Below, piece after piece: positions 1 through 64,000 of a stretch of DNA of 64,000 nt. How positions within the stretch are numbered: position 1 is the stretch's first letter; the number at the start of each line of letters is the position of its first letter. The position numbers were made by a program, and so were the translations under genes. The notes beneath the pieces were generated by a model. The model searched no databases and was not told the origin of the DNA. It saw only the letters and a list, made by a program, of their open reading frames with translations. Location of the stretch: contig CAWEJX010000008.1 of the NCBI GenBank assembly GCA_963809485.1, forward strand, positions 352,001 to 416,000, given 5' to 3'. The stretch comes from an uncultured Acidobacteriota bacterium (GTDB taxonomy: Bacteria; Acidobacteriota; UBA6911).

Positions 1-2
1 AC

Positions 3-233
3 CGCGACAAGTACAAATCCTCCTTGGCAAAGGACTATTATACCGGCAGGCTTTTTGACGCATCCGTTGGATATTATATATTTGGCAGCAAGGTTGTGCC
101 CGATATGGCCCCAGGTTTCATTGCATTCAGGCAACGCTCAGACGCTGAAAAATTCCGGATGGAATCCGGCGGCCAAATCATGAGCTTCGATGAATCCCTG
201 TCCGCATGGGCGGAAAGAAAGGCGCGTCATTGA
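3..233 (+). CDS. nosL: NosL-family copper-chaperone-like protein, C-terminal part (truncated by window edge)
   Basis: Frame is open from base 3. KDYYTG..DA...YIFGSKVVPDMAPGFIAF...AEKF..ESGG resembles the NosL C-terminal signature. Confidence 0.7.
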   Translation, partial: RDKYKSSLAKDYYTGRLFDASVGYYIFGSKVVPDMAPGFIAFRQRSDAEKFRMESGGQIMSFDESLSAWAERKARH

Positions 234-577
234 AAGGATCGCTGGCATCCAGCGGCTTTAAGCTGACAATTGCTGCAGCAGCAGCCGCATGTCTTGCGGC
301 TGTGCTTATTGCGCTCGATAGCAGTAAAAATGGCAATTTTTCTGATACGAGCGCAATGAGATTGTTTCAGCGCACGGTCGGTGGTCTGGGAATGGGCTCT
401 GCGGCCACTCCCGCATGGAATCTGCTTCACTATGACCCGCGCCTTCAATCTGTCGATGATTCGAATATGTGGCCCGTTGCGGGAGGCTACCCCTATAGCC
501 CATCGGCTGTGTCCACAGCAGCCGGCATCCGGGAACTGCCCCGCGAGGATCTGAAAATAATCAGGTTAGGCCCATGA
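206..577 (+). CDS. Hypothetical membrane-anchored protein
   Basis: N-terminal hydrophobic Ala/Leu helix; stop overlaps the next start (ATGA). The real start may be TTG at 230. Confidence 0.6.
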   Translation: MGGKKGASLKGSLASSGFKLTIAAAAAACLAAVLIALDSSKNGNFSDTSAMRLFQRTVGGLGMGSAATPAWNLLHYDPRLQSVDDSNMWPVAGGYPYSPSAVSTAAGIRELPREDLKIIRLGP

Positions 578-1752
578 CGATGCGGCGGCTGCCTTCCAAT
601 CTGAAGCATATCAATTTGATCCTTGCTGCCGGCGGCAATCTTGTCGGAAGATATCCGCTCCGCACCCTCGTGTTGATATTTTCTTTGGCTGCGATTCTCT
701 TCCCTTTCCTCACGGCGCTGTCAATCTCGGAAGGCATCAAGCTTCAGTCGAAGATATCCGTGGATGAGGGCGCCGATTTTTATGTTTCCGGAGACTCCGC
801 GGGAAGCGCTTCGCCGTTGCCTCTTTCCAGTGTCGATCGATTTCGAGGGATCGCCGAAATAGACCGGATCGTGCCCCGGGTTGTTGGAAGAGCTTACCTC
901 CAAGAGCGCACGGTCGCGATTGTCGGAATGCCCGGCGGGGCTGTACCCGAATCCATCCTGATTGCAGGCGGTCGGATTATCCAAAACAAGGGAGAGGTTA
1001 TAGTCGGATCCACCCTCAGCCGCCGATATGGTCTCCATCCCGGTGCGAAGTTCTATATGCCTATCAACCGATGGAAGCATTTTACGGTGGTGGGGGTCTT
1101 TTCGAGCCGCTGCTCGATCTGGAGTTCCAGCCTCATTTATATGTCCCTGGATGATGCCGGCGAACTCTTCAGAATGAAGGGGATGGCAACCGATTTTCTT
1201 ATCTATGCGAAGCCGAGGCAAAGCCCGGTGGTCAGCGTCTATCTTCAAAACGAGAATCAGAAGGATCCCCCCTTCCGAATTCAAAGCCGGGATCTGGTGA
1301 ACAGTTTTTTTCAGAAGGGATTTGAATCAAGAGCCGGTGTCTTCACCGTCTTTTACCTCGCTGCCTTCGCCCTTGCCATTCCCCTCATTTTCATTTTGAC
1401 CGGACTCGGCTGGACGGAGCGACGCAGAGAGATCGGCACGCTCAAGGCTGTCGGCTGGCAGACTCTCGATGTCATGCAGGTCGCCCTCTGGGAGAACGTC
1501 TATGTAAGTGTCCTCTCGGCCTGTTTGGCCCTCGCGGCGGCCTATGTTTGGATCCATGCATTGAACGGTTTTATGATCGCCCAGTTTTTTGTTGCCGATC
1601 CCGGGCTTATGCCCAATTTCCCCGTGCCTGCGCGCTTTGTTCCGGTTCCGGCATTTCTCGCCTTCCTATTGGCGCTTGCCCTGACTATGACCGGAAGTCT
1701 TTACAATACCTGGAGGATGGCGGCAACGCTGCCCGCCGAGACCATGCGATAA
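574..1752 (+). CDS. ABC transporter permease, MacB/FtsX family
   Basis: N-terminal TM, periplasmic domain, ERRREIGTLKAVGW motif and three C-terminal TMs. Confidence 0.9.
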   Translation: MTMRRLPSNLKHINLILAAGGNLVGRYPLRTLVLIFSLAAILFPFLTALSISEGIKLQSKISVDEGADFYVSGDSAGSASPLPLSSVDRFRGIAEIDRIVPRVVGRAYLQERTVAIVGMPGGAVPESILIAGGRIIQNKGEVIVGSTLSRRYGLHPGAKFYMPINRWKHFTVVGVFSSRCSIWSSSLIYMSLDDAGELFRMKGMATDFLIYAKPRQSPVVSVYLQNENQKDPPFRIQSRDLVNSFFQKGFESRAGVFTVFYLAAFALAIPLIFILTGLGWTERRREIGTLKAVGWQTLDVMQVALWENVYVSVLSACLALAAAYVWIHALNGFMIAQFFVADPGLMPNFPVPARFVPVPAFLAFLLALALTMTGSLYNTWRMAATLPAETMR

Positions 1753-1754
1753 CC

Positions 1755-2450
1755 ATGGGAAGAGACAACTCTGCAATGGTGAAAGCCGAGAACGTGTCCA
1801 AGACCTATCGCCTGTCAAAGCAAAACAGGGTGGAAGCCTTGCGCAATGTAACCATCAGCGTAGCCAAAGGACAAAGCGTAATCATCCGTGGTGCTTCAGG
1901 TTCGGGAAAAAGTACCCTGCTCAGGCTCCTCGGTTTCCTCGACCGCCCGTCCGCGGGCCGCATATTCCATGATGGAGAGGACGTTACAGGTTTCAGCGAG
2001 GAGGAGCTTTGCCGCATCCGAAGAGAACGGACCGGCTTTGTTTTTCAGGATTTTCGCCTGCTTCCCCGCATGGCCGCCTGGGAGAATGTCTCCGTCAGCC
2101 TTGTGCCCCTGGGAGTGCGTGAGAAGGAGCGCCTCCGGCGCGCCTCCGCGCTTCTCGACCAGCTGGGGCTTCACGATCGCATCTATCACAGGCCTGAGGA
2201 AATGAGCGGCGGAGAACAGCAGCGCCTCGCAATGGCGCGCGCCCTGATCCGCAATCCTGAACTGCTCCTGGCAGACGAACCCACCTCCAATATCGATGCG
2301 GATTCGGCCCGGAAAGCGCTTGAGATTCTTGCCGGTCTGAGATCGAAGGGCTGTACCATTATTGTGGCGACTCACGACGTGGATCTGTTCCATCCCTTTG
2401 AGGCGGACGCCGTGTATTGCCTGGCCAATGGAATGATTGAGCCCGTGTAA
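1755..2450 (+). CDS. ABC transporter ATP-binding protein (LolD/MacB-type)
   Basis: Walker A GASGSGKS, signature MSGGEQQR, Walker [10 protein letters not shown]-loop ATHD. Start moved to the in-frame ATG at 1755. Confidence 0.92.
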
Positions 2451-2522
2451 CAGCCGGGTTACAGGTTGCGGGTCCCAGGCCGGAAGGAACCCGTCACGGA
2501 TTGAAGCCCTGGCGCGGGAAAT

Positions 2523-3524
2523 GTGGATAGCATGATTCTCAACCCATTTGCATTGACGGCTCTTTTCGTCGGCACGATCTCTCTTGCCTTAACGGCGGCG
2601 TCCGTTTTCTCGGCGCTCTATTTCTTCCGCCAATGGAAACGATGCGAAGGCGCCGACGAGAAGGCACGCATGGAGATCCGCATCCATTTGTCCCTGTTGC
2701 TTCTCCTCACAGCCTTTCTCCTTCGACTGGCTTCCTGGCCTCTCTTCTACATTCTGCTGCAGAGCTACATTCCGATCGTTACAGGCGCCATGTGCATCTT
2801 CGGGGTAACGAGGGTGATGCCCGCATTCGTCGCATTTTTGCAGATTCTGAAACCACTCGCCTTTTTTCTGGTTGGAGGGTGGTTGATTTTTTACAGCCTT
2901 GATCTTTCGTTGAAAACCCATTTTCCTGCAAGAAAAGGCATCCGTTTCCTTACAATCGCCTCCGCAGTCACCGCGACCGATTGCGCGGCAGAGCTTCTTT
3001 TTGTATTTTTATTCACGCCTCCGGGTGTGGCCGTCTCCTGCTGCACAGCCCTTGCGGATCTCGTCATACCTGCGACGCCCCTCCTTCCAAGAGCCCTCTT
3101 CAGCTCTCAATATCACCAAACCCTCATTGCCGCGTATCACGGCAGCCATTTGGCCTTGCTGGGGCTTCTGGGCGCTTTGATATGGAGGAAAGGCGCGAAG
3201 CGTCCTCTATTGACGCTGCTGGCCTTCCTGGGGTTGATAAACGGCGCAATTTCCTATGGCGCATTCAAGGAGTATCTGGGTCCCCGTCTCATGCATCTTC
3301 CCGATCATCACTGCCTTTATTGCCTGCTTCAGTACCGGCCTGTTTCAATCGCTATTCTCGGCCTACTTATCCTGGGGTCCTTCCTGGCCATGTGGCCTCG
3401 GTTGCTATGGCACTTCGCGACCGATGAAGCGCGGGAAAAGCTAAGCCTTCTCGTCACGAGTCTTCTTAAATATTCTGCCGGATGCATTCTTGTTTCGTGG
3501 CTGATAACAACGATTCTTTCATAG
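2523..3524 (+). CDS. Polytopic membrane protein with Cys/His motifs
   Basis: About 8 hydrophobic segments; GAMC, SCC and HHCLYC motifs. Confidence 0.75.
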   Translation: MDSMILNPFALTALFVGTISLALTAASVFSALYFFRQWKRCEGADEKARMEIRIHLSLLLLLTAFLLRLASWPLFYILLQSYIPIVTGAMCIFGVTRVMPAFVAFLQILKPLAFFLVGGWLIFYSLDLSLKTHFPARKGIRFLTIASAVTATDCAAELLFVFLFTPPGVAVSCCTALADLVIPATPLLPRALFSSQYHQTLIAAYHGSHLALLGLLGALIWRKGAKRPLLTLLAFLGLINGAISYGAFKEYLGPRLMHLPDHHCLYCLLQYRPVSIAILGLLILGSFLAMWPRLLWHFATDEAREKLSLLVTSLLKYSAGCILVSWLITTILS

Positions 3525-3580
3525 CCAGCGTGTTCCGCAGAGTTTAATTCAGAGACCAGGCAGGAGCTTTTATCGGCAGA

Positions 3581-4813
3581 TTACGGGATAACGACTGCCG
3601 GCAGCTCAGTTTCGGCTGTCGACTGCCGTATATTGATCTTTCGGGAAGAGATAAAGTTGAGCAGCGCGACCACGGCGCCGCCCAGGAAAACATATTTATA
3701 TCCGCCGGGCCCGCTCCTGGACCAGGCCAGTCCGCCAAGGATGGGGAGGAAAATCGTAACCATATGGTCAACGCTTGTTCCCAGCGAGAGGCTGGGAGAG
3801 ACATCCTCGGGTCTGAGGGCGATCTTCCTCATGTAAGTAGTGCGGGCCATATAAACGGAGTCGAGCGTAAAATCCGTAACATAGCAGATGTAGATCACCA
3901 GAATTGCTATGGATGGACGGAATAAATCTTCTGCAAAGGCGTAGCCGAGACATGTGAGGAAAAAAAGGAATGCTTCCGTGCTCAGGACGACTTTCTCTCC
4001 AACCTTGTCGATGAGATGCCCCACCCATGGTTTTACGAATATCCCGATCACGGCAACGATGAAAAAGAGCAGCGACATGGTGGCAACCGGCTGCCGGAAC
4101 ACCTCGACCAAAACCCAGGGTCCGAACGTGATGAAAATCTGTTTGCGGGCGCCGTACAGCATGCACAGCCAATAGTACAGACCATACTCTTTCCGGAAGA
4201 TGAATCGCTTCCTGACATGCACGGTCTGAGTCGGCTTAATGAAGAACATTAGAATCGCCGCTATCACAAAGGCAGTAGCGCCGATCGTAAAGGCCGTGGA
4301 AAAGCTGATATGCGCAAATTTGTATAGCGCCCACAGGGTTGCGGAGCTCAGAACGACGGCGATGTTGCCGACGGAACTCAGTTTTCCCAGTACCTTCCCC
4401 ATCTCGCCGGGCCTGGCAAAACTCATTCCGATGCTTCCGCTCAAGGGCATAAAAATGTGCTGGCCCATGCTGTATATGAAAACGACGAGGATGACGATTG
4501 TGTAATGAGGCGGAATGATTCCGAGGGAAAACATGCCGATGGCGGCCAGCAGGTTTGCCACGACGGAAATGCGTACATCCCCGCCCAGAAACGACAGGGC
4601 GCCGATCACGAGGAACACGAGCAGACCGGGTATTTCCCTGGGGAATTCCAGAGCCGAGCGCTGCAAAATCATCATGCCGATATGTTCTTTGAGATAATTC
4701 GTAATCGTGGAGCCGTCCACGCTCTGAGCGATTCCCAGGAAAACGCCCGCAATCAGGAACAGGCGAAAATCCTTTTCAGCTCCCCCCACCACTCCCTTAA
4801 TCGACTTCATCAT
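3581..4813 (-). CDS. MFS transporter
   Basis: About 12 TM segments and an MFS-like loop GHLIDKVGEK. Start placed at ATG 4813. Confidence 0.85.
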   Translation of the reverse strand: MMKSIKGVVGGAEKDFRLFLIAGVFLGIAQSVDGSTITNYLKEHIGMMILQRSALEFPREIPGLLVFLVIGALSFLGGDVRISVVANLLAAIGMFSLGIIPPHYTIVILVVFIYSMGQHIFMPLSGSIGMSFARPGEMGKVLGKLSSVGNIAVVLSSATLWALYKFAHISFSTAFTIGATAFVIAAILMFFIKPTQTVHVRKRFIFRKEYGLYYWLCMLYGARKQIFITFGPWVLVEVFRQPVATMSLLFFIVAVIGIFVKPWVGHLIDKVGEKVVLSTEAFLFFLTCLGYAFAEDLFRPSIAILVIYICYVTDFTLDSVYMARTTYMRKIALRPEDVSPSLSLGTSVDHMVTIFLPILGGLAWSRSGPGGYKYVFLGGAVVALLNFISSRKINIRQSTAETELPAVVIP

Positions 4814-4946
4814 GCCCGGACACTCCCGCCGACGTGATTCCATACGCAAATTGAACGCAACCCCGGCCTTATAGGGCATCGCCCGCATCCGACGCAAGCA
4901 GAAAATGCTCGGACAGGCTACGCAATATTTCTCCCTAATTGGTTTT

Positions 4947-5234
4947 TGTTGCGAAACTCGGGTTTTGCGAAAAAGCCAAATTTTTCAACCGTCAATAGGA
5001 TATTTGATATTACATAGAAGCCGATAATTGGAGTCAGGCCGCGTAGCGGCCAGCTGAATTTAGCCAGGCCTTTTAAGGCCTGGATCGAAAGGAGTTAAGT
5101 TTTCCGTCGCGTAGCGACGGCTGAATCTCAGGCGTCGCTACGCGACGCGCTGCTCGCTGTACCATGGTTCCCGGCCTTGAAAGGCCGGGCTAAAATCATA
5201 GTGCCGCTACGCGGCACAAACCAGTTTCGCGACA
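4947..5234. repeat. 288-bp MITE/REP-like element, copy 1
   Basis: Near-identical to 24611..24898. Terminal inverted repeat TGT(T/C)GCGAAACT...AGTTTCGCGACA; several internal palindromes. Confidence 0.9.
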
Positions 5235-5557
5235 GTCCTCCATGCGCCCGGGGCGCACCCAAGTGCATGAAAATCGGCTTCGCCGACGCTCAGTTGGGTG
5301 AATGAATGGTGTAATTGATTCATCGCGGCCGCTATTTTCGGAGCAGAAACCAATTGCCTGATCCAGACCCCTCCTGAATTTGTATTTCATGAGGACGGCT
5401 CTCCAGATCCGTCGGACGCAGGGATAGCGGATTAAAAGCTTAGCCAGACGGGTCTCTATGCTCTTGTTTGCTGTCCAAACAAGAGGGAAAAGACATGCTC
5501 GGCCATTTGTCGAACGGATGCCGCCCTGCCGGCTGAGCCGGCGGATCTCCCGCTATA

Positions 5558-6271
5558 TCAGTTCAGGAACTTCGCGTAACCCGATATCATGATGGGATCA
5601 AAGCCCTGACCCATAACACAGCCGACCGTCATCATGTGGTCATAGTCCTGAAGCATAATAACGCGGTTTGTGAAGAATGGGGCGCAAACGCCCTGATGGA
5701 CGCGGCCCTTAATATCGACGAGGTAAATGGGACCTTTGATACTGGTTGCCTGGCAGGGCTGTTCAAAGGGCTCATTTTCTCTAGGCGACCAGGCCACGCG
5801 GCACTTGCCCGCCTCAAAGAAGTCCTGTGCCGTAAAACGGCCGCAGCCCAAAATCCAGGCCACATTGGTCCCGACCATAGCGTCGCCGGCGGAGCCATGG
5901 AGGGCCTGCGAACCGTCGGTCTTTGACTTTTGATCCGGGTCCCCGATGGCGCCATGGACATAATCATCGCCAAGAACCAGCGTTACGAGGGACTGCTCAA
6001 GTTCCATGACCGCAACATTGAGGCCGAAACGGACAAAATAGGTATTCAGCTCCAGTTTCAGGCACTCGTAGGCATATTCCTTGCCCTCGAATACGGCATT
6101 CTTTTTACACTTGAACGCCAGCTTATATTCCTTGTCCCCTGCGATAAGGGTGAAATCCTTGCCCGCGAGTTCGTAGTTATGCGCGAATCTGTACTGGCCG
6201 ATGCCATGCTTCTCGCCGGAGTTGGCAAGATTCTTTATATATACGCCGCCATCGTCATAAACGTAATTCAT
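5558..6271 (-). CDS. MoaF-like domain protein
   Basis: ELAGKDFTL...YECLKL...MVGTNVAW...MLQDYDHMMTVG; clear paralog of the adjacent gene. Confidence 0.6.
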   Translation of the reverse strand: MNYVYDDGGVYIKNLANSGEKHGIGQYRFAHNYELAGKDFTLIAGDKEYKLAFKCKKNAVFEGKEYAYECLKLELNTYFVRFGLNVAVMELEQSLVTLVLGDDYVHGAIGDPDQKSKTDGSQALHGSAGDAMVGTNVAWILGCGRFTAQDFFEAGKCRVAWSPRENEPFEQPCQATSIKGPIYLVDIKGRVHQGVCAPFFTNRVIMLQDYDHMMTVGCVMGQGFDPIMISGYAKFLN

Positions 6272-6308
6272 TTATGGTTGCTCCTTTCTTTTCGATGAGA
6301 TCGACCGC

Positions 6309-7181
6309 TCAGACTGTGTATGGATTCTCGGCGTTCAGGAACTCGTCATTGAGCTTCACAGGGTTGCCAAATGCGCCGAACAGTGTGCGGCAAGGCCCTA
6401 GGACGCCGTCCCTCTGGATGGTGCCGAAAGTACGGCCGACATGATACATGCGGTCGTAGTTCTGCAGGAAATTCATGTTGTTTGAGCGGAACAGGCACTT
6501 GTCGCCGACGATGCGCTCCATCATCTCCTCTGTGAGACTGAAGAGGTACATATTCTCTTTGATCTTGATGTACTGGGCGACCTCGTCCGAGGCGGGCATC
6601 AACTCAAAGGGATCGCCGATTTTTTCAACGGCAGTGCTGATCCTGGGCCAGGTGATACGGTAATAAGAGGTGCAATAATAGTCATGCTGGGTAAACATTG
6701 AGGTGTTCCAGTGCCACTCAACCCTGGTGCCGACCATCTGGGTGGTGAAGCAGTGGCGTTTCATGGGCAACTCCATCCCCTCGACCTCGATGGCGCCGAA
6801 GTCGTACTCGCTTTTGACGAGATAGGGGAGCTTTGGATTGCCTCCCATGGAGCAAACTGCCCTCGTGACGAGGCGCTGCTCCAGATCAATAATGAAAAAA
6901 TGGTTCACCTTGTTTGGCTTGTCAAGGAACTCCACAAGATCGTAGTCCACGAGGTATGTCGTGTCGTCGCCCTTGAGGCACTCGTATCTGGCTGCTTTCG
7001 GCTTATCGCCGGCAATATTCCATTCGCAGGCATCTTTGCCGGTGAATTTCAGTTCGAAATCATAACCGTTGTCCATAATGAAGCGAAAACTCCTACCTTC
7101 CAGCTCAGAGCAGTGGGGCTGCGTGAACTGATCGATGGCATAATCCCTGCGTGGATAGTTTTTGAGATTCAATTTGCTCAC
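6309..7181 (-). CDS. MoaF-like domain protein
   Basis: ELEGRSF...YECLKGDDTTYLVD...MVGTRVEW...YIKIKENMYLF...FLQNYDRMYHVGRTFG. GGAGG spacing favours a TTG start at 7172. Confidence 0.65.
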   Translation of the reverse strand: MSKLNLKNYPRRDYAIDQFTQPHCSELEGRSFRFIMDNGYDFELKFTGKDACEWNIAGDKPKAARYECLKGDDTTYLVDYDLVEFLDKPNKVNHFFIIDLEQRLVTRAVCSMGGNPKLPYLVKSEYDFGAIEVEGMELPMKRHCFTTQMVGTRVEWHWNTSMFTQHDYYCTSYYRITWPRISTAVEKIGDPFELMPASDEVAQYIKIKENMYLFSLTEEMMERIVGDKCLFRSNNMNFLQNYDRMYHVGRTFGTIQRDGVLGPCRTLFGAFGNPVKLNDEFLNAENPYTV

Positions 7182-7700
7182 CTCCCGTTCATAAAATATT
7201 CAAGCGATTCCAGCAATACATTCGTTTCGCCGGCAATTTCTGGCTGATAGGCATAATCAGCCGCCCTCCAGGGGATGGCCAGGATGGACAAGCTGTCTTT
7301 TTGCATGGCCAACACGCCGCCGGAAAACCTTTCCCAATCTTGACGCTCATGCCACTCAGTGCCTGCCGCCGCCCGCATGTGGTATTTCATGCATGTACCG
7401 TTGTGAATTGCCAAAATATGCTTCCTATGGAATGCACGATATGAGCGCTGGAAATCCCATTAAGCCGTTGATTTCGACACTGATTGCAATTTTATCCCAT
7501 ATTGGGACAATATATCCTGGAATTTTTACAGGTCTGAACTTATCAGCCGGATTTTGGACTCAACGGAGGAAAGTCATAATTCCATGCATGCTGAACTGGG
7601 AAATTAGTTAGCCTGATCCTGGATTTGGACACTATGGGGCTGTTTAAGACATAATTCTCTAATGGGGACTTCAAAACTAATTATCATGGAGGAATCGCGC

Positions 7701-9419
7701 ATGAAATTGCGTATCGCGGTCCTTGCAGTTTTGTGCATAGGCCTTGTTTGCAGTGTTTCAATGCAGAGCAATCAGACCTATGCGCAAGGGAAGAAATCAG
7801 CCTCGGCCAATGGACCGGTGGTCATGCCGAAAATAACGGTGCTCAATCCGATGGGAACGCCGCCGCCGATCACGTTGATCCCTCAGGCGCCGCGCCCGAA
7901 CACGCTGGACGGCAAGACTCTCTACTTTATTAATACCGGCTATATAGGGACCGATCGTCTTATGGCAGTAATGTCCGATTGGTTTAAGGCCAACTATCCC
8001 AAAACCAACATCGTATATAAAGACTATAAAAGCGGGGCCGGATTGGCCGAGCTGAGCAAAGAATTGTGGGCTGAGGTTGCTGAAAAAGGAGACGCCGCAA
8101 TCGTCGGGCTGGGCCATTGAAGTCTCTGTGCGCCAGCGGCGGTTCGCCTCTCTTTTGATATCGAATCCAAAATGAAAAAGCCCGCAGTGCCCCTCATCCT
8201 GACCGATTTTGAAAAACAGGAAAAAGAGGTGGCTTATAACCTCGGAATGCCCAATCTGCGGATCCAATTTTTCCGCGGCCCGGTCTGGGGTAAAACGAAC
8301 GAGCAACTCAAGAAGCAGATTGTGGAAGGAAACAATCCGATTACGGGGAAACCGGTGATGCCGGAGCTGGTGGAAAAACTGACCAAACCCCTGACGGCTG
8401 AAGAACAAAAAACCGGAGAAGTGAAGCAGAATCTGGGACCGAAGACTTATACAGGAACGCCCGACGAACTCCAGAAGTTATTTCTCGAAAAAAGATACAC
8501 GGACTTCCTGCCCGTGGTATTGCCCACCGAAGATAAAGTCGCCGAAATGCTGAAGTTCACCAGCCACGAACCCACCAAGGTGCTCGGCAAAATGAATCCC
8601 GGGTCCGAGGCCGGCGAAAGCTGGACCTATACGGTAAAGGATGCAGCCGTGAGCGCAGTCATGGCGGGCGCCAAACCGGAATATTTCCCGGTCATTCTGG
8701 CATTGGGCTCAACCGGCATGACGGCCGTCAACGTTTCCGATAACGGCTTCATGGCGGGTGCCGTAATCAATGGCAAGATCCGCGACGAAATCGGGCTTAA
8801 TTACGAAGAGGGCGCCGTAGGCCCCTATGCCCACGCCAATACGACCATTGGCAGAGCCTGGAGCCTGCTGTCCATCAATGGCGGAAACTGCGGCAAAGTC
8901 GGAACAACCTATATGGGCACGATCGGAAATCCAATGAACCTGATCGGGATCATCATGGCCGAAAATGAAGGGAAATCTCCCTTCAAGCCGCTGTCTGTGA
9001 GGCGCGGATTTAAAGAAGGTGAAAACATCGTCACTCTATTCATGGGATGGGGCATTCTTTCCGCCAAGAACTGGGCCGCAACTATTTGGGGGCCCAACAT
9101 GAACTATCCCGAGATTATCAAGGAGATCTACAGTACGCAGGACGGACACTTGTTTGGAACTTGCGCCGTTCTGAGTCCGCCGATCGCCAATTTCGTCAAG
9201 GACGCCGGATACGATACCGTGGAAAAGTTTACGGAATGGGTAACGGGCCAGCCGATTGGAGCCAAGCCCGCCGCTCCCCGCGGAGCGGAGATCAACATGG
9301 GCGTTCGCAAAGCCGGAGGGATGTTCACCGTCATCGTCACCGGCGGATCCAACAACAACTACTTCAGCATGGGCGGCATGGTGCCGGCCCAGTCAGTCCA
9401 GATTGATAAGTGGCGGTAG
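7701..9419 (+). CDS. UGSC-family-like secreted selenoprotein (572 aa, Sec140 at TGA 8118..8120, motif GH-U-SLC)
   Basis: ORFs 7662..8120 and 8172..9419 are in frame and joined by 17 sense codons (SLCAPAAVRLSFDIESK). UxxC motif; hairpin after the UGA; GGAGG RBS and signal peptide; full-length paralog at 30287..31942. Confidence 0.85.
8138..8148 (+). promoter_or_regulatory. Putative bacterial SECIS apical hairpin
   Basis: GGCG-GTT-CGCC, with the loop 22-24 nt after the UGA. Same G-GTT-C apex as in the paralog. Confidence 0.55.
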
Positions 9420-9650
9420 TTAACATTGGGAAATAAGGGACAGGCGGGGCAATGAAAAAGGCAGTTCCTGCCTGCGACGATTTCGAACGTTGCCCAGCCT
9501 GTCTCCTTATATCCCAACTCCATTACAGGGGGCATGGTCGACGCGACGGAATCCTCTTCCCTCCTTCGGATCCGTCCTGGAAAGGTCTGGGAGAAATTCA
9601 GTTTGACGCTACGCGGCAGCGAAAATCCTATTGCGTGACTTGCATGCTCA

Positions 9651-10332
9651 TCAGGGCGCCTGCCATACCACGGTGTCATCTTTTCCCAGGAACGTCAGCG
9701 ATGCGGCCGACCTGGCGAGGCCCTTACTTTTGCCCGAAGTTTTCCCTTGATCCGTATGGCCCAGAATAGCTTTGTATTTATCCTCATCCCTTATTTTCAT
9801 CGAACTGGAAGTCAGCAGTGTATCGGCTTCCCCTTTCTGCAGGAAAATATGTTCCGGACGCATGGACAACATCGATCTGTCATTCATTAAGGCAAGGATT
9901 GACTCATCGAGCATTGACCCCATGAGCCCCGCCGCGTTCTTAAAGGCGATCGAGGCTCCTATTTCGCGCACCACAAGGTCAAACCGTTGCACGCCGTCCC
10001 TGCTGCATATTATTCCTTCCGGCCTGATCACGGTAGAATACCTGCCGCCCAAAGAAAATTCGGATGCGGCAATTGTGGCCTTTTCAGCCTCACGCCCCGA
10101 TTTGGCGCTGAAGATAAGCGACTGGGGAGTGAGTTTGGCGCTCATATCTCCATCGCTCAATACTATTTCCCGCGCTTCTATCCGTTCCATTCTGCTTTCG
10201 GTTTTTTGCGGGAAGGACATATCCCATCGTTAAAAGTGCCCCCAGGCACAGGCACAGGCCCGACAGTGTCACCCTCATTCGCTTGTTTTGCCTCTCGAGG
10301 TTCTCGATTCTTTTAAGCAATTGATCGGTCAT
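9651..10332 (-). pseudogene. Hypothetical protein split by one frameshift near 10210
   Basis: MTDQLLKRIENLERQNKR plus a TM helix in one frame continues as ...RIEAREIVL...KDDTVVWQAP in another. GGAGG precedes ATG 10332. Confidence 0.6.
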
Positions 10333-10412
10333 GATGCCCTCCTGCACATATGGCTATGAATCAACGTATGGCATGCTAAGGTTGGAATACAATTCGTTTT
10401 GATAAACGATAG

Positions 10413-10449
10413 GATTGCGGATTGCGGAAGTAATCCGCAATCCGCAATC
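10413..10449. terminator. 16-bp stem-loop built from heptamer repeats (terminator/REP-like)
   Basis: GATTGCGGATTGCGGA-agtaa-TCCGCAATCCGCAATC, just after the stop of the aldo/keto reductase. Confidence 0.6.
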
Positions 10450-10456
10450 TGCGGCT

Positions 10457-11601
10457 CTACGCCAGAAGGTCTTGCGCCCTGATCAGTCTGTTTCGGACCT
10501 CGACCCCATTGGGGCACCGAATAGCGCAGGCGGAGCAATCGCTGCAACGAACGGCGCGGATTTCATCCGGCAGACGCATAAAATTATTGCGTGCCTGCCT
10601 GAAGTCGCCGGCGAAATCGTTATAGGCCAGGTACCGCAATTCATCGGTGACCGGTATCCCCTTCGGGCATTTGCCTTTGCACTCATAGCACATGCGGCAG
10701 TAGAGCGGACGGATCTCCTCGTTTCGCGCAAACAGCATTTTCTCGTCCTGAGGAGTATACGGCTCCGTCATTGCCCGGAAGTTCATCTCAACCTCGCTAT
10801 GTTTTCTGCATAAGGCACGGTGGTCGATATGTCGGGATTCATTAAAACCCACTTGACGGCCGCCAGCGGCCCCTCGTTTGTCAGCACCCTCTTCCTTTTG
10901 GGGGAGGCCCGAATCCGGCCATGGCCATCGCGACAATCACTTTCATCGCCACGACGCCGATTCCCGCTTCATGCAGCTTGTGCAGGGCCGCATTGCGGTC
11001 GGAGCCTATCGGGTAGCTGTAGGTGGTTTGCACGACATCGTGTTTTCCGAGTTTTATGATTTTGTCCACGACAGCATTGATATCGTGCGTGCTGATTCCG
11101 ATGAAACGCGTCTTGCCCTGCTTTTTCAGCATTTCCTGGGCTTCGACCGCCTCGTCGGTTATCGAATCCGGCGTGTCTCTGGCGTGCAGATGCCAGATGT
11201 CGACATGATCCGTCCGCAGCGCCTTGAGACTCTCGTCCATTTCCTTGAAGACTTCCGCTTTGGTCATTCCATCGGTTTTGCTGGCCAGAATGATTTTGTT
11301 TCTCCTGGCACTTGAGAGCGGCCCCGGTGATTTCTTCGCTTTTGCCCTTTTCGTACGTGCGGGCAGTGTCGAAGTAGTTGACACCCAAATCTGCGGCACG
11401 AACGAGGACCGCGGGATCGGGAATAAGGCCGACGCCGCAGCCGACACCGGATACTTTCAGGCCGGTCTTGCCGAGTACCCGGTAGCCCACTACGCCTGTG
11501 GACTGGCCAAAGGATTCCGGAGAATGAGAAGCGACAAGTCCCGCAACGGGCAAAGCAAGTCCGGTTTGGAGGAATTTCCTGCGCGATGAATCGAACTCCA
11601 T
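10457..11601 (-). pseudogene. Tat-signal aldo/keto reductase with C-terminal 4Fe-4S dicluster, three frameshifts
   Basis: SRRKFL leader; YRVLGKTGLKVS, NYFDTARTY, LKALRTDHVDIWHLH, GVVAMK; CRMCYECKGKCP and CSDCSACAIRCP. Frame switches near 11310, 10890 and 10795. Confidence 0.85.
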
Positions 11602-12340
11602 GAAGCGCTCCTTTCACAAAAAGGTCTGAAATCCCTGAGCCACGGTATCAGGCTCAAAGACCCAAACACTCCTGATGCGTCCAAAATTGCTGAAAAAGTT
11701 TTTTGATTGCTGCGCCGATGGCTATAAATCCCGGTTAAGGCCTCCATGGGCGGCACAGTGAGGTCCATACGCGATGGCGCCGTATGCGCCGCACCGGATG
11801 TCAAAGATGTGTCCAGCATATCATGAAAAGGGCTCGGATCCTGCAAAATGATTCTATTGCCGGGAACAAGCATCCGTAAGGGGCCATGCGGCCATGGTCG
11901 GGATATCCGGTTGAGACAGCTGCACATCGGCCGTGAGCCGAAATTGCAGAACGCTGGAACAGAACTTTCAGATTCCCACTGTCGGAGGCGCGGCATCCAA
12001 TATCATCCAATATGCCCAGGGACACGATTTCCAGTACACCAACGGCTCGCCCATTCGATATATATCCTTTCCCTTCCCAGTGGCCGGGCAACCTCAATCA
12101 GTCCACCATCTCAAAGGCATCTATCTGAGCCTCGTCTGCCACATAAATCGGCCTGCCTCGGTGATAATTTCGTTTTGAAATACGCTGTTCATCTCCCGTA
12201 GTTTTATCAAGTCCACGCGGCGTCCGCGGTTTGAAAATTCCGGTCTATGCTGTTTTCCCTGTTCTCTGCGTTTTCTGGCGATGCTTATCTGGTGTCCGGG
12301 CACGGAGGCCGCGGGCGATCAGCTCGACGGTGCCGATCTC

Positions 12341-12370
12341 CCAGATCGCGGACAGCACTCCGCGATCTGG
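12341..12370 (-). terminator. 12-bp hairpin downstream of the membrane-anchored protein gene
   Basis: CCAGATCGCGGA-cagcac-TCCGCGATCTGG; no clear U-tract. Confidence 0.35.
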
Positions 12371-12414
12371 ATGCATACCGAAATCCAACGGTTCTCCGAA
12401 ATCCCGGATTTACC

Positions 12415-13200
12415 TCACTTCTTTTCGCGCCTCTTGCGCGCCACGATCACGATGATGATGATGATCAGCAAGACGATTAGCCCTACTCGCAGCAGCTGGC
12501 TCATCCTCATCCCCCCGGTTTCCGCCGCTGCTGGCTCAGGAGCAGCCGGCGTGGCGGGTTCTGTCACTGCTGACTCAGGAGTGGCCGGCGGCGGAGAGGC
12601 CGAGGCCCGCAATGTCGGCGCCGGGGCATGACCCACGACCGAGGTGTCCGTGGTGATCTCCACGTCCGGCTCTTCGACGATCTTCTCGGCCGAGACCACC
12701 ATACCCTTCCTGAGCTCGAAAACGGTTGCCGAGCGGCCATCGACGGTGAACCGGATGGGGTCATCACGTTTCACCACGTATTGCTTGTTCTCGCCGTTCG
12801 CCAAGGTCAGGATAACGGTGGGCGGCGCGATATACCACACACGGCCGCTCAGGACGGATTTGGTCCGGACGGTTACGGGAGTGGTGGTCGTTTTCACCGT
12901 GGCGGTGAGCGTTGTGCCCGGCTGCAGATCGTGCACCGATAGTTCCTTGCCGTCCACGACGAATCTCCTGCTTTCCGGCACCCTGAACGTCCTGAATTCG
13001 CCGGTCGTAAGCTTGACAACGAGGTCGTTGCCCTCTACCTGCACGACCTCGCCTGTTAATTGCGAGGTGCTGACGGTCGCGCTGCCCCTCGCTGTACCTG
13101 ACGTCGCATTCTGTGCCTGGACCGCGACAGCCGCCGCGAAAAGCAGCGACGCGCAGAACACCGCGCACAGGGTGATCGAGAGCTTCGGTCTTGAGAACAT
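12415..13200 (-). CDS. Exported protein with two beta-rich repeats, Pro/Ala linker and C-terminal membrane anchor
   Basis: GAGGAGG RBS; signal peptide ending AVQA; repeats RFVVDGKELSVHDLQPG and RFTVDGRSATVFELRKG; TM helix followed by ARKRREKK. Confidence 0.85.
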   Translation of the reverse strand: MFSRPKLSITLCAVFCASLLFAAAVAVQAQNATSGTARGSATVSTSQLTGEVVQVEGNDLVVKLTTGEFRTFRVPESRRFVVDGKELSVHDLQPGTTLTATVKTTTTPVTVRTKSVLSGRVWYIAPPTVILTLANGENKQYVVKRDDPIRFTVDGRSATVFELRKGMVVSAEKIVEEPDVEITTDTSVVGHAPAPTLRASASPPPATPESAVTEPATPAAPEPAAAETGGMRMSQLLRVGLIVLLIIIIIVIVARKRREKK

Positions 13201-13452
13201 GCTAATCCTCCTCTTGCTCTTCTTTATGAAGTTAGGTGCTATCCCACGACTGCATGTGATGATGCTCACTATGGCAATATTTGAATCAACGAACCGCTCC
13301 TGAGGCGGATACCACACGTAGCGTCGGGCTGCCGCATCGCTGGACCGATCGCCGACGGGAGTCAGACTTGGACAACCGATGTCTTGCCGGCATGATGGGT
13401 CTTGTGGAGGGAGCTAACAGCAAACCTGTAACATGCTGAAGCTCTCGTTTTC

Positions 13453-13480
13453 AGCCTTCGGCAGTGCACTGCCGAAGGCT
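13453..13480. repeat. Perfect 28-bp palindrome between divergent genes
   Basis: AGCCTTCGGCAGTG|CACTGCCGAAGGCT. Confidence 0.8.
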
Positions 13481-13739
13481 TCACGCCTCTCGTTGCTGCC
13501 AGGTTTCCAAATTCGTAAATTGCTTTTATTTTTCTTTAGCATGTTGAGAGATCAAGATAAAGCTTCGGTTTGGCCCCAAATCGCCTATCTGTTAATACTA
13601 ACAGTGGTCGGCAACGGAGGACATGCCCAAAATTGAGAAGTAAGGAATGGTCGCGGGTACTGTCGAATATTGGAGGGATTTGATTGCCTTCCGGCCGGAT
13701 CCTTTGTATCTAAGACATATCCAGAAAGGAAAAACGAAA

Positions 13740-14336
13740 ATGAATAATAAACGGCCAAGGAAAGCGATTCTTATAGCAACGGTCGCGGTTTCCTCTATCC
13801 TGCTGCTATCGGCAGTCATTTTGGGCTTTGCACAGGGCAAGCCGGAGGTCATCGAATGCACCGCCATGGGCACATCAACACAAATGGGACGAAGCTTTAC
13901 GCTGAAGATCATTATCGACGAGTACAGCACAGAGGAAGACAGAAACACCGTGATCCAGGCTTTTGAAAAGGGAAAGAACAAGGGCCTCTATGACGCTCTG
14001 CGCAAATTGCCGACCAGGGGACGGATACAGACTCCGGCTACAGTGGGTTTCGAACTGAAATTCATTAGACTCATGCCGAACAGCCCCACGGGCACCCGCA
14101 AAATCAATATTATGTCGGATCGCCCAATCAACATCGGCGAAACATACTCACAAAGCCGCTCGCTGGATTACACACTGTCTGCCGTTCAACTCGATTTGAA
14201 TGAGGATAGCAAAAAAAGCACCGGCGTCCTTCTTCCGCTTTGCGAGTTTAAACTCAATAAAAAAACCAAAGAGCTCGAAATCGAGGTCCGCAAGAATCCC
14301 TTTAAATTGCTCAATTTCTTCAGCCAGGAGAAATAG
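13740..14336 (+). CDS. Hypothetical exported protein
   Basis: AAGGA upstream; basic plus hydrophobic signal peptide ending GFAQ; 198-aa ORF. Confidence 0.8.
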   Translation: MNNKRPRKAILIATVAVSSILLLSAVILGFAQGKPEVIECTAMGTSTQMGRSFTLKIIIDEYSTEEDRNTVIQAFEKGKNKGLYDALRKLPTRGRIQTPATVGFELKFIRLMPNSPTGTRKINIMSDRPINIGETYSQSRSLDYTLSAVQLDLNEDSKKSTGVLLPLCEFKLNKKTKELEIEVRKNPFKLLNFFSQEK

Positions 14337-14385
14337 TACGAGTGGCCTGCAGTATTTGGGCCGCACGAGGACAGTCACCCAGTAT

Positions 14386-14529
14386 CCCCAAACCGGCGGA
14401 CGAGCCGCTCCGGCTCGTCCAGTACTATATTGCCCCGCCAGGGCGATAGACGGCCTCCTTGCGGAGCCCCTCGTCGATCGCGCTCACCAGCCCCTTCTCC
14501 ATTACCCCGGCGTTCAAAAACGCCCGGAG
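14386..14529 (-). pseudogene. ltrA: Group II intron reverse transcriptase remnant
   Basis: LRAFLNAGVMEKGLVSAIDEG, then after a frameshift APQGGRLSPWRGNIVLDE, a degenerate GTPQGGPLSPLLSNIxLDE motif. Confidence 0.8.
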
Positions 14530-14657
14530 TCGGTGTATATTCAGCTGGACAGCTCCTGAAGCAGCTCATTGGGTATAGCGAGGTAATGGCTACGCAATAC
14601 CGGATACCCGGGAGCGCGTTTGGGCGAACCTGACTCCGACGAGAAGGAGAGATTCTC

Positions 14658-16589
14658 ATGAAACATAGATTTACGTTGCTTGTGCTTCTCCTTGCATTGA
14701 CGTTCGTTCATGCGCAACAGGCCGTCATCTCGCCCGGCGACAATCTGGTCCTTGACGGCATCCCTCCGATTCCGCAGTCCGTTGCCGATTCTGTTGCGCG
14801 CTACACCGAATTCCGCAGCGCTGCGCTTGCCGGCTGGCGCCCGACCAGGATCGAGATGCTCATCGGTACGAGGTTCGCGGATGTCAACCAGATTCACCAC
14901 GTCAAAATGCCCAGCGGGGCGAGGACACAACTCACTTTCTTACCTGAAAGAATCGCTGAGGCTTCCTTTAATCCCGTCAATCCCGAATACTTCGTATTTA
15001 GCAAAGATATCGGAGGCGGGGAATGGTTCCAGAATTTTCGATACGACATGAGCAATGGATCGTCCACGCTGCTGACTGACGGCAAGTCGCGCAACACTCT
15101 CGGGGTTTGGGCCAGGGACGGCAGCAGAATGGCATACGGTTCGACCCGGCGCAACGGTAAGGACGTCGACCTATATGTCATCGACCCCGCAAATCCTTCG
15201 TCAGACCGCCTCCTCGCCGAAAACCAGAGCAGCGGCTGGTCTCCCGTAGATTGGGCGCCGGACGGTAAACGCATTGTGGTCCTCGAGTATGTTTCCATTA
15301 ATGAAAGCTACCTCTGGATATTTGACTCCAACACCGGCGCCAAAACGCTGGTCACTCCGAAGGATGAGAACAATCAGATCTTCTACGGCGATGCTCAATT
15401 CAGTCACGACGGCAAGGGGCTCTTTGTCACGACGGATCGGGAGTCCGAATACCGCCGCCTGGCGTATCTGGATCTGGAGACGAAGAAGCATACCTTTCTT
15501 GGCGGCAAGATCTCCTGGGATGTTGACGAATTCAGGCTGTCCCCGGACGGGAAAACAGTCGTGTTTGTTGTCAATGAGGACGGGGTCGGCGTTCTCCACC
15601 TGATGAATATCACGGGGAAGGAACTGCCTGTCCCGGCCCTCCCTACAGGATTGATCTCGGGCATTGGATGGCACCCATCGGGAACCCACCTCGGATTCAA
15701 TCAGAGCTCGGCGCGATCGCCCAGCGACGTTTACTCTCTGGAGATCGCGACGCGCAAGGTCGAGCGGTGGACGTTCAGTGAGACCGGCGGGCTCAATACC
15801 GCAATCTTCCCGCAGGCCGAACTGATCAAGTGGACTTCATTCGACGGGCGGACGATTTCAGGATTCCTCTACCGTCCGCCGTCATCGTTTACCGGAAAGC
15901 GGCCCGTGATCATAAACATCCACGGCGGTCCGGAAGGACAGGCCCGGCCGGGCTTTCTCGGCGGAAGCAACTTCTTTCTCAACGAGTTGGGAATTGCCGT
16001 TATCGCCCCCAATATTCGCGGCTCGTCGGGATACGGGAAGACATTCCTCAAACTCGACAACGGATTCAAACGCAAAGATTCGTATCAGGATATTGCAGCC
16101 CTGCTCGACTGGATCAAGACGCAACCCGGCCTCGACGGGGAGCGCATCATGGTGATGGGCGGAAGTTACGGAGGGCACGCGACGCTCGCGGTTTCGACTC
16201 AATACAGCGACAAAATCCGGTGCGCCGTGGATATCGTTGGAATGTCGAATCTGGTAACGTTCCTCGAGCGAACCGAAAGCTATCGAAGGGATCTGCGAAG
16301 GGCGGAATACGGCGACGAGCGGGATCCTGAAATGCGGGCCTTCATGGAAAAGATCGCACCGATGAACAATCTGGACAGGCTGACCAGGCCTCTGCTCGTT
16401 ATCCAGGGCAAAAACGATCCCCGAGTGCCGGCGGCCGAATCGGAACAGATCGTTGCCGCCCTGAAGAAGAGAAACACCCCGGTGTGGTATCTCATGGCCA
16501 TCGACGAGGGACACGGGTTTGCCAAAAAGAAGAACCAGGACTTCATGTTCTATGCCATCGTGATGTTCGTGAAGCAACACCTGCTTTGA
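14658..16589 (+). CDS. S9 family peptidase (prolyl oligopeptidase/acylaminoacyl peptidase), secreted
   Basis: Signal peptide, propeller repeats, IHGGPE, GGSYGG, NDPRV, EGHGF. Confidence 0.95.
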   Translation: MKHRFTLLVLLLALTFVHAQQAVISPGDNLVLDGIPPIPQSVADSVARYTEFRSAALAGWRPTRIEMLIGTRFADVNQIHHVKMPSGARTQLTFLPERIAEASFNPVNPEYFVFSKDIGGGEWFQNFRYDMSNGSSTLLTDGKSRNTLGVWARDGSRMAYGSTRRNGKDVDLYVIDPANPSSDRLLAENQSSGWSPVDWAPDGKRIVVLEYVSINESYLWIFDSNTGAKTLVTPKDENNQIFYGDAQFSHDGKGLFVTTDRESEYRRLAYLDLETKKHTFLGGKISWDVDEFRLSPDGKTVVFVVNEDGVGVLHLMNITGKELPVPALPTGLISGIGWHPSGTHLGFNQSSARSPSDVYSLEIATRKVERWTFSETGGLNTAIFPQAELIKWTSFDGRTISGFLYRPPSSFTGKRPVIINIHGGPEGQARPGFLGGSNFFLNELGIAVIAPNIRGSSGYGKTFLKLDNGFKRKDSYQDIAALLDWIKTQPGLDGERIMVMGGSYGGHATLAVSTQYSDKIRCAVDIVGMSNLVTFLERTESYRRDLRRAEYGDERDPEMRAFMEKIAPMNNLDRLTRPLLVIQGKNDPRVPAAESEQIVAALKKRNTPVWYLMAIDEGHGFAKKKNQDFMFYAIVMFVKQHLL

Positions 16590-16670
16590 AAGCAGGATTT
16601 GCCAGTTCCGAGTTCCTGTTGCTTTTGGAATTCGTTTTGGGGGTTTTTCGGCTCCAACCTCAATCCCGTT

Positions 16671-16856
16671 TTATTTGCTCACCAGTACCTTTTGCTTGAG
16701 CTCTTCGAACCAGTTCGTGACAACGATGATTTTGCGGCGAGTTGCCGCGGCGGATGCTTCCTTTTGCGATCCATCATAGGCATTCGATGATTTCTTCATC
16801 ATCAGAAAGAGCTTGCCGTCCGGGCTGATGCGCCACGGCGTGGTATAATGCAGCGT
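16671..16856 (-). pseudogene. C-terminal remnant of a Ser/Thr kinase with PD40-type propeller
   Basis: ISPDGKLFLMMK...KIIVVTNWFEELKQKV resembles the C-terminus of acidobacterial kinase-PD40 proteins. Confidence 0.7.
16841..16849 (+). promoter_or_regulatory. Extended -10 promoter (TGnTATAAT) for the MNT-HEPN module
   Basis: TGGTATAAT ends 7 nt before ATG 16857; no Shine-Dalgarno in between. Confidence 0.6.
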
Positions 16857-17222
16857 ATGGCTGTCGAACAAACGGTGAAATCAAGAGCGAAAGATGCCTC
16901 CAATAAGGTAAAGGCGGGCGATATCGCTCGAGCAGCACGACCGGTTTTCGAACGCCACAACATAGAGCGGGCGATTCTCTTTGGATCTTTTGCCACAGGG
17001 CGACAGAGCCGAAAGAGTGACGTGGATCTGATTCTGGTCAAGAAAACCACCCAGCGTTATTTCGAGCGATTCGAGACACTGCTGGAAGATCTTTACCGGG
17101 CGCTTCCGGGCTGCGAAATTGATTGCTTTATCTATACTCCCCAAGAGCTCGCGTCGATTTCTCACAGGATTTTCGTCCGGAGGGCTCTGGACGAAGGAAT
17201 AGTTATTTATGAGCGTGGATAA
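16857..17222 (+). CDS. Minimal nucleotidyltransferase (MNT) antitoxin
   Basis: ILFGSFATG..RKSDVDLILV and IDCFIYTPQE; overlaps the HEPN gene. Confidence 0.9.
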   Translation: MAVEQTVKSRAKDASNKVKAGDIARAARPVFERHNIERAILFGSFATGRQSRKSDVDLILVKKTTQRYFERFETLLEDLYRALPGCEIDCFIYTPQELASISHRIFVRRALDEGIVIYERG

Positions 17223-17637
17223 GGAACGTTATGAAGCGGGCCGTTGGGTGGATACTGCCAGGGAAGATCTGGACGCCGCCCGCAGCCTGTTGGAATCGGG
17301 GAAGTTTTCACACTCATGTTTTTTCAGCCAGCAGGCAGGGGAAAAGGCGGTCAAGGCACTGTGGTACTTGCTCGGAGAAGATCCCTGGGGACATTCGATT
17401 CAGAAGCTGATCGCGGAGCTTCCCAATCCGGCTGCATTCAAACGATTGCAGCTGCTCATCCAGGATGGAGCCTTGTTGGACCGCTACTACATCCCTACCC
17501 GATACCCCAACGGACTTCCCGACCTGACTCCGGGGCAAGCATATTTCCGGCGGGATGCGGAACTCTGCCTCGAATCATCCCACCGTCTGCTATCGGCGGT
17601 TGCAGGATTTGCAGACGAAGCCGGCAATCCCAAGTGA
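17209..17637 (+). CDS. HEPN domain protein (toxin partner)
   Basis: W...AREDL..A, CFFSQQAGEKAVKA, WGHS, LDRYYIPTRYPN. Confidence 0.92.
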   Translation: MSVDKERYEAGRWVDTAREDLDAARSLLESGKFSHSCFFSQQAGEKAVKALWYLLGEDPWGHSIQKLIAELPNPAAFKRLQLLIQDGALLDRYYIPTRYPNGLPDLTPGQAYFRRDAELCLESSHRLLSAVAGFADEAGNPK

Positions 17638-17817
17638 CCGCTCAACTGCAGAGAATTGGCGATTGAGATTAGAGATTTAAGGGGGAAAAGCATCGGATAG
17701 CTGTGTCCGAGGAAGCTTACTCTAGTTCCCCCGCTGTGCAAATGAAGTGTTTCCCTGCCCTTGAACATTGCCGACACCTTTTCGACATCCTTCAGGTCGC
17801 CGAGCAGCCTTTCCCCA

Positions 17818-17970
17818 TCATATGGTTCGGGATTGAACAGATCCAGATTCCCCGATAGGGATCGAACCGCGCTTCTGCTGATCCGCCAGCCTCTCCCCTT
17901 CCACCAGTTCGAGGACGAGAAAATTTGTTCCGCCGGATTTCCTCAGGTCGTAAATAGCACACACGATTTG
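17818..17970 (-). pseudogene. Kinase-domain remnant of a Ser/Thr protein kinase
   Basis: CAIYDLRKSGGTNFLVLELVEGERLADQQKRGSIP resembles kinase subdomains IV-V. Confidence 0.8.
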
Positions 17971-18099
17971 GGGGGTAAGTATCCAATAATCCTTTATCCG
18001 ATAAATTTTGGGATTTGACGCAACGCCGGTTGGAAGTACTATACCCATCCATGACTACACCTCATTCAAATCAGCGACGCTAGACGATATCGGAGGACG

Positions 18100-18568
18100 A
18101 TGATGCTCCACGCCGGCCGGATGCTTTTTCTGACCTCAATTGCGACGCTGATACTTGTCGCTGCAATTCACGGGCAGGATCAAAGAGGCGGGCCTGGCAA
18201 ACCGCAAAGTGGATCTGTAGCAGGAGCCTGCGGCGGGCAGGGATTCGGAGCTATACCCACGCATCCTCCCCCTAAGTCGCTCTTTCCCAATGCAAAAACA
18301 GATGGGAGGTCCGGAAAAGACCTCGCAGTTCATTCGGTTGTTCATGGCGCCCGGAGTCGGTCATTGCGGCGGCGGCAATGGGCCGTCCCCTTCCGGGCAG
18401 CAGGAAGCGCTTCTGGAATGGGTGGAGAAAGGCACGGCACCGGAGACTTTGCCGGCTACGAGCCGGGATCGGTCACGGCCGCTGTGCCGGTATCCGCTCG
18501 TTGCAAAATACAAAGGAACCGGCAGTACGGATGACGCAGCGAATTTTGTGTGCAGCAAAGGATTTTAG
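18100..18568 (+). pseudogene. Tannase/feruloyl esterase, internally deleted
   Basis: RBS and signal peptide are joined out of frame near 18290 to the C-terminal RLFMAPGVGHCGGG...WVEKGTAP...RPLCRYP..AKYKGTG. The catalytic core is missing. Confidence 0.85.
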
Positions 18569-18616
18569 GGATTCCGGCGGATACTGTTTGATAGCCGCTA
18601 AAAGGGAGACACAACG

Positions 18617-19558
18617 ATGAGGTTCGAATACAAAACGAAAATCAAAATTGCCCTGGTTGCATTGTGCCTGCAGATCAGCCTGGCCCAGGCTCAATTCGCG
18701 CCGGCTCAGGAACCTGCGCCACAGCCCAAACCCAAGACGGATCAACGCGGCTTGAAGCAGATACGCGTGGATCCTCGTGTCCAAACGCGGTCGTACCTCT
18801 TCAAGGACACGGGCGAGAACCTGGAATATGCCCTGTTCATTTCCTCGAAGGTAAGCGAAGACAGGAAAAATCCGCTCATTGTCACCTTACACGGTCTGGG
18901 TGCCGGCCCGGCAATTATGCTTACAAAAGAGGCTGTGGATCTTGCGGAGGAAGGCGGCTACATCCTCGTGGGGCCTATGGGTTATAACGTCCGGGGATGG
19001 TACGGCATCCCGATGGGGCCGCCTCCCGATTTCTCCAAGTTTCCACCCCCAAAGGCCAATGCGGACGGAAAGGTTCAACCGGATAGCAAAACATCAGCCA
19101 AACCAAAGGCCTCCCCTCCCAATGATCCGCCAAATCTGCGCGAGCTGAGCGAAAAAGATGTCATGAATGTTCTGGGCATCGTCCGCAAGGAGTTCAACGT
19201 CGATGAACGACGGATATATCTGATGGGCCACTCCATGGGCGGAGCCGGAACGCTTTATCTCGGCGTCAAGTATGCCTCCATTTGGGCGGCTCTGGCCCCG
19301 GTTGCGCCTGCAGCTTTTGGCCTCAACCCCGACAGCCTGGCGGAAATCAAAAGCATGCCGGTTATATTTGTTCACGGCGATGCCGACGAGGTGGTTCCCG
19401 TTGCCATTACCCGGCAGTGGGTCGATAAGCTAAAACAACTGAACATGACTTACGAATACAAGGAGATGCCTGGGGTAAGCCATGGCCCCGTGATCACGGC
19501 CAGCCTGCCGAGCATTTATGAGTTTTTCGGCAAACACTCGAAACCGTTGATCCATTGA
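18617..19558 (+). CDS. Secreted alpha/beta hydrolase (esterase/peptidase)
   Basis: Signal peptide, LHGLG, GHSMGG, HGDAD and a late His (GVSH). Confidence 0.88.
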   Translation: MRFEYKTKIKIALVALCLQISLAQAQFAPAQEPAPQPKPKTDQRGLKQIRVDPRVQTRSYLFKDTGENLEYALFISSKVSEDRKNPLIVTLHGLGAGPAIMLTKEAVDLAEEGGYILVGPMGYNVRGWYGIPMGPPPDFSKFPPPKANADGKVQPDSKTSAKPKASPPNDPPNLRELSEKDVMNVLGIVRKEFNVDERRIYLMGHSMGGAGTLYLGVKYASIWAALAPVAPAAFGLNPDSLAEIKSMPVIFVHGDADEVVPVAITRQWVDKLKQLNMTYEYKEMPGVSHGPVITASLPSIYEFFGKHSKPLIH

Positions 19559-19685
19559 GGCACGCCTGTCTCAGCAGACCTGAAAATCAAACGCAGGATG
19601 CCGTCGATTCCTCAGCATTGACATTGCGTTTGCGGTGATGATATGAACAACAGCAACGAAAGCGCCTCAAGTTTAGGAGACGGCA

Positions 19686-21230
19686 ATGTCTCTGGAAGAG
19701 AAGCTGGAGGAACTGCGCCGGAAGAATGCTCTCGCCATAGAGGGCGGGGGCAGCAAACGGATCGATACTCAACATGCCCAGGGAAAGCTGACGGCGAGGG
19801 AACGGATAGAATTGCTTCTCGATCCGAATACCTTTGTAGAACTGGACCGCTTTGTGCAACACCGATGCTCCGACTTCGAACTGGAGAAGTATCTTGGAGA
19901 CGGCGTCATCACGGGCTACGGGCAAATCAACGGGCGATTGGTTTACGTTTTTGCCCAGGACTTCACGATTTTCGGCGGTTCTTTATCCGAAGCCTACGCT
20001 TCGAAGATCTGCAAAATCATGGATCATGCCGCCCGCAACGGGGCTCCCGTCATCGGATTGAATGACTCGGGAGGCGCTCGCATTCAGGAGGGCGTCCAGA
20101 GCCTCGCAGGGTACGCAGACATCTTTCTCCGCAACACGCTCTGCTCGGGTGTCGTTCCCCAGATCTCAGCCATCATGGGGCCCTGCGCCGGCGGAGCCGT
20201 CTATTCTCCGGCAATTACCGACTTCATCCTGATGGTAAAAGACACGGCCTATATGTTCGTTACCGGACCCGATGTGATCAAGACGGTCACCCACGAGGAG
20301 GTCACCAAGGAGGACCTCGGCGGCGCGATGACGCACAACGAGCGCAGCGGCGTTGCGCACTTTGCGGCCGACGATGAGCAGGAGTGTCTACGGTTGATCC
20401 GGGAACTCCTCGCCTTCGTCCCCCAGAATAATATGGAGGATCCGCCGGCCATTTCTCCGAAGGATTCTCCCAGCCGCACTGACGAAACGTTAAACATCAT
20501 AGTCCCCGACATTCCGACCAAGCCGTACGATATGCGGGATGTTTTCAAGCGAGTGGTCGATTCCGGAGAGTTTTTCGAAATCCAGGAGCATTACGCAAAG
20601 AACATCGTCATCGGCTTTGCCCGGATGAACGGCCGTGCGATAGGAATCGTGGCCAACCAGCCGGCGGTTCTCGCCGGTTGTCTTGATATCAATTCTTCGG
20701 TCAAGGGAGCGCGTTTCGTCCGATTCTGTGACGCCTTCAACATCCCGATTCTGACCTTCGTCGATGTTCCGGGTTTCCTTCCGGGAACGAATCAGGAATA
20801 TGGAGGCATCATCAAGCACGGAGCAAAGCTTCTTTACGCTTACGCCGAAGCCACCGTCCCCAAGGTTACAGTGATCACCCGGAAGGCCTATGGCGGGGCC
20901 TATGACGTCATGGCGTCCAAACATATTCGTGCCGACATCAACTTCGCTTTCCCGACTGCAGAGATCGCGGTTATGGGACCCGACGGGGCCGTCAATATCA
21001 TCTTCCGCAAGGAGCTCAATAAATCCGAAGATCCGGACCGCACCAAATCCGAACTGGTGGCCGATTACAGGTCGCGGTTTGCTACACCCTATAAGGCTGC
21101 AGAACTCGGATATATCGATGAGGTCATCCTGCCTCAAGATACGCGCCCAAAGGTTATTCAGGCATTCGAGATGTTGAAGAACAAGCGCGACAGCAATCCG
21201 CCGCGCAAGCACGGCAACATTCCTCTCTAG
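19686..21230 (+). CDS. pccB: Acyl-CoA (propionyl/methylmalonyl-CoA) carboxyltransferase subunit
   Basis: [45 protein letters not shown]. Confidence 0.95.
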
Positions 21231-21234
21231 GAGG

Positions 21235-22761
21235 ATGGCAGTGTTTCAGAAAATCCTGATTGCCAACCGCGGCGAAATTGCGGTCCGTGTGCTGCGCGCC
21301 TGCAGGGAGATGGGGATTTCTTCGGTGGCGATATTCTCCGAAGCGGATCGCGCTGCGCTCCACACACGATACTCGGACGAAGCCTATTGCATTGGAGCCC
21401 CGCCCGCGCGGGAGTCCTACCTGGGAATCGATAAAATAATCGACGCTGCAAAAAAGAGCGGGGCTCAGGCGATCCATCCGGGATACGGATTCCTGGCGGA
21501 GAATCCGCTGTTCGCGGAACGCTGCGAAAAGGAAAGCATTAAGCTCATCGGCCCTTCTTCCTATGCAATCCGGACCATGGGCTCAAAAACCCTGGCGCGA
21601 AAAACCGTTCAAGCCGCGGGGGTCCCGGTGGTACCCGGGACCCTGGAGCCTGTCTCAACAGAGGATGAGGCTCTCAAAATCGCATCGGGGATCGGATTCC
21701 CTGTGTTATTAAAAGCCACTGCCGGAGGGGGAGGAAAGGGATTGCGTTTGGTGACCAATGCGGCGGGACTCCGATCATCGCTTCGAATGGCAAAATCCGA
21801 GGCGAAATCCGCCTTTGACGACGATTCGGTATATATTGAAAAGTATATCGAGGACACACGCCACATTGAGATTCAGATCCTCGGGGATCAATATGGAAAT
21901 TACATTCACCTGTGCGAACGCGAATGCTCCATTCAGCGGCGCCATCAGAAGGTGATCGAAGAAACCCCCTCCATGATCGTTACGCCGGAAATGCGCGAGG
22001 CGATGGGGAATGTAGCGATCGAGGCCGCGCGCGCTGTGCGCTACGAAGGAGCCGGAACATGCGAATTTCTGGTCGATAAAAACCGGAATTTTTTCTTTCT
22101 CGAGATGAATACGCGGCTTCAGGTGGAGCATCCGGTTACAGAAATGGTAACGGGAGTTGACATTGTAAAAGAGCAAATCCGGCTGGCGGCGGGGGAAAAG
22201 CTCACCATCAGGCAGAAGGATGTAAAGCAGACGGGACACGCTATCGAGTGCCGGATTTACGCGGAAGATCCCGACCGGAATTTTATCCCGTGCCCGGGTT
22301 TGATCACTTCCCTGCGCGTTCCCGGAGGCCCCGGCGTGCGGGACGACTCAGGAGTATATGCAGGATTTGAAATCCCCATCCATTACGACCCAATCATTTC
22401 CAAGCTGATTGCCTGGGGCAGAGATCGGAGCGAGGCAATCGCGCGCATGAAGCGAGCCCTGTCGGTCTATGTGGTTACCGGGATTAAAACCACGCTTCCC
22501 TTCCACATTCGGGTAATGAACAATCGCCATTTCATCGAGGGGGACTTCGATACAAACTTCATCGATAAGGCCTTTTTCCGTCAAGAAGCGGAGCGCAAGT
22601 TCGGAGGTGAGGAAATTGCCATCATCGCCGCGGCGATCCACGTTTACACGGATGAGCAGAAGTGCGCCGTAAACCACGCCCAGGAAGGTTCGTCCGGGCC
22701 GGTTTCCATGTGGAAGTACTCCACGCGGCCGGGTATTCACAAGATAGGACGGGCACGGTAA
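21235..22761 (+). CDS. accC: Biotin carboxylase subunit
   Basis: KILIANRGEIA, HPGYGFLAEN, GGGGKG, RECSIQRRHQK, EMNTRLQVEHPVTE. Confidence 0.95.
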   Translation: MAVFQKILIANRGEIAVRVLRACREMGISSVAIFSEADRAALHTRYSDEAYCIGAPPARESYLGIDKIIDAAKKSGAQAIHPGYGFLAENPLFAERCEKESIKLIGPSSYAIRTMGSKTLARKTVQAAGVPVVPGTLEPVSTEDEALKIASGIGFPVLLKATAGGGGKGLRLVTNAAGLRSSLRMAKSEAKSAFDDDSVYIEKYIEDTRHIEIQILGDQYGNYIHLCERECSIQRRHQKVIEETPSMIVTPEMREAMGNVAIEAARAVRYEGAGTCEFLVDKNRNFFFLEMNTRLQVEHPVTEMVTGVDIVKEQIRLAAGEKLTIRQKDVKQTGHAIECRIYAEDPDRNFIPCPGLITSLRVPGGPGVRDDSGVYAGFEIPIHYDPIISKLIAWGRDRSEAIARMKRALSVYVVTGIKTTLPFHIRVMNNRHFIEGDFDTNFIDKAFFRQEAERKFGGEEIAIIAAAIHVYTDEQKCAVNHAQEGSSGPVSMWKYSTRPGIHKIGRAR

Positions 22762-23264
22762 TGAACTACACGGCAACAATCGGCGAAAAAGAAGTGAAGG
22801 TGGCCGTGGAAGGGATCGGGGGATCAAACTATAGGGTTAGTGTTGATGGGACCAGCTACATTGTAGACGCGCTTCAGGTGGCTAGCCATTTATGGTCGAT
22901 CCTCCTCGGCAACAAATCCATTGAGGTGGACATAACGCCGCTGCCGGGAGAGGAATTCGAGATCCTGATCAATGGCGATTGCCATAAATTTTCGCTGGTG
23001 AACGAGCAGCGCAAAACGATGATCCGGTCGGGCGGCAAGGGGATTACAGCCAAAGCGATCCTCGTTTCCCCAATGCCGGGAAAGGTTGTAAAGCTTCTCG
23101 TCGGAGTTGGAGAAGAGGTGAAGGCGGATCATGGATTGATAGTTATGGAAGCCATGAAAATGGAGAATGAACTCAAATCCTCCGGTCCCGGAAAGATCAA
23201 GGGGATATTCGTAAAAGAAGGGGATGTGGTTGAAGCAGGAGCCAGGCTGCTTCTTATGGAATAA
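22761..23264 (+). CDS. Biotin carboxyl carrier protein
   Basis: SPMPGKVV...EAMKMENE biotinylation motif; start overlaps the accC stop (TAATG). Confidence 0.93.
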   Translation: MNYTATIGEKEVKVAVEGIGGSNYRVSVDGTSYIVDALQVASHLWSILLGNKSIEVDITPLPGEEFEILINGDCHKFSLVNEQRKTMIRSGGKGITAKAILVSPMPGKVVKLLVGVGEEVKADHGLIVMEAMKMENELKSSGPGKIKGIFVKEGDVVEAGARLLLME

Positions 23265-23403
23265 GGACTTTGCCGACAACCCGACCATGCCGTTGTTGGG
23301 CCCATGGAAGGGACCTTGTCACGGGACCCGGTTTAACCTCAAACCCAAAGTTGAAGCGCCGGGAGCGTCCCGCCTGCAGGAAATTGCCGAACACCACAGA
23401 TAG

Positions 23404-23595
23404 AACTTTCAAAAAAACGATGTCCGGAGGATGGATTCCTGCCTTCTGGATGAACTCGGGATTGACCCTCAGGTGATGGCGGATCAGATGGGGCACGGCG
23501 TAAACGTAAACCAACACCAATATACCCGATCGTTACTTAAGCGCAGGGCAAATGCTTTTAACGTGATCGAGAAAACTTTCAGGCGGTGTTTATAG
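23404..23595 (+). pseudogene. Tyrosine recombinase/integrase C-terminal remnant
   Basis: Frame absent from the ORF track: NFQ...RR..SCLLDELGIDPQVMADQMGHGVNVNQHQYT, with R, GH and Y of box II. An in-frame TAG precedes it. Confidence 0.75.
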
Positions 23596-23652
23596 TCTTT
23601 CAGAACACCTGGGAAAATTCGTGATCCAGTATTTGTCAAACTGAGGCTGCCT

Positions 23653-23669
23653 CACCGGCAGAGCCGGTG
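23653..23669. repeat. IS200/IS605-type hairpin
   Basis: CACCGGCAGAGCCGGTG shares the CCGGCAGAGCCGG core with three other sites in the window. Confidence 0.55.
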
Positions 23670-23798
23670 GATGTCTCATTGGATTAGGGCAACACACAAT
23701 TGGTTCATATCCGATACATTAAGCCTTGCCGCGCACCTGTAGCAGGATTATTATCGAAAATTCAGGGCGAAAAAACCAAATCGTGAGGGGAGATAGCT

Positions 23799-24275
23799 AT
23801 GGCTGATATGCCTATCATAAAGAACATAAAGCGCGAACAAACTGTATATGAATTGAAACCCTGGAAATCAATTCACGACACCATTAAAAAACCGATGGTC
23901 ACCGGTCTGGGCCCGGCGGAAATCCCGGAATCCGCTCTGGGGATGGGATTCGCTCACATCACGGAACCCGACATACTGGGTAGCCCTACGCATATTCATC
24001 CGTTCGACCAATGGATTTACCTTATCGGAGCTGAGGTTTTTTCCGATTTTGATGCGGATATTGAGTTTACCTTCGGCGAAGAGGTTCTGAAGATCAACTA
24101 TCCATGCTATATCTTTGTCCCAAAAGGTACCAAGCATTGCCCGTTGGATATTAAGCGCGTCGGGAAGCCACTGATCTTCATCGATGCCAGTATTACCCAG
24201 GAGGCGTCCGTTCGTCCGGAAAAAATCGCGAGTGTCGAGCGCCCGATTTATCAGGCGTTAAAAAATAAAAAGTAA
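23799..24275 (+). CDS. Cupin domain protein
   Basis: HIHPFDQWIYLIG and FVPKGTKHCPL; GGGAG RBS. Confidence 0.8.
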   Translation: MADMPIIKNIKREQTVYELKPWKSIHDTIKKPMVTGLGPAEIPESALGMGFAHITEPDILGSPTHIHPFDQWIYLIGAEVFSDFDADIEFTFGEEVLKINYPCYIFVPKGTKHCPLDIKRVGKPLIFIDASITQEASVRPEKIASVERPIYQALKNKK

Positions 24276-24496
24276 ATCGGTTTGGGACCACGGACCTTCT
24301 CGATACAAGCCGGATTTCGAAAGAGCTCTCATCATTGAAGGAAAAAGCTGTGCATATTGGCGTGCTCCGAGCTTGAAAAGGCACGCGGCTTTTCCCGATA
24401 GGATGAGGACTATCAAGGGTTGCGTTTGTTCTCCCTGGGGCTTGAGGCAGGGACAGTTCCATTTCCTTAGGCTTTTGCTCGCCGACCCTCGCCGGA

Positions 24497-24595
24497 CAAA
24501 TCGGCGTTTGTCAGCGCTTTTATCAGCGTTTCTCAGCCTTTCAAAATACGGAGCGGTCAAACACTTTGAGTCCCCCGGCAGAGCCGGGGTTTATC
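24497..24595 (-). mobile_element. IS200/IS605-type left-end relic with ACGCTGA repeats
   Basis: Minus strand TAAACCCCGGCTCTGCCGGGGGACTCAAAGTGTTTGACCGCTCC matches 30233..30280 and 40550..40597. Confidence 0.7.
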
Positions 24596-24610
24596 GATGT
24601 AATTAGTTTC

Positions 24611-24898
24611 TGTCGCGAAACTCGGGTTTTGTGAAAAAGCCAAATTTTTCAACCGTCAATAGGATATTTGATATTACATGGAAGCCGATAATTGGGGTCA
24701 GGCCGCGTAGCGGCCAGCTGAATTTAGCCAGGCCTTTTAAGGCCTGGATCGAAAGGCGTTAAGTTTTCCGTCGCGTAGCGACGGCTGAATCTCAGGCGTC
24801 GCTACGCGACGCGCTGCTCGCTGTACCATGGTTCCCGGCCTTGAAAGGCCGGGCTAAAATCATAGTGCCGCTACGCGGCACAAACCAGTTTCCCGACA
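24611..24898. repeat. 288-bp MITE/REP-like element, copy 2
   Basis: Near-identical to 4947..5234 in the same orientation; ends TGTCGCGAAACT and AGTTTCCCGACA. Confidence 0.9.
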
Positions 24899-24905
24899 GA
24901 AATAA

Positions 24906-25736
24906 TTAGCGGTTCATGGGAGATAATTGAGCTGCCGCTTTGGCGCATCTCTTACCATAGAGCTGCATTTTTTCTTTTGTCATCCTGAATGCGGGCCCCA
25001 CTATTGACAAAGCCCCCATTACCCGCTCTTCCGAATCAAACAATGGTGCCGAAACCGCACTGATTCCTTCCTGGAACTCTTCAGTATCGGCAGCATAGCC
25101 TTGTTCGCGGACAATCGCCAGTTCGTTTCGATAAAGCTTCACGCCTGTAATGGAGTTCTTGGTTCTAGCAGGAAGCCCCTCCCTTCTGATGATTGTGTTG
25201 ACCCGGCTTTCAGGAAGCCAGGCGAGCACGGCCTTACCATTGGATTTGTTTAGGACTGAATCCATTGTTCCAATAGGCGGAGACACACGGAGCTCGACCG
25301 GGGATTCCACCGATTCCACTATGACCATTTTGGTTCCACTCAAAACGGCCAGGTTGGCAGTTTCCCCGCTATATTCAGCCAGATCTTTTAAAAATGCTTT
25401 TGTTGAACGATTGATATGTAAATTGTTCAATGCAGCCTGGCCACACTGCACCAGCGCAAGCCCAAGAGTGTACGCCTTGGTCGTTTCATTGCGGTTTAGG
25501 AATCCGAGGTGACTCAATGTCACAAGGATTTTGTGCACACTGCTTTTATGATATCCGGTAATAGAGGCTATTTCGGCGAGGGTCATTTCTCGTGTTCTGC
25601 TTCCAATCATCAGCATGATACGAGCTGCTCTGTCTACCGCTGGGACATTGTATGCGGAAATATCATCTTCCACGGAAGGATCTTTTGAGTTCCGTTTCAT
25701 GACTTTTTCCTTTGAATCAAGGGTGAAGCTTGGCAT
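24906..25736 (-). CDS. IclR family transcriptional regulator
   Basis: VPAVDRA, HTH MTLAEIA..TGYHKSSVH, SGETANL, GKAVLA, GYA.D.EE...GISAVSAP. The start may be ATG 25700. Confidence 0.93.
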   Translation of the reverse strand: MPSFTLDSKEKVMKRNSKDPSVEDDISAYNVPAVDRAARIMLMIGSRTREMTLAEIASITGYHKSSVHKILVTLSHLGFLNRNETTKAYTLGLALVQCGQAALNNLHINRSTKAFLKDLAEYSGETANLAVLSGTKMVIVESVESPVELRVSPPIGTMDSVLNKSNGKAVLAWLPESRVNTIIRREGLPARTKNSITGVKLYRNELAIVREQGYAADTEEFQEGISAVSAPLFDSEERVMGALSIVGPAFRMTKEKMQLYGKRCAKAAAQLSPMNR

Positions 25737-25738
25737 GA

Positions 25739-26021
25739 TCAGGAATCACCAGCAGGCACGACATTGATCTCAATTCCATATTCACCAGCGCATCGGCAAT
25801 GCCCTGGGTGCTCGTCTGCGCGGGAATTAACAGCGAATAGCTGTTGGGGAAACACTGTCAGGGTGTTGTCCTCTTTCTTGAAGCCCCGTGAAACATGCAA
25901 GGGTTCCCAGGGACTATCTTCCCCATGCATATGCGTCCGTATCTAATGGAGCTTTAAAGGAAACGTGTACTACCATGATGGAGATCATCCTCATGGCAAA
26001 AATCAGCACAATCCTTCGTAT
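25739..26021 (-). pseudogene. Remnant of a third UGSC-family-like gene
   Basis: GEDSPWEPLHVSRGFKKEDNTLTVF aligns with both selenoprotein paralogs. Upstream are GGAGG, ATA and a signal-peptide-like stretch ending AYA. Confidence 0.6.
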
Positions 26022-26110
26022 TCTGCCCTCCCTCCATATCCAGGACATTGTTTATTTGATGGCAATCGCGTCAGGTCCGATGGAGTGCGCAAACTGCTTT
26101 TAACGCATCA

Positions 26111-26524
26111 CTACTTTTCTATCGGGTACCCCGCATCCTTCCAGCCCTTAATGGCTGGATCCGCCAATACCTTTACATTTTCAAGGCCCATTTGAAGCAA
26201 CTGAGACGCAACATCCGCGCTGTCCGATTCTCCCGGTCCGCAGTCGCAATAAACGATAATGGGATTGTTTTTCGGCAGACTGAACACCGCATCGACCGGG
26301 ATCTGCGCCTTCCACGGAAGAGAGACAGCTCCTTTAATGTGGCCCTCTTGATAAACATCCTTCGGCTGAACATCCACGATGGTAACCGGCTTGCCATCAT
26401 CCATCATCTTCTTCAGTTCCTGAATGCTTATTCGGGGCACATCCTGCGCCGCCGCATAGGCCGCGCCAAAAAGGAAACAAACAATCAAAACGCCGGACAA
26501 AACACACAAGTTCTTGTTCTTCAT
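26111..26524 (-). CDS. Secreted rhodanese-like domain protein
   Basis: AAGGAG RBS; signal peptide; IVDV, GHIKGA, IIVYCDCGPGE..SA, GWKDAGYP. Confidence 0.9.
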   Translation of the reverse strand: MKNKNLCVLSGVLIVCFLFGAAYAAAQDVPRISIQELKKMMDDGKPVTIVDVQPKDVYQEGHIKGAVSLPWKAQIPVDAVFSLPKNNPIIVYCDCGPGESDSADVASQLLQMGLENVKVLADPAIKGWKDAGYPIEK

Positions 26525-27040
26525 ATTCTCCTTTGCCCGGCAGCCCATGTGTGGACCGCCGTCTGCAGTGCATCCTGATTTCCTATACGATATAGCATAT
26601 TATATAGGATTCTAAAATGCCCTAACCAGGCAGTCAAGCGAATTGTTGGGCGCCATCGGCCAGTTTTGTGACTCGAGAACCGCCGTATTTGCCCTCCCGC
26701 CCGGACTAGAAAATGATGAGTTTCCCGAGCTGCCGATATGGCAGGCTGAGCCATCAGACCGCAGGGGTCGGTCAGGACCTTCCGAATGCCCACCGTCACT
26801 TCTAAGATGTTGCAGTATAGGTGCGCGGGCGCGCGCCGATGCGCCCAAAATCCCTTTCAAAAGCCATAATTTCAGGTTAGGATGCCACCGAATTCGACAA
26901 AGGGGGCAATTTATAACCCCGAAATTTACATAAGGCATACTTATCGGAAGTTTATGAGGCGGCCTGCCGCCGGGCGAATTCATAAATGGCCGGCAGCTTA
27001 TGCTATCCCCCCAAGAATACATCGAGAAAAGGGGCATGAC

Positions 27041-28366
27041 ATGGCAGCGTTCAAATCCAGGGAAGAACTCATCGCCGCTGAAAAGGGTCTTAAAGAAGCC
27101 ATCGAAAGGAAACACGGCAAAACCGCCGAGGAGCTTTGCCTGGAGCGGGAAAAAAGGATTGACGCTGCGATGCGGCTGAAAGAGCCGGACCGTGTGCCGG
27201 TGGTTTTCTGGGATGTTCCTTTGCTCGCCTGCCGCTATGCCGGGCTGCCCTATTCTGCCGCCTATTACGACGCCCCCGCCTGGAAGGCAGCCTTCAAAAC
27301 GATGCTAGCCGACCTTGAACCCGACGGCTGGGCGGTAGCCGGCCGCGAATCGGGCGCGGCGCTGGAAGCCACCGGCACCAATTTCACCCGCTGGCCAGGC
27401 GGCAATCTGCCCCCCGACGTCGGCAACCAGGTAGCCGAACAGGAATTCATGAAAGAGGACGAATACGACCATTTCCTGGCCGACCCTTCCGACTTTATCG
27501 TGCGGGTCTGGCTGCCGCGGGCCTACAGCTCGCTTCAGCCGCTGGCCAAACTGCCGCCGCTGATGGACATGGGGACGGGCGTGGCTGCGATGGGCAGGAT
27601 GTTCGCCGCGGGACAATTCGAGCAGCTTATCGGGGCGATGAAGGCTGCCGGCGCAGCGGCGGCGAAATGGGAAAGCGAGATGGGGCGCATGGATGTGGAG
27701 ATGGCCTCCCTGGGTCTTCCGGCAGCGCCGCTGTCCTTCGGCGGCGTAACCCCGCCTTTTTCGAGCTTCAGCAACAATTTCCGCACCTTCCGGGGGGTGG
27801 CGCTCGATATGTTCCGCCGCCCGGAGAAGCTCAAGGCTGCCCTGAACAAGCTACTGGAATACCGGATCGCCACTGCTGCACCCCCTGTGAAAAAGGAGGG
27901 AAAACTGGCCGTGGGCAGCGCCAGCGAACCCCACCGGGTTTCCGACGAATTTCTTTCGCTGAAACAATTCGAGGAATTCGTCTGGCCTTTCTGGAAACGG
28001 TCCATCGAGGCCACGCTTAAACTCGGGTATGATGTCAACTGGATGTTTTTCGAGGGGCGCCGCGATAAACAGCTCGAGTATTTCGCCGATTTCCCGAAAG
28101 GCAGTCTGATGATTTTGTTCGAGAGAACGGATATTTTCCGGGCCAAGGAAATCCTCGGAGACCGCGTCTGCCTGATGGGCAATGTTCCTCTTTCCCTCCT
28201 CCAGCTCGGTTCGCCTCAGGAAGTCGAGGATTACGGCAAGAACCTAATCAAGGTTTGCGGCAAGGGCGGCGGGTTTATCCTGGCCAACGGCGGCGGTATC
28301 TATGACGCCAAACCGGAGAATATGCGCGCTATGGTTGAAACCGTCCGGAAACACGGATGGTACTAA
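27041..28366 (+). CDS. Uroporphyrinogen decarboxylase/MtaA-CmuA methyltransferase family protein
   Basis: EPDRVPV, FLSLKQFEEFVWP, CLMGNVP, GGGFILANG, KPENMRAM. Confidence 0.88.
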   Translation: MAAFKSREELIAAEKGLKEAIERKHGKTAEELCLEREKRIDAAMRLKEPDRVPVVFWDVPLLACRYAGLPYSAAYYDAPAWKAAFKTMLADLEPDGWAVAGRESGAALEATGTNFTRWPGGNLPPDVGNQVAEQEFMKEDEYDHFLADPSDFIVRVWLPRAYSSLQPLAKLPPLMDMGTGVAAMGRMFAAGQFEQLIGAMKAAGAAAAKWESEMGRMDVEMASLGLPAAPLSFGGVTPPFSSFSNNFRTFRGVALDMFRRPEKLKAALNKLLEYRIATAAPPVKKEGKLAVGSASEPHRVSDEFLSLKQFEEFVWPFWKRSIEATLKLGYDVNWMFFEGRRDKQLEYFADFPKGSLMILFERTDIFRAKEILGDRVCLMGNVPLSLLQLGSPQEVEDYGKNLIKVCGKGGGFILANGGGIYDAKPENMRAMVETVRKHGWY

Positions 28367-28438
28367 TGGCGCCGGCGCTGCAACCCCGCGGTGCTTGTCG
28401 CTTGAAGCCCACTATTTTCACTGGCGGCGATCCATCGA

Positions 28439-29770
28439 CTAGAAGTTTTTGTCGTAAGCCAGGTCCCTTTTCAGTGTTCTGGCAGCCAGCAGAAAATGTA
28501 TGGCCGCCCATAGGGTTGCGACAATGACAACCATCAGAATCGCATATCTCAGCGAATCATTGCCATACCGCGGCTGCATGGAATCACTTAATGCGCCGAC
28601 GACCAGCGGCCCCACGCCCATGGAAATCAGGTTTACAAAAAAGGCATAGATCGCGGACGCCACGGCACGCCGGGCCGATCCCGCAATACCGAGCAGCATG
28701 GACATCGTCGGGCCAAGATACATGTGTCCGAGAAGAGTCGGGAGGATCAGGAAAAGCAGGGCCGGTATGGGAGCGGGCCAGAGATATACCAGGAAAACGA
28801 CAGGGACAGCGACCAGGATTCCGGCGCTGGAAATCCACATATACCAGCGTGGATCCTGAGTTTTCCGGAACATGCGATCGCCCATTGCACCTCCGAGGAA
28901 TGCGCCGCAGGCTCCGGAGATCCCGAAGACGAAGGCAAGCCAGGTTCCCGTTTCGCCGCTTGTCATTCCGTGCGAGCGCATGAAAAATGAAGGCTGCCAT
29001 ATTCCCGCTCCCCAGCCGGAAAGGCCATAGAGAGCCGCGGCGAAAATTAGATGAAGGGAGGCAGGCCTCTCCCACAAGTAGCGCAATGTAGTCAACACAG
29101 GGGGTGCCGGAGCTTGCGGCTGCAAAGTATCGTGGAATCCGCGCGGCGGTTCACGCACAGTGAGCCTGAGAAGTATCGCGACCGCGATACCCGGCAATCC
29201 AACGACCATGAAAGCCGCGCGCCAGCCGAAAAACTGATTGACCCAGCCGCCAACCAGGAATCCCGTTAGTACCCCCAGCGGCACCCCCATACCCTGCACG
29301 GCCAACGCCGTGCCTCGCCTTTCCGCAGGGTAATAATCCGCTAAAATCGAATTCGACGCCGGCGAGCTTCCGGCTTCACCGATCCCGACACCGACGCGTG
29401 CCAGAAAAAGCGATATGAATCCGGTAGCCAGGCCGCACACAGCCGTCATACCGCTCCACAGGCAGAGAGTCACGGCAATTATATTTCTTCTATTAACTCT
29501 ATCCGCAAGAGAAGCGATAGGAATTCCCACAATAGAATAGAATACCGCAAAGGCCAATCCTCCCAGCATTCCGAGCTGAGTGTCCGTAAAGCCGAACTCC
29601 AGTTTGATCGCCTCCAGCAATACGGCCATTATCTGTCGGTCCACGAAGTTGAGAACTGAAATAATCAGCAGCAGTACTACAACATACCTGCGCTCCATTT
29701 CTGTGATTCTGAAGGCGGGCAGGTTCCCTGCTCTGAGAGTTTCCCTTGCGGCTGCAGCATCCACAATCAT
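28439..29770 (-). CDS. MFS transporter, spinster family
   Basis: NFVDRQ, LADRVNRR, RVGVGIGEA, FGWR. The start may be ATG 29698. Confidence 0.9.
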   Translation of the reverse strand: MIVDAAAARETLRAGNLPAFRITEMERRYVVVLLLIISVLNFVDRQIMAVLLEAIKLEFGFTDTQLGMLGGLAFAVFYSIVGIPIASLADRVNRRNIIAVTLCLWSGMTAVCGLATGFISLFLARVGVGIGEAGSSPASNSILADYYPAERRGTALAVQGMGVPLGVLTGFLVGGWVNQFFGWRAAFMVVGLPGIAVAILLRLTVREPPRGFHDTLQPQAPAPPVLTTLRYLWERPASLHLIFAAALYGLSGWGAGIWQPSFFMRSHGMTSGETGTWLAFVFGISGACGAFLGGAMGDRMFRKTQDPRWYMWISSAGILVAVPVVFLVYLWPAPIPALLFLILPTLLGHMYLGPTMSMLLGIAGSARRAVASAIYAFFVNLISMGVGPLVVGALSDSMQPRYGNDSLRYAILMVVIVATLWAAIHFLLAARTLKRDLAYDKNF

Positions 29771-30051
29771 TCTGCCCTCCTGCGAATACGTTTCCGACCA
29801 ACATGAGATCTATACGTGGCCCGTCAACTGGAAGACAAATACATTTTTCATTGCCTGAGCGATCTTCACGAGGCAGTTCGGAGTTCGCCACACTGTGGGA
29901 CGCCGCCTTCTTTATGTCAAGTCTGAATGTGAGATTATCCGTGTAGGGCAAATGGCTCCCAATCATCTCAGCGGGTGGCGTCCTAAATGAATCTATGTTT
30001 GAAAATGCCTTAACGAATGGCGCGAAGCTTCTCGGCTCGCGTCCTGTTAAT

Positions 30052-30285
30052 CAGGTACCTACGGCAAAGCCGGAGGCTTAAAAGGTTTGAACCGCTCAAA
30101 GCGGTTGGAGGAGTTACGCCGGTCTTGAACGCTGACATACGCTGAACGAACGCCGACCCACGCCGACAAAAATTTATATATTTTTTCAGCGTACGTCAGC
30201 GTCATGTCAGCGTACGTCAGCGTTTCAAAATAGGAGCTGTCAATCTCTTTGAGTCCCCCGGCAGAGCCGGGGGTTTACCAAATAA
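30052..30285 (-). mobile_element. Non-autonomous IS200/IS605-derived element (both ends, no tnpA) with internal repeat hairpin
   Basis: Left-end-like hairpin 30233..30280; right-end-like hairpins 30090..30106 (AACCGCTTTGAGCGGTT) and 30058..30076; inverted ACGCTGA arrays at 30125..30228. Confidence 0.7.
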
Positions 30286-30286
30286 A

Positions 30287-31942
30287 TTATCGCCCGGCCT
30301 TGGTCATGGTCGCGCCCGTGATCTTTTTTGTGACATGGGCAACCGTCTCGTAGCTCCACAACAGGGAATAGCCCGGCACACCGCCGGCCACGGTAATGGA
30401 AAAATTCTTTTCCGGTATGCCGGTCTTTTGAGCAAACCAAGCCTGTACATCCTTGCTGGTTTTATAACCCATTTTTGCTAAACCTTGAGCACATTCCGGG
30501 TGAAACCATACCAGATAGCCCCCTCTGCCTTTGCCGATCGATTTAATCATACCGTCCAAAATCCCCTGCTCCGTCCAGATAGCGACCGCTCCACCTCCAA
30601 ACATATTGGCCCCAGATCCACCATAAGAGCCGACCTTGGTCACCGTCACTGTACTGTCTCCCTTGGCAAAACCCTGGCTTACCTGATAGGGGTCCCAGGG
30701 GCTCATCTCTTCATTTTCGGCAAAGGTGTAAAAGGTATGCGGCGACGTCCGCCCGGTCAGGGCCATGTCGTTCTCCGCCGGCCACGTGTGACCAATATTG
30801 CGCGTCGCTAATCGAACGGACCGTCCAATGGTATTATTGGCGCGCCAGCAATCGCCCAGGTAACCAATCCCCGAATTCATGTTGATTTCCTTAGCTATTG
30901 GACCGTTCACCTGAATGGCAAGAGTAAAGGCACCCGCCGATCCCATCATGTGCCAGAATCCCATCCCGGTGTACCCTGGCGCCACAAATGCCTCCATCGC
31001 CGCGATTACCACTGGAAAGTACTCCGGCTTTGCTCCCGCCATCACCGCGTTGATCGCAATCTTTTCAATAGTGGCCGTGCCGGATTTCATGGGGATTTTG
31101 CCTATCACTTCGCTCGGGGAACGACTCGTCCCTTTGAGCATCCGGGCAACGGCTTCCCTGGTCGGGGGCACCAGAGGCAATCCATCGCCCATCTTGTTTT
31201 CGAGAAACGACGCGTTGAACTTTTCCACCGCGTCCTCATAACTATCGCCCGTAATGCGAACGGGCGGGTATTCGACTGCGGATCTTGTCTGAGGCTTCGC
31301 CTCCTCTGCTGTCAGAGGCTTCGTCAGTGCATCCACAATGGGATTAAAAGCGGCTTCAACGAGGGGTCTTAACTCTTGTACCGTTCCCCGAAGCCTGTAC
31401 CATTTTTCGGAAGGAAATGTTACCATCCGCATGTTGGGCATCAACCAATCAGCAGCGGCTGATTTTGCGTCCTTCAGGAAATTCGAGCTGACCAGAAGTA
31501 CTCCAGGCGCTCCATACTTTTCCATCTGCATTGTGCGGCGGGAACCCCACCACGTGCAGGTCCCTCAGTCTCCCATCGCATATACAAATGCATCGCATCC
31601 CTTCGCGATCGACTGAAAATGCTCTTCCTGTGCCTGTGCCTGTATTCCCGGGTTAAATCCTCGCTGAATAGTTACGCCCGGATACTTCTGCTTCAGCATT
31701 TCTTCCAGTATGTCAAATAGCTGCGGCACACCCGGTTTGATGTTATGCACCAGAGCAATCTTCTTACCAGAGTAATCCGAAAGACGAGGCCTCAGTGCTA
31801 AAAATGGCTCAGGCTCAATCACGCCCATGGGATTGAGCAGCTCCAAAGTAACCTTTTCGTTCGCCGGCCCGGCCTTCGACCACCCGCCAAAAAATAAACC
31901 GGCGGTCAGCAGCAAAAAAGCCGCTAAGATTTTATTTCTCAT
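30287..31942 (-). CDS. UGSC-family secreted selenoprotein (551 aa, Sec126 at TGA 31565..31567, motif GD-U-GTC)
   Basis: ORFs 31565..31942 and 30287..31531 are in frame and joined by GTCTWWGSRRT. UxxC motif; strong hairpin after the UGA; signal peptide; C-domain DGLPLVPPT...NAVMAGAKPEYFPV. Confidence 0.9.
31527..31558 (-). promoter_or_regulatory. Putative bacterial SECIS element
   Basis: TGCA-C-GTGGTGGG-GTT-CCCGCCGC-ACAA-TGCA: 8-bp upper stem with two G-U pairs; loop 20-22 nt after the UGA. Confidence 0.75.
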
Positions 31943-32068
31943 TCTTGTCTCCTTATTGGTTATCGCTAAATACGGGTTATCTCCCGTTTATTTCATCACT
32001 TACTGATAAGCACGGTCATCATTTGTTGAACTAACATCCTATGGTACTTCAGAATACAAACTTAAGGA

Positions 32069-33034
32069 TTAAGCGCAGGCCAGTATCGCTTTCTTTACCA
32101 TCCCCGCGGCTACCTGAATCTTCCACTTGTTCAGCGTCAGCGCCCTCGCTCCCGTGACCGCAGCCGTGCCGGCCGCCTGCGCGCTCGCCACATCGATCGT
32201 CTTGCCCGCTATGGATTCCTCCGCCTTAGTTGCCCGGTAGGGTTTGTTATATACCGCATTGAGGCATATCCTGGCCGTTCCGCCGCCAATGGCAGCCGCA
32301 CAATTCACAATGGGAAAGTCTATCGACGATCTCAGCGCGAACTTTACAAAGGCGCTTTTGACGCCGGAAGCCGGCGCGGGAACCTGAATCTCCTTTACGA
32401 TTTCGTCGTTCTCGAGCACCGTGGAACGAGGGATCTTTACCGCCCAGAACTCCTCGGCGTTGATCGTTCTCTTCGATGTCACTATCCTGGCATTTAAGGC
32501 GACCAGCGCCGGCGCCGTATCGCTTGGATTCACAGCCATGCAGGCTGAAACACCCCCGAATATCGAGTGGTATCGATTCTCGCCGGCCATGGCGAAGCAC
32601 GTTTTGCCGCCTTTCCTGATACAGAAAAACCTGTTGTCGTGGAGCCGGAAATACCAGCAGCGGTTGAGCTGGCAGATGTTGCCGCCGATCGTGCCCATTT
32701 CCCGGATGTGCGGCGAAGCGGTTTTGTGGGCCGCCTCCGACAGCGCTGCCCACTTGCTTTTGACGACACTGCTCTTCGCTATATCCTCCAGCCTGGTCAG
32801 GGCGCCTATCCGCAGCATGCCCTTTTCTTCTTTGATGTAATCCAGGCTGGGCGTTATGGTCTTGAGGTTTACCAGAATCTGAGGATACATGGTATCCGGG
32901 AGTACCTCAAACCTCATGGTTCCCACAAGATCGGTGCCCCCGGCAAGTGCCCAGGCATTGGCTGTACGCAGGGCCGACACCGCCTCTTCCACCGTCTTGG
33001 CATTCATTCGGGTGAATTTCCTTACGGTCTTCAT
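32069..33034 (-). CDS. Xanthine dehydrogenase family FAD-binding subunit (PaoB/YagS-like, with 4Fe-4S insert)
   Basis: AGGTDL, RIGALTRL, ASPHIREMGTIGGN, RCWYFR...CIRKGGKTC...C.AVNPSD. Confidence 0.93.
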   Translation of the reverse strand: MKTVRKFTRMNAKTVEEAVSALRTANAWALAGGTDLVGTMRFEVLPDTMYPQILVNLKTITPSLDYIKEEKGMLRIGALTRLEDIAKSSVVKSKWAALSEAAHKTASPHIREMGTIGGNICQLNRCWYFRLHDNRFFCIRKGGKTCFAMAGENRYHSIFGGVSACMAVNPSDTAPALVALNARIVTSKRTINAEEFWAVKIPRSTVLENDEIVKEIQVPAPASGVKSAFVKFALRSSIDFPIVNCAAAIGGGTARICLNAVYNKPYRATKAEESIAGKTIDVASAQAAGTAAVTGARALTLNKWKIQVAAGMVKKAILACA

Positions 33035-33048
33035 TTTTGTCTAAGCTC

Positions 33049-35395
33049 CTATCCTTTGCCCAGCGCTTTTAGGATCCTGTCCGGGGTGATCGGTTCAATG
33101 TCCACATACTTGCCTATGGCGTTGTATACGGCCGTAGGTATGATCGTGTGGTTGCACGCGCCGCCGTCTTCCCCAATGCCGCAGCTCCCATAAGGGGCAT
33201 ACGCCAGACCCGTTTCCACATAGGCGCACTCAATCGACGCGACGTCATTCATCACATTCACCGGGTACCCTATCAGGTTGTCGTTCAGTACCACTCCTGT
33301 TTTTGGATCGTGATACACCGTCTCTTTGCTGGATCTCCCGAGCCCCATATAAGCGCCGCCGTACTGCTGGCCGTTAAACGCGTCCGGGTTTATTACTTTG
33401 CCTCCGTCATTGACGCTAACCTGTTTTTTTATTTCTATCCCTCCCGTATCGGGGTCTACCTCTATTTCCAAGAAATGCGCTTGCCGGACCATGCTGTACT
33501 CATGTCCCACACCGCCACGCCCTGTGTGACCGGGAGTATAGTCCCATACATACAAGTCATAGGTGGATGCGGCCGCCACTTGCGCCAGTGTCTTTTTATT
33601 TTCCGGGTTCGCCTTTTCAAAAACCACGCTGTCCTTGATGTCCAGTTCTTCAACCTTTTTATTCGGGAAAAATGCAGGCATTTCCCGTGACAGATTTCCC
33701 AATGTCCTGCGCCGGGACGGTGGCACAACTACTTTTTCAAGGATCAACTGCTTCATCTTCCGCGCGGCTCTTGCCGCTGCCAGATTACTTCCGCTCATCC
33801 CCTGGGATCCGCCCCCCGGCTCCGATACAAGACCGTCGCGGCCTTCGAAGGGTCTTATCCGAACGTCTTTATAATTGGCTCCCATTTCATCGGCCACGAC
33901 CTGGCAGTAGGCGGTCTGTCCAACAACGCCTCCATCACATTGCGTTGCCAGGATATTAACCGTTCCATCGGCGTTCACTCTGATGCCTATGCCGGCAGTC
34001 CCCACCGTATGCGCCCACTCGACGGTCGAGACATAGCCCATCCCGTGATAATTCCCATTGGGCAGAATTTTGGTCCCGGGCAAGTGCCATTTTTTATCCC
34101 ACTCCATAATTTTCTTACCCAGTTCATTCACCTCTTTGAAACTGTCTCTGTCCGTGTTAAATCCCTGCGGCTTCCGGACGTGTTCGTTGGCATACGCCCA
34201 GTCGTGGCCTTCGCAGCCCTCATTGATCTGGGCGATCTTGCTTGGATCCATCCCCAGTTCGCCGGCTACGTGCTCCCATACCTGGGTTACCACTCTGACG
34301 CTCGAGGAACCATGCTTGAAGCACTGAATGGGCGGCTTTGTATGAGCCGCCACATCGCACGTAATGTATATATTGGGAATCCTGGTGCCTTTGTGTATTT
34401 TAACGGTACTGGCTTCTGTGACCCAGGCTTCGTAGCATTTCAGCTGTACGGCCGTGATGCGGCCATCCAGTTTGAATCCCACTTTAAAATAGTAGCGCGA
34501 CCGGGCGTCCTCGTCACAGCCCTCGAAGTGACTGTCATCGTCCAGAACTTTTACCGGGCACCCCGTTCGCCTGGCAGCGATTACAGCCACCTGAGCTGTT
34601 TGGGGGGCCGCGCGCATATTACTCGAACCTCCAAAAAATGCTCCATTATAGGGTAGGTACAGATGGATCTTGTGCACAGGGCTGTATTGTCGCAGAGCAT
34701 CCATCGCGTACAACCAGTTCTGGCCGTGATGCCAAACATCCAGATAGTCTCCCCTGCATTCCGCCACTCCGACATGTGCCTCTACCCCGGCCCACACGTC
34801 CTGATCATCACCCGCTACCCATTCGACTACTTTGTCGGCCTCGGCAAACCCTTTTTCAACATCCCCAAACTTGACAGGAGGCTGCCTCGTCTTATTGTTC
34901 GACTTGGGATTTGTGTCCGGGCGCATTATTGGAGCGCCCGGCTTCAACGCTTCCTCAGGGTCCAGGATCACCGGCAGCTCTTCCATCTCGAGTTCTATCA
35001 GTCGCAATGCCCGGTCGACTATCGCCTCGCTTTCGCCTACCACCACAGCTCCCACCATCCCCCGATACCAGTGGTTCGTGTCGGAGACAAGCGGTTTGCC
35101 CTCATACTTAGGCCAGGTTATCCCGGGATCATCATATCGAAGTACCGCTCTTACTCCGGGAAAAGCCTCGGCCTTGCTGGTATCCAGGCGTTTGATCTTA
35201 GCGTGACCGTAGGGGGATCGATAGAAACTTCGCATACAGCATCCCCGGACGGTATATGTCCCTGGTATACACGGCACTTCCGCTCGCTTTTTCATAACCA
35301 TCCAGACGCCGTACGCGGCGTTTCCCGATCACGCCGCCTTCCGGCACCGGCCAAAGCCAAGGATATAAGGGTTCTCCCTCTTTCAGACCGTACAT
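33049..35395 (-). CDS. Xanthine dehydrogenase family molybdopterin-binding subunit, one frameshift near 35225
   Basis: N-terminal RRLDGYEKASGSAVYTRDIYRPGMLYAKF (35198..35395) continues in another frame as RSPYGHAKI. Also GAFFGG, DGGKVINP, GQQYGG, GIGE. Confidence 0.88.
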
Positions 35396-35410
35396 TTTCT
35401 CAGCCCTCCT

Positions 35411-36073
35411 CTAGGCGCTCCCAATGACTTCCTTAACGGCTATTATGTGTTGTGTGTATGTGCCGCACCGGCATATGTTGCCCCCCAGCGCGTCCCTTAT
35501 ATCTTCCTCCGTCGGCCTGGGGATACGATCCAGCAACGCCTTGGCGGTTACCACAAATCCCGGCGTGCAGTAGCCGCACTGCATGCAATGGTTCAGAACG
35601 TAAGCCTCGATGAGTTGCGGAGTGTTGATGGCAACACCTTCCGCCGTCTCTATTGCCGCGCCGTCACAATCCGCCGCAAACGTCATGCAGGAAAGCACCG
35701 GCCGCCCGTTCATAATCACCGTGCAGGACCCGCAGGCTCCGTAACCGTTGCACATATCCTTGATGGACAAAAAGCCCAGCTGATCGCGAAGCACATCGCG
35801 CAGCATCCACTCCGGCTCAACCCGAAGCTCATACCTATGCTTGTTCACCGTGAAATTTATCGTTTGGGCAGCTGCCGAGGAGGCCAGTGCGAGGACGCCC
35901 GCCGGAGCGGCTCCGGCCCGTTTCGCTGCCTGGGGACCAGCGGCAACCACATTGGCGCCCGCCCCTGTACCGAGGATGGCTACGGAGCTGACAGCAAATT
36001 CCCGGCGCGATATCGGTCCCAATCCTGTTCTGTCACTTTCCCGGGTTTTCTTTTTTTCTTCCTCTTTCGACAT
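35411..36073 (-). CDS. (2Fe-2S)-binding subunit with Tat signal (PaoA/YagT-like)
   Basis: SRREFA; CNGYGACGSCTV...SC; QCGYCTPG; NICRCG. GGAGGA precedes ATG 36073. Confidence 0.93.
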   Translation of the reverse strand: MSKEEEKKKTRESDRTGLGPISRREFAVSSVAILGTGAGANVVAAGPQAAKRAGAAPAGVLALASSAAAQTINFTVNKHRYELRVEPEWMLRDVLRDQLGFLSIKDMCNGYGACGSCTVIMNGRPVLSCMTFAADCDGAAIETAEGVAINTPQLIEAYVLNHCMQCGYCTPGFVVTAKALLDRIPRPTEEDIRDALGGNICRCGTYTQHIIAVKEVIGSA

Positions 36074-36507
36074 TGCACTCCTCCCTTTCCTGCCCTTTTT
36101 GTCTCCCAAAACCGAATCTATCTCGGCGTGCCCGCCTTATGCGTCGTGCCTGCCGGAACTCGATATGTCTATGGGGCAGTCTCCGGTGTACGTGCGAGCA
36201 TTTTATCACTCTGCTATGCTAAATGGTCTCTGCCGCGAAACTGCTTTGCGCTGCGCGAAATGTGGCGCCTCTTGTTTTATTGTTCGACATCCTAAAAATG
36301 AATCCGGGCAACTATTATGCCGTCCTCTTGATGAATTCAGCTTAACCAAGCCCCATTCGGAATCTCGATGAACGGTAATTCCTGGGGAGCCTTTGTTCAA
36401 ATCCCGCAATTGTAATCAACGTCTGACCTTATATCGGCTCGCACTTCCCTCGCACTTTCAAAGATCTCGTCGTTCACAATAGCACGTTTGAAAGCATAGT
36501 TTCCTAA

Positions 36508-36539
36508 TTAGCTGTTTAGGTTTAGCTGTTTAGGTTTAG
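36508..36539. repeat. 14-bp tandem repeat (about 2.3 copies)
   Basis: TTAGCTGTTTAGGT twice, followed by TTAG. Confidence 0.85.
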
Positions 36540-36541
36540 TT

Positions 36542-36586
36542 TTGTCAAGATAAATGTTGCATTGCATGCAACATTTATCTTGACAA
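36542..36586. promoter_or_regulatory. Perfect 21-bp inverted repeat carrying TTGACA on both strands (divergent promoter/operator)
   Basis: TTGTCAAGATAAATGTTGCAT-tgc-ATGCAACATTTATCTTGACAA. Confidence 0.7.
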
Positions 36587-36674
36587 TGCAAAAGGCAACC
36601 TGCTAAATGCTTTTCGATCATGCAGGCTTTTTCATTGCGCACGATTTTAAGGTTCTAATTGCTGGAGGCTTATT

Positions 36675-39600
36675 TTGGGGAGGTTACATCGCATGCGGTC
36701 AATGATCATTGCAGTTTGCTGTTTGCTCGCGGTTGCCGGAGCGGCGTTTGCCCAAGGCGATCGGGGCACCATTACGGGAACCATAACCGATCAGGCAGGC
36801 GCGGTCATACCCACTGCCGCAATTGAAATAAAAAACATCAGTACCGGCGCCGTGTATCAAGCGCAAAGCTCTTCGACGGGCAATTACACAGTCGGCCAAT
36901 TGCCTGCCGGCACGTACCAGATGTCATCTTCGGTGCCCGGATTCAAGCAGTTCGTAAGAACGGGCATCACGGTTTTAGTGGCGCAAACCTTGCGCATCGA
37001 CATTTCACTCCAGGTGGGCGCCATCAGCGAGACTGTCACCGTCAACGCCGATGCTCCCCTGTTGAGGACGGAAAGCGGCGAGTTGGCGCACAATGTCGCC
37101 GGAGATACTCTGAATGAGCTTCCCATTCTGGGATTTACGGGATATTTGCGCGATCCCTTCGCCGTGGCGACTTTGGTCCCGGGCGCGCTTTATGAGTCGA
37201 GCATGGTAAACAACATACGCATGAATGGGGCTCCCTCGAACACGCAGGGGTTCCGGATCGAGGGCCAGGACTCAACCAACGGATTGTTTTCAACGTACAC
37301 GTCGTGGAGCCAACCGTCCGTGGATGCGGTCGAGGAGTTCGCGATTCAGACCAGCAACTTTGCCGCCGAATACGGGCAGGCGGGGGGCGGTTTGTTCAAT
37401 GTAACCATGAAATCCGGCACCAATGCGTTGCACGGAAGCGCGTACGATTATTGGTACAATGAAGCATTCAACGCCAGTTCGCCCTACGGCCAAAAGGACC
37501 GTCAGCGCCGGCACGACTACGGTTTCACGCTGGGAGGTCCCATTTATATTCCCAAAGTGTACAATGGGCGCGACAAGACGTTTTTCTTTTTCAACTTTGA
37601 GCAGTTCCGGGAGAAGAGTGTTGACAACACCACCCTGTTCACGGTTCCCACAATGCGCATGCGCCAGGGAGATTTCAGCGAGGTGTTGACCGATGCAACC
37701 GTGAAAACCGCTGATGGAGTTACTACTATCCACGAAAACCAGCTCTACAGACCCGGGACAGAACGTACGTATGTCGGGCTTGACGGAAAGAGTTACCTGA
37801 TGAGAGATCCGTACCCGGGCAATGTGATTACGGACCCGCTTAACAGCAGTGCGCTGGCAATCCAGGAGCTGATTCCCGAACCTGCGGGCCCCTACAAGGA
37901 CGACTTGACGGGCAACTATGTTGTTCCGTGGGAAAAATACAATTATAGGACCATTCCGAGTGTGAAGATCGACCACAACTTCGGTACCCGCTCAAAGCTT
38001 TCAGGCTATTGGAATCAAGCGCGCTACGACACCAACTCTGTAAACTGCGACAGCCTTTACTTGATCAGTCCCACTACTGCCTGCACGATTTCTACTACCC
38101 GCACCAACATGGTGCGTTTGAACTACAGCTTAACCCTGACGCCGACAGTGCTGCTGTATCTCGGCGCCGGCCTCCAGTTCACGGATTTTTGGAACTCTAC
38201 CCCCTTTCAAAATTTCGATCAGCAAAAGGAACTCGGCATACCGCAGCCGAAGGGGGCTGAGGGCAAAATCTTCCCCAACCTTAGAGGGCTTTCCACGACT
38301 TACGGCGGATTTTATACAAACCCCAGCGGCCAGGGCCCGGGGATCGATCAGCACCGGAATTTGACCAAGCCGACCGCGAATGCCAGCTTAACTTGGGTCA
38401 AAACCAACCACACCTACAAATTCGGCGCGGAATTGCGCCTCGAGGGATATCCGACCGATCTGGTGCACCCCTCCTACGGCCACTATACATTTTCCAACAC
38501 GCAAACCGCGATTCCCGATTCTGCGTACGTCAAAACCCTTTCAGTGGGTTTCCCATACGCGAGTTTCCTGTTGGGACAAATGAGTAGCGTCTCCATTGGA
38601 GCCCCCGCCGATCCCCGCGTAGGAAAGTCGTCATGGGCTTTGTTCGCTCAGGACAGCTGGAAGGTAACCCGCAAATTCACTCTGGATTACGGATTGCGCT
38701 GGGATTACCAGGGCTATTTGAAAGAGACTTACGGCCGGGTTGCCAATTTCTCTCCCACCACTCTGAATCCCAACGTCGGCAATCTGCCGGGGGGCATGAT
38801 TTTTGAAAGAGACGAGGTGAAATTCGCGGACGTTTACGCCTTCGCGTTCGGTCCGAGGTTGGGAGCGGCTTATCAGATCACGCCCAAGACGGTGCTCCGC
38901 GCAGGATGGGGCATCAGCTACGGGCAGACCGCCACCGATAACGGGACAATGGTAACTGCTGGCGGCGCCGCTGTAGGATATTCAGCTCCCTCCTATGGTG
39001 CGGTATGGAGGACGCTGGACCAGGGAGCGCCGGAATCGTCAACGGGAATGTACGTATGGCCCATTGTGGACCCCGGCTATTTAAATACTTCACCCACACC
39101 CGTAACAGCAAGCCCTGCCGCGTTCGATAGAAATGCGGGCCGGCCGCCGAGGCAGATCATGTGGAGCATTAGCCTCCAGCGGGAGATTACCAAGAACCTG
39201 ATGGTGGAAGCCTCATACGTCGGCAACCGCGGCGCCTGGTGGGAGGGCAACGAACTCATCCGCGTGAATTCGATATCGGCGGAGCGGCTTGCCTCCTTTG
39301 GGCTCAGCCTTGACAATTCCAACGATAGATCCCTTTTAGCCGGCACAATGAATTCCGCGGCGGCAAAGAGCCGCATAAATCCGGTCACAAATCTTCCATT
39401 CAGCACTCCGCCTTACACCGGCTTCCCAACCAACCAAACCGTCGCCCAATCGCTGCGGCCGTTCCCGCATTTCGGAACCATCAATTATAGATGGTCGCCG
39501 CTCGGCAGGACCTGGTATGACTCGCTGCAGATCAAAGTGACCAAGCGGTATTCCCACGGGCTTGACCTGACCAGTGTGTTTACCTGGCAGAAAGAACTGG

Positions 39601-40352
39601 TCATGGGGTCGGAATCAACAGGCTCACAAGGAGGAACAACCGGCGGAATCGTAAACAACGTGTTCGACCGCCATGTCAACAAGTACATGTCGAGCTATTC
39701 CCGGCCCATCGTATGGACCACCTCGCTGAGCTACACGTTGCCGAAACTGGATACAAACAAGGCGCTGTCGTGGGCGATTCGCGATTGGAATATCGGCCTT
39801 GTTTTGAATTACACCAGCGGCAGAATGATTCAAGTTCCAGCAGCTTCATCAACCAGCGTGACCTCCCTCTACACCTTCCAAAACACCTTCGCGAATCGGG
39901 TTGAGGGTCAACCGTTGTTTATACGGACTGTGAAAAACGCTGATGGGACCCAATCCACGATGCCCCTCAGCGGCCTCAATGAAAGAAGCGCATTTGACCC
40001 GCTCACGGATTTTGTATTGAATCCGGCGGCCTGGAAAGATCCGATCCCGGGCCAGTACAGCTACTCGCCGGCATTTTATAGCGACTACCGGTACCCGCGT
40101 CAGCCTGAGGAAAAGGTGAGCATAGGGCGGACCTTCCGGCTCAGGGAAGGGATGAGACTGTCTATTCGGGCCGACTTCAATAACATATTAAACCGCATGG
40201 TATTGAGTAACAGCCTCTTAACGAGTACCAGTGCAATAGCCCCCCAGACTTGGTCGAGCTCAGGCAGGACATCCTCCGGCTTTGGACGCTACAACGCGGC
40301 TAACGCCAACTCGCAGCGCAGGGGCTTTATAGTCGCCCGTTTTCAATTTTGA
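36675..40352 (+). CDS. TonB-dependent receptor (Oar-like, N-terminal carboxypeptidase-regulatory-like domain)
   Basis: Signal peptide, GTITGTITDQAGAVIP, PSVDAVEEF, KSGTNALHGS, FAQDSWKVT, C-terminal RFQF. Confidence 0.95.
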   Translation: MGRLHRMRSMIIAVCCLLAVAGAAFAQGDRGTITGTITDQAGAVIPTAAIEIKNISTGAVYQAQSSSTGNYTVGQLPAGTYQMSSSVPGFKQFVRTGITVLVAQTLRIDISLQVGAISETVTVNADAPLLRTESGELAHNVAGDTLNELPILGFTGYLRDPFAVATLVPGALYESSMVNNIRMNGAPSNTQGFRIEGQDSTNGLFSTYTSWSQPSVDAVEEFAIQTSNFAAEYGQAGGGLFNVTMKSGTNALHGSAYDYWYNEAFNASSPYGQKDRQRRHDYGFTLGGPIYIPKVYNGRDKTFFFFNFEQFREKSVDNTTLFTVPTMRMRQGDFSEVLTDATVKTADGVTTIHENQLYRPGTERTYVGLDGKSYLMRDPYPGNVITDPLNSSALAIQELIPEPAGPYKDDLTGNYVVPWEKYNYRTIPSVKIDHNFGTRSKLSGYWNQARYDTNSVNCDSLYLISPTTACTISTTRTNMVRLNYSLTLTPTVLLYLGAGLQFTDFWNSTPFQNFDQQKELGIPQPKGAEGKIFPNLRGLSTTYGGFYTNPSGQGPGIDQHRNLTKPTANASLTWVKTNHTYKFGAELRLEGYPTDLVHPSYGHYTFSNTQTAIPDSAYVKTLSVGFPYASFLLGQMSSVSIGAPADPRVGKSSWALFAQDSWKVTRKFTLDYGLRWDYQGYLKETYGRVANFSPTTLNPNVGNLPGGMIFERDEVKFADVYAFAFGPRLGAAYQITPKTVLRAGWGISYGQTATDNGTMVTAGGAAVGYSAPSYGAVWRTLDQGAPESSTGMYVWPIVDPGYLNTSPTPVTASPAAFDRNAGRPPRQIMWSISLQREITKNLMVEASYVGNRGAWWEGNELIRVNSISAERLASFGLSLDNSNDRSLLAGTMNSAAAKSRINPVTNLPFSTPPYTGFPTNQTVAQSLRPFPHFGTINYRWSPLGRTWYDSLQIKVTKRYSHGLDLTSVFTWQKELVMGSESTGSQGGTTGGIVNNVFDRHVNKYMSSYSRPIVWTTSLSYTLPKLDTNKALSWAIRDWNIGLVLNYTSGRMIQVPAASSTSVTSLYTFQNTFANRVEGQPLFIRTVKNADGTQSTMPLSGLNERSAFDPLTDFVLNPAAWKDPIPGQYSYSPAFYSDYRYPRQPEEKVSIGRTFRLREGMRLSIRADFNNILNRMVLSNSLLTSTSAIAPQTWSSSGRTSSGFGRYNAANANSQRRGFIVARFQF

Positions 40353-40387
40353 TCTTCAGTCTGACGAATTGCGCTTCGCCGATCCTT

Positions 40388-40428
40388 TCCAGGCCCTAGC
40401 CGCCGTATTTGTGAGGCAGGGCCTGGAA
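40388..40428. terminator. Stem-loop between convergent genes
   Basis: TTCCAGGCCCT(a)GCC...GGCAGGGCCTGGAA. Confidence 0.45.
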
Positions 40429-40549
40429 CCTCAAATCAATGTCCTGGTCAATTAGAAGATCTCATACAGGGTGAGGAGACAGCTCGGCAGGCTGGCCGGA
40501 CCGCAAAGAAGAATTGGTGGTATTACTCCCTCCCAGCTATACCCGGCAC

Positions 40550-40597
40550 GGAGCTGTCAAACTCCATGAGTCCCCCGGCAGAGCCGGGAGTTTACCA
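40550..40597 (-). mobile_element. IS200/IS605-type left-end relic
   Basis: Minus strand GGTAAACTCCCGGCTCTGCCGGGGGACTCATGGAGTTTGACAGCTCC. Confidence 0.7.
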
Positions 40598-40665
40598 ATA
40601 GAATTATCCCGGATTCCGAAGTTGGTAATAAAAAAAGGCAGCGGCCAAGCAGCCGTTTACGCTTT

Positions 40666-42027
40666 TTAATTGCTGGAAGATGTTTGGAACACGCTCCGGA
40701 ACATCAGAACTCCCACGACACACATCGCAACCGGGATAACCAGCATCCCAAGCACTGCGAATGGTGCGACCTGCATTTGGATGATCCATCCGCCTATCAT
40801 CGGACTGAGAATAGCCCCGATGCGCCCAACGCTGGCCGCCCACCCGATGCCTGTCGCGCGAATGAGCGGGGGGTAGTAGATTGCGGAAAGAGCATTGAGA
40901 ACAAACTGGCTTCCGGAAATGCCGCCGCCGACCACGAGAAGCAGCACCCACCAGGATGGGCCGCTCGACGGCAGCAGGGCGAAGAGTCCAAGTGCTACGG
41001 CCGTAATAATGTATGCCGTAAGCATAGCCATCACTGTTTTCCCTTTGTCTACGCACCAGGATAGAATCAGTCCTCCGACCACGCCGCCCGCCTGGATCAT
41101 TACGGCACCTTTAGGCGCCTGCGATGCGGTCCAGCCCTGCGTTGTCAGGAGCGTCGGCAACCAGTTGACCAGCAGATAAAGGACGAACATATTGAAGATG
41201 AAAACCATCCATAGCAGAAGTGTCCCCCTGCGATAGGTCTCGTTCAGCAGTTCTGTAATAGATTGTTTATGGATTTCAGGTCTTTTTGCATAGACTGTCT
41301 GCGGATCGGTTCCCGGTGCCAGCCGGGCGAGGATTTTTGTGATGCGCGGATCGTTCGGCCGGCTCGCCAGCAGGAGTTTGATCGATTCCGGAATGGCGGC
41401 TGCCAGAAGGACACAGAGCAGAAGGGGAATTACACCACCGATGGTGAACATACCTTTCCAGCCGAATCTTTCAATGATGATGGGAGCCACGAATCCCGAG
41501 GTAAAGGCTCCAATGGGCACTCCGGAAAACATCAGTGTCACCAGGGCAGCCCGCCGCTTGTTCGGAAGATAATCCGAAGTCAGCGCCGTTGCGTTTGTCA
41601 GGCTTGCGCCGAGCGCCAGGCCGGTCAGGAATCGCCAGACCAGAAGTTGCGTTGTGTTGCTGGCGAAACTTGTGGCGATGGACGCCAGCCCGAGGAAAGC
41701 CATGGAGGAGATCAGCAATATTCGCCGGCCGAATCGATCGCCCAGCGGAGCCAGAAAGGCTCCCCCGATTGCGATACCAAAAAGTGCCGAAGCAAGCACC
41801 AGGCTGAAATCAGAGGATTTAATGGACCATTGAGCGGAGAGCGCCGGTACAATAAGCGCCATGCTCTGAATGTGGTAGCCGTCGAGCCAGACCACCAGCG
41901 CGCTCAGGATCATTACGGTTATTTGAAGCGAGGACAGGTTTCTTTGATCGATCAGCTGACCGATCTCTATTTTATGGGCGCGATTCGATTCCACAATGGC
42001 ACCTTTCAAATTAGCTTGGGTACACAC
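40666..42027 (-). CDS. Aromatic acid:H+ symporter family MFS transporter (PcaK/BenK-like)
   Basis: LDGY, LGDRFGRR, RFLTGLALG, PES, WLP, YP..IRATG.GWA..VGRIG. Confidence 0.9.
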   Translation of the reverse strand: MCTQANLKGAIVESNRAHKIEIGQLIDQRNLSSLQITVMILSALVVWLDGYHIQSMALIVPALSAQWSIKSSDFSLVLASALFGIAIGGAFLAPLGDRFGRRILLISSMAFLGLASIATSFASNTTQLLVWRFLTGLALGASLTNATALTSDYLPNKRRAALVTLMFSGVPIGAFTSGFVAPIIIERFGWKGMFTIGGVIPLLLCVLLAAAIPESIKLLLASRPNDPRITKILARLAPGTDPQTVYAKRPEIHKQSITELLNETYRRGTLLLWMVFIFNMFVLYLLVNWLPTLLTTQGWTASQAPKGAVMIQAGGVVGGLILSWCVDKGKTVMAMLTAYIITAVALGLFALLPSSGPSWWVLLLVVGGGISGSQFVLNALSAIYYPPLIRATGIGWAASVGRIGAILSPMIGGWIIQMQVAPFAVLGMLVIPVAMCVVGVLMFRSVFQTSSSN

Positions 42028-42205
42028 GCACAGCTCAACCTGAATCGAGGGGATTATACTTTGAACAGCCTGCTTCGCCGCAACAAATCCACAATCGGGG
42101 ACGTCCCTGATTCACTACCGGAATGCTTCTTCCACTCTTTTCTGTCAGCTGTTTTGCCAACGGAACTGGATCATCGATGTACGGACTGGGTTTTTGCCCG
42201 GCGCC

Positions 42206-43417
42206 CTAATCTGCCTTTTTCAGGACTTGTATGGCTTTGACGTCTCCCGTGGGACAACAAACTTCACAGGCGCCGCAGCCATTGCATTTCAGAGGATCTA
42301 CAACGGGATAGGACTCATAGGCCTCTTTATCCCAGGTAACTTTAATGGCATCGAAAGGGCAGGCGTTCACACAAGCATTACAGTCAGAAATACCAAATAG
42401 ACACAGCGCCCTGTCCAAATGAGCCGAGCCGATGACGTATTTGTTTTTCTGTTCCAGATTTAGGGGCTGCAAAGCCGTGCTGGGGCATACCTTCGTGCAG
42501 GCATTGCATTCTTCATTGCAGTAATCCGTTTCATATCGGACCATGGGCGACAGGAATCCCAAAATTCCGGATTGTCCCGTATCGGGATGAATAATTTTGG
42601 ATGGACAGGCCCGCATGCAGTTGCCGCATCGCATGCATAGCCCTGTAAAAACGCGCTCTTGGGTCGCGCCCGGCGGCCTCAATGGTGCATTTTTAGATCT
42701 TGCCTGCCCAATTTTTTGCGCCCACAAACTGAATCCCAAGCCGGCCGCGACAGCAATAAACTTTCTCCTTGTTCCGGGCAACGCAATTCCAGGCGCAATT
42801 GCCTTTTGAGCATCCGTTCTGCTCGGCTTCCTGATATTTCTGAAGAAAGATCCGACACTTTGCAGGAGATCCTGGGTTGCTCCCAACGGGCATATGCGGG
42901 CGCACCATAGGTCTCCCGAAGTCAAGGCGGTTAACAACACGATAACGATGCCAGACAAGGACAATATGGCCGAAAGGACATTTTTTGAGGCGAAAACCGA
43001 AAATGCGTTGTTTAATAATGCCAGCGGATCCATCCACAAGAAAAGCGGATAACCGATGATTGCCCCCGCGATGGTTATTAACACGATGTAATTGCCTAAG
43101 GGAGGACAGCCTCTCCACCACATCTTAATCGGCAATTTCATGCCTGAAACCCCATCAAGGAGCAGGCCGACCGGGCATACATAGCGGCAGAACCATCTTT
43201 TTCGCACCAGCGCTATTGCAGAAAAAACCAGACCCAGGATTGACTGCACCGGGAATGCTCGCCCTGCCAGGATTGTGCATATTGCGATAAACGAGCTTGC
43301 CTGAACAAATACTCTGGCGATGCCAGTCCAGAAAGGGAGCGGAAGCAGCAAAAGAATCGCAAGCAAAAGGCAACCCAATCTTACATACAGGCGCAGCGTA
43401 CGCCTCTCATTTAGCAT
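42206..43417 (-). CDS. Membrane polyferredoxin, NapH/MauN-like fused to MauM/NapG-like domain
   Basis: RWFCRYVCPVG, LWCARICPLG, LRPPGA and four Cys cluster motifs. Confidence 0.9.
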   Translation of the reverse strand: MLNERRTLRLYVRLGCLLLAILLLLPLPFWTGIARVFVQASSFIAICTILAGRAFPVQSILGLVFSAIALVRKRWFCRYVCPVGLLLDGVSGMKLPIKMWWRGCPPLGNYIVLITIAGAIIGYPLFLWMDPLALLNNAFSVFASKNVLSAILSLSGIVIVLLTALTSGDLWCARICPLGATQDLLQSVGSFFRNIRKPSRTDAQKAIAPGIALPGTRRKFIAVAAGLGFSLWAQKIGQARSKNAPLRPPGATQERVFTGLCMRCGNCMRACPSKIIHPDTGQSGILGFLSPMVRYETDYCNEECNACTKVCPSTALQPLNLEQKNKYVIGSAHLDRALCLFGISDCNACVNACPFDAIKVTWDKEAYESYPVVDPLKCNGCGACEVCCPTGDVKAIQVLKKAD

Positions 43418-43816
43418 CCCGGAAAATCTCCATGTTTGGGAGGTTGATTTTGAATTCAGGCTTTGTCTTTCGAAGCCCGCATTCGTTTTTATAACCGACG
43501 CGGCGACATGGCATGTAAATGGATAGAGTCATAGATCCCAATATTGTCGGATTTTTGCTTAAGAAGAGAACTCCTTTAAATGACCGTCACTCGTTTGTTG
43601 CGGATATATTCCTTTATTGCAAAGAATTGCCTTTTTACAACTCGGCCACTCAGCAGAGCCTTCATTGGGGCGGGGAGGATAGGCGGATGCAAGGCTTGCG
43701 GCCGAGGGCGCTCCGGTGTACCTGGCTGTACGCCGGAGCATCCTCGGTCGCAATACGCAGCAGATGTGCCCGCTGGCGCCGCCGCGGCCAGGGCCCCATG
43801 AATGATCCGGGCCAAT

Positions 43817-45319
43817 TTAGCCGGGCAGAATTGCACCCTGCTTTTTAAGGCTTGCCTGTAACGCCCGGACATTGATTTTTCTCAGATCCACGCCGCTGCT
43901 TATCGCTTGCGCCGCCGCAATCCCCGCTGCCTCTCCAAGGGCGATACAATGCGGTATAAGGTTGAAAAAGTTATTGACAGCGGCATTTGAGGAAAATGCG
44001 CGACAGGCAACAAGCATATTGTTCACCTTTCGAGGTATCAGGCACCGATACGGCATGTAGGTATTAGGATATTTTATCGAATCCTGACCGCGATCGACAT
44101 CCGGGAATATGGCAACGGTGTCATCAAAGGGAACGCTCGTATTCATATCCTTATCCGTAAGCAGGTATTCTCCGACAATTCTTCTGGCACCTCGAGTGCC
44201 GAGCTGCGGGTTGGTCAGCACGATGTAGCTTTTTTCGAAACCGGGAATATTCTTCTTGTAATAGTCGTGGCTTATCAACATCTCTTGCCGGCCTAAAAAC
44301 TCCACCCGCGTTAGTTCCTCAACATCCACCTGGCTGGAATTCGCGTAGCGGGGAAAAACCCAAACCAGATCGTCCTGGTCTTTTAAGTTGCTGGTGATAA
44401 ACCCGGCGTGCCCTCCGCGTTTTCTGATCTCACGCATTTTTTCGGCGAATGCCTTGCCTTGGGCCTTTCTGTAATCCTGATATTTTTTCAGATCGACGCC
44501 TGCTATCCAGTAGGAAAAGGACAGGTTCGAAATCCTCATAGAGGGGTCGATATCACTCTTAAATTCGGCCCCTGAATAGGGCAACAAGTCCCCATCGCCG
44601 GTGGCATCAATGACTACTTTGGCCAGCACCGCCTGCCTGCCTGACTTGCTCTCGAAGATGACGCCTTTTGCCGTATTGCCCTCCATGATAGGCTCCGTGC
44701 CCCATGAATGAAGATACGTCTTAACGCCGGCTTCTTTCATCATTTCCTGCAGGATGCATTTTGATATCTCGGCATCAATGTGCACGGAGTAAATAACCGT
44801 TTTCTCGCGAACGTTAAAAAAAGAACGGCTCTCGTAATAGGCAACCAGCTTGGGGTCCTTTGAGCCCCAATGCTCCTTCTTCGGGTGATCCGCCGCATCC
44901 CTGCGTTTCAGCCGATCTATCCACTCCTGGTTGATGCCGGCTATCTGTTGCTTGCCGCTAAAGTCGCTCAAGTTGGGGATAATGGTCACCAGCCCGCCGG
45001 TGGCCATACCCCCCAGGTGTTCATACCTTTCAATAAGAACCGTATCCGCGCCGCTCCGTGCCGCCGTCAGGGCTGCGCCGATACCGCCTGGTCCGCCGCC
45101 CACAACCACAACATCGGCTGTCCGGCAGACGCGCGTCCGCCGAGCAGCTTCGCTGATTGTCTTGCCCGATGTTTGGGGGGGCGACTTTTTTGACTGGGCG
45201 GACAGCGGCAGCGCCAAACCGCCGGTGCCGACAGCAAAGGCCGCGGCCCCTTTCATAGCCGTATTCTGGAAAAACTTCCTGCGAGTTATTACGGTTTCCA
45301 CTTCTTCTGACAATTTCAT
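43817..45319 (-). CDS. FAD-dependent oxidoreductase with Tat signal
   Basis: TRRKFF; DVVVVGGGPGG, LGGMATGG, IDATGDGD, PYRCLIP, GEAAG. Confidence 0.92.
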   Translation of the reverse strand: MKLSEEVETVITRRKFFQNTAMKGAAAFAVGTGGLALPLSAQSKKSPPQTSGKTISEAARRTRVCRTADVVVVGGGPGGIGAALTAARSGADTVLIERYEHLGGMATGGLVTIIPNLSDFSGKQQIAGINQEWIDRLKRRDAADHPKKEHWGSKDPKLVAYYESRSFFNVREKTVIYSVHIDAEISKCILQEMMKEAGVKTYLHSWGTEPIMEGNTAKGVIFESKSGRQAVLAKVVIDATGDGDLLPYSGAEFKSDIDPSMRISNLSFSYWIAGVDLKKYQDYRKAQGKAFAEKMREIRKRGGHAGFITSNLKDQDDLVWVFPRYANSSQVDVEELTRVEFLGRQEMLISHDYYKKNIPGFEKSYIVLTNPQLGTRGARRIVGEYLLTDKDMNTSVPFDDTVAIFPDVDRGQDSIKYPNTYMPYRCLIPRKVNNMLVACRAFSSNAAVNNFFNLIPHCIALGEAAGIAAAQAISSGVDLRKINVRALQASLKKQGAILPG

Positions 45320-46100
45320 TGCGGATTCTCCTTCCCCTTGATCATTAGTGCTAAGTGCCATAACAGGATATTGCTAAATATGCCAGTGCTTGGTGTAAAT
45401 GTCTTCCGTAACTATGGTTTTATGAGCCTTTCAATCCTGGGATGCAAGCTGGAAGGCGCGAACCGTTCAGAAAACCGACATAATCGACGGAACCGTGAAC
45501 TGAAGATTGAGAAAAACTTATGCGATCTGGAGGTCTTCACGGCATCCCCTTTGTGCGGAACGCGCCAGGCGATGGAATCAATGCGGCCTCCCGCCGCCAG
45601 ATGCCGGCATCCGCATCTGTCGGCATAAAATCCATGCGTTACAGCGCCATGCTGCTCTCGATCTATTTCAAAATCGTCTATCCGCAAATTGCAGGAGGCT
45701 CAAAGCCGCCAAAAATCCAAGGCGATTCAAACCTCGCTTCCGGAATTGTCAACCCTATGCTTCATCCCGCAGATCTGGAGGATCACTCAATGGAATATCA
45801 GCAGAATGGGAACGCATAGCTCCAGACGTCAAACTATCCGACTTATTAATCCATTGTCAAGAATTTTGTCACAGATATGTGACAACCAGGTACCGGAGTC
45901 TTGACTTCAGATTCAGGCATGCGGTTGGTTCAAAGCGCTTCCCAAGTCGCAGCAAGTGCATTTTCCCTGCCGACTGCAGACTTCAGCCAAAACGCCAAAC
46001 ACTCGAAATCGGCGATCGCTTGATACGATCCTTTGATGAACCGCGGATTTTCGAAGATCCTCGCGGATAGATCCGTGCAGACTGCGGGGGCGCCTTAGCT

Positions 46101-47837
46101 CTATCTTTGTGAAACTATCGGGAGCTGTAGATAGGAGTCATATTGGGAGCCCGTGTGAATTATATGCGTACCCTTGTTCGTGGCCAGCGCGGTGCCCTTC
46201 AATTTGTTCCCTGCCACCGTCAGTAGCAGTTGCTCACCCGCCCGCCATAACAAACCCGTGGGCAGAATCGCGATATCGACCGGAACAATCTGGCCGGAAG
46301 CAAGGAATTGGTTTCTCCGGAATTTATGAACAGGCTGGAAGTCCGTAGACAGCACGGGATCGAGTTCACGAAGCGAGACCCGCAGCCTGCCGTCGGGCCA
46401 CGGAACCCGGTCTTTGCTGCCGGCTTTCTGCACCGTGACAAAAAGATCCATATCGTTGGCGCCGCCAGCTTCAACCCAAAGGCGCAACTTCGGGTAACCC
46501 ACAATCCTGGTCTCTTCCGCAAACGTGACTGTAAAAACAGCTTGACCGGTTTCAGCGTCGTACTTTGCATAAGACGCATTAGGGACCGGCTTGAGATCGA
46601 GTTTGCCGCTGCGCGCATCAAGGTGGAACTTCCGGTATTCCGTGCCGGCCGGGGGCCAACGGGTCTCAGGGCGGTTGACTTCATCGGCTCCGCCCGGGTT
46701 CATCACCGTCAACCTCACTGTGGGAGTCTTCTCCCAGCCGTTTTGAATGCCTTTCAGATATCGGTCGAAAAAGAGCAGCAGGTCCTTTTGATTTACAGGG
46801 TCGTACTGATCATTCCATTCCCCCTTGTTTTCTATGCGAAGCCACTTCTCTTTTGAAGCGACATCCAGAAAGCCCTGGAGATCCCGGCCGTAGGCGCCAA
46901 CAGAGTAGACAGGTATCCGAATCTTTTTCACGTCGGCAATCTTGTCTTCCCAATAGGGGTGCATCAGGGGGTATTTGACAATCATTTTGTAAGGCGCCTC
47001 CGCGCGGTTTCCCGCCCCCGTCATGCCGCTGGTAATGTATTCGTCGAAACGGGCATCCGGAATGCCTCCCCGGCAGAGGTCCCATCGATACACGTCGTAA
47101 AAATGGGCCCCCCAGGGAGAGATCGCCGCGAGGTGCGGCGGCTGCAGGGCGGCGATATACCATTGTGCAATTCCCAGCCACGAGGTGCCGTTCAGCGCGA
47201 TCTTGCCGCTGCACCAATGCTGGCGTGCCGCCCACTCCACGACCTCGTACCCATCCGCCGCATCCACGCTTCCCCAGTGGTAAATGTCGCCTTGCGATTT
47301 GAAAGCGCCGCGCGTGTCGACGTTAAGGACCGCATAGCCATGGTTGCACCAGAACGCGGGGTCAGGACCTTCAAACCTGGTCAGGCTCGAGACCCAACTG
47401 GCCGGTACGGTCTTATTGAAGTGCGCCACCGGGTCGGCAGGCAATGATTTGCCATAAGGCGCCCAGGCAATCAGGGCCGGCAACCTGGCGGCGGTCTTGG
47501 CCGGACGAAAGATGTCGGCGTAGATCGTTACGCCATCGCGGAGTTTAATGGCGACATCACGATCCCAGATGATGTCGCAAGGGAGGGCCATCGTACCGGG
47601 AAGCAAGACGGTTCCCTTCGCGAGGATTTTGGTCCCCGGACTGAATCCCAGATAGGTCTGATATGAAAACTGGTTGGCCGGTTCGGTTAACGCTCGTGTG
47701 GGCTGAAAAATGACGCCCCATTCCGCCGGATATGCCGATGGGAATGCCTTCTCTTTTTGTTGCGGATATCCGTTTGCCAGCAAAAGGAGACAAAACGCAG
47801 GGATAAGCGTGGCTTGCAGAAAGGCTCTGTCGAGCAT
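46101..47837 (-). CDS. CocE/NonD family hydrolase (peptidase S15-like), secreted
   Basis: LRDGVTIYADIFRP, APYGK, DTRG..KSQG, GTSWLG, LRVSLRELD. Confidence 0.92.
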   Translation of the reverse strand: MLDRAFLQATLIPAFCLLLLANGYPQQKEKAFPSAYPAEWGVIFQPTRALTEPANQFSYQTYLGFSPGTKILAKGTVLLPGTMALPCDIIWDRDVAIKLRDGVTIYADIFRPAKTAARLPALIAWAPYGKSLPADPVAHFNKTVPASWVSSLTRFEGPDPAFWCNHGYAVLNVDTRGAFKSQGDIYHWGSVDAADGYEVVEWAARQHWCSGKIALNGTSWLGIAQWYIAALQPPHLAAISPWGAHFYDVYRWDLCRGGIPDARFDEYITSGMTGAGNRAEAPYKMIVKYPLMHPYWEDKIADVKKIRIPVYSVGAYGRDLQGFLDVASKEKWLRIENKGEWNDQYDPVNQKDLLLFFDRYLKGIQNGWEKTPTVRLTVMNPGGADEVNRPETRWPPAGTEYRKFHLDARSGKLDLKPVPNASYAKYDAETGQAVFTVTFAEETRIVGYPKLRLWVEAGGANDMDLFVTVQKAGSKDRVPWPDGRLRVSLRELDPVLSTDFQPVHKFRRNQFLASGQIVPVDIAILPTGLLWRAGEQLLLTVAGNKLKGTALATNKGTHIIHTGSQYDSYLQLPIVSQR

Positions 47838-47973
47838 AATTCCCCCTCCAGGCATTGCTAGTCGCGAGCGGAATCTTGATCGAGCGGGTCTTGAGAGACT
47901 GTCTCAAAACTGCCGGCGAGGATCTCGCCACAGTCGTTTTGAGGCCGATTCTGGAGGCCCGTCCATAAATTAT

Positions 47974-48023
47974 AACGCTGACGTACGCCGATAAACGCTG
48001 ACGTACGCTGAAAAATTATAAAT
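47974..48023. repeat. ACGCTGACGT-type short repeat array
   Basis: AACGCTGACGTACGCCGATAAACGCTGACGTACGCTGAAAAATTATA matches the interior of the 30052..30285 element. Confidence 0.75.
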
Positions 48024-48036
48024 ATGTTCTTTCCAG

Positions 48037-49827
48037 CTATTCGGACTTCAAATTTGCCAGCCTCTCGCCAAGCATATAGCCCTCGGTCATTGCCATGCCG
48101 AGGCTTATGCCTGCAATGGGACTCTGATACACCACGATATATCGATTCCCGGCATTATTGCCCGCAGCATAGAGGCCTTGGATGGGCTTGAACTCCTTGT
48201 TGAGCACGCGTCCATCCGCATCGGTGTCGAGGCCGGTGGTCGCACAGAGGCCGGGGCTTATGGCCGAGAGCATTCCGGAACCATCATTCTTACTCACGCT
48301 GCCATAGAACGGTGGATCTTTAAGCGCAGTCACCTTCATAATGCGCGGATCTTTGCCGTAGTCTTCATCAACACCTTTTTCGCACAGTTGATTGTATCGT
48401 TCGATCTCGGCCAGCGCTTTTTTCCTGGCTTCGCCTTTGTAGCAACCCATATATTCGAGAAGCTCCTCGATCGTATTGGCGCAGTACATATTGGCTATCG
48501 ACTTTTCCAACTCCGCATCCGGATTTTGCATTATTGATGCCAAATCTCTTGCCGCAGTCTGCTTTCCAGGGGCGGGGGGACCGGGCTTTAAAGCGGCCAT
48601 CAGCTTGAGTCTTGCCGGATATTTAAGAGTATGGGCAGTATCCACAGCCCCGTGGCGGGGCGGCATCATCTCGATGATTTTTTGATAATTTGCATCGTGT
48701 ATAGTGACGGTAAAGCCCCCCTTCGGCACAGGAATGGTAGTGCCGGCGGCTTCGTCGCAGAAGCGTTCACCGTTGCTGTCGAGCTGCAAATACCACTCCC
48801 CTGCACCCGGATCGCCGGCACCCATGGTGGAACGGGGCCCAATTTCAATGTGCCCCCCTGCCCAGATGCCCAGTTTGATGCTGGATCCGTCGCGGGGGAT
48901 CATCGCCATCATATCCGTCTGCACCAGGTTTACATCGCCTTGCGCCTCAGCGCTGTGGCGAAGCAGATCCAGGATATCGATGACCATCTGTTTGTTGCCG
49001 GCGAAATCGCCGGCGCAGAGAGCAACGGCCTTTGAGGCGTGGAAGCGAAAATACCTGCCGTCGGATGTTTTGGCAATCACGCCAGTCACCGCGCCGGAAC
49101 GATCGACCTCGCATATTTCGGCATGGTGATCGAAAAACCACCTGGCGCCCTCCGCTACGGATTTCCTTTGATGGGTCTTCATCACGTCCGTCCATCTCCA
49201 TACCGGCGTGGGGTCGGTCATTTTTCGGAAGATGGTGGTTCCGTAATAGAATTTCCAGCCGGATACTTCCATGAGAACATTTGGCTTGGGAGGCAAGCTC
49301 ATCAGGTGCGAGTTTTCGGCCATCCATTCCGGGTTCATATCCTTGATGACCCAGTCGAAGATCCTGCCGCTGTTTTTCACGAAATAACTTGCCCTCTTGG
49401 GGCTGTGGCGGATTACGTTGCGGCAGGCCCATTCTCTGAGGAAATCCTGCTCATCGATCTCCGGGGCACCGTGATCACGCGCCCATTGTGAATTGACAGT
49501 TCCGACCTCACCTCCGATATGCCTGTATTTCGCCTCCGACTGAGCTTCGATGACAGCCACGGAAGCGCCGTTCATGGCAGCGACGCGGGCGCAAAGCACA
49601 CCGGCGGTGCCGGCGCCCACAACAACGATATCGAATTTGCCTGCATCGGCAATCAGCTTCTCGTCAATGGGATCCGGCCTGTCCATCCATGATTTAGGCT
49701 TCGTGGTTTGTGTCTGCGAATTGGACTGTCCGGGTGCCAGGACGGCGAAGGCGCCGGTTGCGCCGGCTCCTTTAAGGAAACTGCGCCGATCGAGGTTTGC
49801 TTTAGAGTTCTTATTATTCTCAGGCAT
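48037..49827 (-). CDS. Tat-exported FAD-binding flavoprotein (fumarate reductase/3-ketosteroid dehydrogenase-like superfamily)
   Basis: DRRSFLK; DIVVVGAGTAG, LCAGDF, GERFCDE, IQGLYAAGN. Confidence 0.9.
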   Translation of the reverse strand: MPENNKNSKANLDRRSFLKGAGATGAFAVLAPGQSNSQTQTTKPKSWMDRPDPIDEKLIADAGKFDIVVVGAGTAGVLCARVAAMNGASVAVIEAQSEAKYRHIGGEVGTVNSQWARDHGAPEIDEQDFLREWACRNVIRHSPKRASYFVKNSGRIFDWVIKDMNPEWMAENSHLMSLPPKPNVLMEVSGWKFYYGTTIFRKMTDPTPVWRWTDVMKTHQRKSVAEGARWFFDHHAEICEVDRSGAVTGVIAKTSDGRYFRFHASKAVALCAGDFAGNKQMVIDILDLLRHSAEAQGDVNLVQTDMMAMIPRDGSSIKLGIWAGGHIEIGPRSTMGAGDPGAGEWYLQLDSNGERFCDEAAGTTIPVPKGGFTVTIHDANYQKIIEMMPPRHGAVDTAHTLKYPARLKLMAALKPGPPAPGKQTAARDLASIMQNPDAELEKSIANMYCANTIEELLEYMGCYKGEARKKALAEIERYNQLCEKGVDEDYGKDPRIMKVTALKDPPFYGSVSKNDGSGMLSAISPGLCATTGLDTDADGRVLNKEFKPIQGLYAAGNNAGNRYIVVYQSPIAGISLGMAMTEGYMLGERLANLKSE

Positions 49828-49881
49828 ACCTTGGTCTCCTTAGATTACTGGCCCCCCTTGACAGAGCACTTCGTTCGCTGG

Positions 49882-50811
49882 CTAATCGGTGTGTACTTGA
49901 TGTTTCGGAACCTTTATCTGCGGTTTCAGGTATTTGCCATAGGCGTTGTACTGCCTGATCTTTTGCTGGGTCTCCGGCATGGCGGTCTGAGGTTCTTCTT
50001 CAGTACGATGCCTCATAATCCATTCCAGATGGTGGCGTTGTTTGGAGGCGGAGAACCGGGGATTTTGAATATCCTCTGCGTTCCAGGCAACTTGATAGGT
50101 ATTCCCGTTGCAGGACACCTGGCCGTGTATCTGGCAGGTGGGGCAGGCGATGTCCGGAAGACCTTTCTCAAGATAAAAGATATTGCAATGGCAAACGGGG
50201 CAGGAAATGGGCGATTCTTCGCCCGCATATCGAACCTTCTCAAAAGGCAGTTTCATGGACATTGTCAGGTTATGCCCGAGTTTCCGGCTTCTATCAATCG
50301 CCCACTGGTTATCCGGTGTCAGAGCAGCACCCAAGTCCGCGCAGTGGTTTATCTGGACCTGGTCCACGATGGTTGAGAAATGCTGAAGGAACAAATGAAC
50401 GGTGGGCAAGCCAAGACTGGTCCAACCGTCATAGCCGGAACCGCCCACCGATATGGCAGCCGACAGTTTTTTGCGATCATGTACATAGGGATTCTTCATG
50501 AAGACGTGGTTCAGTTTATCGCTGACACATATCAGAGCAGCCGAGGTTCTGATATGGTATACCGGAGCAGCCACAATTAGGGCCGTATTCCCCAACATGG
50601 TGTTTTCAAGAATCCAATCGGTGTCATCATGGGGACATTTTGCATTTTTAAAACAGGCGCCGCAGCTCTTGCAGGGCACAATTTTGAGCTCAATGGCCCG
50701 GATTATGTCCGATTCTATGCCATCCTCTTCAGCAGCCATTAACGCTGCCTTTAAAAATGCCTCACAATTTCCATTTTTTCTTCCAAAAGACAGCCCGATT
50801 ATCCTTTCCAT
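49882..50811 (-). CDS. Flavodoxin family (iron-sulfur flavoprotein-like) protein with C-terminal CxxC/CxxC
   Basis: SFGRKNGNC, CKSCGAC.....C, AAPVY, CPVCH...CPTC. Confidence 0.85.
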   Translation of the reverse strand: MERIIGLSFGRKNGNCEAFLKAALMAAEEDGIESDIIRAIELKIVPCKSCGACFKNAKCPHDDTDWILENTMLGNTALIVAAPVYHIRTSAALICVSDKLNHVFMKNPYVHDRKKLSAAISVGGSGYDGWTSLGLPTVHLFLQHFSTIVDQVQINHCADLGAALTPDNQWAIDRSRKLGHNLTMSMKLPFEKVRYAGEESPISCPVCHCNIFYLEKGLPDIACPTCQIHGQVSCNGNTYQVAWNAEDIQNPRFSASKQRHHLEWIMRHRTEEEPQTAMPETQQKIRQYNAYGKYLKPQIKVPKHQVHTD

Positions 50812-50867
50812 TTGGCTCCCCCCTGAATGATTGGGTCTGCAGCCGGAAGCGGATGGATTGAACAAGC

Positions 50868-51518
50868 CTATACCGGCATCTCGGAAACATCCGCTGGAAC
50901 AATAAGGCTCGCCTCCGTTGCTGCAATTACATTTTCTATGCTTACACCAGGCGCCGTCTCCCTGAGGGCCAAGCCCTCCTCGGTTGGCTCAATCACCGCC
51001 ATTTCCGTCACAATCAGGTTGACTCGCCGTACCGAGGTTAAGGGAAGAGTGCAATGCTTCAGTATTTTCGGTTTGCCTCTCGCAGTATGGGACATGGCGA
51101 CAATAACCCGCTTGGCTCCGGTCACCAGATCCATGGCGCCGCCCATTCCCGGCAGCATCTTGCCCGGCACCATCCAGTTCGCCAGCCGACCCTGTGCATC
51201 TACTTCCAGGCCGCCGAGAATGGTCAAATCCAGATGGCCGCCGCGGATCAAGCCGAATGAAAGGCAACTATCAATACTGGCGGCGCCTGGAATGGCACCG
51301 ACGAAGCCACCCCCGGCATCGGTGAGCGACGGCTCTTCCATTCCAACCCCCGGAACCGGCGTCATGCCGATGATGCCGTTTTCGGATTGGAAGTAGACTT
51401 CTATCCCGGGAGGCAAATACCTGGGAACCATTGTAGGCAGTCCGATACCAAGATTCACCAGACTCCCATTCCTCAATTCGCGCGCAACCCGCTTCGCAAT
51501 CAGAGCCTTATCGTCCAT
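50868..51518 (-). CDS. atoA: 3-oxoacid CoA-transferase subunit B
   Basis: VNLGIGLP, QSENG (catalytic Glu), GMGGAMDLV, CTLPLT. Confidence 0.92.
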   Translation of the reverse strand: MDDKALIAKRVARELRNGSLVNLGIGLPTMVPRYLPPGIEVYFQSENGIIGMTPVPGVGMEEPSLTDAGGGFVGAIPGAASIDSCLSFGLIRGGHLDLTILGGLEVDAQGRLANWMVPGKMLPGMGGAMDLVTGAKRVIVAMSHTARGKPKILKHCTLPLTSVRRVNLIVTEMAVIEPTEEGLALRETAPGVSIENVIAATEASLIVPADVSEMPV

Positions 51519-51522
51519 TTTT

Positions 51523-52179
51523 TTAGCCCCTCCCGATGATGTGATGAACGCAGACAAACGGGGTCGCTACCGCATCCGGGGGGATGACCCCGGTCGGGAC
51601 GATGTGTTCCGGCTCGGCGATAACCGTCCTGCCGGCTGTAGCCATAACGACATTGAAATTGCGTGCGGTCAAAGAATATTCGAGGTTGCCTCGATAATCT
51701 GAACGATGAGCAGCAATCAGCGCAAAATCGGCTGTCAACGGCTTTTCCAGCAGGTATTGTTTCCCGTCCACCTCAATCACCTGCTTCCCCTCCGCAACCA
51801 CGGTCCCGATGCCGGTCGGGGTGAGAATGCCGCCAAGCCCGAAACCTCCCGCGCGAATCCGCTCTGCCAGCGTGCCCTGCGGGCAAAGCTCTGCTTCCGT
51901 TTCGCCGGCGATCACTTGCCGCTGGGCTTCGGGATTCAAACCGATGTGAGAGGCGACAAGTTTGCGAATCATCCGGGCCGCCACCAATAGGCCGATCCCG
52001 AAATTCGGCGTGCCGGTATCATTGGCGATGACCGTGAGATCTTTCCGACCCTGGCGAACCATTTCGGCAATCATGCGATGCGGCGACCCAACCCCCATGA
52101 ACCCGCCGATCATGATCGAGGCCCCATCCGGGATCATTTCTACAGCTTCGCTACAGCTAATGAATTTGTCCATCCGCAT
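51523..52179 (-). CDS. atoD: 3-oxoacid CoA-transferase subunit A
   Basis: DGASIMIGGF, SHIGLN, PQGTLAERIRAGG, ARNFN. Confidence 0.92.
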   Translation of the reverse strand: MRMDKFISCSEAVEMIPDGASIMIGGFMGVGSPHRMIAEMVRQGRKDLTVIANDTGTPNFGIGLLVAARMIRKLVASHIGLNPEAQRQVIAGETEAELCPQGTLAERIRAGGFGLGGILTPTGIGTVVAEGKQVIEVDGKQYLLEKPLTADFALIAAHRSDYRGNLEYSLTARNFNVVMATAGRTVIAEPEHIVPTGVIPPDAVATPFVCVHHIIGRG

Positions 52180-52188
52180 CGCGCCTCT

Positions 52189-53124
52189 TTAGAACCCGAC
52201 CGCTCCCGCGCCCTTCAGTCCCAGCATTTGTCTCATGTCTTCCGGGGTAGCAATCTCCCGGTCGAATTCGCGCGCCAGACGCACGATTTTTTCGACAAGT
52301 TGTGCGTTGGTGCAGAGCTTCCCTTTGCCGATGAAAATGTTATCCTCGAGCCCAACGCGCACGTGCCCACCCATCATAATTGCCATGGCGGCAAGATTGA
52401 TCTCGGCGGGAAAGCCAACGCCGATAACCGACCACTGGTAATTCTCGCTGCCGAAAAGCCGGTCGGCGGTTTGCTTCATCACGATCAAGTCTTCTATATT
52501 CGCCGCCAGCCCGCCCAGCACTCCCAGAACAAACTGAATCCAAAAGGGAGGTTTCACGATGCCGCTCTTCATCATGAAGCGGAGATTGTACAGGTGACCT
52601 ACGTCATAGGCTTCGAATTCAGGACGCACATTGTTTTCGGCAAAAGTGCTGGCATAGGTCTCCATATCGCCGAATGTATTTCGAAATATGAAATCCTTCG
52701 TCCCTTCGGCATACGACTGTTCCCAATCGTACTTGTAGTCCCCGGCCTTGTATCTCCTCGCCACCGGATGAATGGAAAAATTGATGCTTCCGAGGTTGAA
52801 CGATGCCAATTCGGGGCGATAGCGTGGAATGACGCGCAGCCTGTCCTGAGGCGACATGCCCATGCCTCCCCCGGTTGTAACCCCGACCACGACGTTGCTG
52901 CCGGCCTTGATTCCCTTCAGGATCGGCCCGAAGAGATCGGGATCGGAAAGCGGGCGCCCGTTCACAGGGTCGCGCGCATGCACGTGAACTGCGGCAGCGC
53001 CCGCTTGACCGCATGCGATCGCATCCGCGATGAGGTGCTCCGGCGTGAACGGCAAGTGAGGCGTCTGGGTTGGAATTGTGATTGCGCCCGTTAGTGCGGA
53101 CGTGATGATTAGCTTGTCGGCCAT
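52189..53124 (-). CDS. Beta-keto acid cleavage enzyme (BKACE/DUF849), probable triacetate acetoacetate-lyase
   Basis: IITSALTG, P.LP.TP, VHVHARDP, PEFEAYD, GGHVRVGLEDN. Confidence 0.9.
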   Translation of the reverse strand: MADKLIITSALTGAITIPTQTPHLPFTPEHLIADAIACGQAGAAAVHVHARDPVNGRPLSDPDLFGPILKGIKAGSNVVVGVTTGGGMGMSPQDRLRVIPRYRPELASFNLGSINFSIHPVARRYKAGDYKYDWEQSYAEGTKDFIFRNTFGDMETYASTFAENNVRPEFEAYDVGHLYNLRFMMKSGIVKPPFWIQFVLGVLGGLAANIEDLIVMKQTADRLFGSENYQWSVIGVGFPAEINLAAMAIMMGGHVRVGLEDNIFIGKGKLCTNAQLVEKIVRLAREFDREIATPEDMRQMLGLKGAGAVGF

Positions 53125-53198
53125 GGCTGCTCCTCTAATCTAAGCAATCTGTTTGTCTGCCGAGAAATCTTTCCGGACGGATCTTGGAAGCTGTAAAG

Positions 53199-53582
53199 CT
53201 ATTTTGCGCGCTTTGCGATGAACTCCTCTGCTCCATAGCTGCCCACCTGTCGGGAGCCATGGATCTCATCACCCGAAACTTTGCCCTTGTACTCGGCTCT
53301 GAGCTCTTGGCCCTGCACTTTCAATGTTTCGACAAATGATATTTGATCACCCTTCACAGAACCTTCGGTTATAGCGGATTCACTGGACCCGCCTTGCATC
53401 GACATCACGGCCTTTCCTGTGAGCTTTTCTCCCTCGACCATAAATTCGAAGGTGTAGTTCATCACACCAATCCCGGTCTGTATCGCGGTGGTCCATTTGC
53501 CCGAAATATCGGCGGCAAAGGCCGGAACCAGACAGAGAAGCGCAACAGAGACAAACAGCAGAACTTTTGCCCATTTCATCAT
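53199..53582 (-). CDS. Small exported beta-rich protein
   Basis: AAGGAG RBS; signal peptide ending AFA, then ADISGKW. Confidence 0.85.
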   Translation of the reverse strand: MMKWAKVLLFVSVALLCLVPAFAADISGKWTTAIQTGIGVMNYTFEFMVEGEKLTGKAVMSMQGGSSESAITEGSVKGDQISFVETLKVQGQELRAEYKGKVSGDEIHGSRQVGSYGAEEFIAKRAK

Positions 53583-53610
53583 AGGGTCTCCTTTTTAAGG
53601 GTAGTGCCAA

Positions 53611-53646
53611 TACCACGATATGGTATTTAAATACCATATCGTGGTA
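53611..53646. promoter_or_regulatory. Perfect 36-bp palindrome, probable IclR-type double operator
   Basis: TACCACGATATGGTA-TTTAAA-TACCATATCGTGGTA, centred between the divergent starts. Confidence 0.75.
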
Positions 53647-53674
53647 CACTGCGGCAACAACAAAGGAGGCCCTA

Positions 53675-54013
53675 ATGAAAAAGGTGGAATTGCAGGACGC
53701 AAAACCCTATGCCCCACCCAAGCATTTCAACATGACGGCCTTGAGGCTGCATGGAAAGGAGGAGACCGGAACCCAGCAGTACTGGATGGGGCTCTCTCAT
53801 TTTCTTCCCAATGGAGGCGCGGAGATGGACGCGACTCCAACGGAAAAACTTTATTTTGTGCTCGAAGGAGAGGTCACGGTCACCGCTCCGGACAAGCAAA
53901 CATACGTGCTGAAGCCCTGGGACTCCCTTTATGTCGGCCCTAATGAAGCCAGGGCGATCATCAACAATACGAACAAACCGGCAAGCATGCTTGTGATTAT
54001 CACATACACGTAA
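53675..54013 (+). CDS. Cupin domain protein
   Basis: SHFLPNGGA, EKLYFVLEGEV, DSLYVGPNEAR.I.N. Confidence 0.88.
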   Translation: MKKVELQDAKPYAPPKHFNMTALRLHGKEETGTQQYWMGLSHFLPNGGAEMDATPTEKLYFVLEGEVTVTAPDKQTYVLKPWDSLYVGPNEARAIINNTNKPASMLVIITYT

Positions 54014-54018
54014 TCGGG

Positions 54019-54837
54019 ATGGATCCCGCGAAAGGCGGTGCATCAATGGAATCACGCGTTGATTTGAACTATGTCCGAAACATGTTCAGTCTCGCAGGCA
54101 AAGTGGCGATCGTGACCGGCGGAGCGGGAGCCCTGGGACAGGCGATCGCGCAAGGTTTGGCGGTATATGGAGCTGACGTTATAGTCACCGGCCGCACCTT
54201 GAAGACGCTGGAGCCGGTTGTAAAAGACATCGAGGCTGCCGGCCGAAAAGCCTTGGCTCTGAGCTGCGACGTCGCTGTTGAAAAAGATGTCGAAGCCCTG
54301 ATGAGGGAGACTTTGAAAGCATTCGGTACGGTGGATATCCTGGTCACGGTTGCCGGGATTGCGAAGCGCTTCCCCGCCGAGGAATTTCCGATCGATGACT
54401 GGCAGCAGGTCATGGACATCAATGTCCGAGGGACCTTCCTCTGCTGTAAACACGCAGCGAAAACTTTCAAAGAGAAGAAAAAAGGCAAAATTATCACCAT
54501 CTCATCCGTGCGCGCTTTTGCAGGCCATCCCGGCGGGTATGCCGCCTATGGCACCAGCAAAGGTGCCGTGAATCTCCTGACAAAGCAGCTGGCGACGGAG
54601 TGGGCAAAATACAATATCAATGTTAACTCGATTGCTCCCTGCATCTTCTGGACGCCTCTCACGCAGGAAGTTCTGGAGAACGAGCAGCTATACAAGGTTT
54701 TTATGTCCAGGATTCCCATGGGGAGGGCGGCGCTGACTCAGGATTCTGTTGGTGCAGCCGTTTATCTTGCGTCCCCGGCCTCGGATTTCGTCACCGGGCA
54801 AGTCCTCTATGTGGACGGCGGCACAGTCGCAGGATAG
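54019..54837 (+). CDS. SDR oxidoreductase, probable phloroglucinol reductase
   Basis: TGGAGALG, SS, YGTSK, NSIAP. The specific function is inferred from gene context. Confidence 0.85.
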   Translation: MDPAKGGASMESRVDLNYVRNMFSLAGKVAIVTGGAGALGQAIAQGLAVYGADVIVTGRTLKTLEPVVKDIEAAGRKALALSCDVAVEKDVEALMRETLKAFGTVDILVTVAGIAKRFPAEEFPIDDWQQVMDINVRGTFLCCKHAAKTFKEKKKGKIITISSVRAFAGHPGGYAAYGTSKGAVNLLTKQLATEWAKYNINVNSIAPCIFWTPLTQEVLENEQLYKVFMSRIPMGRAALTQDSVGAAVYLASPASDFVTGQVLYVDGGTVAG

Positions 54838-54864
54838 AAACCATTTAAGATTGGAGACCCTGAA

Positions 54865-55665
54865 ATGAGCAACATGAAATTGGTGGACCTCAGTCATCCC
54901 TTTGGCCCTGGCTGTCCCCTGTGGCCATACTTCGAGGACGTCAAGGTTGAGCGAATGCATTATCACGCCAAATCCGGCGTTCTCTCGCAGAAGATCACTA
55001 CCGTGATGCACTGCACGACACACGCCGACTCGCCGGGACACGTGGTCGAGGGGCTCCGATTCACGCATGAATTGCCGTTGGATCTCTACTACGGGACGGG
55101 CGTTGTAGTGGATATTCCGAAAAAAAAATGGGAATTGATTACGGCCGAAGACCTGGAAAAGGCAACGCCCAAGATTGAGAAGGGCGATATCGTCATTGTC
55201 CACACCGGCTGGAATAAATATTGGGGAGACAATAAGGAGTACTTCTGCTACTCCCCCGGTCTGGGACGCGAAGCGGGTGAATGGTTTGTCGCCAAGGGAG
55301 TGAAAGCCGTAGGTGTAGACCAGCAGGCTTTGGATCATCCCCTGCATACAGCGATTGGTCCGCACGGACCCGGTCCCATCATGCCGTCACTCAGTGAAGA
55401 ATACAAACAGATGACAGGACGCGACGTGCTGGCGGATTTCCCCGAATGGGAACCCTGTCACAACCTTCTCCTTAGAAATGGCATTATGGGTTGGGAGAAC
55501 GTAGGCGGCGATATCGCGATGGTTGTCGGGAAACGCGTCACGATCATGGGACTTCCGTTGCGATGGTATATGGGAGACGGATCCATAGTCCGGATGGCGG
55601 CGTTGATCGACGAGAAGGACATCAATCCCGTTCCTCCCAGAGTCTATAAATACGGCGTGGTATAG
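54865..55665 (+). CDS. Cyclase family metal hydrolase, probable dihydrophloroglucinol cyclohydrolase
   Basis: VDLSHP, HCTTHADSPGH, GVD...DHP, H..LL..GI.GWEN. Confidence 0.87.
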   Translation: MSNMKLVDLSHPFGPGCPLWPYFEDVKVERMHYHAKSGVLSQKITTVMHCTTHADSPGHVVEGLRFTHELPLDLYYGTGVVVDIPKKKWELITAEDLEKATPKIEKGDIVIVHTGWNKYWGDNKEYFCYSPGLGREAGEWFVAKGVKAVGVDQQALDHPLHTAIGPHGPGPIMPSLSEEYKQMTGRDVLADFPEWEPCHNLLLRNGIMGWENVGGDIAMVVGKRVTIMGLPLRWYMGDGSIVRMAALIDEKDINPVPPRVYKYGVV

Positions 55666-55673
55666 GACAGGAG

Positions 55674-56588
55674 ATGCTGGAATATATGGAAAAAATTGCG
55701 GTGATCGGCGCCGGGCTGATGGGACACGGCATCGCGCAGGTTTTTGCGGTGATTGGGCACGAGGTCGCCATCCACGATCCTTTCCCGGAAGTGCTGGCAC
55801 GAGTTCCCGAGCGGGTGCGTGCAAACCTGGAAAGCCTTGGCCTCGATCAATCCAGTGTCGAGAGAATATCGCTGCACGGCACAATCAAATCCGCGATAGA
55901 AAAAGCCGACATTGTTTTCGAGGCTGCGCCCGAGAACCTTGCAGTGAAGCAGGATCTCTTCGCAAAGTTATCGGCCTCCACACAGGCCGGCTGCATCCTG
56001 GCCAGCAATACCTCGGTCATTCCAATTGGAGAGATCGCTGCCCGTGCTGGAGACCCGGGACGCATCCTGGGCACGCACTGGTGGAATCCTCCGTATTTGA
56101 TACCGCTGGTCGAAGTCGTCCAGGCTCCTCGCACGGAATCGGTCTATATAGAAAAGTGCATCAATCTGCTAAGGCGGGCGGGAAAGATCGCGGTCCACGT
56201 CAAACGCGATGTGCCGGGCTTTGTCGGCAACCGTCTGCAGCACGCGCTTTGGAGAGAAGCCATTTCCATCGTGGAAACCGGAATTTGCGATGCCGAGACG
56301 GTCGATCTCGTGGTGAAAAACAGCTTTGGGATGCGGTTGCCCGTGTTGGGACCTTTGGAGAATGCGGATCTCGTGGGGCTGGACTTGACTCTGGCCATTC
56401 ACGATGTAATCCTTCGCCATTTGGAAGCCTCGCCTGAACCCAGCCCGTTGTTGGCACGCTATGCAGGGCAACATCGACTGGGAATGAAAACGGGTCGAGG
56501 ATTCTACGAATGGACGCCAGAGACGGCGCAGGGTGTCCGTGATCGTCTGATGCGGTACCTGCGAGGGGTGATACAAAAGGAAAAGTAA
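55674..56588 (+). CDS. 3-hydroxyacyl-CoA dehydrogenase family protein, probable 3-hydroxy-5-oxohexanoate dehydrogenase
   Basis: GAGLMGHG, EAAPE, SNTS, HWWNPP, PGFVGNRLQ. Confidence 0.88.
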   Translation: MLEYMEKIAVIGAGLMGHGIAQVFAVIGHEVAIHDPFPEVLARVPERVRANLESLGLDQSSVERISLHGTIKSAIEKADIVFEAAPENLAVKQDLFAKLSASTQAGCILASNTSVIPIGEIAARAGDPGRILGTHWWNPPYLIPLVEVVQAPRTESVYIEKCINLLRRAGKIAVHVKRDVPGFVGNRLQHALWREAISIVETGICDAETVDLVVKNSFGMRLPVLGPLENADLVGLDLTLAIHDVILRHLEASPEPSPLLARYAGQHRLGMKTGRGFYEWTPETAQGVRDRLMRYLRGVIQKEK

Positions 56589-56589
56589 G

Positions 56590-57378
56590 TTGGTGATCAA
56601 GCGTTCGAAAAGAAATCCGGGAATTCGGGAGCGGAACGGGATTCAGGTAGTCGCTCGCGCTGCGGAAATCCTGCGGGCTCTCGAAGGAAGCGATGGCATG
56701 AGTCTCGGCCAGCTTGCCGGACGGGTCGGCTTGCCCAAATCGACGGTGCAACGGATCATCGCTGCGCTTGATTTCGAGAATTTTGTAGTCTCAGTGTTTC
56801 CTGACAAGCGCCTGCGGCTTGGCCCGGGATTGGTCAGGATTGCCCGTTCCATCCGTTTTCCTATCGCCGAAACCGCCCGGCCCTATCTTCGGGAGCTTTC
56901 CGAGAAAACGGGAGAGACCGTCGACCTCGCAGTTCTGGATGGGGATAAGGCAGTTTTTGTGGATCAAATCCCGGGGACGCACCGCCTTCGCGCCGTGTCC
57001 GCCATTGGAGTCTCATTCCCGTTGCATTGCACGGCAAACGGTAAGGCAATGTTGGCCGCGCTTGATGATGAGGGATTAGGCCGGCTGAAAAAGCGCATTC
57101 GTCTGACTGCTTTCACTGAGAACTCCATTCAATCCTGGGAAAAGCTTAAGCGTGAACTTCTCGAAATCCGGGAAACCGGATTCGCCTACGACAGGGAGGA
57201 ACACTCGATCGGGATCTCGGCCGTTGGAACTGCCGTCATCGGCTTTGACGGAGATCTTGCCGCAATCACGATTCCGACACCGACGGTGAGGTTTTTGAAA
57301 AAGGCGCCCGAATTGGCAAAAGCACTTAAGTTTTGCCGTGATAAGGTTGATAGAATTCTGGGCGGGCATCATCGATAG
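56590..57378 (+). CDS. IclR family transcriptional regulator
   Basis: IQVVARA, GLPKSTVQR, TGETVDL, HCTANGKA, DREEH..GI. Confidence 0.93.
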   Translation: MVIKRSKRNPGIRERNGIQVVARAAEILRALEGSDGMSLGQLAGRVGLPKSTVQRIIAALDFENFVVSVFPDKRLRLGPGLVRIARSIRFPIAETARPYLRELSEKTGETVDLAVLDGDKAVFVDQIPGTHRLRAVSAIGVSFPLHCTANGKAMLAALDDEGLGRLKKRIRLTAFTENSIQSWEKLKRELLEIRETGFAYDREEHSIGISAVGTAVIGFDGDLAAITIPTPTVRFLKKAPELAKALKFCRDKVDRILGGHHR

Positions 57379-57546
57379 AGTAGAAGAGCCGAGGCCCCCC
57401 GGGACCTTTTCAGAATCTTTGCCTTGAAGGCACAAAAACTCCTGTGACCCAATTTTCGAATACCGATCGCGCTTTTACAATTCGTTTCTGTATCAATTTT
57501 GCATCATCGGCAAGCAATCCATGCACGGACGAAGGAGAACTGACGA

Positions 57547-59139
57547 ATGGCAACAGCGCAACAGCAGATAGTTGAATCAGCCGGCGGCCAAAAACGGATC
57601 CTGTGGGGGCTGGTTGCCGTATTCCTGACCTACTTTGCTCACGGCTACTTCATCCAAATCCTGATGCCTGCCTTGCCCAAAATAGCGGCCGACCTGGATG
57701 GGATGCCCTGGTACTCCTGGGGCATCTCGATACCACATCTGGGACAGGCCTTTGCGATGCTTCTGGTGGGCAAACTGTCCGACATGTATGGACGGCGCGC
57801 CCTGTTGCTGGTATCCCTGGCCATCTGCCTGTTGGGTACGGTCTGGAGTGCCCTCAGCGCGACATTCATGATTTTTATTATCGCCCGTACGGTTCTCTGC
57901 ATCGGGCAGGGGGCGTTGGCGCCGCTGGTTTTCTCGGTGCTGGGCGATATGTTCGAGCCGGTGGAGCGAAGCAAATGGGCCGGTCTTCTCAATATCCCGG
58001 CCGGTATCTTCGCTTTTATCGGCCCCACCCTGGGCGGATGGTTTGTGGACAATCTCAGCTGGCGCTATATCTTCTGGTGTGGAGCGCCGCTGCTGATTAT
58101 CTGCCTGGCGGCGGTGCTGTTCGGCCTGACCGGACGGACCCTGCATTCGGCTCCCAAAATAGATTCCCGCGGTGCCCTATCCGCCGCCATCGCTTCATCG
58201 GCCATGATCCTTGCATTTTCATTGGCCGGGACATTGTATCCCTGGCTATCGATCCAGGTGATCGGATTGTTGGTCGGATCCATTGTTTTTTGGGTGCTTT
58301 TCATAAAAACTGAGGCCGGCGCGGAGCAACCGATCCTGGATCTCGAGGTGCTCAAGAACAGGTCGGTTGTCACTGTGTCGTCCGCGTGTGTGCTATCCGC
58401 CATCGGGATGATAGGGATAGGGATTTATTTCCCGCTCATGATGCAGGGCGTTCAAGGCATCAGCGCAACACTGACCGGAAAAATAATAACTCCCGGCGGT
58501 ATTCTCATGGGTTTTCTCGGCGTTCCCGCGGGTTTCATACTCGCGCGCACGAAACGCTATAAATGGATGTATATCCTGGGCTACGGCCTCGCGACGGCTG
58601 CAGCGTGCCTTCTGGTCTTCTTCAATGCAGCGACTCCCGTGTTTGCGGCAGTGGTCGTCAATGTTGTCAGCGGCTTCGGAATAGGAGCCATACCGACTCT
58701 CAATTCGCTTGTTGTTCAATATGCGGTGCCCAGAAGGCTCCTGGGCGTGGCAACCAGTGCTCTGTTCTTCTTCGTGATGATTGGACAGTCGATTGCCCCT
58801 GCAATTCTCGGCTCGGCTATGAATACCCGCTACAACAGTGTGCTAAAGGAGACGCTCCCGGCTGAATTGTCTCAACTGACGACTGAGGCGACCATGACTT
58901 CCCTGGGCAACCCTCGCGTGCTTCTGTCGCAACCGGCAATGGAGGCGCTCCGGAAGACTCTCGATAACAGGCGGGAAGTTATGGATCAAACGGTTTCCGC
59001 CATCCGGACATCTATGGAATCCAGCCTGAGGTTTGTTTTTATCATCGGGTCCGTATGCATGCTGCTCGCATTTCTGACCATATGCACCATTCCGGAAATT
59101 TCCATCGATGCCAAGGTGGAGGAAAAGAAACCTGTTTGA
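57547..59139 (+). CDS. MFS transporter, DHA2 (14-TMS) type
   Basis: ALPKIAADL, GKLSDMYGRR, GPTLGG, WRYIF. Confidence 0.9.
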   Translation: MATAQQQIVESAGGQKRILWGLVAVFLTYFAHGYFIQILMPALPKIAADLDGMPWYSWGISIPHLGQAFAMLLVGKLSDMYGRRALLLVSLAICLLGTVWSALSATFMIFIIARTVLCIGQGALAPLVFSVLGDMFEPVERSKWAGLLNIPAGIFAFIGPTLGGWFVDNLSWRYIFWCGAPLLIICLAAVLFGLTGRTLHSAPKIDSRGALSAAIASSAMILAFSLAGTLYPWLSIQVIGLLVGSIVFWVLFIKTEAGAEQPILDLEVLKNRSVVTVSSACVLSAIGMIGIGIYFPLMMQGVQGISATLTGKIITPGGILMGFLGVPAGFILARTKRYKWMYILGYGLATAAACLLVFFNAATPVFAAVVVNVVSGFGIGAIPTLNSLVVQYAVPRRLLGVATSALFFFVMIGQSIAPAILGSAMNTRYNSVLKETLPAELSQLTTEATMTSLGNPRVLLSQPAMEALRKTLDNRREVMDQTVSAIRTSMESSLRFVFIIGSVCMLLAFLTICTIPEISIDAKVEEKKPV

Positions 59140-59380
59140 GCGACAGCAACCGCGTGGCGATGTGCGTCAGCCCGACGCCGGACACAAGCCCAATGCCGAA
59201 CGCAGAGTTGCTCAGGGGCCTCAATGCCCTATCGAATGGCGTCGGACGCCGGAAGTGGAAGCCCGGTAAACAGAGGTTAATGGATCGGCAACAACAAGGA
59301 CGGTCTGATTGCCAGGCCACCCCGCCTGACGTGCACATTCTTTGTTACAGCGCCCTTAATCCCAAATTCGCATCATTTTT

Positions 59381-60652
59381 CTAAGGCAATTCAACCCCTT
59401 GAGCAATGAGCCTTTTCTGAAGGGCCTTGGTATCAACTTTCCGCAGCGGCACGCTGTTCCTGACAGCCAGAGCGGCGGCTGTCCCCGCGGCCTGACCCAT
59501 CTGGATGCAGTGTGGAATGACGTTGAACATGGTATTGGCAGCTTGATCGGATGAAAAACAGCGTCCGGCAGCGAGAAGTCCATCCAGCTTGACTGGCACA
59601 AGGCAACGGTACGGCATTCCGACGTTCTTGGGCTCGCTGCCTCCGGGCCAGCTAAGCGGAACGCCCTGCGGGAACATCAACACGGTGTCATCGAATTTCT
59701 TGCCAGAACGCGCTTCCTCGCCGGTTAACACATATTCGCCGACCAGACGACGGCTGCCGCGGGTTCCAGTCTGCGATGCACTATCGTATAGATAGCTGCT
59801 TTCGAAGCCGGGCACATTCTTCTTATAGTAGGAATAAACCGGTAGCATTGCCTTACGCACATTAACGTCGACCCAGGTAAGGTCCTCAACGTTGATACAG
59901 CTCTTGCCGGGTATAAAGCTGTTAACCCAGAAAACATCTTTACGCTGGGCGGCTACCGGCACCAAAGGGAATCCGGCTAGTTTGAACGCTTCGTTTCTCA
60001 TTTCTTCCCACTTCCCCGGCTGCGCCGCGCGGAAATCGGCAAATTTATCAAAATCAATTCCCCCGATTCGGAAAACCATGGCCAGATCGGATGATCGGTA
60101 TCTTTTGTCCAGTGAAGCATCAAATTCCGCGCCGGAGAAAGCGAACACATCTCCATCACCGGTGGCATCAATGATAACTTTTCCCAGGATTGCCTGACGC
60201 CCGGACTTACTTTCGAAAATAACGCCTTTGACGGTGTTCTCTTCAACAATTGCCGCCGTGCTCCAGGAATGAAGAAGCTGCTTTACGCCGGCATCGAGAG
60301 CCATATCGTTCAGGATGCACTTCAGGAGCTCGGGGTCGACCATGAGGGCACGTCTTAAAACCCCTGGCTCTTTGGTTTTAGAGAGATCGTGCGCGCCGCC
60401 CACTTCATTCAGCCGGTCCAACCATTCCTGACATTGGCCTGCAGGGTACTGGTTAATCATCAGAACCAAACCACCCGTGGCCATGCCGCCAAGGCAGCCA
60501 TACCTTTCCATCAAAATCGTGTCCGCGCCTTCGCGCGCCGCCGCAATAGCCGCAGTAACACCTGCCGGTCCAGCTCCCACCACGACAACGTCCGCCTCTG
60601 CAAAGACATTCGTTTCCCGCGCAGCTTCGAAAATTGTTTTTAAATTGGCCAT
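59381..60652 (-). CDS. FAD-dependent oxidoreductase (cytoplasmic paralog of 43817..45319)
   Basis: DVVVVGAGPAG, LGGMATGG, FESKSGRQA, IDATGDGD, PYRCLVP, IPHC. Confidence 0.92.
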   Translation of the reverse strand: MANLKTIFEAARETNVFAEADVVVVGAGPAGVTAAIAAAREGADTILMERYGCLGGMATGGLVLMINQYPAGQCQEWLDRLNEVGGAHDLSKTKEPGVLRRALMVDPELLKCILNDMALDAGVKQLLHSWSTAAIVEENTVKGVIFESKSGRQAILGKVIIDATGDGDVFAFSGAEFDASLDKRYRSSDLAMVFRIGGIDFDKFADFRAAQPGKWEEMRNEAFKLAGFPLVPVAAQRKDVFWVNSFIPGKSCINVEDLTWVDVNVRKAMLPVYSYYKKNVPGFESSYLYDSASQTGTRGSRRLVGEYVLTGEEARSGKKFDDTVLMFPQGVPLSWPGGSEPKNVGMPYRCLVPVKLDGLLAAGRCFSSDQAANTMFNVIPHCIQMGQAAGTAAALAVRNSVPLRKVDTKALQKRLIAQGVELP

Positions 60653-61478
60653 CGGTCTCCTTCCCTTCTGATGAGCTTTCTGACTCTCGGGATATTAGCG
60701 AAGTCAGGCTTGTGGGGATCTGGTTCATCAACCACATCTTCACCCACAGAGCGGAATTTGTATTCGAGTCCCTTTCACAGAATGTAAAAAAAGCCCGTCT
60801 CGCTCAGGATGGCCAAAGTATCATTCGCGAGACTAATCTGTACAATGAATGTTTGCTATCTATCCCGATTTAATTTTTAAATGGATATGGATACCAGGAT
60901 TCCATATTGCCGTCATAGGGTAGGATTGATCGATGAAAGCTGTGCCCTCTAACAAAATCAGAACTCCGGACATACTCCTATGAAAATATGTCGGCCTTTC
61001 TGCGAAACGTTCAACACCGCTTCAGGACGCACCCCGGAACGGTAGAGAGTTTTCGAGTCACGCCGCCATAGGCGCCGGTTTACCCTAATGCGAATTAGCC
61101 CGGGATTTCGCTGGCTTCCCTGGTCACTTCCAGGATGCAGCGCGTCGTGGCGGCGGGCAGACTATTCGGTTCCACCGCCACGCCGGCTCTTCTGTCCGAA
61201 TTTCGTCAGTGCCTGATTCCCATATCTGCATTCCCATGATTTCCTTCCGTCGTGAGGTCTTCGGTTGCGACCCCGGATTTTCTGGCCTTTCGCGCGGCGA
61301 GCGATTATATTCTTAACTCGTTTCTTTCGCGAAACACCCCTAATGGTGCGGACGGGCATCCAGGCTCTTCCGATGCTGCCGTGAATGCCCGTCGGATGGC
61401 TTCGGAGAGCCGTCTGCACAAGCCTGTAGACGTCCGCTCCGCGCACTTTGTTGCGATCGCAAATCGAGGGAACTGCTT

Positions 61479-62849
61479 ATGGCAGAACGGTTGAACAAAT
61501 TGATTCTGTACACCTACGGGGTCGCGGAGTTCAGCTTCAACCTGATGATCAGCATGGAGGTTTATATTTTCACGGCGTTCCTCACCGACTACGCGCAGTT
61601 CCCCCTTATCCTTGCCGGACAGATCCTGACACTCACCAGCTCCGTGGACATCGTGTGTGCCCTTGTGGGCGGCCTGATCCTTCAGAAAGTGACCCTGAAA
61701 CACTTCGGGAAATACCGCGCCTGGTTTCTGGTCGGTCCTCCCCTCGTCGCCCCGTTTTTCATCCTTCAGTTCACGAAAATCGGCGCCGATTGGACGGCGG
61801 CCGCGATTGTCATGACCGGCTTCATTGTGAGCCACCTGCTGTTCAACGTCGTGGTATCGGCCAACGGCGCAATGCTGGGACGGCTGAGCCAACGGCCGGA
61901 CGAAAGGACCATACTGTCCTCCAGCAGGGCCCAGGGCATGTCCGCGTCGGGGCTTGTCTTTTCCGCCACCGCAATGCCCATGATTCTCTTTTTCGGCGGC
62001 CTCACGAATAAAGTGGCCGGAGTCACGATAACCGCGGCGATCTATACAATCACGATGATTCTGGGCCACTGGTACATATTCAAAATCACCGCAGGCAGAG
62101 ATCCCTACGACGAAGTCTTCGTGGACGCCAACGCCAAAAAATCCAGCCAATCCGTGAAGGAAATTGTCGCTCTCGTGTTCCAAAACCATCCCCTGCTGGT
62201 TTTGATTCTGGCGCAGGTTTTCAGCAGCACCGGCTTTTTTGTCCTGACCGCCCTCGCCATCTATTTTTTCACCTATGTCGCCGGCAGGCCAACCTTCCTT
62301 TCTCTTTTTATTCTTGCCATCAGCATCGCGCGTTTGGCCGGCACGTTTGCCGCACCGTGGATCGGTATCCGTCTGGGAAAACGCAAATCCTATTGCGTGT
62401 TCCTGGCGCTGGGGGCCGTCGGATTCGCGGCCGCGTGGCTTTTCGAAGCATCCCCATGGAAATTCACGCTGATTTGTTGCGTTTCGGTCATGCTGGCTTC
62501 CGTTGCCGCCTCCATGAGCTCCGCGCTATTCGCGGACGCTGCGGTCTATGGAGAGTGGAAAACCGGCAGAAACATCCGCGCTTTCACGATGGCGCTGATG
62601 AACTTTCCGATCAAGGTGGGCGTGCTCATCCGCAGCGCGGTCGTGAGCGCAGGCCTGATGGCGATAGGGTTCGTGGCGAACGCGACTCCGACGCCGCGCG
62701 TGGTCGACGGTATCCGCTCCATGATGACGCTCACGCCCGCCGCTGGCTACGCCATTGCCGCCCTCATCTTTTATTTCGGCTACAAAATGGAGGAATCGCA
62801 CGTCCTGCGGATGCAGGATGAAATCGCCGAAAGAAAAGCCATTACCTAA
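61479..62849 (+). CDS. MFS transporter, glycoside-pentoside-hexuronide (MelB-like) family
   Basis: FGKYRAW, ER..LSSSR, N.PL, LGKR, AD...YGEWKTG. Confidence 0.88.
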   Translation: MAERLNKLILYTYGVAEFSFNLMISMEVYIFTAFLTDYAQFPLILAGQILTLTSSVDIVCALVGGLILQKVTLKHFGKYRAWFLVGPPLVAPFFILQFTKIGADWTAAAIVMTGFIVSHLLFNVVVSANGAMLGRLSQRPDERTILSSSRAQGMSASGLVFSATAMPMILFFGGLTNKVAGVTITAAIYTITMILGHWYIFKITAGRDPYDEVFVDANAKKSSQSVKEIVALVFQNHPLLVLILAQVFSSTGFFVLTALAIYFFTYVAGRPTFLSLFILAISIARLAGTFAAPWIGIRLGKRKSYCVFLALGAVGFAAAWLFEASPWKFTLICCVSVMLASVAASMSSALFADAAVYGEWKTGRNIRAFTMALMNFPIKVGVLIRSAVVSAGLMAIGFVANATPTPRVVDGIRSMMTLTPAAGYAIAALIFYFGYKMEESHVLRMQDEIAERKAIT

Positions 62850-63361
62850 AACTGCTTATTCCTGGATCCCGGCCGCGAGCTGCCGCTTTCTTTAGGGATC
62901 CTCCGGCCCAGCCCGCAGGTTTTGAGGTCGCCGGCCACTCCGAGGACGGTGATCGCACCCAGTAAGGTCTTTGCAGCATCAATGTTGCGGCCGCGAATTG
63001 CGGAATTTTGAATGGCAAAATCTGAATTCCGATTGGATAGACCGATTATTCGCGAGTTCTTTACTTTGCTGCAAGATAAATGAGGCGGTGGCGAACAACC
63101 AGCGTCGCTTCGCTCCGATGGGTGGACAACTCTAGTGGACAACTTCACCGGAATACGCAATCAGATAGATGAATTGAAGCCTGAAAACCGGAAACCTCCT
63201 ACCTCAGCTGCGGCCTAAAAGCACTTCCTTTTCTTGAAGCAACAATCTTGTGAGAATGTTCCGGTAATCTCTGCGACTATGCCGAAGATGTAGCTCGCTT
63301 ACCGGTTACGCTTAATCAAAAGTAATGTCACTCATGAATTCGTACTTAAGAACGTGCGTTG

Positions 63362-63784
63362 TCAAATCCGGAAAATCTGCCCCGTTGCTTTCCGTTTGAA
63401 ATGTACTCTCTGCTGCAACGGGAAATTGAATTTAATCGCCCCGGCACTCAGCTGAGGACACTCGTTCACACAACACCCGCAATACCAGCATTCGTCAGGA
63501 TGAAGGGTAATTGGGGGCTTTCCTTTTACGGGATTAGGTATATATACGTCCACCTGGCACACATCTACGCACGTGTTGCAGCCGATACATGCCTTTGGGT
63601 CTCGAATAACAGGTCTATTGGGCGTCGTCACATTAGGCATAACATATATCTTTTTCCCTTGAGCCCCCTTGAGAATGCCGCCGGCCCCCTCGAGAGAAAC
63701 GGCAGCGCTGGCAGCTCCAGCGACCGCACTTGCTTTGAGGAAATCTCTGCGTTTAATTGTCCGGCTTTTCTTTTGTTTCTTCAT
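63362..63784 (-). CDS. 4Fe-4S dicluster ferredoxin (AprB-like) with Tat-like leader
   Basis: KRRDFLK; CIGCNTCVDVC; ECWYCGCCVNECP; AAGGA RBS. Confidence 0.88.
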   Translation of the reverse strand: MKKQKKSRTIKRRDFLKASAVAGAASAAVSLEGAGGILKGAQGKKIYVMPNVTTPNRPVIRDPKACIGCNTCVDVCQVDVYIPNPVKGKPPITLHPDECWYCGCCVNECPQLSAGAIKFNFPLQQRVHFKRKATGQIFRI

Positions 63785-64000
63785 GTCCTTTCTCCCATTT
63801 TATCTATCTGCCGTTCTATATTTTGCTTGCGTTCACCAACATGCGAAAAACGATTGACTGTCAATGATCGAGCTCGCCGGTTCGGGTTCGCCGAGGCTAT
63901 CCCTTGTAGGTGCCGACATAACCCTTGTTATGGTCTTCGTAATTTCCCTTGAGATTGCCCCAGTAATCCAAGGGCAGTTCCCCCACCTTCAATTTGCCAT

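Follow-up and report, generated by a model that had tools for sequence, protein, structure and literature searches.

Introduction

GrdB and PrdB are selenoproteins in which the selenolate makes a nucleophilic attack on a substrate bound to a pyruvoyl group. They act in glycine reductive deamination and D-proline ring cleavage (PMC13188914). UGSC proteins, which were among the most abundant selenoprotein families of an ocean survey (255 sequences; PMC2398784, Table 2), carry no assigned function in a 2026 review (PMC13188914). A form in which UGSC is joined to a second domain, the 'UGSC/Unknown_1 fusion', was first described by Zhang and Gladyshev in 2008 (PMC2398784, Fig. S1A); the same paper supposed a thioredoxin-like fold for UGSC, and one copy of the family is recorded from the Olavius metagenome. 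We analysed a window (the whole stretch of 64,000 nucleotides) from an uncultured Acidobacteriota bacterium of the UBA6911 lineage together with its genome (6.04 Mb in 21 contigs, 95.7% complete, contamination estimate 7.3%). As judged from its sequence, a 572-aa protein encoded in this window is a UGSC/Unknown_1 fusion, a family and an architecture already known since 2008. What appears to be new is the exported, expanded form of the protein and its link with GrdB and PrdB, the expansion rather than the single gene being the striking feature.

A UGSC/Unknown_1 fusion gene spanning two called ORFs

With translation table 11, two same-frame ORFs are called in this part of the window (7662-8120 and 8172-9419). 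Translated with TGA as selenocysteine (U), positions 7701-9419 of the plus strand give a 572-aa protein with one recoded codon only, U140 (8118-8120), in the context AAIVGLGH-U-SLCAPAAV. The hidden protein proposed in the initial annotation does, then, run straight across both called ORFs in a single frame with one TGA. Features of the gene and of two related loci in the window are the following:

7626..7655, plus strand: weak sigma70-like site, 10/12 matches (the scan found 3 sites against a chance expectation of 2.6)
7688..7692, plus strand: Shine-Dalgarno-like GGAGG in the sequence, 8 nt 5' of the ATG at 7701
7701..9419, plus strand: single gene for a putative UGSC/Unknown_1 fusion selenoprotein, 572 aa (TGA=U frame, TGA conservation, and a one-to-one orthologue with identical U-SLC in genome G012)
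7701..7784, plus strand: predicted Sec/SPI signal peptide, residues 1-28, probably cleaved after QTYA (sequence by eye, crude hydropathy, similar orthologue N-termini)
7839..8318, plus strand: UGSC domain (Pfam PF24696, 62.3 bits), residues 47-206, flavodoxin-like alpha/beta/alpha in the model, with the TGA in mid-domain
8118..8120, plus strand: in-frame TGA, almost certainly read as Sec140 (TGA=U frame, TGA conservation, Sec machinery in the genome)
8127..8129, plus strand: Cys143, second residue of UxxC (conserved in copies; UxxC in 35/38 paralogues)
8138..8148, plus strand: putative minimal bacterial SECIS, stem GGCG/CGCC, loop GUU, 21 nt 3' of the UGA (passes the consensus rule of PMC13188914; weak alone)
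8433..9416, plus strand: 'Unknown_1' domain, residues ~245-572, without a Pfam family (modelled confidently; structural searches gave no clear match)
11873..12109, plus strand: remnant of a third paralogue, ~80 codons, SG-U-DSC, TGA at 11912-11914 (profile catalogue)
30287..31942, minus strand: second intact paralogue, 551 aa, signal-like N-terminus, GD-U-GTC, TGA at 31567-31565 (tblastn, profile catalogue)

Examined by eye, the N-terminus starts with MKLR, continues with some 17 hydrophobic residues and then reads QTYA followed by Q, a layout that fits a Sec/SPI signal peptide (crude hydropathy score 3.2), and the mature protein is probably periplasmic. Promoter and terminator scans gave results close to chance level. 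The score against PF24696, the UGSC family, lies well above the gathering cut-off of 25 and the match covers profile positions 2-158 of 172. With the equivalog model NF041046 the protein obtains 35.8 bits, below the cut-off of 125; the same is true of WP_358488424.1, which bears the family name in RefSeq, and of four further fused homologues that were scored. The C-terminal domain was recognised as Unknown_1 by comparing it by eye with the rows of Fig. S1A of PMC2398784 (AVSAVMAGAKPEYFP here versus AVNGVMAGCRPEYMP in the figure), and its profile matches the partner genes of stand-alone UGSC. The protein thus resembles the fusion of 2008 in its PF24696 domain, in the place of its UxxC and in its Unknown_1 domain, but differs from it in having a signal-like N-terminus, USLC instead of UGSC, an Ala where a Cys was highlighted in Unknown_1, and a modelled flavodoxin-like fold instead of the thioredoxin-like one then supposed. 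USLC had initially been annotated as a variant motif; it is an ordinary UxxC, a pattern found with varied middle residues in 35 of 38 intact paralogues. Acidobacteriota MAG contigs, one of them labelled UBA6911, carry the nearest homologues (identity up to 93%).

Conservation and recoding of the TGA codon

UGA140 is almost certainly a conserved recoding site and the product a 572-aa selenoprotein, because the codon is conserved, the genome encodes the full Sec machinery and a SECIS-like hairpin follows. SelA, SelB, SelD and tRNA-Sec(UCA) are all present, each above its curated cut-off, which disposes of the objection that the machinery might be lacking; the SelD gene itself contains an in-frame TGA. 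Among 56 homologue loci from other genomes, 55 aligned copies more than 50% identical span the site, where 54 have TGA and one has TGG; TAA, TAG and Cys codons are found in none, so that the homologues do not simply end there. The codon of Cys143 is TGC in 28 and TGT in 27 of these copies, which had been selected on this Cys. More distantly, 84 rows of 150 representatives reach the site, with Cys in 35, another residue in 43 and a gap in six; the expected pairing of Cys with UGA is therefore seen in 35 of the 84 distant full-length representatives. A Cys-bearing example from RefSeq, retrieved by exact look-up, is the fused WP_358488424.1 (560 aa), named 'UGSC family (seleno)protein'. The supposition that gene callers split the gene agrees with the database matches: 118 of the best 120 cover at most 75% of the protein, namely the stretch after the TGA. 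At the Sec site of the two close homologues that databases do contain at full length, the residues are Ser and Leu.

The published SECIS rule (PMC13188914, Fig. 2) asks for a loop of 3-9 nt with G in one of its first two places and a stem of at least 4 bp located 16-37 nt after the UGA. With the spacing narrowed to 16-24 nt, it is passed by 38 of 46 family sites versus 198 of 944 ordinary TGA stops. The hairpin of the 572-aa gene passes the rule, is weak on its own (z -0.52), and can be extended to 8135-8151 with one mismatch, at which many orthologues have G-U. Across the family, 44 of the 46 sites fold more stably in the window from +10 to +39 nt after the UGA than their synonymous shuffles do (mean z -1.28); for two control windows the numbers are 17 and 21 of the 46. 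These sites are related to one another, and one locus with two TGAs is counted twice. In three RNA libraries, contigs from relatives run across the TGA; as they are silent on strand, level and readthrough, and their flanks make no valid control, we do not count them as evidence. No sequencing run contained half of the sequence words.

We consider it very improbable that the TGA is a true stop, delimiting two genes or marking a pseudogene, or a Trp codon under another code. The separate halves in databases, the single homologue with TGG and the weakness of the gene's own hairpin would suit these readings, but a stop would bisect PF24696, it is replaced by TAA or TAG in no copy, and the 17 codons between the TGA and the next ATG show 241 synonymous versus 284 non-synonymous codon differences among the 55 copies, with one stop. 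Moreover, that next ATG (8172) has no Shine-Dalgarno-like site upstream, unlike the ATG at 7701. Nor does TGA seem to be reassigned genome-wide, as it ends 666 of 1673 long ORFs, being their commonest stop, and the tRNA-Trp anticodon is CCA.

Predicted fold and resemblance to GrdB and PrdB

The full-length protein was modelled with confidence (pLDDT 87.9, pTM 0.88). In this model the N-terminal domain gives generic matches to doubly wound alpha/beta domains (in the best case Z 10.1, with 142 residues aligned at rmsd 4.6), and a match to the thioredoxin clan of Pfam was found nowhere on the 572-aa protein; the Sec domain is thus modelled as flavodoxin-like and not as a thioredoxin fold. The initial annotation took UxxC for a thiol-oxidoreductase motif; the domain that carries it is no thioredoxin fold in this model, and its Sec region resembles GrdB and PrdB, as described below. 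The C-terminal domain was also well modelled (pLDDT 90.8); its invariant residues include D268, N380, R385 and E421. Foldseek returned no match at E <=0.001 for either model. VIA-align placed the C-terminal domain closest to an HK97-type capsid subdomain (best Z 5.8, rmsd 2.6, 77 residues), which we take as a common arrangement that indicates no function and does not prove a new fold either. Searches of PDB sequences gave no match with the 572-aa protein, three matches with the family profile (E 0.13-0.72, nothing useful) and, with a PrdB-like query, a repeat artefact and one row at E 0.26, a solved GrdB or PrdB structure not being among them.

When a profile of 86 N-terminal domains was aligned with hhalign to one built from 30 PF07355 loci (including one full-length PF07355 match, and members matching TIGR04483 or TIGR01918 below cut-off), the probability of the match was 95.6% (P 1.2e-8) for a segment of 58 columns around the Sec site, and 93.2% with all Cys masked, against 0.3% for the C-terminal domain and 0.2% for a reversed alignment as controls. 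This comparison indicates that the Sec segment of the UGSC domain is homologous to that of GrdB (PF07355) and PrdB (TIGR04483), the aligned stretch consisting of a strand, U-x-x-C, a helix, E-x-x-G-x-P and a strand. The gene clusters of split UGSC homologues provide a further likeness in their thioredoxin linkage. Unlike GrdB and PrdB, the 572-aa protein is fused to Unknown_1, is predicted to be exported and has no second CxxC; PF07355 and TIGR04483 do not match it directly at E up to 1. The pyruvoyl partner GrdE/PrdA (PF09338) has no match in the 95.7% complete genome, and the chemistry therefore cannot be identical to that of the GrdB and PrdB systems.

Expansion of the family in this genome and in its genus

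The second paralogue in the window, to which the initial annotation had already drawn attention, indeed has UGA at the same column (AFVYAMGD-U-GTC) and aligns by tblastn with 30.5% identity over 492 columns (E 1e-47). It lies downstream of genes for a xanthine-dehydrogenase-like Mo-enzyme and upstream of an MFS gene. A PF24696 profile search of the whole genome gave 58 matches, 41 of them with TGA. A profile catalogue lists 50 fused genes that are full-length and in a single frame. Of these, 38 have TGA (35 UxxC and three UGAA) and 12 do not; a further seven TGA loci are frameshifted or partial. By a crude test, 35 of the 38 TGA paralogues have export-like N-termini (33 hydrophobic, two twin-arginine-like). 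The 12 intact paralogues that lack TGA never have Cys at the site, where S (in five of them), A, G, M, T or L is found instead; five of the 12 are situated no more than 5 kb from a Sec copy.

Other members of the genus share this wealth of copies. All 24 other genomes searched have between 9 and 45 matches, and a one-contig genome has 35, of which 31 carry TGA. Matches were found in only two of 16 genomes from other families, one in each, and two related genera that have no PF24696 match still carry SelA. Over the phylum, where at most 11 candidates were scored per genome, so that counts refer to the candidates scored, 32 of 301 genomes have a match, with a maximum of three outside the genus, mostly in short stand-alone genes. 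Between 16 and 28 matches were obtained in each of five genomes labelled Desulfobacterota or delta proteobacterium, which had been selected because they contain a close homologue. A tree of our 50 sequences and 28 from 30 of the 35 loci of genome G012 (IQ-TREE quick search with SH-aLRT only, midpoint-rooted for drawing) contains 12 one-to-one orthologue pairs between the two genomes at support 99-100, the 572-aa gene included, and two more at 92-94. No report of such an expansion was found in the literature searched, subscription journals and database tables lying outside the search; supplements of reviews or BSepDB tables may list copy numbers. The main text of a genomic study of family UBA6911 (10.1101/2021.04.09.439258) does not contain the string 'selen'.

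A large number of copies in a metagenomic assembly might also reflect mixed strains, with few real genes multiplied by assembly or binning. The contamination estimate of 7.3%, two pairs of paralogues more than 95% identical and the seven damaged loci could be cited in its favour, but the other 701 of 703 pairs are below 95%, and this explanation is extremely improbable and already largely refuted. On the sequence evidence, the UGSC paralogues are old and retained and not a binning artefact, because their median pairwise identity is 33%, the one-contig genome has a comparable count, matches occur genus-wide and one-to-one orthologues have been kept.

Gene partners and thioredoxin links

Around the orthologues of the 572-aa gene there are no conserved neighbours except tandem paralogues. 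Of 20 Acidobacteriota loci with stand-alone UGSC, two of which come from the UBA6911-type family and hold fused forms, 19 also encode Unknown_1 in the same stretch, in most cases next to UGSC. Unknown_1 carries an N-terminal AhpC/TSA-ResA-like (TlpA-like) domain in seven of 17 proteins and lacks it in the other ten. The C-terminal domain was found in 24 plasmid records, and six annotated loci were examined: trxB belongs to the cluster in three of them, from Arthrobacter (trxB-trxA-hypothetical-UGSC), Roseovarius and Variovorax, and is not found in those of Neorhizobium, Halostagnicola and Paracoccus. Most of the six are surrounded by transporters, LysR or GntR regulators and catabolic genes, and the Paracoccus cluster lies near selB, TusA, DsrE and cysteine desulfurase genes. 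In our genome, the only split locus (contig C12) is led by a TrxR-like gene, and DsbD and an exported thioredoxin-like selenoprotein are also encoded. These arrangements repeatedly point to a thioredoxin linkage of split UGSC homologues. Genes within 4 kb of paralogues make up 6% of called genes, but among them are 10 of the 40 xanthine-dehydrogenase-like genes and 5 of the 23 aldehyde-ferredoxin-oxidoreductase-like ones (raw counts from clustered loci).

Size of the selenoproteome

Besides UGSC, the genome encodes nine other selenoprotein candidates: SelD, a PrdB-like protein, two MvhD, a NiFe-hydrogenase large subunit, and thioredoxin-like, CoA-disulfide-reductase-like and DUF1573 proteins, together with a CxU protein that, from its motif, we take to be UshA-like. 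A genome-wide TGA screen recovered 26/46 and 31/46 known sites; of 20 candidates retrieved from it, seven fit known selenoprotein families (six by Pfam, one by motif only), three, with TGAs inside other Pfam domains, were left uncounted, and ten were gene junctions or unsupported. None of the 24 molybdopterin matches in the genome is a Sec-bearing formate dehydrogenase. The intact candidates thus number at least 47 (38 UGSC and nine others). The ten largest bacterial selenoproteomes in Table 2 of BSepDB (PMC13326102) comprise 46-63 genes and none of them is from Acidobacteriota, and deep-Sep (PMC12013277) reports 46 selenoproteins in a cultured species. Our candidates would fall within this top-ten range; unlike in the Olavius data set, where families had 2-12 genes, about four fifths of them come from a single family.

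Possible function of the UGSC/Unknown_1 proteins

Our best reading, which we regard as evenly poised between right and wrong, is that these proteins are exported, substrate-specific reductases with a selenolate nucleophile, recharged by thioredoxin and DsbD, each paralogue serving one substrate class. The 572-aa protein, probably an enzyme, would be exported to the periplasm by the Sec pathway, its flavodoxin-like N-terminal domain presenting a U-x-x-C pair that shares its ancestry with the GrdB and PrdB Sec site. This domain would pack against Unknown_1, which would bind a small-molecule substrate. The selenolate would attack the bound substrate and bring about the reductive cleavage of a carbon-heteroatom bond or of an S-S or S-X bond, after which Cys143 would resolve the adduct to a selenenylsulfide. 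A thioredoxin-type carrier would re-reduce the latter, TrxA/TrxB serving the cytoplasmic split forms of other bacteria, and DsbD with an exported thioredoxin-like protein serving the forms studied here. The dozens of old, diverged paralogues would then be substrate-specific variants that, in anoxic soil or sediment, scavenge organic compounds of various kinds. The confident full-length model and the co-occurrence of the genes of split forms in 19 of 20 loci speak for a two-domain unit, and the 12 orthologue pairs with G012 and the median paralogue identity of 33% for an old diversification. Against this best reading count the restriction of the GrdB/PrdB match to 58 columns, the absence of GrdE/PrdA, the Ala in place of the Unknown_1 Cys of 2008, the lack of conserved neighbours and the weak hairpin of the 572-aa gene, and the absence of trxB from three of six plasmid loci and of the TlpA-like fusion from ten of 17 proteins.

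All 12 non-TGA paralogues lack Cys at the site and three Sec copies lack the second Cys, which counts against a purely redox model. A non-redox enzyme or ligand-binding protein is an alternative that we judge unlikely; its Sec would be a tunable nucleophile or a metal or metalloid ligand (in a hydrolase, transferase or scavenger), and the Ser, Thr, Ala and Gly copies would be variants or inert partner subunits. It is the 12 non-Sec paralogues without Cys, five of them with Ser and five within 5 kb of a Sec copy, that keep this alternative, or partner subunits, under consideration, and it also accommodates the Ser and Leu in the two full-length close homologues and the 49 of 84 representatives without Cys in the column. 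By contrast, the retention of the Cys at +3 in 35 of 38 Sec copies, the repeated linkage to trxB and TlpA-like domains and the homology to the redox-active GrdB and PrdB argue for redox chemistry. Within such chemistry, the selenoprotein could be a general envelope thiol-disulfide oxidoreductase or a scavenger of peroxide or sulfane sulfur, acting on proteins or oxidants and not on specific metabolites, as the UxxC motif, the predicted export signal, the thioredoxin and TlpA links and the one homologue cluster near TusA, DsrE, cysteine desulfurase and selB would allow. We hold this to be distinctly unlikely, since the domain is not modelled as a thioredoxin fold, 38 diverged copies whose orthology is kept would be superfluous for a housekeeping role, no PF24696 match was found in related genera that have SelA, and the clusters hold substrate transporters and LysR or GntR regulators.

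A broader proposal, possible but in our view somewhat doubtful, is that UGSC/Unknown_1 proteins form a third branch of the GrdB/PrdB type of selenoenzymes, not recognised so far, with a domain of new fold in place of the pyruvoyl subunit. One uncultured Acidobacteriota genus and, in parallel, some Desulfobacterota would have expanded this branch into tens of periplasmic, substrate-specific reductases with which organic matter in anoxic soils and sediments is broken down. If the proposal is true, a selenoproteome of top-ten size, made up mostly of one family, would have been hidden from annotation. The function can be tested directly, given the resemblance to GrdB and PrdB, the recurring thioredoxin partners and the existence of Cys-type or split homologues in Arthrobacter, Roseovarius and Variovorax that are in culture. 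The expansion would also alter current views on which bacteria are the heaviest users of selenium: the genome would join the published top ten, a list from which its phylum is absent, by means of predicted exported proteins that databases know as halves only.

Other in-frame TGA codons in the source genome

Outside the UGSC/Unknown_1 family, in-frame TGA codons (written U) lie, among other places, in these two genes of the source genome (G000):

Contig C20, 1216512-1216865, minus strand: PrdB-like selenoprotein (locus L101), motif LLLPA-U-PGC
Contig C20, 784785-785564: enoyl-CoA hydratase gene with in-frame TGA (positions 1-780 of locus L132; also locus L182), PF00378 over 17-259

The PrdB-like protein carries a C-terminal extension, and its pyruvoyl partner family, PrdA/GrdE, has 0 matches in G000. 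Of 151 Acidobacteriota genomes, 38 have matches to PF07355, the GrdB family; nearly all of these matches are partial, as is that of L101 itself. In the enoyl-CoA hydratase gene, the TGA lies in the context LGIL-U-PYG, with a strong hairpin 23 nt 3' of it. Since the 97% identical copy in genome G006 has the same TGA, this codon is not a single-assembly error, and the gene is a candidate unlisted selenoprotein or else a shared nonsense allele; the sole 'enoyl' entry in PMC13188914 differs from it in motif. In-frame TGAs also fall within an amino-acid permease domain and an MFS domain (loci L133 and L134), where they are probably errors or pseudogenes.

UGSC paralogues and genomic neighbourhood

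The following loci hold paralogues of the selenoprotein, genes near it or genes near its paralogues:

Contig C4, 341950-347590: three tandem UGSC paralogues, motif W-U-GAA
Contig C13, 46038-46043: two successive in-frame TGA codons (GG-U-U-GG) in a broken UGSC paralogue
Window 30287-36109, minus strand; C8:382434 and C12:156675: window paralogue with xanthine-dehydrogenase-like gene set
Window 5558-7181, minus strand: a pair of neighbouring MoaF-like genes, oriented divergently to the selenoprotein gene (7701-9419)
Window 10457-11601, minus strand: aldo/keto-reductase-like gene in three overlapping frames
Contig C4, 161056-161619, plus 9 related loci: family of small exported proteins or lipoproteins (L204)

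The C4 tandem paralogues, up to 90% identical pairwise, have lost the second Cys while retaining Sec and occupy a long branch in the tree. Matches with two TGAs recur in genomes G345-G348. Five proteins of ~710-740 aa (P0155, P0172, P0203, P0223 and P0263) each contain two or three Unknown_1-like stretches and lack the UGSC domain. Contig C12 carries a copy with 98% identity to the window paralogue, reflecting either recent duplication or a strain mix; the xanthine-dehydrogenase-like set also has a near-identical version on C12, there adjoining a different paralogue.

Around the selenoprotein gene, the aldo/keto-reductase-like gene is frameshifted, through either assembly error or decay, and the MoaF-like genes neighbour the orthologue at just one other locus. 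No L204-type gene adjoins the selenoprotein gene. PF11611 is present in 6 of 77 homologues of that family, and eight of its ten genome copies (one a fragment) lie <=1.3 kb from a UGSC paralogue; L204-type proteins may be partner subunits.

Follow-up and report, generated by a model that had tools for sequence, protein, structure and literature searches.

We found that a molybdoenzyme operon and a gene for a long selenoprotein of the UGSC family form a single same-strand unit in an Acidobacteriota genome, and that the two are genuinely linked within a limited clade. Within the window (the whole 64,000-nucleotide stretch of DNA that was analysed), the unit consists of four genes on the minus strand. 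Three encode the 2Fe-2S (35411..36073), Mo-pterin (33049..35395) and FAD (32069..33034) subunits of a Tat-exported XDH-family enzyme, and the fourth (30287..31942) encodes a 551-aa selenoprotein, UGSC-long, with a signal peptide and selenocysteine at position 126 (U126). The positions and strand given for these genes in the preliminary description were all confirmed, as was the 126-bp gap (31943..32068, minus strand) that separates the FAD gene from the downstream selenoprotein gene. A consensus scan of the minus strand of this spacer found no promoter-like or terminator-like site, and the sole hairpin match inside it (31972..31987) was scored on the opposite strand. A second MFS transporter gene (28439..29770, minus strand) lies 517 bp downstream of the selenoprotein gene on the same strand, a synteny kept in genome G006 (L084, 95% identity).

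The 2Fe-2S subunit gene begins with an ATG at 36073, preceded by a GGAGG ribosome-binding site (the ORF caller instead set a TTG at 36109), and its product has the Tat leader ISRREFAV and a Pfam Fer2_2 domain (83.5 bits). The best PDB matches of the FAD subunit were 5y6q_B (E 4e-31), 5g5g_B (E 4e-30) and 1rm6_B (E 7e-27). A loop of this subunit carries four cysteines that line up with cysteines in PaoB, the medium subunit of a Methylobacillus aldehyde oxidase and HcrB; all four align with cysteines in 5g5g_B and 5y6q_B, and three were aligned in the displayed stretch of 1rm6_B. The loop presumably binds a [4Fe-4S] cluster. For the Mo subunit, the nearest solved relative was 4-hydroxybenzoyl-CoA reductase alpha (1rm6_A, E 3e-37).

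The enzyme resembles E. coli PaoABC in being built of three subunits, of which the 2Fe-2S one bears the Tat leader (PMC3958847), in the alignment of its cysteine loop with PaoB, and in its location in the periplasm, which offers no NAD-type acceptor. It is nevertheless not an orthologue: the FeS subunit scored 107.7 bits against the PaoA model NF008514 (cut-off 322), the matched part taking in the leader region, and the PaoC score was 154.3 bits (cut-off 1180). The gene order is FeS-Mo-FAD here, compared to FeS-FAD-Mo in E. coli PaoABC. The operon also differs in having no XdhC/PaoD gene, the sole one found in the genome being on contig C1.

As assembled, this copy of the unit has a frameshift in its Mo gene. 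One extra base near 35217..35224, where the paralogues read AAGTTTCT-TAGATCC and this copy reads AAGTTTCTATCGATCC, splits the gene into frame A, which ends after 65 codons, and frame B, which holds 750 codons. The genome's remaining four clade-A-like Mo genes are intact (780–782 aa), as is the orthologue in L085, a 781-aa ORF. If the frameshift is real, the enzyme encoded here would be inactive and the selenoprotein would act either by itself or together with paralogous enzymes from other loci. Such decay of the locus is a serious possibility, falling a little short of an even chance. The extra base stands out against four in-frame paralogues and lies outside a homopolymer run; a sister locus is already without its FeS and FAD genes and has kept two selenoprotein genes; and the C10 XDH cluster is likewise fragmented into short ORFs. 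However, the genome is a metagenome-assembled genome (MAG) comprising 21 contigs, its contamination is 7.3%, and the extra base could therefore be an assembly error; contigs from public runs did not cover the position informatively, and all the other genes of the unit are intact.

The selenoprotein belongs to the known UGSC family, in its long form. Residues 35–178 match Pfam UGSC (PF24696) with 86.8 bits (gathering cut-off 25); the NCBIfam equivalog model NF041046, which describes the short 147-position form, gave 71.8 bits, under its cut-off of 125. The motif U126-G-T-C129 (context GDUGTC) is at the conserved U/C-x-x-C position of the family, with D125, position 126, G127 and C129 invariant in nine paralogues. 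A signal peptide (residues ∼1–24) precedes the UGSC domain; a linker helix then leads to the C-terminal domain, which is conserved, spans ∼330 aa and gave no Pfam family. Among 4420 representatives matching the protein at E 1e-3, many match solely from residues ∼140–250 onward. Asp, Arg, Asn, Glu and Trp residues are kept across this domain, and the conservation comparison found no universal second Cys. Therefore, its chemistry need not be thiol-redox.

Selenocysteine decoding of the U126 codon, an in-frame TGA at 31565..31567, is plausible. Exactly one in-frame TGA is present in 40 of the 58 PF24696 matches in the genome, which also contains selA, selB, selD and one tRNA-Sec. A SECIS-like hairpin (31526..31559, minus strand; dG −19.8 kcal/mol) begins 6 nt past the UGA; with a z-score of −1.1, the hairpin alone is not significant.

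The UGSC selenoprotein and the UGSC/Unknown_1 fusion of Zhang and Gladyshev (2008; PMC2398784) share with this protein the N-terminal domain and its U-x-x-C at the conserved position. According to that paper, the fusion also joins a UGSC domain to a conserved domain with no assigned function, and, going by the text of the paper, the C-terminal domain here may be ‘Unknown_1’. In contrast to the known UGSC selenoproteins, this copy has an export signal, reads UGTC rather than UGSC and follows a molybdoenzyme operon. The 2008 paper also proposes a thioredoxin-like fold for UGSC and lists PrdB with a UxxC motif. When the predicted model of the N-terminal domain was compared with solved structures, it matched generic flavodoxin/Rossmann-like folds (best 8s7v_H, Z 10.4, 136 residues aligned, rmsd 4.6 Å), and thioredoxin was absent among the matches listed.

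Neighbourhood statistics upheld the proposed linkage between the selenoprotein gene and XDH-family genes. The 6-Mb genome holds 59 UGSC paralogue models, 36 XDH-type clusters and 35 outer-membrane receptors of the type found beside this unit. A UGSC-long gene lies within 600 bp behind the FAD-subunit gene, on the same strand, for 4 of the 16 FAD genes. The permutation null gave a mean of 0.038, and none of 3000 permutations reached 4; the adjacency is not chance. The four cases span at least three XDH lineages and four UGSC subtypes.

It is possible, though we think it somewhat doubtful, that UGSC-long proteins are instead stand-alone enzymes in oxidoreductase-rich catabolic islands, with XDH adjacency arising from island shuffling and segmental duplication. 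The sheer number of paralogues, XDH clusters and receptor loci in 6 Mb fits this idea, as does the presence of 45 of the 59 paralogue models on just three contigs. The immediate neighbours of the UGSC paralogues are mostly one-off families, and the clade-A operons are recent duplicates (87–92% DNA identity). G006 has retained the orthologue of the selenoprotein SEL-K with no XDH copy adjacent to it, and for the C20-type selenoprotein no orthologue above 72% was found across the 29 other genomes searched. Independent shuffling does not sit well, however, with the permutation result or with three of the four cases being on contigs poor in UGSC paralogues. Two further arrangements also argue against it. 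A cytoplasmic Cys-form paralogue has the order UGSC-long, PF12831 flavoprotein, 820-aa Mo subunit preserved in 11 of 14 loci (13 genomes, across the genus), and a contig from a MAG labelled Deltaproteobacteria carries a homologue with 62% identity followed by TetR and then FAD-FeS-Mo.

The preliminary description had raised the concern that the linkage might be unique to this genome. This is not so, as the UGSC pairing recurs in close relatives. Where the FAD subunit is at least 89% identical, the UGSC-long gene is directly behind it in five of seven evaluable operons (G000 C8, G000 C12:125k, L024 of G006, L045 of G015, and L085), and in G023 (L046) it is directly upstream. Among more distantly related FAD loci of the same genus, 37 in all, none is immediately followed by a UGSC gene. 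At C12:154k and its G006 orthologue, two intact selenoprotein genes remain beside a remnant operon that has no FeS and FAD genes, and a cis-encoded partner is thus dispensable. The broader suggestion that this neighbourhood supplies a context for the whole UGSC family was not supported: in other lineages, an XDH-type gene within 10 kb is missing from 76 of the 80 loci, and 55 of the 59 paralogue models in this genome are not directly behind a FAD-subunit gene. PF12831 flavoproteins flank UGSC genes in a Nocardioidaceae MAG and in the cultured actinobacterium Nesterenkonia flava, where a split Cys form adjoins LigAB as well as the PF12831 flavoprotein. In L085, the orthologue with 90% identity is flanked by PF00890 flavoproteins.

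All four components of the system originally envisaged lie inside 12 kb: an outer-membrane receptor for uptake, the Mo-flavoenzyme for periplasmic oxidation with the selenoprotein as its partner, and an AAHS permease for import of the aromatic acid. The receptor gene (36675..40352, plus strand) does diverge from the FeS gene on the minus strand, and encodes a large protein of the acidobacterial CarboxypepD_reg receptor type, with CarboxypepD_reg and OMP_b-brl_4 domains. Its beta-barrel matches were PF25183 (487 bits) and PF00593 (42.7 bits), and the Pfam matches at E 0.001, the most sensitive search made, list no plug family. Receptors of this type were found within 1, 3 and 8 kb of 3, 3 and 6 of the 36 XDH clusters (null means 1.5, 2.3 and 4.2), which is chance level and lends no support to a receptor link. 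In the divergent region, an inverted repeat (36521..36607, no strand; 42-nt arms, 81% complementary) is a candidate operator; it is kept upstream of receptor paralogues and orthologues, with both-orientation matches in L164, L014 and L086.

The permease gene (40666..42027, minus strand) was correctly placed in that AAHS is its best family, at a TIGR00895 score (332.2 bits) below the cut-off of 418.55; PcaK gave 282.8 bits (cut-off 770). It is the last gene of a separate minus-strand operon (40666..45361), convergent with the receptor gene, that also contains genes for a Tat-signal PF12831 flavoprotein (43817..45361) and a NapH/NapG-like fusion (42206..43417), and its linkage to the unit is not conserved. 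Where this PF12831-NapH/G-MFS operon occurs in G006 (C97) and G015 (C5), those stretches have no XDH or receptor match. Conversely, the examined stretches of the G015, G023 and L085 operons have no receptor or AAHS match, and no receptor match was found in G015 and G023 at E 1e-200. The XDH-type, receptor and permease units of G006 are on three separate contigs, and its stretch upstream of the receptor orthologue has no match to the FeS gene. Relatives thus far compared keep the XDH and selenoprotein pair but not the receptor and permease; these two are separate transcription units whose proximity is incidental. In a paralogous copy (C12:154k; L025/L086 in G006), too, a receptor gene diverges from the Mo gene, and G015 and G012 have AAHS-like homologues (62–66% identity) next to other operons of XDH type, but a four-part system is very unlikely. 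What survives of the preliminary description is a non-random link between XDH-family and selenoprotein genes, without the receptor, the permease or the family-wide context.

Our best explanation, a tentative one with somewhat less than even confidence, is a clade-limited four-gene unit in which the selenoprotein is a redox client of flavin-bearing dehydrogenases. We infer this redox-partner role from the gene linkage. The selenoprotein would accept two electrons in the periplasm: those from the Mo-enzyme substrate would exit via the FAD or four-cysteine-loop subunit and reduce a U126-C129 selenenylsulfide in the UGSC domain, and the reduced domain would then power the chemistry of the conserved C-terminal domain. 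Such a scheme would follow that of thioredoxin reductase and thioredoxin, shifted to a compartment without NAD(P)H. At other loci the part of the XDH enzyme would be played by a PF12831 or PF00890 flavoprotein or by a lone Mo subunit. The likeness to thioredoxin reductase/thioredoxin, PrdB and GrdB, i.e. a flavoprotein gene adjoining a small alpha/beta domain with U/C-x-x-C, is an analogy of mechanism only, the N-terminal model here being flavodoxin/Rossmann-like. Weighing against the redox-client explanation are the mostly non-XDH-linked family, SEL-K in G006, the remnant operon at C12:154k, the Mo frameshift and the missing universal second Cys.

A maturation factor for XDH-family enzymes, acting for example in Mo cofactor sulfuration in place of scarce XdhC-type chaperones, is a highly improbable role for UGSC-long. 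The single XdhC_CoxI gene found (two matched stretches, one 375-aa frame) for 36 XDH-type clusters would suit it, as would the conserved operon pairing UGSC-long with a lone Mo subunit. However, Mo cofactor is inserted in the cytoplasm, ahead of Tat export, whereas the Sec-type signal peptide of the selenoprotein would imply its export in an unfolded state. In addition, most members of the UGSC family have no Mo-enzyme neighbour.

The UGSC family is already known; the association of its genes with molybdoenzymes and flavoproteins is new. No XDH or molybdoenzyme link for the family was found in the literature searched, as far as its accessible parts extend. In the Global Ocean Sampling data, UGSC-containing proteins ranked with the most abundant selenoprotein families (PMC2398784), and a 2026 review lists their function as uncharacterised (PMC13188914). 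The link to XDH-family molybdoenzymes and PF12831/PF00890 flavoproteins offers concrete candidate partners, and the arrangement in N. flava makes a genetic test feasible. The linkage also bears on an old gap, the electron acceptor of periplasmic xanthine-oxidase-family enzymes such as PaoABC, whose terminal acceptor was still unidentified by 2014 (PMC3958847). More broadly, UGSC-long proteins could be dedicated selenol/thiol two-electron modules for flavin and molybdenum dehydrogenases on both sides of the membrane, although we consider this unlikely. If true, the exported forms would constitute a selenium-based, NAD(P)H-independent periplasmic reductase system, which would name an acceptor for periplasmic XDH-family enzymes and give a first function to a selenoprotein family that is highly abundant in environmental metagenomes.

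The gene order put forward in the preliminary description was confirmed. A 2Fe-2S subunit gene (35411..36073, minus strand), which has a good ribosome-binding site and encodes a twin-arginine motif (ISRREFAV), is followed on the same strand by genes for the Mo-pterin subunit (33049..35395) and the FAD subunit (32069..33034) of a xanthine dehydrogenase-type (XDH) enzyme. The gene for a 551-residue selenoprotein (30287..31942, minus strand), in which codon 126 is TGA within GDUGTC, begins 126 bp past the FAD gene. Divergent from the 2Fe-2S gene, and separated from it by ~600 bp, is a receptor gene (36675..40352, plus strand), with an MFS permease gene (40666..42027, minus strand) beyond it. A scan for promoter and terminator consensus sequences found no site on the coding strand of the 126-bp gap; the scan gave fewer sites than its shuffles did, and host promoters may differ from the consensus. 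The window also contains a URO-D/MtaA-like gene (26882..28366, plus strand), from a family with members close to five UGSC paralogues in the source genome (four ORFs, neighbour cluster 9).

Residues 35–178 of the selenoprotein match the Pfam family UGSC (PF24696) at 86.8 bits, while the NCBIfam equivalog of the short UGSC form is not reached (71.8 bits versus 125). The UGSC selenoprotein family and its long form (UGSC-long) are already known: Zhang and Gladyshev (2008; PMC2398784) describe a UGSC/Unknown_1 fusion, and in a 2026 review (PMC13188914) the family is still given as uncharacterised. The ~330 residues after the UGSC domain are well conserved but belong to no Pfam family; conserved motifs include DGLPxVPPT, NAVMAGxxPEY, ANxTIGRA and AENExxSPWEP. 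When 1.84 billion representatives were scanned, 4420 relatives were found at E 1e-3 and 676 at E 1e-30. Many of the 4420 start at around residue 140, as expected where gene callers cut selenoprotein genes at the UGA. Protein Atlas held only unannotated clusters or clusters automatically named ‘thiol-disulfide oxidoreductase’. The sequence at the N-terminus (MRNKILAAFLLLTAGLFFGGWSKAGP) resembles that of a Sec-type signal peptide, and it was mainly because of this export signal that a role as a maturation factor was rejected.

The source genome contains selA, selB, selD and one tRNA-Sec, a gene complement with which it is predicted to decode selenocysteine. A single TGA lies in frame within its selD match (contig C8, 80982..81905), and selenophosphate synthetase is therefore probably a selenoprotein here too. 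A hairpin starts 6 nt past the UGA of the selenoprotein gene, with an ordinary energy (z −1.1).

AlphaFold gave confident models, with a pLDDT of 92.2 and a pTM of 0.90 for the whole selenoprotein and a pLDDT of 93.0 for the C-domain alone. Fold searches with the whole model returned matches confined to the N-domain and of a generic alpha/beta kind (Foldseek TM of 0.21 or less); the N-domain model resembles generic flavodoxin or Rossmann-like folds, with a best Z of 10.4 over 136 residues. The C-domain model had no Foldseek match at E 0.001 and no clear solved relative, the top matches being a class I fumarate hydratase (E 2e-3, TM 0.25) in Foldseek and a Z of 6.7 over 79 residues in VIA-align. 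These matches are not strong enough to identify a fold, nor do they prove a new one.

The selenoprotein is one of many. In the source genome (a MAG of 6.04 Mb in 21 contigs) there are 58 PF24696 matches, 40 with exactly one in-frame TGA, one with two and 17 with none. Among 59 UGSC gene models, 37 carry U and 31 were flagged by a crude rule as having an export signal. The window itself holds a second exported UGSC-long selenoprotein (7662..9419, plus strand; 585 residues, U153 in GHUSLC; PF24696 at 62.3 bits), which has no adjoining XDH gene. The family is expanded in all 24 genomes of the genus that were searched (9–35 matches each) and present in two of 16 genomes from other genera of the class. 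By tblastn the source genome also has 35 receptor loci and 36 XDH-type clusters, for all of which a single XdhC/CoxI-type chaperone gene was detected (contig C1, 213991..214506).

With so many paralogues, the proposed linkage between the selenoprotein and the XDH enzyme was compared with chance, which it exceeds. A UGSC-long gene lies within 600 bp behind the FAD gene on the same strand at four of 16 FAD loci (C8, which is the window copy, C12:125k, C20:505k and C10, named by contig and kb), against a mean of 0.038 for random placement, with none of 3000 trials attaining four; this null ignores paralogue clustering on three contigs. Three of the four cases, however, come from contigs that contain few paralogues. 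Among the gene families that recur near the UGSC paralogues, that of the XDH Mo subunits is the largest, with 14 ORFs near 11 paralogues.

Nor is the linkage unique to this genome. Operons with an FAD subunit at least 89% identical occur in only four of 30 genomes of the genus (the source genome, G006, G015 and G023). UGSC-long directly follows the FAD gene in five of the seven evaluable close orthologous operons: C8 and C12:125k of the source genome, G006 (locus L024, a 91% orthologue), G015 (locus L045) and contig L085. In L085 the order is 2Fe-2S, Mo, FAD, K-type UGSC-long, flavoprotein, W-type UGSC-long (90%), flavoprotein. C12:141k and its orthologue in G006 (L044) have no UGSC gene after the FAD gene. 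The G023 operon has a UGSC gene directly upstream, its contig ending 252 bp past the FAD gene, and C20:1 of the source genome is at a contig edge. Three observations speak against tight coupling: G006 keeps a K-type gene without an adjoining XDH copy, a UGSC gene was right behind none of 37 more distant FAD loci of 53–71% identity, and more distant tblastn homologues of the selenoprotein, at 42–45% identity, showed no orthologous arrangement. A search of 29 other genomes for the selenoprotein of the 2Fe-2S–Mo–FAD–UGSC operon at C20:501–507k gave no orthologue above 72% identity. The exported XDH-family enzyme and the exported UGSC-long selenoprotein form a clade-limited operon. L085 is contig LJUC01000020.1 of a MAG labelled Phycisphaerae, although it encodes proteins that are 90–92% identical to those of the source genome; the label is probably a binning error, recent transfer being less likely.

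The Mo gene of the window copy is broken. It reads for 65 codons in one frame, ending ...PGMLYAKFLSIPLRSR*, and the remainder of the protein is read on in another frame; alignment with paralogues places one extra base here (AAGTTTCTATCGATCC rather than AAGTTTCT-TAGATCC), which may be an assembly error. The genome's four other Mo genes of the same type encode 780–782 residues and the L085 orthologue is an intact ORF of 781; the paralogous operon at C12:123461–129267 is likewise intact. The best holders among public sequencing runs had 0.23–0.31 of the sampled words, and the contig pieces listed were short (61–435 nt), with no insertion or deletion row and none demonstrably across the frameshift site; an RNA run gave six small pieces. 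That the frameshift has inactivated the window copy of the enzyme is a serious possibility, if short of probable. Many short ORFs also make up the XDH-type cluster (C10, 28416..34510) that lies upstream of the UGSC gene on C10, which has either decayed or been misassembled locally.

The preliminary description had joined the receptor and the permease to the enzyme and selenoprotein, as a four-part system of uptake, periplasmic oxidation and import. The receptor adjoins the XDH genes no more often than by chance: 3, 3 and 6 of the 36 clusters have a receptor within 1, 3 and 8 kb, against null means of 1.5, 2.3 and 4.2, and UGSC genes show no enrichment near receptors in the source genome. The G006 orthologue of the receptor (94%) sits on a third contig and, beyond its promoter region, the upstream sequence does not match the 2Fe-2S gene. 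The permease gene is convergent with the receptor gene and is the last gene of a separate operon (40666..45361, minus strand) that encodes a PF12831 flavoprotein (Tat signal TRRKFF), a NapH/NapG-like fusion and the AAHS-like MFS protein, AAHS being the best family at 332 bits, below the curated cut-off of 418.55. In the stretches retrieved around the copies of this operon in G006 (contig C97) and G015 (contig C5), nothing matched XDH or receptor genes. In spite of the shared locus, a system of all four parts is thus very improbable. The permease operon may pass electrons between the periplasm and the quinone pool; its NapH/G part is only a fragment in G006. An inverted repeat with 42-nt arms (36521..36607) precedes the receptor gene and may be an operator; it recurs ahead of receptor paralogues and orthologues (L014, L086 and L164).

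An XDH-type context for the UGSC family at large was not borne out either. Among 80 loci from a search outside the genus, only four had any XDH-type match within 10-kb flanks: two from G006, one from L085 and one from a Deltaproteobacteria MAG contig (L087) with the order UGSC (62%), TetR, FAD, 2Fe-2S, Mo, MFS. Most of the other 76, with no such match in these flanks, were Dehalococcoidia of the SAR202 type, whose selenoprotein forms are cytoplasmic; there were also Actinomycetota with split Cys forms. Within the genus, 23 of 29 other genomes carry a single-copy orthologue of the cytoplasmic Cys-form paralogue on C10. Cys-form UGSC-long, a PF12831-like flavoprotein and an 820-residue XDH-family Mo subunit follow one another on one strand at 11 of 14 loci from 13 genomes, and the flavoprotein is retained beside UGSC-long at 13 of the 14. 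These units (L016, 4298..9985, on C10 of the source genome, and L173–L186) have no adjoining 2Fe-2S or FAD subunit genes. In the cultured actinobacterium Nesterenkonia flava JCM 14814 (L151, 7113..13003) the split Cys form, a 181-residue UGSC and a 368-residue partner gene, lies beside genes for the ring-cleavage dioxygenase LigAB, a transporter of the MFS type and a PF12831 flavoprotein; the UGSC gene of a Nocardioidaceae MAG likewise adjoins a PF12831 flavoprotein.

By curated scores the window enzyme is not an orthologue of PaoABC, the periplasmic aldehyde oxidoreductase of Escherichia coli, and the closest solved relative of its Mo subunit is the alpha subunit of 4-hydroxybenzoyl-CoA reductase (E 3e-37). 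Its FAD subunit shares with PaoB and HcrB a four-cysteine loop, which presumably binds a [4Fe-4S] cluster. We tentatively prefer, at somewhat under an even chance, that the selenoprotein is a redox partner of flavin-bearing dehydrogenases; that UGSC-long functions independently of the XDH enzyme is only slightly less probable. The three configurations in which flavoprotein or Mo-enzyme genes adjoin UGSC count in favour of a partner, as do the absence of pyridine nucleotides from the periplasm and the electron acceptor of PaoABC, given as unknown in a 2014 paper (PMC3958847). Against a partner role, most members of the UGSC family have no such neighbours, and the cis partners are dispensable. 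An association of UGSC with XDH-family or PF12831/PF00890 genes was not found in the accessible portions of the literature searched on the family. As a redox partner, the selenoprotein would accept reducing equivalents from the flavin-bearing dehydrogenases.
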